The notes below the pieces were generated by a model. It saw only the letters and a program-made list of their open reading frames with translations. It was not told where the DNA came from and did no database searches. The translations under genes were made by a program, and so were the position numbers. A DNA stretch of 64,000 bases from positions 58,280,001-58,344,000 of the forward strand of contig OX597815.1 of the NCBI GenBank assembly GCA_951406725.2, written 5' to 3'. This DNA is from Octopus vulgaris. Its lineage: Eukaryota. Positions 1-64,000 of the stretch are shown here, piece after piece; the first letter of the stretch is position 1, and every line of letters begins with the position of its first letter.

Positions 1-129
1 CTTATTTTATACTGTATTTTTTATTTCTAATCGTTACCCTTACCCTCATTCTTACCCCTAACTTATCGCTTTACACCTCTATATATGTTTATTTACTTAC
101 CTATGGATCCACCTTTTGAATATAGGAGC

Positions 130-600
130 GTCCGCGTACGTGTGTATGCGCATACATACATATGCACGCACATATATGTACATGCATACTTCGATATCTT
201 ATGGCTATACCCATGTGCGCGTGTGTCTCTGTGTGTGTATATGAGTGTATATGTGCACGCACATACGGACACACAGCCGTGTGTGCGTGCGCGTATTAAC
301 ATGAGTACGGGATTCTTTACATACGTTCTTATACACATCCTTTAATATCTTATACCTAGACCTAGAGGCGTGGGTATATACGTGTGTGTATGTAGTGAGG
401 GGCGCGCGTGTATACATGTGAGCGTGTACGCGCGTAATGTCCGTGTATATATGCGGATATTCTGTTGTATGTATGTGTGTGTACGCGCGTGCGTGTGGGT
501 GCGTGTGTGTTTATGTACGTGTTTACACGCGAGTGCGTGTGTATGCTTATGGGCTTGGGGACGTATATGTACGCGTGTATGTGGGTGTATGTATCCATGA
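130..600. repeat. degenerate (TG)/(CA)-rich simple repeat
   Basis: Direct reading; source of spurious CVCV/HTHT ORFs. Confidence 0.85.
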
Positions 601-1264
601 TGATATGTATGTACTAGAAGTCCATTTAATTCAAGGAACCAGATTAAATGCTCATCAGCTCTGATTTACAACGCATTAAGTCCCCAGACGAAACTGTTGA
701 TTTACTGACAGTTCTACAACTAAATTTTATCAATCTCCTGACGACCATGCTTGGTCCGTAACCTCTATACATCCCTTATCTTTACATTCTTTTACACTTT
801 TATCATGTTTTTATCAGGTTCTTTTACTTTTTTTACTTTTATTTCCATTTCTATTTTTACTTTATAACCTTATGCCTTTACATTTATTTATATTTCTTTA
901 TATTTCTTTATATTTCTTTATATTTCTTTATACCCCCTTTACATCTCCTTACAACTCTTTATATCTTTATCCTCTACATTTTTATTTTATATTATTCTAT
1001 ACTTACACTTTTTATATACACTTTTTATATATACTTTTTATCCCTCGTCCCGAACTCTCGCCCCTCCATCTTCACCTCTATATATGTATTTATTTATTTA
1101 CATTACCTCAACATCCAATTTTCCTCATTCTACATTGAGAGAAGAAAGAGATGGACGCTTCAATTCTATGCTGCTGCCGTATTATGTCGTACGTGAACGA
1201 GAGGATTTGCATCCCCAACCATGAATTTTTGATGTAACACATGTCCTTGTGGAAGCTGTTGTGC

Positions 1265-1342
1265 GCGGCTGAAGAAGGCCACAGACATACATTATGCTTT
1301 GTTATAAATCTGTCTAATAAAGGCCCGAAACATATGTACCGC
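1265..1342 (+). ncRNA. type I hammerhead ribozyme (Penelope-associated type, long stem II)
   Basis: gcgg-CTGAAGA-aggcc...ggccc-GAAA-catat-GTA-ccgc. Stem I gcgg/ccgc, intact core, palindromic stem III ACATATGT, GUA cleavage triplet. Confidence 0.75.
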
Positions 1343-1455
1343 TGAATCCTTCGCATCATGTTTTTATTTTATTTTGATCAATTTACTCCACCACCTACAC
1401 CACCAAACGGTATACACAGGTGCTTATAATTATCAAGTACTCACCCCGAATTTCT

Positions 1456-1475
1456 ATATATTTATATATATATAT

Positions 1476-1552
<77 letters not shown>

Positions 1553-1555
1553 TAT
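1456..1555. repeat. (TA)n microsatellite
   Basis: Direct reading. Confidence 0.95.
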
Positions 1556-2545
1556 TTAGTGAGGGAAGAAATGGAGCTGAACGAAGATTCTACAAAATTC
1601 CTTTTTATTATTTTCTACACATGTTTCAAAGGCTGCAAATTCCCTAATTCGGATTGAATAAGGAGACCATTTTGCAGCTTTCTCTTCAGGAAAATCCAGG
1701 AAATAAAATCTCCAAACAAATGCGCAGCAAGCTTTTCGAACAAAACTCTCCCTAGGAGCCCATGGTATGAATGGCACAAAACTCTCTCAATATGCGTTGA
1801 CTTCAGGGTGGGTGAAGGCCGACGAAAAAGTCCGTTGAAATAATTCGAGGTCAAATTCTGGTCAAATTTGCTAGGGGAAGAATTACAGAAAACCAAAGAG
1901 TGTGAATATTTTCTGTATAACTAGTGTTAATGTTCGAATTGTTTTAAGAATGAAAGCTATCTTATTTGGGTGTGAGAAACTACCTACATGTATGTGTGTG
2001 CGCGCCTGTGTATGTGTGGCAGTATGTTAGGAAGCAGCTAGAGAGAAAATATATTGCAGATCTTGTTGGTCAAGCGGCTGATAAAAACCTGTGTCTGTGT
2101 GTTCGTCTGTGACCAGTTTATAGACAGATGCCTTGTCAAACAAGGGGAGAATAATCCCTGATATTGTTTCTAAATAAGTAGCAGATCATACGCTAAAAGG
2201 GGAGTAATTTCCCCTTTCAAATTTAATTCAAAATTTTTTTCCAAATTTTTTCCAAAAATTTTTTTCTTTTCTTAGGACATCAAGGTGTTAATTATCTTAG
2301 GCTTCAATTGTATGCCGCCTCCAGTGGGGACATCTAAAAGAGTTTTGCAAAATCGCGTTAACTAGCTGCCCTCGGGCGAACAAAATGTGAAAAAGTTCAG
2401 AGTTGCAGAGATTACAGATTCTTTTGCTTCTATCAAACGGTACAGACACCGATAAAATCGACCATTCCAGTCTAAATGCTGAATTCGCGTTCTTCAAACG
2501 CCAGATTAATTTACTTAGTCTGGTCGCGCGTTGTTTTCTAAAATC
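1556..2545 (-). mobile_element. Penelope-like element fragment (GIY-YIG C-terminus plus downstream region) between (TA)n tracts
   Basis: ORF 2297-2497 [31 protein letters not shown]...LVN...RCPH resembles the WxIL...CxLC...LxN...CxH tail of PLE GIY-YIG endonucleases. Confidence 0.65.
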
Positions 2546-2555
2546 GCGAAATGTT

Positions 2556-2560
2556 GTATA

Positions 2561-2631
<71 letters not shown>

Positions 2632-2648
2632 GTACATATATATATATG

Positions 2649-2683
<35 letters not shown>

Positions 2684-2684
2684 C

Positions 2685-2749
<65 letters not shown>

Positions 2750-2850
2750 ACATATATATATATCTGTACATATATATATATATATGTATATATATATGTA
2801 TATATATATGTATATATATATATATGTATATATATATGTATATATATATG

Positions 2851-2900
<50 letters not shown>
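2556..2900. repeat. (TA)n / (TATG) compound microsatellite
   Basis: Direct reading; source of the YIYI ORFs. Confidence 0.95.
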
Positions 2901-2903
<3 letters not shown>

Positions 2904-3071
2904 TAATTGTTATCGCCATATTAATATGGCATTCTTATAGAAATAAGAATAATCGCTGCTGCTGGTCAGCTCCATGAGGCCACCGCCATCAAGATAGCTA
3001 TTGATACACGACTGTATCCATTATAACCTTCGAACAAGGGAGGTCAGCCGCTTCACACTGCCAGTCTGACA

Positions 3072-3113
3072 GCTACAGACGCGTTTCGGGGTATTGCCCC
3101 TTTTCAATGTAGC
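3072..3113 (-). ncRNA. minimal type I hammerhead ribozyme, U3-A8 core variant
   Basis: Minus: gctaca-TTGAAAA-gggg caata cccc-GAAA-cgc-GTC-tgtagc. 6-bp stem I extendable (tctgac/gtcaga), palindromic stem III ACGCGT. Confidence 0.75.
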
Positions 3114-3160
3114 GCAGTCAGACCGCAGGTGTCGCCACTGACGTCTCTGTTCGAAAGTTA

Positions 3161-3206
3161 TATTTACCTAGTTTCAGTGGAATACATCCACTTGTTTTCA
3201 ATAATA
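3161..3206 (-). ncRNA. second hammerhead-like motif in the same unit
   Basis: Minus: tatta-TTGAAAA-ca-agtgga tgtat tccact-GAAA-ctag-GTA-aata. Weak stem I and a 2-nt insertion after the core. Confidence 0.45.
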
Positions 3207-3399
3207 GAAATATTAAAATTACGAATTCTCTATAATAGAGATTGCAGCAGCGTTTACTGGAAATTAATTGTTATCGCCATATTAATATGGCATTCTTATA
3301 GAAATAAGAATAATCGCTGCTGCTGGTCAGCTCCATGAGGCCACCGCCATCAAGATAGCTATTGATACACGACTGTATCCATTATATATATATTATATA

Positions 3400-3439
3400 T
3401 ACATTGAAAAGGGGCAATACCCCGAAACGTGTCTGTAGC
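3400..3439 (+). ncRNA. inverted copy of the U3-A8 hammerhead (5' arm truncated)
   Basis: taca-TTGAAAA-ggggcaatacccc-GAAA-cgt-GTC-tgtagc. Confidence 0.6.
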
Positions 3440-3544
3440 TGTCGGACTGGCAGTGTGAAGCGGCTGACCTCCCTTGTTCGAAGGTTATAATGGATACAGT
3501 CGTGTATCAATAGCTATCTTTATAACGAGAAATTTAGTACATGT

Positions 3545-5345
3545 TTTTTATTTATTTATTCTTTTTTTTTTAAACAAAAAAAAATCATTATACATTATAA
3601 CATATGTAAAATGAAAAGGAATGGGAAGTGCCGGTTTCGAATTTTGAACCCGGCAGCCTATAAATCCCAGCAACTAATTTTTCCTTTCCTCGATGATTAA
3701 GCTGGGTTACTCTTTCTGTGGCAGGCTCCTCTTCTCCAGCCCCATCTTTTTCTTCAGATGATATCTGAAGTATTTTAACACACCGGGGCCAGAGACAAAG
3801 GCCACTAGACCTCCCATTCTGGTTCTCCACACACTCTTTCAGTAATGCCACCATACAGTAAAAACAAGCCTTACCTTCCTTTGAGAGTCCAGTTGGCGGT
3901 ATCATCTTTATCATAGATCCAGCCGACAGCTGTACTCGTCCCAGATGCGACAACACGTGTTCAACATAACTTATCAAGCCTGAACGGTTTCATCGTCCAA
4001 ACCATATCTTGGACACGTCGGTGGCACTGACATTCCATGCCTGGATAACTAATCGCGAACAGGTAATGCATTCCTATAGTCAGGGATTTTTGGTAATTGT
4101 CCAAATACCCCGACCTGAAAGTCTTCTTAAACAGGTTGGAGAGTTGGTTCTCATCGAACCCCAGAGCCCCTCCTAGGACGTCGTCATTTTTTGCCTCTAC
4201 CAGCCATCTATAGAACACCGAGGTGGTACTCCCACTGCCGGCCTTGCCCACCTTGTGGATCAGCCAGAGTGCCCATCGGCACTCCTTCTGCCATAAAGTC
4301 AGGTTACGTCTTTTATTGAAACCGGGTTTGAATCTCTCCATAGAGGCCAGTCGCGGGAAGAGTTCCTCTGCCAGCGGACTCCACACCTTATCACCCTCTA
4401 GGTGACACCAGACATGTCTCAGCCTCAATGCATGCTTGCGCATCATTAGCCAAGGCATCCCCAGCCCACCCTTTAGCGGTTCCTGGCAACACACGGAGCG
4501 TCTCACAAGTGGCTTTCCTCCCCTCCACAAAAAGCGGAAAAGGAGTCGTTCCAACTTGCTTAACCACGAATTGGGGCAAGGCACGACGGTCAGGCGGTAG
4601 GTGATGACAGACGCTATAAACATCTGTGCCACCTCCGCTCTCCCTTTCAAGGAAAGATGCCTTCCGGACCACTTCCATACTATAGCTTCTACCTTGTTTG
4701 CTATCTCGCTCCGTCTGGGAGTATGGAACAAACCAAACGCCGAGCAATTTAACAAGACCATCTGTCCAGTGTCCAACAACATTGGACAATATCGGCTTGT
4801 TCCTCCAGGTGCCGAGGCGCAAACCGGTGGTCTTGTCCTTGTTAACTTTTGCCCCTGCCACCGCTTCGTATCTTCGGAGAGCACCTTCTACCTGAGGTAG
4901 CTGTGCTTCGATGGACACGATGAGGGTGACGTCATCCGCATAGGCAGAAACAGACTTACCGCATCCGATTTCATTAGGGTTGCCTCCCAACTTCTCCAAC
5001 TTCCGCAGCAATGGCTCAAGAGCCAAAACATACAGGAGCCGGGACAAGGGACACCCTTGACGAACTGAACGGTTGATCGAAAACGGCTCCATTAGGTAAC
5101 CGTTTATCTGGACTGTGGACTTGATGCCGCTGTACATAGCTGAGATCCACCCGCAGAAGACAGGGCCCAGCCCAGCCGCCCCGAGGACCGCCGCCAAGTA
5201 CCGATGGTCTACCCTATCGAACGCTTTACTTTGGTCTAAATGGACCAATGCCCCTCCTTTGCCGGCTAATTTCCCGACCCTATCTATAGTGTAGCGGAGA
5301 AGGTGAAGATTATCCTGAATTGACCTGCCTTAGATTGCACATGCT
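3545..5345 (-). mobile_element. 5'-truncated L1/Tx1-clade LINE (ORF2 RT and C-terminus, frameshifted)
   Basis: ORFs 4391-5248 (LDQSKAFDRV, VRQGCPLS, YADD), 3961-4884 (GGLG motif) and 3588-3977; A-rich tail on the minus strand near 3545-3570. Confidence 0.9.
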
Positions 5346-6014
5346 TCCTAGGGCTAAACAGCGGTGGTGTAATCCCCTACTGTCACGTTCACATTAGATT
5401 GACAGTATACAACCGTTCTATATATATATACTTTTACACAAAAAAATATATAGACATACATGCATACATGCTTACATAAATCGATGCATGCATGATTACA
5501 TCCATGTATACATGCATGCATACATGCACACTGACAACCATGGAGCCGGTTTTATTTCAGAGTTATCCCAGTTACCTCAGTTAACTTTTCCTATAAGGAT
5601 GCCCTATTAAAGGCTAGAAGTCCTTCACTCCCAATGGGTTAAAAGCGCGATCGGGTATTTAGTCTGATCATTTCTTTGTCATCGCGCATGATACAGCCTA
5701 ATCACATTTATTGGATGGCCATTGAAACGGGAACAAAATTACATTGTTGATTATTAATGAACTTTTTACACATTAGTGACATGATGTAAATATGTGTATT
5801 TGTATGCATGTATGTATGTATGGCAGCAGCAACAGCAGCTGCTGCCATTACTACTGCTATTACTATTGCCTCTGCTACTGCTGATAGTGATATTGCTGCT
5901 GCTACTACAACTGCTGCTGATGATGATGATGGATATCAGTGGTTGAAAATAAACATAAAATAAACGTAGGAAAAAGAATGAAAAACCTAATAATAATTTA
6001 ACATTACTTGAAAA

Positions 6015-8582
6015 GGTAGTGGGTAGCGAACTTCTTCACTACTTCAGGGAGTGACGACCCTGCCTGACACGAGTTCCGGGCTCAGCTGGCTCCGGCTGAC
6101 AGTACCCGGTATGGGCCCCTATCCAGGGTTACGGAAAGGAGACAACCTTCAAAGAAATCCGGAGTGGAGCCCTGAAGGCGGTCTAGTGTTCGACTCGACA
6201 CTCTTCCGGCAGCTCCTGCAACCAAGCTGGTGCCAAACGTAATGCACTGTACTCCTTTGGACTACATCAGCAAGGTCGAGAGAGAAAACCTGATGATTGG
6301 GCTACCCAGGACTTTCTTATCTCTAGCCCAGGCCTGCGCAAAACTGGAGAGGACACTTCAGTGCTGCTGTAAAAAGCTGCAAAAACAACACGGGAGGTAA
6401 CAGTCACGAGTGATAAGTCCATTCAGATTGGCGTAAAATATGGGTGCTACGGGTTACCTCTGACGGTGGGAGGGACCTCCATGTCCTATTGGTTAGCTAC
6501 TGCCCACCTCAAGCTGGGCAGCCCCCAGTTAATAAGGTGCTGACCTGCCACAGGCCGCCTGCTTCATTGGGTGCTTGGAGCTAAGAGTATGACTTGAAAA
6601 GCGGCCTGCAACCTCCGCACCAGGCAAACAACTAAAAGTCAAGAAAACACCAGTCCTGCGGTTGGCAAGCTAGAATGTCAGGACCATGTGCCCTGGAATA
6701 TCTGATGATCTACTCGGGGTTGAAGACACAAGGAAAACGGCCATCATTGACCATGAACTAAAGAGGCTCAACATAGACATTGCTGGGCTACAGGAGACAA
6801 GACTTCCCTCAAACGGCAAACTCAAAGAGCAGGATTTCACCTTCTTTTGGCAGGGAAGAGATCCAGAAGAACCTTGTCAACATGGCGTTGGCTTTGCAAT
6901 GAGAAACTCACTACTCTCCTCAATAGAACCACCATCAGGAGGCACTGAGGGTATCCTCTCACTGCGCCTCTTGACTTCTTCTGGCTCAGTACATCTACTC
7001 AACATCTATGCTCCCACTCTCTACAGCTCAGAGGACACCAAGGACCAGTTCTACAAAGATCTCAACTGTGTCATAGAAAATATACCAACGACTGAAAATA
7101 TCTACCTTCTAGGAGATTTTAACGCTCGCGTGGGATCTGACCATGATTCGTGGCCCATTTGTGTTGGACACTTTGATATTAGCAACATGAATGACAATGG
7201 TCAGAGACTACTCGAATTCTGCACATACCACAACCTGTGCATCACAAACACATTCTTTACCAACAAGCCATCCCACAAGGCATCTTGGAGACATCCAAGA
7301 TCTCACCACTGGCATCAGCTGGATCTCATCATTACACGGAGATCCCTTCTGAATTCTACTCTATTGACCCGCAGTTACCACAGCGTGGATTGTGACACAG
7401 ACCACTCACTAATTAGAAGTAGGGTGAGGATTCTACCTAAAAAAGTCCACCGCTCCAAGAAAGTGGGCCGACCACGCATTAACACTGCCAGAACCTCGGA
7501 CCCTACACTGTGAAAATGTTTTGCTGCTTCTATCAAGGTTGCCCTCAGTGGCTGCCCAACCTCCTCTGCTGAAAGTAGGTGGAACTATATTAGGGAAGCT
7601 TTGTATACGACATCAATAGATACTTTCGGCATGAGAGAAAGGCAAAACCCAGATTGGTTCAATGCTGGGCTCTCAGAGCTGGAGCCAGTTATCGAAGCAA
7701 AGCGTGCAGCTCTGATGCAATACAAGAGCGACTCTTCTACAAAGTCACTCGAAGAACTCAGAAAGGCACGAAATAAAACCCAACTGACAGCCAGACGCTG
7801 TGCAAATAGGTATTGGCAGGAAATCTGTCAGAGTATCCAGTCAGCTGCTGACAGGGGCGACACCCGTGGGATGTATGCCGGTTTGAAGAAGGCCCTCGGT
7901 CCATCCGCAACCAAGTCAGCCCCTCTGAAATCAACTACTGGAGATCTCATCAGGGATCAAAGCAAGCAAATGGATAGATGGGTGGAGCACTACCAGGATC
8001 TCTACTCACGGGAGACTACAGTGGCTGAGGCTGCAGTCGAGAGTGTCAAGATCTTGCCAGTCATGTGCGAACTTGACAGTCCGCCATCTATAGCAGAGCT
8101 CATCAAGGCTGTTGACTCCCTAGCAAGAAACAAGGCTCCGGGAAAAGACGGCATCCCCTCAGAGATCATCAAAGCCGGTAAAAACACCATCCTGCTTCGG
8201 CACCTTCATGAGCTTCTGTGTCAGTGCTGGGAAGAGGGTACAGTCCCCCAGGATATGCGAGATGCTAACATCATTATGCTTTACAAAAACAAAGGTGACC
8301 GTGGTGATTGTAACAATTACTGTGGAATATCTCTTCTAAGCACTGTTGGAAAGACCTTTGCCCGCGTTATCCTGGCCAGGCTACAACTACTTGCTTCTCA
8401 AATCTATCCGGAATCGCAGTGTGGCTTTAGAAGAAGCAGATCAACTATCGATATGATATTCTCCATACGCCAACTTCAGGAGAAGTCCAGAGAGCAGAGA
8501 ATGCCATTATATATGGCCTTCATTGATCTAACAAAGGCCTTTGACTCGGTAAGCAGAACAGGCCTCTTCATCCTGCTCCAAA
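6015..8582 (+). mobile_element. RTE-clade LINE: 5'UTR, AP endonuclease and N-terminal RT; 3' half missing; in-frame stops
   Basis: ORF 6686-7513 (DIAGLQETRL, GVGF, IYAPT, GDFNARVG, DHSL) and 7601-8638 (KAPGKDGIP, GISLLS, PESQCGFR, FIDLTKAFD) are in the same frame, with stops at ~6671 and 7511; homology stops at LFILLQ. Confidence 0.92.
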
Positions 8583-8999
8583 ATATACAAATATACAAAA
8601 ATACACACACACATAAATATGAATCCCTACATACCTAAATTTTAGCCTTTCGTTTTTTTTTTCTCAATTATTATATTAACACACGCGTAACAAATTAATT
8701 TAACAATTAAGAAAAAAAATACGTAAAGCTAAAATTTAGGGTTAGTGTGAGGGTGAGGGTGAGCGTTAGGGTTAGTGAAAGGATGTCTCAGTTTTAGACG
8801 CAGCAAATGATTTAGCTCACTAGAGGCGGTTCATTGACTAAAATTCGAAAAAATTAAACTACGTTAAACAAACGAATTGCAATTTTATCAAGAAAGCCAA
8901 GAGAAAAAAAATGTTTTATTTTGACACATTCTACCAGTATACGAAGTTTTAAAGTGTTTATGGCATGTGCCATTCCAAAGGAAAAGATCCTCTTTGGAA

Positions 9000-10620
9000 A
9001 TGCTTGCATATATGCATACATATATACACACATGCAAAAAACATACATACCTCCATGCATACATAGATACATTCATATGTACATGCATACCTACATACAT
9101 AAATACATATTTACATGCATGTATACATACATTCACACATACAATCATATGTACATATCTGCATCCATGTATGTATAGCTACCTATCTACATATATTCAT
9201 GCATGCATACATACTTTCATACATACATGACTGCCAACATACATGGTTACATATATACATAGATTTTCGCATACATGCATGCATGCATGCCTACATACGT
9301 ATATACACACCTTGCTGTATGCATACATACGTTTCCATATATAAATGCATTTCTGCATACATACATACAAAGCTACAAACATACATACATACATACATGC
9401 TTAGATGCATAAATACATTCATACTTATAGACATATGTATATATATAGGTATGTATTATGTATGCATGAAAGTATACTTGTATGTATGTATGTATGTATG
9501 TAAGTATGTATGCATGTGTGTAGGTATGCATATATGTGTGCACGTATGTATGCATCTATATTTATTCGTATGTATGTATGCATTTATATATGTATGTAGT
9601 TATGGTGTATGTATGGGTGTATGTTTGTATGAAAACTTGTGTGATCTCTTGGGTAAATATAATTTTATATTAACTCAGATTCACCGAATAGTTACTTGCA
9701 TGAAATGTATAAAAATGTTTATTTTTCATGCTGATTTGCAATATTATGAAAACTTTGTGATATCTTGGGTAAAAATAATCTTATCCGTATGAAAAGTATG
9801 AAAATTATTTGTTAGAAAATTGACATGTCAGAAATGTCTACACTAATTGATTGAAAGGATTATGTGACATGTTCTACATTTTAAAGAAAAAAAATGTCAA
9901 AATATTGCTAATAAGCATCAAAAATTTTAATTTGTTGTTTTTAAGTGTACATATTTACACATTTGTGACGTCATTTTTCTCACACTTTTCCTCCTAATAA
10001 CTTTGTGGTAAATGTAAATGCATACATATATAAATGCATACGTACATACATATCTACATATTTGCATACATACACACATACATATGTATGTAAGTATGAT
10101 TGTATGCATGTATGTATGTAGGCATGCATGTATATGAATGTATGTATGCATATGAGCATATGTATGTAGGTATGTTTGTATGTATGTATGCATGCGTACA
10201 TGCAAACTATTTTGAAACCAATAACTTTTCGCAACGGATTGATAAGATTTTGTATGTATGTATTTATGAATGCTTGTATACATGCATGTATGCATTCATG
10301 TATGTATGCTTGTATGTATGTATATATGTGTGCATGTATGTATGCACGTAGATATACATACATATGTATATAAGTATGATTGTATGTATGCATCTAAGCA
10401 TGTATGTATGTATGTATGATTGTATGTATGTATGTATGAATGTATGTATGCATGCAAGTATGTATGCATGAAAGAATAAATGTATGTTTGTATGTATGCA
10501 TGCCTGTATGCATGCATTCATGCATGCTTGTAGATATTCATGCATGTGTTTATGTATGTATGCATGTATGTATTAGTGCATGTAGGTATGCATGTATATA
10601 TGAATGTATGTATGTATGCA
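9000..10620. repeat. degenerate (CATA)n/(TATG)n microsatellite arrays, partly inverted
   Basis: Direct reading; 9370-9440 is the reverse complement of ~10355-10415. Confidence 0.85.
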
Positions 10621-13600
10621 CACCTCTTTGCCGGGACAGCGGGTTCTTTTTCAAGCTAAGTAAGGAAAAGATAGCATCTAGTTCTTCGTTGTTGTCGAAG
10701 GTCACTGCTAGTTGCCATAGGAATTAGAGGAAGATACAGTGAATGTTAAGTGTAGGAAGTCGATAAAATGATACCTTCATGGTGACTGATATTTAGATAG
10801 CAGTCGGTTTTGATGTGACACTGTATCATACTTGACATCCTCACTGTAAGCCTTCTCTCAGTTGAAAACTGGATTCTGCCTGTGGTCGCCTCTACGTCAT
10901 CTTTTTTCTACGATGTTTAGTATTTATAATTATCCAAACTAGTTAGGAGAGACATGTTGTTGAGAACAATAAGTTTCGCTGGCTGTCTATTCTAGCTTTT
11001 GGTGGCCTAGAAGAGGTTAGAAAGGTCAATTAGGAAAGAAATCATTCTGTTTAGCGAATGTAACTGCTGTCACTTACAGAACTATTGTTTTTCTGTGAGA
11101 AAAGTACTGTTGAATTGTTAAATGAAATTTGGCATCCGAGGATCGAATCTACATCTTGCCTGCATGAGCCGCTACATATGTCATGTAGATCAATGCGTGT
11201 ATGTTTATGCATATGTATGTATGTATGCATATAGATCTGTGTGTGTATATATCTATAATTATATATATATATATATATATTATCTATATTTATAATATCT
11301 ATATATGTAAAAATTTAGATTTAGTTGAATATGGTATGGTATTATCCATATAATTCATTATGGGGTGATTATAATTAAAATAAGCAACACACACACACAC
11401 ACATACGTAGAAACTATCTAAGATAAATATCATTTACTACCATGTTTCTGTTGATGAGATTGGTCTCTCTATCTATCTACTTACCATCTTTGTGATGTTG
11501 GTACATGGAATAAGTGTAAAAGTGAATCTTTTCAATTAAACTAAAAAAAAAAAAATTCAGGTGCAGCTGAAGATTGCACAATATTTTAAAACTGATGTAA
11601 TACTTGCATTGTTTAATTGAATGAAGTCGCATGAAAGGATCGTACTGCATTACCTTTGCATATCCTTATTTTGATGATGAGGATGATATAGAAAATAGTG
11701 GCACAACAATGTACCAATTCTTACTGGAAATAGCAGTTGATAATCGTTTGACGCTAGATAAAGCTTTACTGAATATAGGGTGGCAAAGATGTGTGCGGGC
11801 GATGGATATAAAAAAATTTTCGTTTTTACATCTAGGAAGAATGCCCGAGAAATAGTCTACCTGGTACTCACGTTTTGTACTCTTCACAACACACAAATAT
11901 ATATGTGAGTGTGTGTGTGTGTGTGTAGTGCATCTTAAGGGCATGAAGTGGATTTGATCCACCATTGCCAAATTTAAATTGACAGTTCAACAGAAATTTT
12001 TTCTTGATATAACAGTAGTTTTTCGGTGACAGCAGAAATTAGGCCAAAATTATGTCTTCACCACTTGGTGTTTCTAACCTCTTTTAATTCACCAAAAGCT
12101 ACGATTAAGATAACAAGACCACCAACTAAATCTATTGTTCTCAATGACATGTCTATCCTTCTGCAAGAACCCCAAGCAAAAACCACTTCGTCGGCTTGTG
12201 ACAATTCAATCAATTAGTTAATGAATGACAAACTGAAGTCAGAGACAGCTACCATCAGTTAGGAAGAAGAATGCTAGAATCATGATCCAAAGCAAGGCAG
12301 CTACTAAATACAATGGTCAAATAGAGAGATGAAATTTACTGTCAGCAACTATGAGACCCAACTTCCCACACTCTCTCACTTCTCTGCACATTACGATATC
12401 TCTACTGCTGCGAAGTAAAAAAAGTTAAAAGTTTTACTTCGCACGCCCCCAGGATTTTATCACCTGTTCTTTTTCCTTTCTATCCGTCACTCTTCCTCCT
12501 TGACTCTCTCGTTGCTCACACATCACCAATGGCTATTTATCTTTTCTTTTTCCATTTCCTTCCTAAAAAACAGGACGTGCTCTTCTCAAAGCTCGTTACT
12601 CCAGCATTTACCACTTACCGTATTTACTGTTTTGTTCTCACTGTCCTGTTTTTCACACCACTTTAACCCTCCGCAAATCCCCATTTTTTAAAAATTTGCT
12701 TTGTGGGAAAGACTGTTTTAAAGAAGTCGCGTCTTGTCCCCTACCTTCGAAACACAGAGTAGATAAAACAGGAGACAACTGATGGAGGGAATGTTCTTAT
12801 TTTGCCTGCCTCGTATAAGCTTCTTTCGTTGTTCCAATAAAAAGTTCGTTTTTCATGCTTTTGCTTTTTATGATCTTGTTTCACATTTTGTTCACGTGTT
12901 TCAATGTACTATATTATAATATATTATAATTTAAACATTATTTGATTTGTTTTGTGATTTTTAAAATAATAATTATGATATATTTAGGCGTATCATTATT
13001 TCTACTGTCTAAAGGAGACTACGGCATCGGTACTGAATATAAATAGTTATTAGCATGCTAACATGGCAGTCTAGAAAAATAGTACGAATGCTGCCTCTAG
13101 CTAGTTAACACACATATATACTGTGGATAACTTTTGTGACTTAATTTCCAGTTTCCCCTACAATTAACTTACACCCGGAATCTCTCTCCTGCTCTCTTAC
13201 ACACATACTCTCTTTCTCTCTTCCCCTATTCCTCGGACTGGCTAACCTCTACAGGAATGCAGCTATTACTGGCCTCAATCTTGATCATTCCTTCTCTCTC
13301 TCTCTGCTCTCCAGCAAGACACCTGTTTCTAACCTTCCATCATCTGGTGCATGTTTATGTCTAGTGCAACATCCCCTCTCAAGGGAACGTTGTCTTGCAA
13401 GTTACTTGGTGACCTTGTCAGTACTGGTGCCACACAAAAACCACTCAGTCCATTCAACCCTGGAAAGCAGGCATTAAATGATGATGATGATGATCTTTTG
13501 TCCGTGCTGGGAAACTGAGGGACTGCACCAGATACCAGTCTGATTTGGCACATTGTATACATATATTTATGAGTACGTGAGTCTTTGTGTTTATGCTTGT

Positions 13601-14129
13601 CCCTCATTACTGCCTCACAATCAGTTGGTTTGTTTACTTCCCCGTAATTTAATGGTTTGGCACAAGAGCCCAATAGATTAACCTGTTTGAATAAAACCTT
13701 TCAAAACTGTCTATCTCACTTTGACGGCTGAAACAAGTAAAAGAGTATAAGTACACACACAAAGGTAGACAGAGCTGCCAACTTTATCCATATGCATACA
13801 TTGTTCTTATAATTGGAATCATTAAAAAACATTAAAAAAACCATGTGTGTAATTATGAATTGGATATCTCTATTTCCAAGAATGTAACAATTTTGACAAT
13901 AGTCCAATAGTGGTTAAAGAAATGAATTTGTATCTAGACGTAGTAAGAATTTGGAAATTGTTTTTCTTAGTTATTTTTAGGAAGATATTGGATGCAGCTG
14001 CAGTCTTTCCACATAAATGCATATTTGCTTGAAAATATTTTCAAATATTTTCTTTCTTTTCTTTTTATTAAAAATACTTCTTCTATAGTTTTAAGAGTGT
14101 AATGCAAAGAAAAAGAAAAGTCGAAAATA

Positions 14130-14846
14130 AAGTCTTGGTCAAAAAGGAGAAAATCCAACTTATATGGGCGTTTACAGCCATTTTTAATAGTCCATTAAAA
14201 TTTCATTGAAATGGTATCATGTTCCAAAATCTCAGGATTTATTTAGTACTATACCTACTATAAATATGCCAAAATTCAAGATCCTGTGGCTTGTACCTTT
14301 GGATTTCAACTGTGTCTGAAAACACTGCATAATTGGTTTTACATAAACATTTTAAAAATCACCACAATAAAAAGTTTCGTTTTCAAGAACCTGAAAAAAA
14401 TAGACAACTGCTGTACCATAGACACTATTAATTTGCGATATTTGAAGCGCAGTATGACAAGCCATATCAAGAAAATATACAAGGCGTACTGTCATAGTCT
14501 CCTCATGTGTGTTGTCTTATATGTGTGAAAACATTGAGTGTCTGGTATGCAGGAAAAAAATATTCCTCAAAATTTCACAAATGAAGTATCAAAGTTTTTC
14601 TTTTTTTATATATTGTCCACCTAAATAAACAGTCTATCTCAATTTTAAAAATTTTCCTTTGATTTTAAAGCAATACATCTTGTAAAAAATCAAAGATAGT
14701 TAAGTTATATGTATTTTTTCAATGTCCGAGTAAACTCGCTTAAATCCAAATGAGTAAAAGTACATTTTAATTTCTATAAAGGAAATAAAAAAATATGCTC
14801 CGAAATGAAACGCCATGTCAAAATAATTGATCCATTAAAGGGTTAA
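14130..14846. mobile_element. non-autonomous DNA transposon fragment ending AAAGGG-TTAA (piggyBac-like end); inverted homologue at ~55600-55830
   Basis: 14150-14335 is reverse-complement similar to 55600-55820; terminal ...taaagggTTAA at 14837-14846. Confidence 0.5.
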
Positions 14847-15949
14847 GGACATAGCAGGAACTTTTAAATTTATACTTTCTTTGTTAAATTTCCAACTACT
14901 TTACAGAATGTACTAGGTGCATTTTCCCATAACACTAGAGATAATCATGCTCACCTATCATTCTAAATATCCACTACAGTAGCAGTAAATGTGAAGAGTA
15001 TCTATTTATATTATATATAAACACACCATACAGACATGCATATATATAGATATTTATGTATATTACATATATGTTACAAAGTTTGTGTTCAAGATTTGAA
15101 TACTAGTAGAGTTTTGCATTTTGTAATTCCAAAGGCTTTGTTGATTGGGATACATGTCACGTAGGCTTGACCAAGAAAGGCTAATTTCAAGGAAAACTAG
15201 TACCTGGCATTTCATACTAAGAAATGTTATAGAAATTGGCGATAAATGAAAAATAAATGGAAACAGATAGTCCCACAGGAAAACTATAACTTATGATAGT
15301 GTACATGTCATCATTTAACGTCTGCTGTCCATGCTGGTTTGACCAGGGCTGGCAAGCTGGACCAGACTTCAGTCTAATTTGGCATGGTTTCTATGGCTGG
15401 ATGCCCTTCTTAACTCCCAACAATCTGAGAGTGTAATGGGTGCGTTTAAATACCACCAGCATGGATGACATTTGTGTGACACCAACACACATAGATGCAT
15501 ATATATGTGTGTGTGTGTGTGTGTGTATAATCCTCAGTTAACGTCCATTTTCAATGCTTTTGCACTGTTGACAAAGCTGAAGCATCTCTCTCTCTCTCTC
15601 TTTATGTGTATATATATACCTAACACGAGATTTAAGAACAAGATGGCTGGGAGAAAGTTGGGAGAAATGCAATGCATTATTTGATTGCAACCAATGTAAG
15701 CCATATAAAGATGTAGGAATAGTGGCAGTCATCTGAATTTGACCAAATTGTTCTTTCAAGATTCTGAAGTAAGTATTCCTCTGTTGGAAACTCTGATATT
15801 GGGCAGGTAAGCACTAACAAGCCTAAGGTTGGTGTTACAAACCATTTACTTCCACCAGCCTTATCAACCCCCTGTAACAATATATCTGAAGAGAAGAATG
15901 CTAGGAGCCAGATAAGTAATGTTAGTATTAGTAATCGGGATATGGGCGG

Positions 15950-16510
15950 TTCTGATAAATCCTGTAATTGTAAAAACCCTAGGTTATGTCTTTTTTGACA
16001 GATTCTGTCTGACTACTAATGCTATATATTATTAAAGAGGAGGGTAATTTGGATAGGTTTTTCCTAGGCAGTACTGTTAATTATAAGGTGAGATATAGGG
16101 CCCACATGAATTTGTTTTTGAACGAAAAATATTGTAATAAAAAGTTACTTTCTTGGAAGGTCTGTTATCTCTGTTATTTTAGAGTTAATATTAACAAGTC
16201 TAAGTTTTATATAAGGGAATCTCTTGCCATCCTTAGGTCCTTTGGGCTTAAAACATTAAATAAATTTAGTGGTGATCCCTTTTTGCAACCATAAGTTTTC
16301 AACTTTTCTGAAAGTATATAGAAGTAAAACTAGATGTGCTAAATAGCATTTAGTTTTACTGGGTTTTGAAACCAGATAGTAAAATGTCCTATGATTAGCA
16401 GCCTCCAGTACGTTTAGCAATGAAATAAAATCATTATTTATGGTCCTGCGATAGATTATTATCTTTAAATTAGGTATGCAGCCATTTTGTGACTTCCATG
16501 AATGACCAAT
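15950..16510 (+). mobile_element. degenerate Penelope-like GIY-YIG endonuclease region
   Basis: Translates (with frameshifts) as SCNCKNPRLC...FCLTTNAIY...FFLGSTVNYKVRYRAHMNLF...LSWKV, a PLE-type CNC-C-CL/YIG pattern. The element appears to resume at 18045. Confidence 0.6.
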
Positions 16511-16511
16511 T

Positions 16512-18042
16512 TGTCTCGTACAAAGTGTTGCTTGCTTTGTTGAAGGCTACATTTATACTGAACTGTTAAGATTGTTGATTTGTTGCTGTTTTTCAAAACA
16601 CACAGCTTGTGTTTTTTGATCATGTTTTCTGTTTTGGATGAAAATAGTTATGCCTAATATAGGTGAGGAAGGACAAACAGGGAGCTACACATCATTAGCG
16701 GGAAAACAGAATATGAATATGACTGTACCCCAGTTAGATATGAGAGAAGATAAATTGTATGAATGCATGCAAATTGCAGAAAAGGAAGGAGCGAAAGTAA
16801 AATTAACCCCTATGGAGGATTTAATTGCAGATACCGAAAGAAAAACAATAATCTACAGGACCCAGAAAAATGATAGAAATGGCTCCAGAAGAGGCCATTG
16901 AGAAGTGTTTGGATTCGAGAGGACATTTCCTATGGTAGAGTGGAGGGAAGATTTGCCTCCATAGAGGTGGCAGTAAAGCATTCCACTGTACCAGTAAGAA
17001 CTGAAGAATGGCTGCTCCTGCCAACCTACCTGAGGAAAAGAGTTTCTAGAGTGAGGATTGGCAGGATTCCACCAGAAATTAGAGAAGCGTGGATAGCGGC
17101 AGCCAATACTCCCAGGAAGACCTATTGATTCTGCAGGCAAGCCAGATACAGCAACTGCACTAGAGGGGTTACAGCCTGGAATTAATTGTCCAGGTAACCC
17201 AAGCAGACTTAATCAAGATCCCAGAAGTTATAGAGCTATCCGATGAAAAAAAACTAATTGTAACAGTAGAAGGGAGACCTCCCGCTTGCAGAAGGGGCAC
17301 ATCAAAAAGAAGTGCCCCCAAAATGAAACAGGAAAAAGCAGTGGAGATCCTGTCTGAGCCCAAAACAAAGTGAAGGCACCGAAAGGAAACCAAGATGCAA
17401 TTGAGATGAAACAAACAGACGCCGAAAGGAGAGAGAAAGAAATAATTCATCACCAAAATGCACGCAAAAAAAAGAGTCACACACACCAAATAGAAAAAAA
17501 TACAAACTACTACAGAGAACAACATACACACACCACTACTAACATCCCCCGAAAAAACACCACAGTCTCCTATCAAGCAGACACCTACAGACACAAACTC
17601 TGATAATGGAAACTGCCTATTTAATGACTTACAAAAAAAAAAGCTATCAATAAATTTAAAATCATCACTAGGGTTAGGCTTTCTAATTTCCACCCATCTG
17701 AAACAAAATGCATTGCGATAGATATACCAAGATTCGAAACATTACAAAAATACTACAAAAGTGATGTACATCTAGTAGGAGAGGTGATAACATATGAGGA
17801 TTTAAGTCCTTATTTTGTAGATTAAGTAAAATCTGTTTCGATAATATAACAAATAATGAACTGAAATAAACAGTAAAAATACAATTGCTTGAGGGTGGGG
17901 CTCAGGTAAGGACGTCCATCCTCATTTTGTACATGTATTCATTTTCAATCATCATTTTTGTTTTATGTCCCCATATGTACTGTCTCTGTCTGTCCTTGTA
18001 CCATCCCCTCTGTGTTATTGGCCTTGTGCCCAATAAAGAATT
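16512..18042 (+). mobile_element. ORF1-only (HAL1-like) non-LTR element with degenerate TSD
   Basis: Fragmented gag/ORF1-like frames 16638-17370 (VRIGRIPPEI, LIVTVEGRPPAC); no APE/RT; pyrimidine-rich 3' end with AATAAA at 18032; flanks ccatgaatgaccaatt and ccgtgaacgactaatt. Confidence 0.55.
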
Positions 18043-18614
18043 ACCCGTGAACGACTAATTGTTGAGATTGCTGTTCGTCCCGATGAGGGGATCACTGCCA
18101 AGATTCACCTTACTGGCAGCAGTGAACTCCTGAAATGGCCATAGATATATTTGACTTGATTTTGTGGAACTCTCTTATGCTTCTGGAGTCCAACCTACCA
18201 TGGTTTTTATGAACTTTGACATATTTTTGAAGGGAGAAAAAATTTTTGTAGTCGATTTAGTCACATGACACACTTTAGATATTTTAGTTGATTCTTGATG
18301 AGCCGTTCTATATAAGCCAATTCTTGATAAGCCGTTCTATATATTTGTGTTTTTATTTGCATATATATATTTTTTACCTTCTGTGTTTTTTTATATATGT
18401 ATTCTTTTTTATATGTTGAAGGTCATGGTAATACTTATATATGATCAAATGTATGGAAGCATGGTGTTATATAAAGTCATTGATTTGAATTTGATGTTTG
18501 TTCCCTAATCAATGTTTGTTATCTGTCTCAGTTTCATTTGAGCACTTCTTTTTTGCAGTCTTATAAACCCTTTTATCTCCATAAAAAGAGGCAAAAAGTA
18601 TTTCTTGCCGTGTG

Positions 18615-18656
<42 letters not shown>

Positions 18657-18659
18657 TCT

Positions 18660-19480
18660 AGCTTTTAGGACAGGAAGGGAAAGTTTTGAAGATGACCCAA
18701 GGTCTGGATGCCTCTGTAACTGCCACCATTGAGGAAAACATTGATTGTCTTCACCACATAGTAACTATAAATCAAATAGCCAATACTACAAGCATATCTC
18801 ATAAGGAAGTTGAGAATATTCTGCATAATGAACTTGGCATGACAAACGTTTCTGCCCAGAAGGTGCCACATCTTCTAACAGATGATCACATTATGGGAAA
18901 ATTTAACTTCATTTCAGGCAGATCCAGTTAGTTTCCTTGAACATTTTCTAACCCAGGATGAGTGTTGGCTTCATCACTTTGAACCAGAGGCAAAGAGATA
19001 ATCCATGCAATGGAAACACCTCTCCTCACCTGCTCCAAAGAAGGCCAAAGTCATTTCATATTCTAGAAAGTTGGTGGCCTCAGTTTTTTTCGGATGTAAA
19101 AGGCATTGTGTTTATTGACTATCTTCAATATGCTGACTTGCTGAGGTAGTTACAAAAGGCTAACAAGACCAAATGTCCAGGAAAACTGACGAAAGAGACC
19201 TTGTTTTATCAATGCAAACACATGTCCTTTGTTTCAATGGCTGCTATGTATGACTGTAGTCTTGAACTGGTTTGTTTCCCAACAGGAAAAATCTTGACTG
19301 GGAACCAGTATTGCAGTGATAATGATGATGATGCTGTTTTTGACCAACAGGATGAAAACTTCTTCACCAACAGGATCCAAGCACTGTAACACTTATGGAA
19401 GAAGTGTGTGGGCTGCAAGGATGACTATGTTGAAAAATAAACCTCATTAGTCCATCCCATGAGAGTACCTTGGTCAGCCA
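18660..19480 (+). mobile_element. degenerate mariner transposase fragment
   Basis: ILHNELGMTNVSAQKVPHLLT (WVPHxL-like), TQDECWLHHFEPE, FFSDVKGIVFIDYL; same family as 58941-60103. Confidence 0.8.
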
Positions 19481-20370
19481 TTAAGAAGGCTATGAAATAA
19501 ATATCCATTGCAGCACTAAATGCTATCTGCATCATAATTCCAACTTGTAATTACAGCATTGAATATCCAATTATGTCACTTTTAAACTGATAATGCACTT
19601 TTTACATTCTTATACAAGAACTTCATTATAATTATTCCATGCAGTCATGGGTCAAAAGAGTCACTTTTTTGGGTCAGGGACCACATCTCATATGTTCCAT
19701 TCTAATAGGGTTTCTATAGCTGGATGCCCTTCCAAATACCAACCACTTTACAGAATGTAATGGATGCATTTTACTATAGCACCAGAACATATTAAATGTT
19801 GTGGGGAGATAAGATGATGAAGCAATAGAAATGGGAGATGGTAGATGAAGAGTGAGATGGCATTGAATAAGGGCAGTTCCAATAACATCTCTCATTAAAA
19901 AGGTAGCCTGATGTGAAAATAGAGAGAAAAAGGCTTAAGGTGGCAGGAATTGAATACAGACAAATCCAGTGTCATCCTTCATTATACAGGTAACACACCA
20001 CATACCTAAACCAGCACAGTCTTTCTATTGTACACCACATTAAATTCATCTAATATTCAGTTGTTCTGTTCCACTATTTATGCACATCATGGAGTATATT
20101 CACATAATTTCTTTCTAGCCTTCACAAAGCCACACATTGCTAATATGCTGAATCTTACTTCACACAATCAAACAATCTACAGATAGAAACCTTTTGTTAC
20201 CAACTCAAGAGAACAGCTTCTTAATCATCTCTAGTGTTTTTATTTTGTCTTCTATGCTATTAACTACTTCTAGTGATCCTTCCAAGCATTTGAGGAATTT
20301 ATTTCGTGTGCTCTTTTTCAGGTCAATAAATTCTGTTATAACAAGAAAGTTACAGCCTCTACAGGCTTAA

Positions 20371-21447
20371 CTCTTTCGTTACTATATTTCTGACCAAAAT
20401 ACACCCCTTATGTGTTTCAATTAATTTCTAACATAATCATAAATTTAGTCTGGTTTCATTAAACAACTATAACTTTTTTATTTATCAATATATTAAAATG
20501 ATTTTTGGAAGATAATTTAATGAAATGTTCTCAACCAATTCTATACTATAATTTTTGTCACAAAGTGACTCTAATTGCAGGTAGATACAGGTAAATTCAA
20601 CAAAATATAAAATTATTAAAATTTTGTTCAAACATCGCTATAGAAAATGGGTTATTAGCTAATATTCAATTGGGTATACAACAAAATTTTACGATAGAAT
20701 TTGTTATTCTGGGTAACTTTCTGATACCCATAATAATATTTATGGCAAAATAGTCTTAATTTCATTTAAGGTTATGGGAAACCACTAACTATTCTTTCTT
20801 TCGTTTTGTTTACATTTAGCATAACGGTTCGTTTCCATTGTAATGATTTCAATTAGGCTCATTCGAAAAAGTAAAAAGAAATAGTCTAAAGCTTTACTCT
20901 TCTGGGAAAGTCTGTGGCTTGGTCCAGTTTCTTCAGAAAAATCACCGAAAGAAACAGTTTTTAAATTTTCACTCCATTCAGGTGCCAATTCATTTTCTTT
21001 ATCGCTGTTGGAGCTCTCGGATTCACTGTTTTCACTTTCGGAAAATGAAACATCAGATTCATTATCAAATACCACATGCTTTTTTTTTTTCAGTCATAGA
21101 GTTAGATTTATGAAGGTCTTCAGTAGAAAATCCTTCGAATTCTGACTCGCTGCTTAATATAATGAAATTCGTATCCATTTTTTGTCAGAATTACAAATTT
21201 TGAAAACACAATAGGAACAAATTTCGGAAAAAAATCTCCCAAAATTCACGGAATTAAAATTACACTTCGATTTTTGTACAAAACTGTAGTTGAACTCTTT
21301 ACGAAGTATAATACGTATTTTCACGAATGTACTAAAGAGATTTGCTCTGATATTCTCATTTAAATATGAATAGGTAAATTCAGGCGGCTTTGGGTGGGTT
21401 GGTCACATTAACCAAAATTTTTTTCGGGCGGTTTGGTAACGAAAGGG
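20371..21447 (-). mobile_element. piggyBac internal-deletion derivative with TIRs and TTAA TSDs
   Basis: TTAA(20367-70)-ctctttcgttac...gtaacgaaaggg-TTAA(21448-51). Minus-strand acidic N-terminus (SESEFEGF) and ALDYFFLLF...METNRYA typical of PGBD transposases. Confidence 0.88.
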
Positions 21448-22374
21448 TTAAACAGCTAAGTGAATAAGTATTGATGTGAGTTCAAACCACTACAGGCATG
21501 TCATCGTCTGTGTAAAAAGCATTTAATTCTACAAGCCCAATTTACAAATGACTTCAGTAGATTCAGCTGTGTGATTTAACACAAAAGTATCTAAAGTCAA
21601 GCATATTTTTATGGGCAGAGATTTTTATCCTTTGTATACTTAGATAAAATATTTAGCTATATTGGATTCAACATGGTATCAGGATGAATAAATTCAATTT
21701 TGAATCAGAAGTCCTAATTACCATAAAAGTATAAAGCAAAAAAATTTTCCAAAAGATAAATGAAAAAGCGAGTGTATTTTATCAATCATGTTAGAAGCTA
21801 AAGGCTAATTGCCCTTGCTTAAAGAAACTTGTTATCGTTCTCATCCACACATTTATCAATTAGCCTCAGGGACATTTATTAATTTGTCAGTCAGGTTGCT
21901 GTTGCTTTAAAATTACAGTAAGAAATTGATGGGAGAAATGATAAAATAAAGTATTAGTGTAAGCAATAAATTACACCAAATCTGAAGTAATTAATTTGTT
22001 GCTGAAGTAATTAATTTCTCACAAATCTCTATCCTATTTTTCAAAACCTATTGCAGGTGAAGAACTGCAAGATAGTTTTTAATCAACATAATGTTTTTCT
22101 TCACACCATGCTGATAAAACAATATATACATGTATGATAGGCTTCCACATGATTTCCTTTCACCAGATTCCATTCAGGAGTCACTGGTCAAGCTAAAGCT
22201 TACAGCAGAAGACAGTCAAGGTGCTTAAGTGGAAGTGAACATGGAAACTTATAGTTGCAAAGTAAACATCTTAAGCAGATGACCATGCAGGTATTTACAA
22301 ATATATTTAATGTTCATTTAAACTGAATGTCTAAAAAAGAATGAAAGAAGAAACTCAAAACATTTGCAATTCAA

Positions 22375-23353
22375 ATTAAAACATAGCAAGAATTACTTTT
22401 TTATTACTTTATTTATACATATTTTTATTTAATTTTAGCAAATCATTTTTTAAATCTTAACTCCATTTTTCATATATTCCTGACAGATTTAAATAAAATC
22501 AGTTCTCTGAGATAGAAGTAAAGAACTAGTGTGAACTTACCACTAAGCCAGATATCCCACGAGAAAGGGCATGGAATGAGGGAAGAACGCCACCCCCCTC
22601 CCGAAATTTCTGGTATTATTAACGAACTGGATATTTTCATTCTAAGCTGAAACCTGAAAACAGTAAACCAATCCACACTAGTATGAAGGTTGGGGGAATG
22701 GGTTAAATTACATTTCTTAATTTTTACAATTATCAAAAGCAAATAATTAGGAGTTTGTAAGCAAGCTGAAGAAATTTTATACCCCTCCTTTTTGGGAAGT
22801 TATTTCAATTTCATTCTCTTGGTTATTATTTTTTTCTTTTGCCTTTTCCATTTTGATTCATTATGTTTTTTAGTGTCCCCCGCCAAAAAAAAACCAAAAG
22901 CCACCAAAAGAAATGTAGTCTTCTTTCAAAATATTTATCAAAAACCAAAAGCTCAGACAGCATAATCCAACAATGCAAATCTACATTTCACATGCCTTAT
23001 AAGCTTGTCATTTGTATTGCAAAGAAGACAAAAAAAAAAAAAAAGAGAGAGGGGTAACTGAATTACTTTAAGCTATGGTGGAAAGGAGTGGTATATGTTT
23101 GATCATCAAAAACTATATATAGCACCCCCCCCCCAAAAAAAAAACAAAACTAAAGAATTCTAAGCTGGGAAGATAAGTTGAAGCATACAGATAAGCTTAT
23201 GAAAAGGTGACACATTGAAGAAAATTGCCTTAATTATCAATTAATATTTCATACACATTTATCTATAGTTTTAGAGATAATGAGTTAGAAGGTAGGGAAA
23301 ACAATTTCTCAGCATATTTCAAAAAGGAGAGACAAAAAACAAAACGAAAAAGG

Positions 23354-23402
<49 letters not shown>

Positions 23403-24817
23403 GAAAAAGAAATGAAAGATATATGCATCAAAGAATAGGATCAAATGCCAATAATGTAAAAGGAAATTCTCTTCAAATGAATATACAAAATTATATTTTA
23501 AATGGGATGTTTTTATTTCTGAAAATTCATCTATGTGAATTTTTTTATTTTTTTATTTCTTTCTATTGATTTTCTGTAAACATACACAGTGAGGAAATGA
23601 AATTTATCCAAACAAAACAACCAGAGCACAAAGTTGATAAAGAATTGAACAGTTGGTAATTATTGGGTGAAGAATTGAAGTAATCTTAATACACTATTCT
23701 GAGTGCAAGTTTACTTTTAAATAAAAAAAAACAAAACTAAGTTTCAACTATCTTAATTTTTATTTAATAACATAAAAACAAGGAACTGGTACTTCCTTTA
23801 GTTTTGAATCAGAAAAATTGCCAAGATCTCATGTTTGTAAATATTATCCAATGGACAAAAATCACCAGAATTTAAGGTAGCAATTTAATCTTGGCAAAGT
23901 ATATCTAGATATATATATATAAAAAAGCTCAATATCTGAATAGTTGAATAAAAAGTTAATACTTTAAGCTGCTGCTTTTAAAAATAAAGTTGCATACCTA
24001 GCTTAGTGTATTTCACACAAGTGGAAAACATATTACATTAGAATTTAATAATACCAAGGAGAACATGAAATGTTCTTTCAACAAAGAGCATTTCTGGAAA
24101 CAGACAATGGCATTGTTAAACTTAAAAATCCACACATTTTATATGTATGTATTTTTACACACACACACACACACACACACAAAATACAAGAATGTTTTCC
24201 TTTCTTCAGCAACCACATTTGCATAGATACCGCCATCATTGAACACTGAATATACTCAAATGATTTAATTTCTGAAGTGTTCAATCAATCTTAATTGACT
24301 TTATTTACTTTTTAAATTTTGTATTTCCATTATATGTAAGCTACTACACTGAGGAAATAATCTTGAACAAAATCTTTAGAAACTTCATAAAATATATAAC
24401 ATTTTTGCAGTATAGATATTTATAACATGAGTTTGAAAAGTGATGAGATCTTTCTAAAAAATCACATTACAATCCAGGTATGCAATCCTCCTAAGAGAAC
24501 TATACTACAGTTCAACTGTAATCTTCTCAAGAAAATCACATTACAGTTTAGCTTTGCAGCTCTCTTAAGGAGATATTTCTGTAATTATCTAGTCTTGTAA
24601 GTTGATAGTCTTGTAAGTTCAATTGTGTAACCCACCCAAGAAAATAATACTAGAACCCAACCACGTGCCTGGCCCTGAAGTTAACACTAACCCAGCTATG
24701 TAGCCCTTCTGTAAAGCTCACAAATACAATTGAACCATGCAGCCTAAATAGATAATTATATAAATCAGCAATAAAATAATAAAAACAGCATTGTACATTA
24801 ATAAAAGTGTATATATA

Positions 24818-24875
<58 letters not shown>

Positions 24876-27019
24876 CACACACACACATTCTTACAATTGT
24901 TACTATCTCCCAAATATCTTTCTTTTTTGTTTTATCATCTCAGAAGATTTTGAGTCATGTTTTTGTAAATTTAGCAAACACAATGAACAAAAGCAACTCA
25001 AAAATAATAGAAAGTTGTAAAGAGAGGATCTGCATAACAGAATCTTTTTTTTAGAAAACCTACACTGAGAAATAGAAATTGCAAAAATCTATTAATGAGA
25101 GGGAGAGCAAAGTATTACACACATATGCATCCTGACACTTACATTTCAATAGTACAACTATTTTTTTAAAGTAATCTTTTACAGAATTGTAAAATATAAT
25201 TGTAGTGTCAAACTAATTGCACATATAATTGTAGTGTCAAACTAATATCAAACAAATAATTATAGCTGAACATGAACTAAGGAAGTTGGTCCTTTGTGTA
25301 TGTGTGTGTGTGTGTGTGTGTGCATGTGTGTGTTGGAAGAGACATACTTAGAAATAATGAAAGTATACAAAGTAACAAAAAAAAAAAAGTTGGAAACACA
25401 ATCAGAAAGACATAGTATAGAAAATAGAAAAATAGATGGGTAAATAATGCTGGCTTTCTTTTCCAGCTAATTTAACATATCAGTGTGTTCATTCAAATAA
25501 GAAGGAAGAGGAGGAAACACTCAGGTTTCCTTTTACCTTTTGTTTCACTCAAAGATCTGTAAAAATGAAATATTTTTCATGATTGTTTTATTTTTATACC
25601 TTTGTTTATCACAGATTTTCACTGAAACCAGACTACAACTGAGAGTTGCACATAAAAGACAACCAGAGCTGTTAATTTCTATGGATAAATCCATTAAGTA
25701 CAACAGGCTTAGATGATGTTAATGAAATAATTCCATGTTGTTCAGAACAAAGTGAAATCATGCATTCATATATGTGTGAGTGTATATATAACACATTCAC
25801 ATGTATACATATATGCTTGTGTGTGTAATTTTAGAGTAATAAATGTGAAATGCTTCAATGACATTATAAGAGACAGGAGATAGTGGCTAAGAATAAGACA
25901 GATTTTTTTCCCTTTTTCCCATGCATGCTTAGATCATGTGAGCAACACACCAAGAGGTCACTGTGGAAGAGCACTTACAAAGTGAGAGTTTCAATGAAAT
26001 TTTGTAGTTACAAGAATGTCAGAAATATTGCAGTTGGTATACTGAAGGCAGTTTGATTAAGGACCATTTAGGGTGTAAATATTTTATAAAACAATTCATA
26101 AAGTACATATGTATATACTAGATCTTGGAGTAGGGGGTAATTATAACTGATGAAAATTAAATTAGAAGTATATAGGAATTATTTGAAATAAAAAGTTAAT
26201 TGCTAAAAATTTCAAAATTTACAAGATCAGGATTAACTTAGCATATATAATTTGAGAAGACAGTTTTAAAATATTTTGGAGTTAAAATGTAAAATTATTT
26301 TATCATATATAGATGTGGGTAACTAAAAGATTTGTTACTGTTTTTCCTGAAATTATTCTCTTTTTAAGCATCACCCTTACTTCCTTTTTTACAGTATTAT
26401 GTATATGATTTTCTGAAATATATTAATATATTTGTTTATTTTTTTAAATATTAAATGTGACTGGGACTAGAGAAAAAAATCTTAAGAAATTAAAACAATT
26501 CCAAACAGCATAAATTTTAGTTGCACTATTCACCACTGATCAGTGCAGCCACTGATTCAAAACTAGTCAACAGACAACAAGGATAGTTGTCTGTGCAACC
26601 ATTAACAAATTTGCAGGATTTTAAACTTTTTTTACATCAACTGTTTAGGTATTTAAAACAAAAGAAGAAAAAGAAACTCTGCAGTTATTGTCTCATGTCA
26701 TACAAAGTACATGCTAAAAACAATGCACTTAAGTATAATCTTATTACTAAAGAGCTAATTAACTTTAGCTGTCCCCACTATTTTGCCATTCAGCAGGTAA
26801 TGATTCTTTCTTTTTGTTTATTTTTATGAATTGTAAGATATTTTTGTTTGATGCTTATTTCAATGCTCTTATGAAATGGATGATTTAGTTGCACTGATGG
26901 AATCTAACCGGTTCATCATCTGATATCTAATGGTAAGACAGCTGAAATGTATTGCTGCATTCCATGTGAGAGCAAAATACTGTCCCATTGATCAACTTAC
27001 AACTGAACCATAGTGACTA
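22375..27019 (-). other. probable long 3'UTR of the FNBP1L-family gene
   Basis: ~4.6 kb U-rich (minus strand) segment with no recognisable interspersed TEs. It ends near three minus-strand AATAAA hexamers (plus TTTATT at 22400, 22408, 22424). The end point is inferred. Confidence 0.5.
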
Positions 27020-27174
27020 TTAAAGTCCATACAATGTACACTGAATATAAGAGCTAGGGACAAATCCATCTGAGCCATTTTTCTTGCGAACACGAGTCCA
27101 GCCATCACCTTGATCTTGTTCAAGAACAAACATCTGTTCATTTTCTTCCATTGATATTGAGCCTTCATTCATTG
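27020..27174 (-). CDS. FNBP1L: FNBP1L-family gene, last coding exon, SH3 domain and stop
   Basis: ttatctttccag|CA ATG AAT...GGA CTT TAA (followed by TAG). (A)MNEGSISMEENEQMFVLEQDQGDGWTRVRKKNGSDGFVPSSYIQCTLYGL*; GDGWTRVR and GxVPxSY are CIP4/FBP17-type SH3 motifs. Confidence 0.94.
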
Positions 27175-27376
27175 CTGGAAAGATAAAAAACATTCTTGCA
27201 AGGCATAAATCAAAATGAAGCCATCTTAATTGAGTTAAAAGTAATTAGAGCAATTTTTAAGCTAATATTTCCTGATTTCTTCTATTTATTTTACACACAT
27301 TTGCATAAATTGATATTTCCAATTCTTTTATCACTAATAAAACTGTTGTTGAAAGAAATCTAAGTATATTGATTAC

Positions 27377-27516
27377 CTTCAAACTGGTAAAGAGCACGAC
27401 AAGATCCAATGACCGGAAACTCATCAAATTCCTCTTCAGTTGATTCTTGGTCAGCATAATCAATTTCTCCCCCTCCATCAACTTCCTCACCACCATCTTC
27501 TCCACCAGCTATAGGT
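27377..27516 (-). CDS. FNBP1L: FNBP1L-family gene, acidic linker and start of SH3 domain
   Basis: tcttatttttcag|A CCT ATA GCT...TTT GAA G|gtaatc, 140 nt, phase 2 to 1. PIAGGEDGGEEVDGGGEIDYADQESTEEEFDEFPVIGSCRALYQFE (acidic patch then the SH3 ALYxF motif). Confidence 0.92.
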
Positions 27517-29095
27517 CTGAAAAATAAGATAAAAATTTGTGCTATATTAATTACTTCAGCAACAACAGGAGTTGCTTAATTTTGTTTCAAACTTGATATA
27601 ATTTATGTCTTACACTAGAATTTTATTTTATCATTTCTCCCATCAAGTTCTTATTGTAATTAGATAACAACAGAATATTGGCTGTGACTAAATAATTAAT
27701 AAATGTACAGATGAGGAAAATAATAAATGTAGCTAAATTAAGTGGCACTGATATTTAGAAGAACTCACAGAAATATAAAATTAACATTCATGAACTTGAA
27801 CATGGTATATAATTAACGAGTTTAGTTTAATGAAATAAAGGGACCACATAGAAAAGGAATAAGTTTAGGTTAACTATTTTTAACTAATGACAAGTAAATA
27901 TGTGTATATACAAGAAACCTGAGCTCATTTTATTTAAATTTTCAATTAACTGTAAGAAATACGAATACTTTCATGATAAACAAAAGTTTAGACAAACAAT
28001 TTTAACTTTGATAAACATTACATCATTTAGCTGAATAGTGTCAAATAATTTGGCCTATGACACTGATTGTCCCAAAACAACAAAAACAAAAATAAAAAGT
28101 ATTGCATTTTACAGTCTTCTATAGGATGATGCTTTCCTAAAGATATTGAACACTAGACTATTTATCTCAGACTGCTTATAATTAGTACCATTGCCATTAC
28201 TTTAAAACAAAACTAACATCTTACAATTAATTTTACATCTGCTTCATCAATTTTTAATGCTGAAATTCATTATAAATAAAAGTCTGCCTCCATAGCATCA
28301 TCAGCCTTACCTATCAGTGTACACTGTAGCTAAACATTGCATAATATTCCCTGATGAAATGTGACTCACTTGTTGGCTGGTCTTACCTATCAGTCACACA
28401 TACTATCAGTAGTCATAACTTAATTTATCTGAGCTGAGTTTTAGATTTTGTTTTAGTATGCAACACTAAATTTGTTAGCCTAGGTGTTTCATGTACTATT
28501 AATGCTAGCCTTTTCTAAATTAGGATTTCTACAATATTTCCCTATCCTACATTTCTTATTGTCATCAAGTTTAATCAAAATTTTCTTTATACTATATTTT
28601 AATGTGTTATGAAAACAACTCTCTACAGAAGAAGTTAATTTGAACCATATAAAACAAATGATTAAGATGAAACATAATGTAATGATCAACTGTTACTGAG
28701 CCAACCATTTTTGATAGAGTGAGGAAGAATGATACCTTAGTACATATTAAAGCTGATATGCACAATATATTAAAAAAAAAAAAGACCATTTATGGCATTT
28801 CTGATATACTGTTATTTCAATGAAACAAAAAATTCATGCAAAACCCAAAATTTAAAACAAAGTGGCATCTCAAATAATAAAAATCAAAAATACATGTCAT
28901 AAATATCTACTGCTGTCTCCTCTCTTCCACAACTACAGAAGTAGCAATACAGTGTTAAACTAAACATAATTTAAAGGGTAGTAATTAGAAGAGCAAAATA
29001 CACTAAAACACAACACAACACTAGGTACAAAGCAAGTTCAAGCATATAGGACTAAAGTTAAGCAAAAATACACAGTTGATTAGCCATTCACTTAC

Positions 29096-29128
29096 AGCCA
29101 AGTAAAAGTGCAACACTTAGATAAGAAA
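29096..29128 (-). CDS. candidate 33-nt symmetric phase-2 microexon encoding FLSKCCTFTW
   Basis: ctctctctcttctgttttgtttctaataag|T TTC TTA TCT AAG TGT TGC ACT TTT ACT TGG CT|gtaagt. Consensus donor, long pyrimidine tract, frame-preserving, but a weaker AAG acceptor. Confidence 0.45.
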
Positions 29129-31199
29129 CTTATTAGAAACAAAACAGAAGAGAGAGAGGGGAGAAATTATGACAAATAAGAGATACCAGAGTTTAATAAG
29201 AAACACACACATAAAAAAACCCAAACTTGTATGTAATTTGTGAATCAGTAATTAAATGCACATATTATTCTAGTTGCACATGAAGAAAACCATTTTTATC
29301 ATAAGAATCCATTAAAACGATTTCTAGCTTAAGCATGCATGGTGGGGTTACATACATTTGGGGAGAAGGGGATGGATATGAATCCCTTGTATTTGGCTAG
29401 CAGTTCATTTTAGAAGGATAAAAGGAAAAGTGGATCCTGGGATTTGAACTCAGAAATTAAGAGATATATAACTTTCATTTGAAAGTCTACCAATTCTACC
29501 ATCAATAATAGTAATTTTGTATTTTGGCACAGGAGCATTGAAAGGCAAGACTGACTGTGGCAAGATTTGAACTTATAGTACATTATCTGTTACTTCACTA
29601 TAATAATAAGCAGGAAAAACAAGAAGTCATATAAATGTTAGCAATTTTCGTTTGTAAGAGATACCACTACATTTCTTTTTCACACATAACTACACTTCAA
29701 ATATTGTTTTTGGAACTGAAAAACAGGAGCAAAATTTAGCTTCATTTTGAAAAGAACTTCCTATTTACAGCATGAGTTGTTTTTTTTGTGTGTGTATGGT
29801 TTATTTCTTCCTTTGATTTTTGAGCATCATGGCAGTGGTAAGAAACTCTCAGGAGAGTTGAACAGCAGATCTTCAGAGAAGAAACTCTTATCAGTAAGTG
29901 TTTTGGCCCTTCTTACACTCTAAGGGAGTCAGGCTGCATCCAGGTCATGACTTCTGCTGACACTTTTTTTAGTCACTTGGATATTGAAGACATGTTGTGC
30001 ATTCAAACCATACACAGAATATGTTGACAAGATCTAACTGGAAATCCTCTTCATTGTCTCTACTTCCTTAAGTTTAGAAATACCACCGATAGTCATGGTA
30101 GTGGTGAAATGTCAACAATATCAATGCTGCCACCAACACTACCACTATAGCTCACTCAGAGTTACTTCCTTTAGCCTGTTAAAATGCACACATATTACCC
30201 TCAAACAATATGGAGGTTGTTTTTATTCCTCCTTGATCAGAACCAGTGGGAAAACCTTTCCACTGCTTCTGATATTGTCTTTGGTCCTTTTCCTTCCAGA
30301 GATTGAGAATTATTTCATGAGACTGTAAGTAGATTTGACCACAAAGCATCTGGCTCCAACCTTGACCCAGAAGTTGGCTCCCCTCAGATGGCATGGTGAG
30401 TTGAAGTAAAACAGCTATTTTGATGAAATGGAAAGGAGTATGATATCTGGCCTCAATTCATTTCTTCCTGATGATTTATGGTTGTTTTGATGACTCCGGG
30501 AGGTCTGCTGTGTACTTTCAGTCATCAGCACCACCCATTAGAAAATGGTAAAGGTTAAAAGAAAATTTACTTATTGACCTGATCTAAATGTAAGGTCTTT
30601 GTATACTGGTGGGTTTGTAAGATGAGCATAATTATAGTAATAAGAGTAAATAACACTAATTTGTTAATGATGTGGCCCTCACAAAACCCTTTGAATGGAG
30701 ATAGTGAAGGCATAATTGGAGTTGTGCAGCTTTCAAGTTAGAGACCAACTGGAGCACAAATCCAGCTGAGACAAAACAAAAACTGATGCTCAGGAATTGA
30801 TGTCTTGTAAATGTGAAAACATCTATGTGTAATCAACTTACTTGTATTCAACCTATTTGGGCAGGTGAAAATGACATAACTGAACAAGAACAAGTAAAAG
30901 CACCTAATTTACACCAACAATCATTATGTTGTATCACCAAGTTTTACCTCTATTCATGCAATAGTTACATTTTTATGACTTTTTTTTACACTAGACAAAC
31001 TACATTTCATCAAAATTTTTAGTTTCTAACAGGACTAGGAGATTTATATTGAGAAAGTACTAAGTGTTAAAGATTCATAAGTGATATTAAATATAATCCT
31101 AACAGTGTGCAGCTATTTCTTCATACTTATGATAAACTAATTTTTTTCTGGTTGGCCAGGAGGAAGGAACTGTGGCCATGATACTCATAAACTCAATGA

Positions 31200-31740
31200 A
31201 ATTTTTGAGATTGATAGAGTTAATTTTAAGTTTAAACATCTGCAGGAAAAATGTGAGTGGGAAAGAAGTTCCAGAGGCTTGAGGTTCTGTGAAAGAAGAA
31301 TAGGCATACTAGTTAATGTGATGAGAGCTGCTGGATGGAGTTAGGTAGCTGTTGTAGTAGCGATAAAAGAAAGAAAAGAGATAATGCAGCTGTCAAATAG
31401 AAGTTTTTGTGAATCACTCAAGGGGCATTGTAAGGGTTAGTACTGAAGGAGTTAGTGTATGTATACATGGTGACAAGACTTGTGGAGTAGAGATGGAAAG
31501 TTTTGGAGGTGTCTTATCAAGTGAATGTATTGTGGACTTGGAAGTAAATGTGATAGTTTTCTCTAAAGGAGAGTAACTGACAGAATCATGTTGATTGGAG
31601 TGGTGGGAAGGAGGATTCCATAAAGTAGGTAAATACCCTTTTGGAATGATTAGCTGGTATTTGTGAAGTAAATGAGATTGTAGGCTGTAAGCTAAACTAA
31701 TGAAGTAAACAATATAACTAGAGAGCATACTGATACCATA
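31200..31740 (-). mobile_element. old CR1/Jockey-group LINE 3' fragment
   Basis: Minus-strand relic of the SFFPRTxxLWNxLP C-terminal motif near 31260-31305; heavily decayed. Confidence 0.5.
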
Positions 31741-33315
31741 TACTTAATCAAGAAAATAATCTAGTCACAGTAAAATTTTAACTTTTTCCACAAGAACCCT
31801 TCAAATCTCAGTCAGAACATTAAATTGTGTTTCCCCTATAGTTATATTATTTAATGAGGAGAATCCTATCCCAGAACATTTCAGGATTTCCAGGACAAGA
31901 TGAGCATTGGGGCAATCAGGAATGATTAGTACAGTTAGTGTTGTATAGTTAGAACTTTCAAACGTTGGTTAAAAGAAATGTCCAGATTTTTCCTGTTTTA
32001 GCATAAAATGGAATAAAGAGAGGGAAGGAAACCACAAATATAAAATATACAGTCATATAGTTTTATGCAAATATATATACTTATACTCATATAAAAATAA
32101 GTAGCTGTGGCAACAGAAATATCAACGATAGTTTTTATAGATGTTATGCCAAGTAGCTACTAAAATCAGACATGATACATGCAAGCATTAGGAAGAATGA
32201 TGAATGAAGAGAAATAATTCCATGATGAAAAATAATTGTAAGATAAAAACCACAACATGCACTTGAAAATATGTGAACTAGAGATGAAATATAATCAAAA
32301 TCGTTTCTAATTATGAAAACACAAAACATAGAAACAATGTAGTTTTAAGCAAAGTACTGGATGACTGTCCAGTATCATCAAGAATATGCATTAGGCAGAA
32401 TGTAACCACAGCACACATAATTTTTATATGGAAATATAAATATGTATAAGCAAACATGCATATATATCTGTAGGCGTGATATACATATACACAATCATAC
32501 ATGAGTGCATATATAAACATAATTGTTAGGTAAAGAAGTTCACCACACAGCCATGTGGTTTTCTATTCAGTCACATTGAATAGCACCTAATACCACTCAT
32601 CTGGTTACTGTCTTTTACAAGAGATGAGTGGAATGGAAACTGTGCAGAAGCCCAATATGTGTGTGTGTATGTGCGCACATGAATCTGTGTCTGTGCTTCT
32701 ATGCCAGCATATACAGATGTTTCAAGTTACATATTTTTTTATCAAAATGATATCTTAGCCATTCAGCAAATAAGGATTGATAATGTAAGTACCAAACTGA
32801 AATAAGAACTGGAGTTGATCTACTCCATTAAAACTTTTAAAGGCCATGCCCTACCATAGTTATAGCAGAATGACAGATAAGAGTATATAATATAATCTAT
32901 ATATAATGTATACAAATGTGAATTGTCTGTAAGTATGTTTGCCTTGTATTTAATGACTACAAAATTAACATCCATAAATCCATTTATTATTTATTCACCA
33001 TCTTACAGGGAAGTTTGTATAACTTTTATCTTGAAAAATAGCAACTGAATCTCTCAAGAAGAGGATGAAGACAAAAAGTTAAAATACAGTAGTATTAGCA
33101 GAAATGCAAAAAATTGGATAAAAGTCGTAATATCAGAAAAAGATTTGAAAATTTGTTACACAACATAAAAATTTTTTTTTTCTTCTTTCAGTTTGTCACA
33201 ACTCTTTTTTCCTCTTTCTCTTTGTCTTTTTCAAGTGGAACAGAGAGAGGCAGAGAATGTGGGATACACATGAAGAAAGAGGCACATATAGTGAAGAGGT
33301 GATGATATAGGTGAG

Positions 33316-33421
33316 TCATTGACATGAACAGTTCATAGTGAAATTCTTGAGAGACCCTCCCAATGAAACTCTACTATCATGAATAATGTTAAACATATTA
33401 GACACTGCAACATAGTAATCT
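33316..33421 (-). CDS. candidate alternative terminal exon (SH3-less isoform ending in CSCQ)
   Basis: ttttttgtctgatatcag|A GAT TAC...TGT TCA TGT CAA TGA. Phase-2 entry matches upstream exons; 34 open codons DYYVAVSNMFNIIHDSRVSLGGSLKNFTMNCSCQ*. No transcript evidence. Confidence 0.3.
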
Positions 33422-34168
33422 CTGATATCAGACAAAAAAAAAAAGTCATGACTTGAAGATTTTTAACCATAGATTTGCTTTATCAGGACTTAGGTTAAAC
33501 ACAACATCAATACAATAATAAAGCTGTAAAGACTGGTAAAAGGAAAAGAATCTAAATACTCAAGCAACCTAAATCAGAAACTCTACTTCCAAATACAGAA
33601 TCCCTTAAATATGCAAATAGCAACAATGACTGATGTATACATTATTGCCTTATGCATGCATATATTTGTATTAACAAATGTGAAACACATCTATACCTGA
33701 TAAAACAACATGCAATTTGTCCTCAAAACATTATTCGACTATCTTATCTAACAAAGGAGACTTAACACGGTACTGCAAAATATCAGAAACAGTAGCCAGA
33801 ATTTCCCACAAACCACATCATATTGTCTCATATAAGCTTACATACCAGCAAGAAAACCTTAATGCTAGACATATCAGTTACTGCAGTTAATTCTCCCTCC
33901 AATCATATACTTCTGTCCTGTGTTACTTTGAAACAACCCCCAGGAATTACCAAGTACCTTTGATAGTATGTTATACATATTCTTTTACTGGTTTCAGTAA
34001 AAGAAAAGTGATGCCAAGCTAGGGCATCATTTTTAATAGCTAAGTTACTATTTTACATCAGCAAACACCAAGCAGGTTTGGTACACAAAAAACACCAGTT
34101 TTTGTGAACCAAATTTTACTTGTCGAAGAAAACTTCTGTGTTTGTATCAATATACACATTTACCTTAC

Positions 34169-34213
34169 TGTGAGCTCTCAGCTCTAGGAGTCACAGAGGC
34201 ACTGTCATGACAA
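34169..34213 (-). CDS. FNBP1L: FNBP1L-family gene, 45-nt symmetric phase-2 small exon
   Basis: cttcttcctcttctctctctgtatacacacag|T TGT CAT GAC...AGC TCA CA|gtaagg; CHDSASVTPRAESS(Q/H). Confidence 0.68.
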
Positions 34214-35251
34214 CTGTGTGTATACAGAGAGAGAAGAGGAAGAAGTATAAAGTATACATGTAATGTAACTATATGCAAAGCTGAATATAACATGCAGAAG
34301 CGAACTCATATCCTTATTCTGTCAATTTCATGGTAACTGTTTAACTATTATCTTACTTATACACACACACATTGATCCATGTATCTACATGCCACTTGTC
34401 ACTGAGTTATTTCTGTTAGCTCATTTTCATTTTATTTATGTAAATAATCTGGGACATGAATGTGTTGTATTCTCTTTTTGTATTTGTCTAAATATCTTGT
34501 TTGCTGGAGAAAACATAGGACAACTGCTGGGCTTATGACACCAATTGAACACTGAATGAAGTAGAAACACATGTCCACAGCTGTTCTCCTGTCTCATGAC
34601 AACCAAACTGACCTTTTCCTTAATGGCATGTCAAATTTTAAAGAATTCTTGATTTTTCAAATTATCCCTCACCCTTCTCATATCATGGCCCGAATTGCCA
34701 CTAGGGAACTGTTCTCTTTCTTGGGAGCAGAGAAGACATCAATAAATCAAGAATATATTTTGTATGGTGTCTAATATACCCTTATTTGTTTTTACTGTAG
34801 ATACATACATGCACACACACACTACATACCCATACACAAACGCAGTCTGTAACACACAACTTCTTTCACCCATGTAAAAGTAGTCACATGTCATTACAGA
34901 TCATGTCTGCATGTGCACATGTGTGACAAAGCAGTCACTCAACATGCCAGAAATGGCAACCAAATCTCATGAATCATTCCAGTGGTTGAGCATCTAACAT
35001 TGACAAGGCCAAGATCACATTATCTGGTAGTTTTGGCAGTTGTGTGGCAGAGTTATCACCTGCTAGCAATATAAAGAAGAGTGTTTATAAGTACCAAGAG
35101 CCCATATGAGAGGTTCTCACCTAGTAAATATCTCGTATTCTGTGTTCTAACATGATTGCTTACAATATAATGATATACAAAAGGACTGTACAATCACAGC
35201 TGGAACACCTTTTATCATATAGTTCAATGAAAACTAACACAAGGCTTCAGC

Positions 35252-35285
<34 letters not shown>

Positions 35286-36395
35286 CAACCATATCACTAT
35301 CTAATCACACACCTATAGTCCTAAATAAGGAAGGGTACATTTGACTATGAAGTCCTTGATATACCAAAGAAAGATGCAATGATGACAGTTGGAGCACATT
35401 TTGTTACAGGTTTGCTCAATCGGGCCTAATCCGAGTAACCAATGTCAGAGCTTTTTGAGTACTGCAAATCATGTATGCTTGTACCAGTTCTATCACAATG
35501 CTACATCAACACCTAAAGGAATATTTGCATGGTTTATCAACATGCTAAAAATAGCAGTTAAAGCATGGATGGAAGGCTTTTACAGATGGTTTGTTTAAGC
35601 TAGAAATAACCAAATTTTCTCCAAGTTATACATCCAAGTTTCTTGAAAAAAGAAAATCACTATATATGAAAACAATTGTTAGTGTTATCTTTAAAATCAT
35701 GTGTTCACTCTACATACATACAGTTTTTACTCGTTGCAGTCATTGGAATGCAGCCATAGTGGGACATCACCATGATGGGATTAGTCAATGAAATCAACTA
35801 TAGTATTTACTTTTAAGTCTGGTACTACCAGTCTCTTTTTGTCAAACAGCTACATTCCAAGGATGTAAACAAGCCAACATCAATTATCAAACTGTAAAAC
35901 ACAAATACATATATATAAAGATTCACTCACAAGGCAGTGGTCAACCCAGAGCTGTAGTTATGAGGGACTGAACCAGAAACCACATGGTTGTGAAACAAAC
36001 TTCTTAATCACTAAGCCAAGTCTGTGTCAATAACATTACACACATTTAAATGTGGATGTTCAGTTAGAACAAACTATATTGTGGTAGATACCATGAAAGA
36101 AACTCTCATATTGGCTTTTGGTGCAAAATTCACTTGTTTATATCAGTAGTGGGGAAATAAATCCCTTCCATCTCCAGTGCTGAAACAACCAGATCACAGG
36201 ATTTTGATCTTCCTTGATCTTGTCAATGATGGCCACTCAGCTGTTAGAGATAGCAGCAACTCATCTCCCCATAAGCAATATATACAGAAACTGCTAGAAC
36301 AGGTGCTGGTATCGTGATTAGCCAGTGAGCTTGTTAGAAAATATATATTAGTAACAGAGGCAGTATTATTACAGAGAGGTAATATTTATAAGAAC

Positions 36396-36657
36396 AAACT
36401 ATACTGCATGCAGTAGACACCACGAGAGAAACTCTCATACTGGCTTTTGATGCAAAATTGACTCTTGTTTATATTGCTAGTAGGGAGTTAAATCTCCACC
36501 ATCTCCAGTGCCAAGACCACCAAATCAGGTGATCTGGTAGTCTTGGCACTGGAGATGGCAGGTATTTATCTAATTGCTAGCAATATAAACGAGAGTGTAT
36601 TTTGCACCAAAAGCCAACATAAGAGTTTCTCTCATGGTATCTACTGCAGTATAGTTT
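36396..36657. repeat. foldback (MITE-like) inverted repeat with extra partial arm at 36066-36196
   Basis: Two ~128-bp arms with a few-nt loop (ccatctccagtgccaagac / gtcttggcactggagatgg). Confidence 0.85.
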
Positions 36658-38480
36658 ACCAGTACTAGGATCAATTGTTCATTCTCTCTCTGTGTGGAAG
36701 AAAGTAGTTGTATTCAGATCTGGAGATGGGCTTCTACCAAGTTATATTTTCTCTTTTACTTGTTCCAGCCATTAGACTGCTGCCATGCTGGGGCACCACC
36801 TTGAAAGATTTTAGTTAAGACTCCTAGACACTGAACCCGAGATCATGTGACTGGGAAGTGTGAATTTCTTAACGACACAGCTCTGCCTGTATCCATGGTG
36901 GATTTAAGCGCAAATTAAAAAGGAGGATAACTAAATACAACAAAACACATTCAATGCTGTGTGTGTGCAGGCATTTGTGTGTTTAAGGTGTTTACTTTAA
37001 AACTATGTAGTTTCAGATTCAGTCCCACTGCATGGCAGCTTGGCCAAATCTCTAAGCCAGCCAATGCCTTGTGAGTGGAATTGAAAGATGGAAATTGTAT
37101 GGAAGCCTATCATATTACATTGTGTGTGTTTACATTCTGCAACAGTTTCACTTGAAATCACTCAGGTAAAAGCAACTGACATTTGAGAAATTGCTTTACA
37201 CTTCAGCACTTTTTAAGTGAAGTAATACATCCAAGTTTCTTGTAAAAAGAAAATCACCATATATGAACACAATTGTTAATGTTACCTTTAAAATCATGTG
37301 TTCACATCCAACTTTAAATAAATGAATTAATAAGTTTGTTAAATGATAATAAATTATTTTTCTTTATTTCTGTGTTGTTCCGTTCTTGATTAATGTCCAA
37401 AGGTAATACTATTTATACAAGTCCATAAGAATATTACAGCCTTATAAGAAAATGATATATGCTTGAGTAGGTTTGAATAGACATTCTAGGTTGTTCGGGG
37501 AAAAATATAAGTTCAATATTTGTTTTTCTACTGTGACTGAGACCCAAGAATACTAATAATGAACTTGTGAGATTTGGATAAAAATAAAAAAATAAAATAG
37601 GAACTGCATCAAATACTCTTCAACATTTGCAAAGAAAAGCAAATTTATTTGTTCAGTGATTAAATCCTAGGTTTATTCAATTCATTTATACCTATATTAC
37701 TAAATATTAGTATATTCCTGTAAGCTGAAAAATGACAAATTATCTGTTAGTAAGTATTTATACATTTCTCTTGTCAATACAGGTTTTAGAGGAGGAATAT
37801 TTGAAATATAAATATTCCAAGTGATAGAGATTTTTGGAAGTTAGTCAAGAATAACAATAATGGTAGCAAATGTCCAAATAACCCTACAAAAAGAAAAAAA
37901 AAGCACCAGTGAGAAGATTAAATTTCATGCCTTGAGAGAAAAGAAAACCTTTTATATCCTGTCAGATATTAAATTTTCTTTTGTGTTTTAGAAAATGGAA
38001 TCCCCCACCCAATCTTCTCAAGCTAAGTAATATAGAAATGAAGATGTATTAGAGTTAAATAACTAGTTACAACCAAACTGTAAATGAGCAAGGTGTTAAT
38101 ATTCCTAATATAGAGGCTTTAGGAAACAAACAAGAAGTGAATAAGAAAAAAAAAAATACACAGAACCTATTCTATGTATTGTTCTGTTCATGCATCAGAA
38201 GAGAAAAAGTGGAGAGATATCATAGTGTGAAATTCTGGCACAAGTTCCAGCTTTGGGAGGAGACATGGCCAGGTTGGAAATTAATGTGAATGAGCAACAT
38301 CATAGCTAAGGTAGTAAAATTTTCTGGTTAAAATGTTTTTAAAGAAATTAAATTTTTTTTTTAAAGCAAAAAGTATTGAGAGAAATTTGGGTGAAATAGA
38401 CATGATCCTTGCTATGAAGTTATGAAGGTGTTAAGTATGTTTTCATGACTTAGTGCTACTGGCATAAAATCCCTTCATAC

Positions 38481-38513
38481 CCATTTTCACTGTCTTCTCC
38501 GCAAGAACCGTGC
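38481..38513 (-). CDS. FNBP1L: FNBP1L-family gene, 33-nt symmetric phase-2 microexon
   Basis: tttctttctttatttag|G CAC GGT TCT TGC GGA GAA GAC AGT GAA AAT GG|gtatga. Strong pyrimidine tract and a GC-rich island in AT-rich intron; HGSCGEDSEN(G). Confidence 0.75.
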
Positions 38514-38785
38514 CTAAATAAAGAAAGAAAAACATTGTTTTTAAAGACATGTTTATTTATGGTCATGTGTAATCTCTGATGAAGACATTTTCTTCATTAC
38601 AAAAAAAGTGTCTTTTCCTGTCAAATTGAAACAGAGGAACTTGGCAACCATATGTATTCTAGTTCACAATGATTGTTAACTAAATATTTTAAATATAACA
38701 ACTAAATATAACACTAAATGAAGAAAATAGTTAAAAAAAGAAAAAGAGATTAAAAAGAACACAAAAAATGGACTAAGATACATAC

Positions 38786-38866
38786 GGAACTGGTTGTTTT
38801 TGTGCGATGGAGGAGGAAGGATTAACTACAACTAAAATATCCAGTCTAACACTGCTAACCACATCG
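38786..38866 (-). CDS. FNBP1L: FNBP1L-family gene, 81-nt symmetric phase-2 linker exon (candidate cassette)
   Basis: tttcaatttcatag|C GAT GTG...CCA GTT CC|gtatgt, open in the required frame: DVVSSVRLDILVVVNPSSSIAQKQPV(P). Confidence 0.65.
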
Positions 38867-39779
38867 CTATGAAATTGAAATGGCACCTACAACAACAATC
38901 TAGGTATACTGAAATGAGCAGAGTAATCAATATTTTTCATTTATTTTTTAACGAAACACATAAGAATAAATATTAACTCAGAATTTTTATTTTCTATCAC
39001 TGTTTTATACTAATTTTTTCATGTTTAAATATGTGGAGCAGAAATTTCTTATTGTTAGAGGACCTCATCACTACTAAATCCAAAAGTCATAAGCTTTGTT
39101 CATAGAGATGAAATACATACTAAGCTGATAAAAGATAAATGTAAGTAATTTCTAAAGTTCAATGCACAATAGTTTAAAATGATTTTCAGAGATTCATTTA
39201 ATTCAGCACTTTTTCAAATCATTATAGACAATAAAAGTATTAATAAAGTGCTTTTGAACAGAACCATTAATGAAAATCCTCACCTCTTAATGTGACTGAT
39301 TCAAAATATTTTTACTATTTACATCTGACAAAAAAAAAATTGATAAGTCTACCATTAGTGAAATGAGATAGCTTTCTTTTTATGCAAGCCATTGTTAAAT
39401 TATGTCAAATATTTGATATAATTTGATACTATGAAGAATACTTATTCATGAAGAAATATTTTTTGACTAGGTACAAATCTAGCGGGGGGAAAAAAAAGAT
39501 ATTAGCTGGTATTCATTCCTTGAACCATAGAATGAGTGTTCTGCTCATGTAGCAAAATATAACAAATCATATACTAAACAAACTAATAAGATATCAATAA
39601 ATATTAAGGTTTAGCTGTAGTTTGATGAATGTGAAATGCATGTATACGAATGATATAAATGGTGACAAATGTATATATGTGATCGTTTTGCAAATGTGTA
39701 ATAATTGAAAGTGCATGAGGAAAAGTGTAGGCAGGAATTCCATTTGGTGTACGTAGTGTAATCACAGGAAAGTTAACAG

Positions 39780-41615
39780 AGAAAGTAGTATTCATGTGTA
39801 GAAGATGCACAAGAGCCATAGAGTCTACATATATATGGGAAATGGATTTTTTAGAATGTCCTGGAGGCTCTCTAGAGGTTGTAGATAATTTCTGTTACCT
39901 AGGTGACATAATTAGCAGTGGAAAAGATATTCCAAGAGTGTAATTACTAGAATAAGAATAGGATAGAAAAAAATTCAGATAGCTTTTACTTCTGTTGGCA
40001 ACCAAAGCTCTCTCCCCTGGAGTGAATGGAAGATTGAAAGATGCTTGTGCATAAACTGCAATGCTAGCAAGATGTAGTGCCTGAATGCAGAAGACACATG
40101 AAGATTAGAGAGAAATCATCATCGTTTAATGTCTGCATGGGTTGGACGGTTTGACTGAGGACTGGTGAGCCAGAGTCTGCACCAGGCTCAATCTGGTCTG
40201 GCAAAGTTTCTACAGCTGGATGCCCTTCCTAACACCAACCACTCCGAGAGTGCTGTGGGTGCTTTTAATGTGCCACCGGCACGAGGGCCAGTCAGGCAGT
40301 TCTGGCAATGACCACGTTCACACTCAAAAGGTGTTTTTACGTGCTACCTGCATGGGAGCTAGTCTGATGGCACTGGCAATGACCACGCTCGAATGTTGTT
40401 TTTCACGTGTCACCTGCACATGAGCTGGTAAGGTGACGCTGGCTACAATCATGCTTGAAGAGTGCTTTTCATGTGTCACCGGCACGGCAGCCAATCCGTG
40501 GCCCTGGCATTGGTCACGCTCAGATGGGCTTTTGACGTTCCACTGACATGAGTGCCACTCAGGCAGTACTGTCGTTGGCCACGTCAGCGATAAAGAAATA
40601 AAGCGAGTATGCTCATTTGGATGTGCAATGTCAGTGTACATGTATGATAGAATGCTAGTACATTGCGAGAAAATTAGGCATAAAAGGTATTAGATGTAAT
40701 GTGCAAGAAAAAAGACTACACTGATTTGGTCATGTGATGCATATGGTGCATAAAGAAGTGTCAGTCACTTAAAGTGGATGGAATTTGTGGAAGAAGGAGA
40801 CCCAAGGAAATCTGGGCCGATGCAGTGAGGGCCAATCTCAAGATGCTGAGCCTTAAGAAAGAGGTGACAAAGGACCAAAATATCTGGTGCTTTGCTTTGC
40901 TATGCTTGAAAAAAACCTGCCCACTACAACAAAATTAATATTCTAAAAACAACTTGAAAAATGCTTGTATATGGTGAACATCTTCTCAACCTCTATTCCC
41001 TCTGCCCAAGAAGCTTCTCTCTACACGCATCACTTCTTTATCTCTGATATTATTTGACTATCATTATCACCTGAGGGCTTGATAGGCACATACTATGAAT
41101 CTCACCCTTTCATTACTTCCCTTGTCCCCCTCCTAATCCAGTCCTCTTACCATTTCACCTATATTCCTCCCCATTGTGCCTTGAGGGTATGTCCTGACAC
41201 ATATCCAACACCATCTCTCCCACTCTTCTTTCTCTCTAAGTCTTCTCCATTCTTCTCCAATGAGGATGTCTTTGTATCTCTTTTACAGTAAGACGCCTAT
41301 CTCTATCCCTTTCTCATTCTTTTAACCTCATATCGACTGGTACAAAGGCACCTCCTTCAATACTATTCCCACCTACTCCCAGTTGAGGTGAATTTGTCTT
41401 GTCTTATAAGCTACTTGGTGACTCCACCAGTATTGGTGCCACACAAAAAGCCCCTAGTACACTCTGTAAAGTTGCTAGCATTAAGAAAGGTATCCAGCCT
41501 TGGAAACCAGGCCAAAACAGACAACAGAACTTGGCATAGCCCTCTGGCTTACCAGCTCTTGTCAAACTGTCCAATCCATGCCAGCATGGAGAATGGACAT
41601 TAAGTGATGATGATG
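39780..41615 (+). mobile_element. decayed RTE-type LINE 3' portion with (GAT)n tail, interrupted by an opposite-strand repeat at ~40115-40590
   Basis: LEVVDNFCYLGDIISSG...RIRIG RT C-terminal relic; ends ccatgccagcatggagaatggacattaagtgatgatgat. Confidence 0.65.
40115..40590 (-). mobile_element. (GAT)n-tailed RTE-related repeat/SINE copy
   Basis: Reverse complement of the cactctcggagtggttgg...aagggcatccagctgtagaaac...aaacgatgat family. Confidence 0.75.
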
Positions 41616-44600
41616 TGCAAGCTGTGGAATAAATAAATATGACCAGTTGGTCTGTACACATATCTAATATATTCACTGTTGCATTAACGTAAATATGTGA
41701 GTGATATATTACTATGTTAATGCCCAGCTGTCTATAATTATTTAGGTGTCAATCATCTAATTAGACAACAAAGAGCAATATTGATTTCATCATTCTGTTG
41801 GAAGTTAGAGCTTAAAGCCCCAAGTCAAAGAAACTGAGATTAGTAACAGGAAGATTGTAATTTTGCTTTTTGTTAGAGCTTTGTCAGCTCTGCAACTGTT
41901 AAATTATAGCATGCTTTAATTTATTCACAGCGATGTACAATAGTGCAAACTTGACAATTAAGTTCTGATGAAAATTACAGAAGGTGCTACACAAATAGAT
42001 AAATTATTTAACTTCCATTTTTTTTTATCATCATAGACATCCATAGAGTGGTGGATTGGCAGAATCTTTAAAGCAAAAAAGCCTTGTGGAATTTCATCAC
42101 GGTTTTTACTTTCTGAGTTCAAATACTGCTGAGGCCAACTTTCCTGTCATCTCTCTGGGGTAGATAAAACAAAGCACCAGTCAAATACCAGGAGTTGATG
42201 GAATTATCTACACTCCCAACTCCCAAAACTGCTGACCTTGCATCATGAATAATGGCTTCACTGACTGTCCAAAAGGCCAATCGATGATTCATTGCATTGT
42301 TGAGAGGAAATTTTTGAATTGAAACAGATGTTTGAATATAAGTTGAGTACAAAATTTCAAATTGGAATTTATGACAATACAAGAATCAAAATTCCTGATC
42401 TTCTTGTTATTGATCCTTAATATTGGTTCATAAAATATATTTACAGCAAGAACTATGCAATATGATGGTGCTTTAGATAATAATCATGAATGAATATGTA
42501 GAGTTAAATTAAACATTTCATCAAATGGTTGATTGTTTGGAATAGATTAAACTTCACTAAATTCAATCAAATATTAAGAGGACATGTTTTTAGGTATGAT
42601 AAAAGAAAAAAAAAAAAAAAGTAAGCAGTGTCTATAATATCAGTTGCTTTTTAAGAGCATATTCAAACTTAGAACCCTCTTTATTTTTTTGTAGATCATA
42701 GATATCCTTCATAATGTCAACAAAATACATAGTGTTACCTGTAATCAAATGAAGTACTCAGATAAATTCTTAAAGAAAAATTTAGTAAAATAACTTTGTC
42801 ATTATTAGATTGGTGTTTGGAACATAACTTAATATGAAATTTTGATAGGTTTCAATCTAAATACAAGGAGTTTGTATTATTGAATTAGTGATGAATTAAG
42901 GTTGGCTGGTATCAAAAGGGCTAATCTACTGATGCTATCATGTAAACACTAAAATGAAATGAACAAGTTATCAAATTAGAATGACTGCAGTTTATTAAGT
43001 TATAATATGCAAAAAAATGTTTAATTTAAAAGGTTACTATATCTCAATCCCAACGTCTCATATACAGAGAAGTAAATGCTAAGATAAAGAGACCAAAATG
43101 GAGACCCAAAAAAAAAAAAAAAATTACCCCTAAAATTAAAATATTTGAAATAGCAGGTGAAACATCTATCAAAAATAAAATATATCAAAAATAAAATATA
43201 CAAAAATAAAATATATATTGGAAGAAAATAAAAAATAATTTACTATTTGAAGATACATGTATGTGAGTGTAAATATGCATATATTGTATGCATGTGTGTG
43301 TGCATGCACACACACACACATTCATGCCCAAGCACACAAATGTGCAGTGGAAGATGAAAGTGTCAAGTGGACAAGTCAACAATTCAGTATTATGTACTCA
43401 TATGAAACTGAGTTACGTTATCTGTGAAAAACTACCATTACATCTTAGAGGGGATATCTTGCTCACACAACATTGTTGAAACCAGCTCTGCTTATAGGGG
43501 CTTACAGCAATAACTTCATTAGTACTACTGGTGTTGAATGTAAAACAGAAGGTATCAAATAGATCTAGCCCGACAAAATGTGTATTAGCTGCTGAGTAGA
43601 GAAAATAGTTTAAGATATGTAAGAAATGTTTTAAGTACTTGCCTTTCTAGTTAGGCTTTAGTGACAAATCATTTGATAAATGAACAATCAAACTACCATA
43701 TAGATAAATACATAGTTGGGTAATAATTATAATCCTTGTTCATGCTAGGCTTTATGTGACAATACAGTGAATGACAAAAAAAAAAAAAAAAAAAGGTCTA
43801 ATTTCACACTTACTAACCAGCTGAATCAATTAAAAGCCAGTCTTCAGTATTTAAAACCCAATTTAAAGATCTAAGCTTTCTTCTCCATTGAGGTGAAGGT
43901 TTCAAAGAAATTCAACATTAAATTGTTCAAGAAAATTGAGTATGTTTTTAAATACTTTAAAGATTTTGACAGTATCAAAGAGAATAACCTCAAATAATAG
44001 TAGGCTAAAAAACTTTTGCAAAAATACAAGATTGAGATTATGAATGATTCTATGGAATTCTTCAAGTTCAGCATTATGAATTACAGTTGAAATTTAATGT
44101 AGGATAGGTCAAATCAAATAGATCAAGACCAAAGGATCTAGGTAAAAATTATGGGAGTACAGAAACAAAGTTAGTTACAACTTTATTAAAGAGTCCTGAA
44201 TTGGAGAAAGGAAAACTGACAAAAAGTTAAAGCAAAACTATTTTTCAATGCTTTTATTATATAAAAAAAAAACAAAATGGGAAAAAAATTTTTAATAACT
44301 TCAAGAAGTGTGAACACAGGAACAGATATGGGATAAGATGGAAAACATCACTGCATGATTGGACATACAATTTCTCTTTAAAACAGAAATTCTATTTTAA
44401 GATACAATTTGAAGATTGATCTCAGTACCTTGACCCGCTTACCTCAATGAAACTAAGTCCTGGTAGAGCTGTGTGTGTGTGTTTGCGTATATATATACAC
44501 ACACACACACACACACATACTTTATTTGTGCATTAAGGCTACCGTTGGTTTCATGTTAAGAAATATCTCAACAATTCTTCAAGCAGGTCACATAGAAAAA

Positions 44601-46982
44601 TTGGTGTTCATTGCCATTTTGGATAAAAACAATACACAAATAAAGAATCTTTATCCACTGATTTGGTGTTGAGCACTAATTGTCATTCTTCAATATATAT
44701 ATGCACAACAGGGCCCTTTGCCTAATTTCCTTCCTCCTCAAGACATCCACTGTCACTTATCCCCTCCCTAACTGCAGTTCTTCCTTGATACCACTTTTCT
44801 ACCCAGAACCATTTCACTTGTTATCCATCCTCCATCCATTAATATTGTTCTATCCACCCACACCTTCACTGTGCCACCAAATTTTCTCCTTCACCCCATA
44901 TATCTCACTCTCTTCATACATTATGCCTGCCTCTTTTCCCCATCCACTTCTGTAACTTACTCAATATCATGTCATTTCTCTTTCATTCTTCAGTTTACTG
45001 TATCATCACTACTACCTTGCTGCACCACACTATCAGATATCCCTTATTCCCCCACTCACTACTGGCCCTTCTTGTCCCCTAGACCACTCTGACACCTCAT
45101 CATTACTATTATCACTTTCTATCACCATGGGTCCTCTACAATAAGAGACCTGTTCTGTTCTGGCCCCTTTCTTTCATACCTTATCCCATTCTACTCCTTA
45201 TCTCCAAGTATAAAGTTGCCTTCTTATCTCAGGGTTCATAGCCTTGAAAACTGCATGACAACTGTACTAGTGCTGGTGGCACAAAAAAAAGTACCCAGTT
45301 AAATATGTAAAGTTGTTGGCACCCAACCACAGCAACCATGGCAAAGCAGACAGTGGAGCATTTTGCTGTCCTTTGTCCATGGGATCCTATCTAACCCATG
45401 CCAGCATGGAACATGGAGATAAATGATGATGATGATGATTAAGAACAAAAGTAGTAGTAATGATTTCTAACATTTTCTTCATTACATGACTGCTATCATC
45501 ATCATTGTTTTAACATATATTTTTCCATACTTGCATGAATCAGACAAGAGTATGTTGAAGAAGAGCTTTCTATGACTAGATACCCTTCCTCTTGTCAAGC
45601 TCCATTGTTTCCATATAAGTTAGTCAGCTTCCAGTTTATTGAACAACAAATAACCCAGATATGTCTACATGGAGAACTGGAAAGAAATGAAATCATATAA
45701 AAGAGTCTTCTGTTTATAAAGATCCTGCAACATGTCAAAATGTCAGGAAGCCTGGACATGCTTTTATGGTGCACTGGAAGCAAACGACACCATCAGCAAA
45801 GCCAGTGTTTACAATCAGCAAATGAAACACACATGTAGATAAGGGAAAAATGAACTCGTACAAACACACAAATATATGCAGGCTTCTTTCTGTTTCCATC
45901 TACCAAATCCATTCACAAGCTTTTAGTCAGCCCAAGGCTACAGTAGAATACAATTATTCAAGGTACAGTAGTGATACTGAACTTGAAATCACACAGTTGG
46001 AAAGTAAGCTTCTTAACTACAATCACATCTGTGCTTATTATTCTTGTTTATTTATTTGTTCATTATAAATGTTTTAAAAGTACAGTCTAGCTCCATTGTT
46101 CTTGTATGATGAAACAAAAAGAAATGCTGTATACAAAAGATTAAAGCAAATAATAATCCTTTCTACTATATGCACACAGCCTGCAATTTTGTCACAATTT
46201 TGAAATAAATACCAGTCAACCTCAGTGCTTGAGTGATACTTATTCCATTGACTCCAAAAGGACAGAAGGCAAAGCAGACCTCGGTGGAACTTGAACTCAG
46301 AATGTAAAGACAGAGAAAATGCTTAGCAGCATTTTGTTCAGTATGATAATGACACTGTCATATTAAAGCAAATAACAACAACGATTTCTAACATTGGTAT
46401 GATTTAATCAACATGTGTATATTATTGGTCCTTATTTACCACCAATAGGCCTGCTCTATAGCTTTATCAATGCATCAAAAATTCCAAAAAGTTTTTGTGG
46501 AAAATTTTATTGTACATGCAGCCATGTCTATACTGATATACAATGAAAAAAAAACATTTTTAAAAATAATTTAATACTTTTCTTTGTTTTAAATTAATTT
46601 CATCCTTAAGTGTAGATTTACTACTACAATAAAATAAGCTTAATCTAAAGCTTACTCCACTGAATTTTAGCTGACAGACATCAAATGAAAGATGTGATTA
46701 ACCTAAGGTGCAAACTTCAAATAAAAGATATAACAAGCACTGAAATTTTCCAAATTTGTTCCAAGGCACTGACATTTGTAACAAGATGGTATGCAATAGT
46801 TACCACAGAATAGTTTTCGATTTAGATCTTTAAAAAATTCCACCCCATCTTTTTTGTAAATAACAAACAAATACACTAACCAAATAAAATAAAGCAGCAA
46901 GAACATATAGATAGGTAAACATAAAAAAATGAAAGAAATTTTTCAATAACATGATGATCAAATTCAGAGAAGAAATACTCAC

Positions 46983-47131
46983 GCATAGTGGTGTGCAATG
47001 GGAGTTCCTGGAGCAGATATGTAGGGACCTGTATTTGATTGAACGCTGCTCTCAGAGGGACTGTTAGACAAAGAGTCATTAGCAGTACTGTGTCTTCTAA
47101 CCACTTTGCCTTCTGCATCAGCCATATAATT
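46983..47131 (-). CDS. FNBP1L: FNBP1L-family gene, end of HR1 and Ser-rich linker exon
   Basis: ttttctgctgcag|AAT TAT ATG...TAT GC|gtgagt, 149 nt, phase 0 to 2. Encodes NYMADAEGKVVRRHSTANDSLSNSPSESSVQSNTGPYISAPGTPIAHHY(A). Confidence 0.88.
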
Positions 47132-48144
47132 CTGCAGCAGAAAATAAAATATTTTAGATAACTTTTTAAACACATACTCCATTTCTACCTACCATCAGTT
47201 TCTGATTGATCTTCAAACCAAACAATTCTTGTTCAAACAAACATACAAGAAGGATAATGGCTCAAGGGAGCAATACATATATGACACTAATTTTTGTTTT
47301 TCTTTAAAGTGACAACCTGATAAGATATGGAGAAAAAATTTCTTCAACCCTTTGAAACATGAAAACAATATTATTTCAACTTAGAATTACATGAAATGGA
47401 GTACAGTATAAGAAAATATAGCTTATTTTCATCCCCTGCATAGGCAATATAATTCATTATGAGAGCTTAAATAAAATGTTTGATGCCTTAAATACACTTC
47501 TTAAACAAGCTATACAAATATAAAATGCTCAATCTGTTAGTAGTCAACATGTATGTTTTGATCATTAATGTTTCGATGAGGCTACAGAAAATTAAACTTT
47601 TAACATAGGTTTATAAGTTTGTAAACACAAACACAGAATAGAAATATTTTGTATCAAAACAGATAAACTTATAGCATAGGGGTATCCAAACACGAAAGAA
47701 AATTTTTTTTAATGATTTATATTATCCACCCATCAAAAAAAAAAATGAAAAAAAATCAAGACATTTAGAAACAGTTCCTCTGAAGCAATGAAGCACACAG
47801 AGCTATATAGCAGTCAAGTTTCAGTAAGAAGCAAATAAAGTGAACAGATTTAAACAAATAGACAGATATAACTGGTGAAACACATGATAGTTCAAACAAT
47901 ATTTATCACTATTGACACATAATAAATTCTACTGAAAACTTAATCCATATCTGAGTACAGCATATAAATTTGCAAGGTGACCATTCAGGATAATTTGATG
48001 GTAGAGTCCAATCTATTTGGTTAGCAAACAAAACTGAAAACATTTGTTTGCTATGCAATAACCTATAATGAATATCATCAATGAATCAATATTTTACATA
48101 GGGGTATTATATTTCAAACCAACACTTGTTAAAAGGCTTATTAA

Positions 48145-49745
48145 CCCTTTAGTGTTCAGACTGGCCAAAACCAGTTGAAAATAATTCCCCTTTATTTGTT
48201 TGAACCAACCAAATCCGGCCATATCTGAAATCACTAAAAAAATAAACAAATCACATTATCGAATTCTCGTAGCTTTCAGATAATGTGAGATAAAGCCTTT
48301 CCTGCCTCTCTTCAAGTAAAAATACCATGAAAGTTTTGAAACTTCTTAACAATATGGCATCAGCAAGTAGTGATTCCAACTTTGAAGGTTTACTCTTGAT
48401 GATGTACAAAATATAAACAAAAACAACAGTGATTGTCTTTGGATGAATCTAATATTGATATTTACGAATCTTTGTTGGACGAAGAAGATTTTAATAATGA
48501 AAGTTATGAAAATGATGCTGAAAACATTACAGCGACATAGTTTTTGGTTACTACATCAACCACAATTTCCGATTTCACAGAAAAGACTAGTCCGCAACAA
48601 AGTCTACCTCCCAATGCTCAACCATCAGACTATTTATTTTTATTTTTACTGAAGGGTTTTTTTTTAAACTGTCATAGAGGAAACAAATAAACATGCTCAA
48701 TGCATAATTTCTATTTGTGGATGACCTGATCCACTATGGCAGCCAATTGATACTGCAGAAATGTGAGCTTTATTTACTATAAACATTATGTTTGTTATCA
48801 AGCAGAGTCCTCAACTGTGGAACTACTGGAGTCCTGATCTCCAGCATTATGTCTAATTATAGTTAATTCATATATTGTTTATGTAAAAAGCCACAAGGTC
48901 CTTCCACCACTGAAGGATTATGACTATTTGAAATTTCAGGTTGACATCGCATCTCAGTTACATGATGGCTGTTCTTCCAGAAAGCACAGAGTTGGGAGAA
49001 AAGCAAAATTAACTGAGATGGCTGTCAACAGAGAAAATAGTGACTTCCAAAAAGTAGAAAAAAATATATAGAAAGAAAAATGTTTGCAGACTGCTTTTGG
49101 TGCAAAAAAGAAAAACTGTGAAAAGATATCAGGTTGAGACCTCATATATGTGTTTGTTTTGCAAAGTGCTCTTGTGTAAAGGGTGCTTTGGACAGTTTCA
49201 TGATAAAAATATGGCAAAACTATATTTTGTTGTTTGATAGTAATACTATCATATATTCCTTTCATTTTATTACAAATAATATGTGAAAGTGAGAAATACA
49301 TATTAATTTATAGAATGTTACACACCTGTATTCAACTTTATCTCATCTGTTAATGAGGTTTTTTAATTAGATCCATTATTATATAAATGTATTCATTAAA
49401 TAGTATGAGAGTACATAGCCAATGGTACATTGACAAGTAAAAGAGTTTTGTACCTTATTTTCAATGAAAATGTTTGAGTGAAATATAGAGAAAGAATAAA
49501 ATCTTGCACCAGTTACACCTGTATTTTAATCAATTCAAATTAATGTACCTCATCTTGAAAAGTGGCAAAATTGTTGGCGGTTAACATCTGGGATAATTTT
49601 AGAAACAAATCAAACAGGTAAGATGCATTAAGAATTTCAATTTTAGTGTTTAATCATAGTGCTATTGCTTTTACACCTGTTAATTAAATTTACCTGCCCA
49701 TAAAAGTCATATTTAATCAGAAAGATCAGCTAAAATTACATAACC
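48145..49745 (+). mobile_element. decayed piggyBac transposon
   Basis: TTAA-CCCTTT left end at 48141; MASASSDSNFEG, VIEETNKHAQ, WQPIDTAEM, LWNYWS motifs; Cys-rich tail relic. Confidence 0.75.
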
Positions 49746-49785
49746 ACTTATTAACCCTTTAATGTTCAGACTGGCCACTATAAAC

Positions 49786-50255
49786 CATTTCGATGACTGG
49801 CATCCGTGCTAGTGGAGTGCTAAGAGTACCATATGAGTGAGATCGTTGCCAGAGCAACAAGCTGGCCTCCGTTCCGATGGCTTGTTAAAACCACCATTCG
49901 AGCATGATTGTTACCTGCGTTGCTTTACTAGCACTTGTGCTGGTGGCACGTGAAAAAAACATTTGAGCGAGGTCGTTGCCAATGCCGCTGGACTGGCTCC
50001 CGTGCAGGTGGGACATAAAAAGCACCATTTGAGCATGGCCGTTGCCAGTACCTCCTGACTAGCCCTCGTGTCGGTGGCACGTAAAAGCACCCACTACACT
50101 CTCGGAGTGGTTGGCATTAAGAAGGGAATCCAGCTGTAGAAACTCTGCCAGATCAGATTAGAGTCTGGTGCAGCCATCTGGTTCGCCAGCCCTCAGTCAA
50201 ATCGTACAACCCATGCTAGCATGGAAAGCAGATGTTAAACGATGATGATGATGAT
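49786..50255 (+). mobile_element. (GAT)n-tailed RTE-related repeat/SINE copy
   Basis: Same family as 40115-40590, 51656-51771, 52520-52691 and 15308-15460. Confidence 0.8.
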
Positions 50256-50259
50256 TTAT

Positions 50260-50760
50260 TCTTGTGTTTTGAGGAGTGAAATGCAGTAGAATCAGAATAT
50301 TTTCAGAGAATTTGCACTTTCAAGTGTTCCTCAAAATTACAGTTGTGTGATATAGATTGTTCAGTAAGTTCTTTTGAACTACCGTTATTGTGCTTGACAT
50401 CATTTTTATCCCATTGAATCTTTATTTTATTGTTCTGTTGTGCAACCAACATAAATCAACTTGTGTTTGATGCATTCTGCTGTGTCCCACATAGTCTGTG
50501 AAAAGGGCTTGCCTCTGTTTTTCAGGGTACACTATGCATAAACTCCAAAGGTAGTTTTATTGGGGTTAGAGGCAGTGGTTAATAGTTCCCTTACATTTTT
50601 ATGGCATCTAAAGGCTACAACAAGTGGATGAAAGAATATTTGTTTGAAATGAGGATATTTTTCTGAAGTACACTGGTAACTCTCATGCAACACTTTTGAA
50701 ATACCAGTGAAGTTTTGGTGCCAGTTAATCACTAAAGGAATTTAATCACAAATTTTACTT
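50260..50760 (-). mobile_element. Penelope-like element fragment (RT-endonuclease linker and GIY-YIG)
   Basis: ORF 50532-50732 IFFHPLVVAFRCHKNVRELL (PLE linker motif AFRRxKNLRDxL) followed by AECIKHKLIYVGCTT. Confidence 0.65.
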
Positions 50761-51329
50761 TGACTGATAAAATTAAACATGAAATTTTGACTTACCTTGA
50801 TAACTTTAGTTATGTCATTTGGGATTTCATTTAATCATAATTCACAGTAATTGTGTTTGACATAATGGAAAACAAAAGTATGTTTCCAATAACTCCAGGA
50901 CTTTCGATTTAACTTAATTGCATGATGTGGATGATCAGAGCAGTAGTGAAGATGAATGTGAGATGATGTGGATTTGTAAAATAACTATCACTGTTCAGCC
51001 TTCTGAAAACTTAATTTTTGTGTCCAAAAATTTGACACTTGTTTTTGAAAAACTCAACAAGAAATTTATATTGGGCTTTCTGCCATAGTTTTTTCATAAA
51101 GCAGTCACAGAAATGCAAAAACTTATGTAAATTATCCTGTGACTCTTCCCAAACAAAAAGGATATCATCAATGAACTGTAACCAGAGTATTGGTTCATGA
51201 CTGTGCAGGGGTCTGAATGTCTCCCATAACTGTTATGGGGTACCCATGGTGTATCCCCTTGTATGGTGGTAAAATTTTTGTTTAAACTTCATGGTGTTAC
51301 TCTGTAACATATACTTCAATAATTTACTG

Positions 51330-52339
51330 AGAAAATTAGATGGAATACTTTAGTTTGACCATTTTTCAAAGGCATCCATGTAAGCCTCTCACTCTCCCCA
51401 CCTTCATCACGGTCAATGTTGGGGTTATAACAATGCATTGGTCCAGATGCGTTTCCACTGTTCGAAGCAGTGCTGGAACTCTTGCAAAGTGATACCTTTT
51501 AATGTCTCTGTCATGTTTTTATTCACCTCTTCCACATCTGCAAATTCTGTAGTACCAGCTTTCGTCACCAGTGATGGCCTTTGAAAAAGGGTCTGGATCA
51601 ATTTCTAGCTGCCCTTTCAGCATTCAGACATGCATTCAGTTGTGACTGCTTTTGATGCCAGATAAGACCGGAGCCTGGTGCAGCCTCCTGGCTTCCCAGA
51701 TCCCCGGTCAAACCATCCAACCCATGCTAGCATGGAGAACGGACGTTAAACGATGATGATGATGATGATGAACAAGGGAGATGCAAATTTTGCTGCAATT
51801 CTTTTCATTTGCAATTCCTTGTTCCAAATTTGTTAGCAAGTGCTCCAGGATACACTAGTTGTATCAACAAGTTTGTCAATTGTTTGGCGAAGGTCCTCCA
51901 TGATCAGTTCATGAATTTTCATGATGTTTTCTTTCACTTGGAAGGTCAACAGTTGCTCTAAACAAGGTTGGTCTTCAAGCGACAAATGACCATTCCTAAA
52001 GCATGAAAACCACTTGTAAACTTGTGCTTTGCTTGTGGCAGTGTCCCTGTAAGCTGTTTGAAGCATGACAACTGTTTTGGTTGCTGTTTTCCCCAGCAGA
52101 AAACAGAATTTCACAGAAGCATGCTGTTTCTTTGTGTTAGCCATCACAAAAGTTGATGAAAACGGGAGAAGCACTGCAAAACAAAGACACACCATGTAAC
52201 AGTATGACTTCAATCGCTGCTGCTGGTCGGCAGATTGATGCCTGAAGGTCACATCAAGTGGCTTTTAGGTGTGGAAGCCTGAACTACAATGGTCTTGCCC
52301 CACAGAAAATGTTTCCAGCTACTTTTGATTAACTCCTCG
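51330..52339 (-). mobile_element. decayed mariner element with one TIR; GAT-tailed repeat nested at 51656-51771
   Basis: ORF 51833-52252 (VKFCFLLGKTA...VYKWFSCFRNG...LEDQP, mariner HTH); terminal TA-CGAGGAGTTAATCAAAAGT. Confidence 0.85.
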
Positions 52340-52519
52340 TATATACATATACATACATACAAACACATTCATACATACATGTTTGTGCTTCCTTGTTTTG
52401 ACATTATGTGATGCATGTTAACAAGTGTCAATGTCATACAGGTAGCATATTTCATTTCCAATCTTCCCCAAAAATTTATCAGGGAATGATAACTTGCTTG
52501 GTAACCAGTATTAATACTT

Positions 52520-52661
52520 ACTCGCGGAGTGGTTGGCGTCAGGAAGGGCATCCAGCTGTAGAAACACTGCCAGATCAGACTGGAGCCTGGTGCAGCCCCT
52601 GGCTTCCCAGACCTCGGTCAAACCGTCCAACCCGTGCTAGCACGGAAAGTGGACGTTAAAC

Positions 52662-52691
<30 letters not shown>
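52520..52691 (+). mobile_element. young (GAT)n-tailed RTE-related repeat/SINE copy
   Basis: CpG-rich copy ending ggacgttaaac(gat)n. Confidence 0.85.
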
Positions 52692-52692
<1 letters not shown>

Positions 52693-52849
52693 TTACCAGC
52701 TGGGTAACAAGTATTAACTTGCTTGGTAACCAGTGAGGGCTAGCAACAAGATCCCTTTGACTTGTGTAAGCATTAAAAACTGGATGTTAAAATGATGAAT
52801 GTGATTCAAATAATGTTATTAAAAATGACAAGCTTAATATAAACAATAC

Positions 52850-52982
52850 CTCAAATTTGATCAGTTCCTGGTTCAATCGGTCAAGTTTCTGTGCGTTCTC
52901 TTCCAGTTTTTTATCCAAGCTGCTAGCATCACCAAGTGCTGGATTGTTTATGTATACATCTTTCATCTTCAGCATACCCTCC
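52850..52982 (-). CDS. FNBP1L: FNBP1L/TOCA-1/CIP4-family gene, HR1 domain exon
   Basis: tttcatag|G GAG GGT ATG...TTT GAG|gtattg, 133 nt, phase 2 to 0, in frame with previous exon. Encodes (R)EGMLKMKDVYINNPALGDASSLDKKLEENAQKLDRLNQELIKFE (family motif KMKDVYxxNPxxGD). Confidence 0.93.
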
Positions 52983-53389
52983 CTATGAAACAGTTAATAT
53001 GGAATGAATTGAAAGAATAAAAGATTTACATTTTCTCTTCTACAATATTAGTCAGTGTACTGTATTATAATTAGAAGCGTGTGTAGGGAAATTGTTACAC
53101 AAAGAGATCAGAACATGAAAATACACAAGGTCAAAATAATCTTTGCAATAAAATAATCACAAGAAGCATCTATTTAGTCTTCTTCATGCTGTTGTTGCCC
53201 ATGAGCTTTCTCTCTTGTAGCTGCAGGTGCCTTGTGTTACCTTGAGAGGGTACTTAAAATAGATACTTCGCAAAGTTTATTTCTGATATTTTAAGCTGGA
53301 AACAGCCTACTTTTGATTTAGAATGAGGCTAAATTTCTGTCTTCTGATGCCATTTTCATTATTGCCACAAAGTACACAAAGTTTTAAAT

Positions 53390-54420
53390 TGATTATAGCT
53401 TTATGGATTTTGTTCTGGACAAAAAATGGGCAGTCCTGCATTTGATGAAGCTTTTCTGGAAGAAATCTTGTTTAATTCTGAATTGGATGACAGTTTTGAA
53501 GGATTCACTCAGGCAGATATCAATGGTGAAATGGTTGGAGGTAATGATGAGGATGGTGACTATGTTTATAATGATGCACCAAGTGGATACTATCATCCCT
53601 GGCCAGTTGATTTTCAGGAAGTTACTGGCCCAAGGAGGTGCCTGATGGCATTTCTGAGGGGCAACTCTTTTGTCTATTCCTTAATGATAAAATCATAACT
53701 TTGTTTGTCAATGAGACAAATATACATGCTAGTCAGGAGAAGGAAAAGAGAGGGGAAAATACTGGCACCCACTTGTGTATATCAACATATGGAAGGACAC
53801 CATTTTTGAAGAAAGGAAGGCATTTATTGCAATTTTACTTCTGATTGTGCTCACAAAATGCTTATTGTTTGACTTGGATTGGTCTACTGATGACTTTATT
53901 GAGATGTCAGGCTTCAGGGACATCATGAAAGGAGACAGATTTCTGAAAATTCTGTACTTTTTCTATCTTTCAAACAGGCTAATTCCAAAGAGAAACAAAG
54001 GAATCACCTTGAGCATGACAGGGCTCACAAAATCCAACTACTTTTTGAAAAGCTTGTGCCACTTTGGCAAAAAAATTTTTATCCTGAAAAGGAACTCAAG
54101 TATGAATAAGGCTGCTAATGTACATGCCAGTAAAACCGACCAAGCAGGGCCTGAAAAACAAGGGTTGGGTGATGCAAAAACTGGGTACGTGTACAATTGG
54201 CAACTGTACATAGGTTGAAAAACAGCTCAAGCACCAAGGGCTGTTGGTGTTGCACATAAAGTGGTTTCTCTGAGAATGTGAAAAATAAGGGTCATGCCAT
54301 TTACATGAACTATGTTTTTTCTTCACCTAGCCCAACACGAAAAAATAGGATGCAGCACACTATGTTAAAACTGTCAGGATGTGAGTAATAGAATCAAAGT
54401 AGCAAGACCCTGGACAGGTA
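53390..54420 (+). mobile_element. decayed piggyBac (PGBD-type) transposase
   Basis: DDSFEGF, LFVNETN, DWSTD...FRDIMKGDRFLKIL, YMPVKPTK, DAKTGYVYNWQLYIG; multiple frameshifts. Confidence 0.82.
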
Positions 54421-56869
54421 TGTCCCTATGTATAAGGAGTAGTTACAATGTTATGAAATCCTTATGAAGATGTTTTAGACTAAGACTGTTGTGTATTAAG
54501 ATTAATGGAAAGATATAATCAAGGATTGCCAGTATCAAAATCTTGTAAGATAATGGTGGGTACATATAATGATAAGATAATGGGTACATATAATGTAAGA
54601 TAATGGTGGATACATATAATGATAAAAATAGAGGCAGTTAAGGTAGCTATAGCAACTTTTTCTAATTATATATAATTTTGTAAGTGTTAAGTTCAAAACT
54701 GGAGTTTATCAAAATACAGATGGTGGTAGTTATCTCTTAAACCAGTATGGGCATCACTGAAAGTACAGCAATGTTGTTCAAGAGATGAATAAATTGAAAG
54801 AGTTCCTCACTGTCCTCTCTGGGCTAAATTTCATACTGCTCTGATTGCAAATTCAATTTTAAGTTCAATGTATATACAAAATTTTATCGATGAATTAGAT
54901 GCTGAAGTATTTTATGTTATCTGTAGAAGTCAATAACAGTTCAGTGTCTAAGTAATGTTAGATTTTATAAAAATAAACATTTTTAAATAATCAGGTTACA
55001 AAAGGAAGTTAGACTTAATGCGAGGGGTTTCAGATGTCTTTAACATCTTGTATCAGTTGAAGTGGCAATAAGTTATTTTAGAAAAATTTTTTATATATAA
55101 TGCTATGGATAAAATCACAAGACTTGTTAACATGCCTCGAGAATTCTGCAGCCAAAGTTAGTCTGTTCCTCAATGCAAAGACTGATTACAGGATAAACAA
55201 GGATTATCCCATGCTGACCCAAGAGAGGGACCAGCGATTCAAGTTGACAGAACTGCAATGCTGCATGGGCCTTGAATTAGGTAGCACTATGAATTTTTGA
55301 AAATATTTAAATGTAATTTCTACCATACTTTTTCTTGGAGAGCATCCAAAAAGGAAAGTGTTGATATCTCATTTGTGAAACTTAGATATTTTAGAAAATA
55401 TGACAATCTGAATAATTAGCCATATTTGTGATGTCATATCTTTGACACTGAGGTGATTATCATCTTCAAATTACACAATTACATTAATAGTGACTTTAGT
55501 ATACAGTTTTTTTTTCAGATTCTTGGAAAGAGAACTTTTTTTACTTTTTGGAAGCTTTTTTAAATATTTATATAAAGCCTATTTTGTTACATGTCACAAA
55601 CAGTCAATTTTGCAGTGTTTTCAGACCTAGTTAAATCCAAAAGTACAAGCCACAGGGACTTCAGTTTTGGCACATTTGTAGTTGCTATAGAACTAAATAA
55701 ACCCTGAGATTTGGAGACATGACACCATTGAAATAACATTTTAATGGACTATTAAAAATGGCTATAAATGATGGAGTTTTGGATCAGGAGCCTACATAAG
55801 TTGGATTTTCTTTGTTTTGATGAGGATTTTTTTCATCTTTTTTTTTTTTAGATCAATCTTGGAAATAAAGGGGGTAAGCTTTTTATAAAAAACAATTTTA
55901 GAAAATTTATGATTCCCCCTTCCCTGAGAACTGATTTTTGCCAATTTATTTGCAGTACACACTTAGACTTTTTGGTAAGAAAGAAAGAAAGAAAAAAGTA
56001 AATATTTTCAAACAAAAAGTCATGTGATTTAAGGGAGATTTAGCTGTTGCATTATATCTCACATCCACCTGGTACTATTCTCAGAATTGCATGTACACCT
56101 AGACTAAAAAACAAATAAAATGTGAAAACTAATTCCTACAACATAACTTACAGCAAACTTGTTAGTAGGAGAGAAAGAGAAAAAAGTAAAAAACCCAAAC
56201 GAATATGGAAACACTACCAATGGTAGTTAAAATCAGAAACAAATCCTCCAAAAAACATCACATTTGACTTTAATAGTCCACATAATTATATTCATTGCAC
56301 AATATCATTTTCATTGGTGAAATTTGACCAATATTTTTCAAAGAAAAATAAAATTTACAAGTATATCTGCTTGGTTTACTTAGTGACTCTCCAAATGTTA
56401 AAACAGCAAAAGGGAATAAACAACACTCTGAATACGATGGCTCTATGCTAAGTTTGAGCTCAGTTTAGTGCATTTTTTTGTAGTAATATATGTTTACATA
56501 GTAATTAGCTTGTCCATTTCTTTAAATTCTGGCTCAAACTCAATATTTGAAGCCTTGGATTTGTGTTCCACTTGACCTCTTGTTATATATAAATACTCAG
56601 TTTGGTAAGTAGTGTCAGTATACCACCCTCTATACTGACTGTGTTTTTCGGCATATTGTGGCCAGATTTTGACCATATTGAATTTACAAGAAATTTTGTT
56701 TATTGTGATATAAATCTTGAAGAAAACATGTTCTTTTCTAAGTGAAAATTAACAATAAAATTTTCACTTAGAAAAGAACATCAATTTTCATATCAAAATA
56801 AAACAAAAACATAGTTCAAGTTATAGCATTTCAATGCATTGCACTAGAATGAGGGCTACTGTTCAGTCG

Positions 56870-58160
56870 AAAAAAAAAAAAAAGACAAACTTTGTAGATG
56901 CATGGAAATCCCAAGATGTTTGAGGGATCTTGACATGATAAGAAAGTTTGCATCTAGAACTTGGGAAAAATTTATTTTGGCATGGAAAATGATGAAGCAA
57001 AAAGTGTGTTTTTGCGTATTCAAACTGTGCTTGTCTCCATTGTATAGCACTCTATAGTGATACTTACTTGAATGTAGATTTTCTGAGAAGATTAGAAAGA
57101 AATGAAGTGAGCATGCTCTGCTGAATGTACAATGTGAATGTGCCATGAAAGAATTAGTACAAAGGTGCTGAGTGAAAAACTGGGCATTAGAGGAATCAGT
57201 TGTATGCAAGGAAGAAGACTGTGTGGCTATGGACATGCAATTGCATTTGGAAGAGAACAGCTGTATAAAGTAGTGCTGATTGCTAAATGTGACTGGAACT
57301 TGTAGAAAAGGGAAACTCAGGAAGACATGGTATGAAGTGGTTAAGGCTGTCTTTAGGTTCCTGAGCCTGAGAAGAGATGACACTGGACTGGTATCTCTGG
57401 CAATGAGGTTCTTGAAAAGACCCGGCCTTGTCAGTAAATCTGACTTCTGGAAGTGCTATGTACTGTGCTTTTCACCTGCAATACAGTGACTCAACCCCTC
57501 AACTCTTATGCATTAATCCTGCTACTTCTCCTGCAGACTACCAGCCTTGTCATCCCCCTCTCTTGCTCTATCCATCTGTCAAATGTTTTATCGTTACCAC
57601 TTGCATCTCCACCATCCTCTTCTGCACCCCTCTATCTTCCCTAGCTCATGATACCTTACTCATCCACCCCTCTGGCAGTTGGCCTGCCATCCCTCCCTTC
57701 ATTTTCCATTCCCTAAACCTTGCAAACTAATATTTCAATTCACCTGGTATTTTGTAGGCTATCTAGGCATCTCATTACCATTATTTATCTCTTGCAACTT
57801 CTGCTGTTTATTTTCTTCCCCCTTCTCCAACTAGATGTAGATGTGTGTAGCCATGCAGATCATCCATAAGAACGTCACTGCCCCACCAACTTCTCATAGT
57901 TCAATCATTTCATCCACTAGCATGAAGCTGAACCCCACCGCCCCCGGGTTTGTAGTTCTGTGAGCTGCATGGTGACCTCAAAAGTGCAGGTAACACAAAA
58001 AACACCCAGGCCATGCTGCAAAGTTGTTGGCATTAGGGAGAGCATCCAGTTATAGAAACCATGCAAAAAGAGATATTTGAGCAGGATGCAGCCTTGGACA
58101 CATTAGATCCTGTCAAACCATCTAATGCATGCCAGCATGGAACACTGGGTGATGATGATA
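56870..58160 (+). mobile_element. decayed RTE-type LINE 3' portion with (GAT)n tail
   Basis: GTCRKGKLRKTWYEVVK C-terminal RTE motif, pyrimidine-rich 3'UTR and family tail; parallels 39780-41615. Confidence 0.6.
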
Positions 58161-58940
58161 AATTGCTCACAACTCAAATATGTCAGTGACTTCAAGTACC
58201 TTGCGTTCTATGTTGCTGACAGTAAGGGAGAAGCCTAGAGTACCAATAAGTTTCAAAACATTTGACAAGCAAGTATTTCAAAGCCAACAAGACTTGCTTT
58301 CTTCAGGGCATTTATAGAGAGCAATGCCCTCTATGAAACCAAAACCTTCAAAATTGCCTTGATAGTACAAATCAAGCTTGTCACAAGAGTTCGAAACATC
58401 TTATGGTGTAAACACAAGACTAAAGAGGGGATTTATGGATACATTCCGCCCATCTCTACTATTACTTTGCTGGCCACTGTTCTTGTGTCCACCAACCACT
58501 TATGCCTACACTGTCAGATATTGTATTTTGGAAACTCCTGTGCTCTAACTACATTGATGTTAATGGCAGAGACACACATGAAATTAAGGCTCTACCAAAG
58601 CTAGGGAGCTGATTCCTAGCACAACATTTTGAAATGCATCTTCATTGCAGCTGCTTGAAGAAGATACACATGTGAGAACCTATCTTATTTAAAATTTCTT
58701 GAAAATTATCTCTCAAATCCAGAGGCTTGTAGAATCACAATATCTCTCACTAGCTCTATCTCTTTCAGTATTTCTTTGTCTTGGTAGAAAAGAACAAGGT
58801 GTTTTTTGTTTTTTTGGTTTTACTTTTATTACTTCTACATAAAGAATTTATATACATAACATAAACAGCAAAAACATGCCATAGATACACAAAGGGAAGA
58901 GATTAAAGAAAGAGAGAAGTTTTGATTTTCATTTACACCC

Positions 58941-60103
58941 TAGGGGGATCGGCTGAACAAGATACTCTCATTGAATATGACTAAATGCAATTTGATTTTC
59001 ATCATAGCACCCCTTTGTGGTCCACACACTTCTTCCATTGGTGATGCAGTGTTTGGATCCCATTGATGAAGAAGCTTTTATCCTGTTGCTCAAAAAGTCA
59101 TCAACAGCAGATATGATGTCATTAATCATTGCGATACTGGCAGGTGCTTTTTCACGTTGGGGAACAGAGGATAATCAGCTGGGGCAGTCACGCACAGCAG
59201 CCATTGAAACAAAGGATTTGTGTGCATTGTCCTTATGAAACAAGATCCTTTTTGTCAGTTTTTCTGGCATCTTGATAGCCTTTTGTAACTACCTCAGCAA
59301 GTTGGCACAGTACTCTCAATTAATATTGTAGACCGTTTGAAGATGGTCCATAATCACAGTGCTTTTGCATCCCTAAAAGCTGAGGCCATCACCTTCTCTG
59401 CAGATGAAATGACCTTGGCCTCCTTTGTAGTGTGTGAGGAGGGGTGTTTCCACTGCATGGATTGTCTCTGGCTCAAAGTGATGAACCCAAAACTCACCCT
59501 GGGTTAGGAAATGTTCAAGGAAACCAGCCTTAAACAATGTCACCTTTTCCCATGATGTGATCAGCTTGGTGTACTTTTGACCAGGTGTCAGAAGAAGTAG
59601 CACTCATCAAGCAGAAATCTTCATCATGTCAAGTTCATTGTGCAGAATATTCTCAACTCTCTCATGGGATATGCTAATAGCATTGGCTATTTGATTTATA
59701 GTCAGTCACCTGTCATCCATTGCCATGTGGTGAAGATGCTTAATGTTTTTCTCAGTGGCAGCAGTTGCAGGACATCTAAACCTTGGGTCATCTCCAAGAC
59801 TCTCCCTTCCCCTCCTAAGTCAACTGTTGCGTAATGTAGCAAGCATGTCAGCAAGAATGTCCTTAGGGGCTAAACCTTTTAACTGCAGATACTTGATAAC
59901 ACCATGATGCAAAATTTAGTTTATTTTCATGAGAAGTCACTACTAGTTACTTTTGAAGTCTTCTTTGAACAGTCAGATGTCAGTTTACCTGGAAAAAAGT
60001 AAAGCAGTTATTAATAAGAAGAACTGAAATTAATGCATGCAAGATTTCACAACTCTAGCATCACTCCTTCATAGTCAGCCTATGAACTTTTCAGCCCACC
60101 TTG
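58941..60103 (-). mobile_element. near-full-length decayed mariner element
   Basis: TIR TA-CAAGGTGGGCTGAAAAGTTCATAGGCTGAC at 60073-60105; FLTQGEFWVHHFEPET catalytic-region motif. Confidence 0.82.
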
Positions 60104-60616
60104 TATTAGCTTGGTGGCAGTACGTATTTGATAAGGAAAGAAATGAATGACCATACCTTATTGAAGCTTTGGCAATGCATGCTTAATTGTTACTTCATAA
60201 TATTTCATGAATATTTTCAATATAATTTTAAAAACATTTTTCTAATTTATCTTTTATTGTAGTTTAAAAAATAATTATCCATCTCAATACTTTGAACACT
60301 TTTCATAGCAAAATTAAATATTAAGATATTTCTTTTCATCAATATTTCAGCTTTCAACAACTGATAGCCGGCCGCCAACACTTTTTTTCTGCAAAATAGC
60401 CTGTTTGGGCTATATAATTAGCATTTGAGAATTTAAAATCACTTCTTTAACTTTCTAAGACATCTCAATGCTTCTAAAGAAAACTTCATTTGTTTGTTTA
60501 CATTCATCGTAATTTGAATTTATATAGATATTGATTTTCAAGTAATTTGAAATAAAAAAAATTTGAACTGTGTTAAGAGGAAAAGTACATGGAATTTTGA
60601 AATCATTTTGAAATAC

Positions 60617-60729
60617 CTTTCAGCTGTTTCTTTACCAATTTCTTTGTTTATAAGATCAATCTTCTGCTGTAGTTTCTTCCTCCTCTGATTGGGGGGTAGA
60701 TCACTGAAGTCTTCTTTCTGATCATCCAC
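60617..60729 (-). CDS. FNBP1L: FNBP1L/TOCA-1/CIP4-family gene, exon encoding start of HR1 (Cdc42-binding) domain
   Basis: Minus strand ataattcag|GTG GAT GAT...GCT GAA AG|gtattt, 113 nt, phase 0 to 2. Encodes [37 protein letters not shown](R), matching the family motif [18 protein letters not shown]. Symbol denotes the family; invertebrates usually have one orthologue. Confidence 0.93.
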
Positions 60730-61247
60730 CTGAATTATATAAATAAGCTATAATTACTAAGTGGAAAGTTATAATTAATAATCATTGCGAATTACATCAT
60801 GCTTATACTCCCCTTCTCACTACCACCTATCCAAACAAACAACATTCTTGTTATCAAGTGCAACCTACAAACAAAATAATATTTTTCTCATCAATTTGCT
60901 CAAATGGTGGGGTAGTAAAATTATACACAATGCCCCAAATTTGAGGGAGGGATATGTGATTAAATAGCTATGAATACTTAGCTGATACTTAATTTATGAA
61001 CATAAGAAGGATGTAAAGTTAAATGAACTTTGTGGGATTTGAGAGAGGAATATAGTCAATTAAACTAATACAAGTACTCAATACATATTTTATCAATACT
61101 GGAGTGATGAAAGGCAAATTCAACTGTTAGGTATTTTGTTTAGTACTCTACTGCTTCTGCCATCCACCAAGGTAACTAAATATATAAAGAGTTGAATAAA
61201 GAAATTATTATTATTATTATTATTATTGATAATAATAATAATAATAA

Positions 61248-61322
<75 letters not shown>

Positions 61323-61324
<2 letters not shown>

Positions 61325-62491
61325 GCCCTGATGCAGAACCAGGCAGTGGCTCTCATGGCTTCTGATCTTAACTGATTAGAAGTGTTATCATGTACATTGT
61401 TTTGTCCTGGTATAAAAGATGGGCTACAGCAAATATTCTGCTCAATACCACAGATTTGCTTGTCAGTTGTTTGACCATAACCAGTTGAGCATGTCCCTTA
61501 GTGGCTGACGATATGTGCATCTCTGATCACGAGCAGAAGTAGTGGGGGAGCATCATAGCCATGTGTTGAGAGGGATTCTTTGGGGTTTGAATAGTTCACC
61601 TCTGGAAACATGGGTGGTTCTTTCAACATCCTTAAACAACCCTTATTCAGGGACCGTTTGAGCGGGATGGGCTACTCAACCTGAAGAAAATTCTAACTGG
61701 GCCCCACCTGCAAGGTCATGTGCTTGTTTATCTTGATATGAGATCACCATGTCGCGCACATATGGTTGTGATGCATGTGCCTGGTGTACCTTTATCAAAC
61801 GGGTAGTCATGATGGGTATATTGGGCTTCGTATATTTTACCCCAGTGTCACTTCGATGGCATGAACTGCTCTCTCACTCAATAATAATAATAATAATAAT
61901 AACAATAACAACAATAATAATAATAATAATAATAATGCCCTGATGCAGTACCAAGCAGTGGCTCTCATGGCTTCTGATCTTAACTGATTGGAAGTGTTAT
62001 CATGTACATTGTTTTGTCCTGGTATAAAAGATGGGCTACAGCAAATATTCTGCTCAATACCACAGATTTGCTTGTCAGTTGTTTGACCTTAACCAGTTGA
62101 GCATGTCCCTTAGTGGCTGACGATATGTGCATCTCTGATCACGAGCAGAAGTAGTGGGGGAGCATCATAGCCATGTGTTGAGAGGGATTCTTTGGGGTTT
62201 GAATAATTCACCTCTGGAAACATGGGTGGTTCTTTCAACATCCTTAAACAACCCTTATTCAGGGACCTTTTGAGCGGGATGGGCTACTCAACCTGAAGAA
62301 AATTCTAACTGGGCCCCACCTGCAAGGTCATGTGCTTGTTTATCTTGATATGAGATCATCATGTCGCGCACATATGGTTGTGATGCATGTGCCTGGTGTA
62401 CCTTTATCAGACGGGTAGTCATGATGGGTATATTGGGCTTCGTATATTTTACCCCAGTGTCACTTTGATGGCATGCACTGCTCTCTCACTC
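61323..62491. repeat. two tandem 557-bp units (61323-61879, 61935-62491) embedded in (AAT)n microsatellite
   Basis: Units differ at about 10 positions by manual comparison; (AAT)n lies before, between and after them. Confidence 0.92.
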
Positions 62492-62528
<37 letters not shown>

Positions 62529-62689
62529 GTCGTCGTCATCGCCATCATCATCATCATCAAGCAAAAGCATTGAAGATGCAATACCACACTGATTGCATAT
62601 CAGAATTCCATAAAAAGCAGACTATTCATAAATAACCTGATGTTATCTTTTAAGAGCCTGGGTAGAGACACAGAAGATAATATACCTCC

Positions 62690-63120
62690 TGAAGCAGAAG
62701 AAACCTGCTAATTTTGGAATAACATGTGGAGGCACAAGGTTTCCCATGACTACAATGCCGAGTAAATTCATTCCATGAGATCCAAACTCCAGTACCTTGA
62801 GGATCCAAGGCAGGAACATGTATGCATAACCGATCTATCTGCACAGGTATCAAAACTGCCAAACTAAAGTGGTTTAGGTTAACACACAAATGAATTGGCT
62901 TGCAATTAAACAATTGCCTACAGGATGGTGCAGTTCCAGAATGGAAAGTAGAGCGAAAGACAACATTGTTAATGGGAGATCAATAAAAGGGCCATGAGGC
63001 TGGCAATTACCAACCTATTGCTAATCTTAATCTCTTATGGAAAGTATTAACAAGCATCTTCACAAGAAAAATACATATGTTACTTGTAGAAAACAATCTA
63101 CTTCTAGTAGAACATAAAGG
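62690..63120 (+). mobile_element. R4/Dong-like non-LTR RT fragment
   Basis: LQLNNCLQDGAVPEW...TTLLMGD...KGHEAGNYQPIANLNLLWKVLTSI, resembling R4/Dong RT domains 0-1. Confidence 0.6.
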
Positions 63121-63343
63121 ATACTATTTTCATTTTGTATCTGGTTTGAATCTGTGTGTTGAAACAAGTTTTTGTTGTGTGTGCTGAGAGTCATACTGTC
63201 TTAATATCTAACAAACTCACTGGTTCAATTTCCACTCATTTAGTATTTTTTTTTTGTGTCTTCCAAAAATTTTCATTGCTTTTGCAAACTTGTCAATGGA
63301 TTTTGACTTTATCTGATATTGGAGTTACATTCCTTTTGTCTGT

Positions 63344-64000
63344 TTGAGATTCTGTTGCATGCATGTGTGTGCACATCAGCATGCATATGTATGTATGTAT
63401 GTGTGCTGCATATTCATGTGTGTGTTTGTGAGTGCATCCACCTCTGCTTTTTTGTGTGTGAATGTTTGAGTGCATCTATGTATATGAGTTTGTGTGAATA
63501 TGTATGTGTATCTGTTATGTATGGATGTGTCTTCATATGTATCTCTGTGTACATATATGTGGAGTGTGTGTGTGCATTTATGGTCATATGTTTCCGTCTC
63601 CTTTTGTAGGTAATTAGATGGGTAGATAAATAAATATGTAGGTAAACAGATAGATACATAGGTAGGTAGATAGATAGATACATAGGTAATATGGACAGAC
63701 AGACAGACACACACAAAATGAGACGGAAACACAAGATCATATTTATACATACACTCCACACATGCATACACACATCCATACATAACAGATGCATGTACAT
63801 AATCACACAAACTCATACACATAGACACACTCAAACATGCACATGCAAGGAAGCAGAGGTACACACACAAATACACATACACAAGCACACACACAGAGAC
63901 AAACACATGAATATGCAGAATACATACATACACATACATACATAAGCACACATGCATGCTGGGGCACATGCACACACACACACATGTAACAGAATCTCAA
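63344..64000. repeat. long imperfect foldback of TG/CA-rich sequence
   Basis: ttgagattctgtt (63344) versus aacagaatctcaa (63988-64000); inner gtttccgtctc versus gagacggaaac. Confidence 0.8.

What the first reader, a model, noticed from the sequence alone, without database searches (positions are those of the whole stretch)
21849..27730. Long-range antisense copy of the SH3-exon splice acceptor just past the gene end: candidate RNA duplex for editing or splicing control
Seen: plus 21849-22064 is colinear with the reverse complement of 27498-27730, i.e. the last ~210 nt of the intron, the AG acceptor and the first ~19 coding nt of the SH3-start exon. It includes perfect 25-nt (21926-21950 vs 27622-27646) and 20-nt (21996-22015 vs 27546-27565) blocks. 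In a minus-strand transcript the two segments, ~5.5 kb apart, would pair. By manual count about nine transitions would be G-U wobbles (all five nearest the acceptor) versus about three to five A-C mismatches, so pairing is better preserved on the gene's own strand. The partner lies ~320 nt beyond the likely poly(A) site, so it would exist only in nascent read-through RNA or a longer UTR. Known: ADARs use distant editing-complementary sequences and coleoids edit extensively. Inference: the duplex could edit the acceptor AG or codon ATA (UAG context, Ile to Met/Val), or mask the acceptor and couple 3'-end choice to SH3 exon inclusion. Caveat: a neutral inverted duplication plus transcription-biased mutation can also give wobble bias.
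Basis: partly seen in the sequence, partly recalled or inferred. Interest (0 to 1): 0.82.

Follow-up and report, generated by a model that had tools for sequence, protein, structure and literature searches.

The report
Flipped splice-junction copy past gene end
Just past the end of an octopus membrane-shaping gene lies an old, flipped copy of one of its own splice junctions; it is predicted to pair with the original in read-through RNA, but assembled RNA shows no majority editing there, so it is most likely a leftover local duplication and not a control switch.

Summary
The match is real: 21849-22064 is a 74%-identical inverted copy (E 8e-34) of 27498-27730, with both perfect blocks as stated. 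The host is the Octopus FNBP1L/CIP4 (F-BAR-HR1-SH3) gene. The copy runs into an exon start shared with other molluscs, so the junction is the donor. One genomic run laid a single contig there, which argues against a repeat family. RNA contigs from three studies show a 4.6-kb 3' UTR ending near 22385, 321 nt short of the copy. The copy has only short, low-depth contigs of unknown strand. The predicted duplex would cover the branch region, pyrimidine tract, AG and exon start. Support for function is thin. Wobble bias is 10:6 (p=0.23); the acceptor-side 9:1 run is matched by 2 of 16 repeat control blocks. No RNA contig on either arm carries an A-to-G change, though contigs show majority alleles only. 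The Ile ATA third base faces an A·A mismatch. The acceptor is used in all 24 cephalopod proteins read. Best reading: an old, near-neutral local inverted duplication (0.6). A splicing-delay duplex linked to an upstream 33-nt cassette exon remains open; cross-species conservation could not be tested.

The parts
21849..22064 (+). Distal arm: inverted copy of the intron end, acceptor and first 19 exon nt (complementary to the acceptor arm in minus-strand RNA)
   Evidence: one contig in DNA run X5 with one difference, 21857 C>T; low-depth RNA-guess contigs 21772-21951, 21969-beyond 22135, 22001-beyond 22135 with 0 differences
27498..27730 (-). Donor arm: last 214 nt of the intron (likely branch region about 27553-27547, pyrimidine tract, AG at 27518-27517) plus first 19 nt of the SH3-start exon
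   Evidence: junction spliced in RNA contigs
27377..27516 (-). SH3-start exon, 140 nt, begins in phase 2
   Evidence: present in 24 of 24 cephalopod proteins printed
27020..27174 (-). Last coding exon (rest of SH3) to the stop codon
   Evidence: joint 27174-27377 in 4 of 4 runs
22385..27019 (-). 3' UTR, about 4.6 kb; AATAAA/ATTAAA cluster at 22433-22405
   Evidence: longest RNA contig pieces end at 22385, 22452, 22484 in three studies, depth about 85-145
38481..38513 (-). 33-nt cassette exon (11 aa) directly upstream of the copied acceptor; included or skipped in octopods and decapods
   Evidence: loose ends show inclusion (X14) and skipping (X20)
46983..47131 (-). Linker exon (149 nt, ends in phase 2), upstream donor when the cassette is skipped
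52850..52982 (-). HR1 exon 2 of the FNBP1L/CIP4 gene
   Evidence: HR1_TOCA domain in P0001
60617..60729 (-). HR1 exon 1 of the FNBP1L/CIP4 gene

Best explanation
A roughly 220-nt piece spanning the intron end and start of the SH3 exon of the octopus FNBP1L/CIP4 gene sits in inverted orientation just beyond the gene's poly(A) site; it was likely copied there long ago by a local DNA repair or template-switch event and is likely drifting without a selected role, although it would pair with the acceptor in the small share of read-through RNA that still holds the intron. Shown: homology, position, 3' UTR end, low cover of the copy. Inferred: direction of copying (the exon start is shared with bivalves), the copying mechanism, age, near-neutrality. 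Predicted only: the duplex.
For: Homology runs collinearly through tract and AG into the exon (16/19 nt), and the same motif is in two bivalve orthologues (YAPIAG in P0012, P0013), so the junction is the donor. Divergence is 40/214 (K2P 0.215) with 24 transversions and 6 gaps that break pairing, and the copy carries a short internal tandem repeat. G-U vs A-C 10:6, p=0.23; vs 107:140 in repeat pairs, Fisher p=0.19. Of 16 repeat control blocks, 2 have a one-way transition run as strong (raw p<=0.011), 7 reach p<=0.033, and 1 has perfect blocks as clustered. No gene-strand A-to-G in contigs X12 27488-28069, X14 27488-28500, X7 27606-28500, or in the three distal contigs. The copy lies beyond the main 3' end at depth 3-5.5 vs about 85-145 in the UTR. 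In human Alu pairs editing decays with a typical distance of about 800 bp (PMC4066801, passages); these arms are 5.4 kb apart. Human conserved complementary regions are depleted at actively used splice sites (PMC8052449, passages).
Against: The copy covers precisely the branch region, tract, AG and exon start, paired with probability near 1 for most positions when the two arms are folded together. 9 of the 10 acceptor-side transitions are G-U (scan-corrected p=0.033) and the 25+20 nt blocks are clustered (permutation p=0.011). That block has -81.8 vs -63.6 kcal/mol in favour of the gene strand, though the core block favours the antisense, -62.1 vs -71.2. Both partners appear in RNA-guess runs: unspliced intron at depth 10-19 and the copy at 3-5.5. 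A conserved cassette exon sits directly upstream. Contigs cannot show minority editing, tissues are unknown, and conservation was not testable.
Confidence: 0.6

Rival explanations
1. The duplicate has been kept as a long-range RNA clamp. When cleavage at the poly(A) site is slow, the read-through tail would pair over the branch region, tract and AG of the still unspliced long intron, delay its removal, and so favour inclusion of the 33-nt cassette exon or hold the transcript in the nucleus.
For: Predicted near-continuous helix 27560-27499; acceptor-side wobble run p=0.033 and block clustering p=0.011; cassette alternative in 9 octopod (7 in, 2 out) and 15 decapod (8 in, 7 out) proteins; intron-exon boundary seen unspliced in X12 and X14. 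Human precedent for retained penultimate intron plus edited inverted SINEs in read-through RNA (PMC8791277, passages).
Against: Both statistics are matched by 1-2 of 16 repeat controls. The cassette is alternative in decapods too, where the element is not known to exist. Cleavage 321 nt upstream removes the arm from most transcripts. Cover of a long intron is expected from ordinary nascent RNA. No editing marks in consensus contigs.
Confidence: 0.22
2. The copy is an ADAR editing-complementary sequence that recodes Ile (ATA to GTA or ATG) or destroys the acceptor AG in neural tissue.
For: Exon start and AG lie in the predicted helix; first A of ATA (27512) is A-U paired. Coleoid neural recoding is extensive (PMC9068888, passages).
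Against: No A-to-G in main spliced contigs over 27377-27516 in X7, X12, X14 (0 other letters). Third A (27510) faces A·A. All 24 proteins read PIAGG (the octopod entries are mostly genome-derived and could not show edits). [quoted passage not shown]
Confidence: 0.08
3. Both arms are old copies of a dispersed repeat, or the piece was moved by a transposon.
For: A piggyBac-like end (TTAA-CCCTT, motif recalled) lies about 400 nt away at 21451. Run X5 did not lay its own acceptor-arm contig on the distal arm, so the copy-number test missed a known partner.
Against: Only 1 contig of 36 million in X5 laid on 21600-22135 at 80% or more; the nearby true repeat at 21000-21450 drew depth 200-1900 in RNA runs while the arms did not; homology enters an ancient exon.
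Confidence: 0.05
4. The copy serves as a splice acceptor of a plus-strand (antisense) transcript, since it reads tract-TTGCAG|G at 22052-22058.
For: Sequence shows a good 3' splice-site-like motif; the two upstream AGs of the donor are absent in the copy.
Against: Contigs of X7 and X12 run straight across 22057/22058 with no joint or loose end there; X11 has none laid.
Confidence: 0.05

Closest known systems
Locally templated inverted insertions / template-switch duplications (PMC7954356, PMC7025897: search listings only)
   Same: Short segment copied from a nearby donor in inverted orientation, one donor, collinear.
   Different: Junction microhomology cannot be read after about 20% divergence; the donor happens to be a splice acceptor.
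Pairs of conserved complementary regions in human pre-mRNA (Kalmykova 2021, PMC8052449, abstract and passages)
   Same: Kilobase-range complementarity overlapping splice signals, with a possible link to 3'-end processing.
   Different: Those are defined by conservation, lie mostly in introns and avoid active splice sites. Here one arm is beyond the poly(A) site, the site is constitutive, the match is a long duplication and conservation is untested.
ADAR editing-complementary sequences such as GRIA2 Q/R (recalled, no call)
   Same: Distant sequence complementary to an exon stretch in pre-mRNA.
   Different: Known ones are usually in the adjacent downstream intron and give demonstrable editing; none was seen here at majority level.
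Edited inverted SINEs in 3' read-through RNA near paraspeckles (PMC8791277, passages)
   Same: Inverted partner in read-through RNA, with an unspliced penultimate intron.
   Different: Those are multi-copy Alu pairs with visible editing; this is an apparently unique copy of the gene's own junction.

Membership tests
ADAR editing-complementary sequence | Complementary to the exon or site on the same strand | tested here: met
   (predicted duplex)
ADAR editing-complementary sequence | Both arms in one pre-mRNA | tested here: inconclusive
   Copy is 321 nt past the main 3' end; short contigs at depth 3-5.5, strand unknown, may be DNA, none shown joined to the UTR
ADAR editing-complementary sequence | A-to-I editing in the paired region | tested here: inconclusive
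   0 A-to-G in 3 intron contigs, 3 spliced contigs and 3 distal contigs; excludes majority editing in these runs only
ADAR editing-complementary sequence | Loss of editing on deleting the element | not testable with these tools
   needs a minigene
Conserved long-range splice-regulating pairing (PCCR type) | Cross-species conservation with compensatory changes | not testable with these tools
   No genome held; DNA holders are near-identical; related-species run X20 does not cover the arms; no hits
Conserved long-range splice-regulating pairing (PCCR type) | Masks an alternative, inactive or cryptic splice site | tested here: not met
   Acceptor used in 24 of 24 proteins; the alternative event is the upstream cassette
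Conserved long-range splice-regulating pairing (PCCR type) | Substitutions biased toward keeping pairs | tested here: inconclusive
   10:6 overall p=0.23; 9:1 near the acceptor p=0.033 corrected; matched by 2 of 16 controls
Inverted interspersed-repeat pair (Alu/SINE type) | Many genomic copies | tested here: not met
   1 contig laid from whole-genome run X5, but its own acceptor-arm contig was missed; X7's was found
Local inverted duplication | Single nearby donor, collinear, older than the copy | tested here: met
Local inverted duplication | Microhomology or repair scar at the junctions | not tested
   Ends are diverged and the left end aligns in two ways; no outgroup with an empty site

The most novel reading that the evidence does not exclude
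An octopus gene acquired, by inverted self-duplication, an antisense copy of its own 3' splice site placed just beyond the poly(A) site. Slow cleavage would let this tail clamp the branch point, tract and AG 5.4 kb upstream, coupling termination speed (and possibly temperature or ADAR unwinding) to inclusion of a coleoid-wide 33-nt cassette exon in an endocytic F-BAR protein.
Probability: 0.13. Interest if true: 0.78.

Novelty: new member of a known kind. Interest (0 to 1): 0.32.

Why it matters
As a neutral relic it matters little, though it shows how self-duplication can create ready-made ADAR or splice-masking substrates in a lineage with high editing. If conserved and functional, it would be a splice-site clamp supplied by RNA downstream of the poly(A) site, linking 3'-end cleavage kinetics to exon choice. 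I found no such case for cephalopods in the searches (listings). The decisive first test, aligning the locus across published octopod genomes, is cheap.

Tried and rejected
No whole genome was held, so the genome-wide blast could not be run. A 25-nt core pattern found 0 stretches in JGI metagenome contigs. The last SH3 exon found 12 loci at 59-75% identity, none with a hit to either arm. Rfam: 0 hits in 20000-40000. Earlier scan findings: nothing near, in relatives or by sequence. FNBP1/CIP4 terms: 0 hits in supplements of PMC8382921 and PMC4384741 (about 64,000 characters each held) and in the searched text of PMC9699675 (24,410 characters; its PDF not searched); full editing-site tables were evidently not among the text held and may bear on the editing question. 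Uncovered parts are no evidence: X11 had nothing laid on the distal arm, X20 nothing on either arm, and X7 has a hole at 27517-27605. One search hid 76 difference rows, 107 loose ends and 328 pieces; arm statements rest on listed pieces, bin depths and the full tables. The single difference 21857 C>T in X5 restores identity to the donor (n=1, uninformative). The low transition share (16:24 vs 247:131 in repeat pairs, p=0.003) is unexplained and may reflect the 26% GC content and alignment ambiguity. An 'edited RNA written into DNA' origin was rejected: the spectrum is not one-directional (7 T/C, 4 A/G, 3 G/A, 2 C/T, 24 transversions). No complementary partner was found in the window for the cassette-exon flanks.
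Full report
Observation. Self-blast of the window finds 21849-22064(+) matching 27498-27730(-) at 174/235 columns, E 8e-34 (MAFFT view). Both perfect blocks are exact. Neither arm has another strong partner in the window. The window also holds several larger inverted pairs that look like repeats, such as 18665-19479/58951-59818 and 40135-40561/49794-50216; I used these as controls.

Host gene. The minus-strand exons at 60729-60617, 52982-52850, 47131-46983, 38513-38481, 27516-27377 and 27174-27020 each translate to a stretch of P0001, named formin-binding protein 1-like of Octopus vulgaris, with FCH, HR1_TOCA and SH3 domains. Its cluster holds O. sinensis, O. bimaculoides and Argonauta proteins; a second cluster holds cuttlefish and unnamed transcriptome proteins (15 of 17 listed). 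The copied acceptor is the shared downstream acceptor of an 11-kb or 19.5-kb intron. The SH3-start exon is in all 24 proteins, always reading PIAGG; one N-terminal fragment (P0010) was left out.

Origin. Homology runs through the pyrimidine tract and AG into 19 exon bases, 16 identical. Two bivalve orthologues have the same YAPIAG motif, so the exon is old and the distal segment is the copy. In whole-genome run X5 one contig of 36 million laid on 21600-22135. A true repeat at 21000-21450 drew depth 200-1900 in RNA runs and the arms did not. Divergence is 40 of 214 aligned sites (K2P 0.215) with 6 gaps. The mechanism of copying (template switch or templated repair) is inference from known kinds (listings only).

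Transcription. All runs offered were assembled contigs, and the RNA label of X7, X12, X14 is a guess; six distinct runs of the 24 listed were laid. In three studies the long 3' UTR pieces end at 22385, 22452 and 22484, next to the AATAAA cluster at 22433-22405. The copy is covered only by short contigs: X14 21772-21951 (depth 3.2), X12 from 21969 (229 nt, 5.5), X7 from 22001 (157 nt, 3.3). Strand is unknown, DNA could contribute, and none is shown joined to the UTR. The intron next to the acceptor is covered at depth 10-19, across the unspliced boundary in X12 and X14.

Editing. Gene-strand A-to-G would read as T>C on the plus strand. The intron contigs have 0 differences (X14 27488-28500; X7 27606-28500) or 2 outside the arm and of other kinds (X12). 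The spliced contigs have 0 in 27377-27516. The three distal contigs have 0. This excludes majority editing in these runs; contigs drop minority variants and tissues are unknown. Published supplements held as text had no FNBP1/CIP4 entry but do not seem to include full site tables.

Pairing and its statistics. The duplex is predicted at -200.9 kcal/mol on the gene strand and -178.7 antisense; the acceptor block favours the gene strand (-81.8 vs -63.6), the core block the other (-62.1 vs -71.2). Folded together, 27560-27499 is paired almost throughout; the third A of the Ile codon (27510) is unpaired opposite A, the first (27512) is A-U paired, and the acceptor A is paired at 0.74 beside a bulge. 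This ignores the 5.4 kb between the arms. Transitions are 10 G-U to 6 A-C (p=0.23). The acceptor-side 9 of 10 gives p=0.033 after correcting for the choice of cut, and the two perfect blocks give p=0.011. Among 16 control blocks from repeat pairs (some overlapping families, GC 34-57% vs 26% here), 2 have a one-way run as strong and 1 has blocks as clustered. These are hints, not evidence of selection.

Mechanism. Most likely (0.6) the element is an old local inverted duplication with no selected role. Pairing needs read-through past the poly(A) site while the long intron is unspliced, over 5.4 kb. Human Alu editing decays with a typical distance of about 800 bp (PMC4066801, passages), and human conserved complementary regions avoid active splice sites (PMC8052449, passages). 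The main rival (0.22) is a clamp that delays this acceptor and shifts cassette inclusion or nuclear retention, akin to edited inverted SINEs in read-through RNA (PMC8791277, passages). [quoted passage not shown]

Conservation, the decisive test, could not be run: no genome, DNA holders share 90-96% of words, the related-species run X20 covers exons and UTR pieces but not the arms, and other searches were empty.

Verdict. Real and apparently single-copy; function unshown; new member of a known kind; interest 0.32. The novel reading, a poly(A)-distal clamp on the gene's own acceptor, has probability about 0.13.

Noticed in passing
window 38513-38481 (-): 33-nt cassette exon between the linker and SH3 exons, alternatively used in both octopods and decapods; O. 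bimaculoides has R where this genome encodes G.
   Followed up: partly
window 22385-27019 (-): 3' UTR of about 4.6 kb; pieces are about 93% identical in related-species run X20 (86 differences in 1240 nt).
   Followed up: partly
window 22025-22070 (+): The copy reads as a good plus-strand 3' splice site (tract, TTGCAG|G at 22057/22058); no spliced contig seen.
   Followed up: partly
window 21880-21875 (-): An AATAAA lies inside the distal arm on the gene strand and could end a minor longer 3' UTR that includes most of the arm; X14's contig runs past it to 21772.
   Followed up: partly
window 20785-21451 (-) and 53399-54218 (+): piggyBac-like remnants: TTAA-CCCTT end at about 21451 (motif recalled) with high multi-copy RNA depth at 21000-21450; DDE_Tnp_1_7 hit at 53733-54218; the 20785-21093 frame had no Pfam hit.
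   Followed up: partly
window 51833-52264 (-); 18665-19479 vs 58951-59818: Mariner-type remnant (HTH_48 hit); a separate 800-nt inverted repeat pair 40 kb apart at 71% identity.
   Followed up: no
window 61269-62528: Tandem duplication of about 613 nt at 96% identity inside an intron, each unit beside an (AAT)n/(AGT)n tract.
   Followed up: no
window 2900-3523; 35623-35708 vs 37220-37305; 36066-36657: Other short local duplications: a 100% direct plus 98% inverted set, a 93% direct pair 1.6 kb apart, and a palindromic element inside the long intron.
   Followed up: no
P0003, P0004, P0005, P0006, upstream of window 60729: Further small alternative segments (12, 5 or minus 4 aa) just before the HR1 exon among Octopus isoforms.
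   Followed up: no
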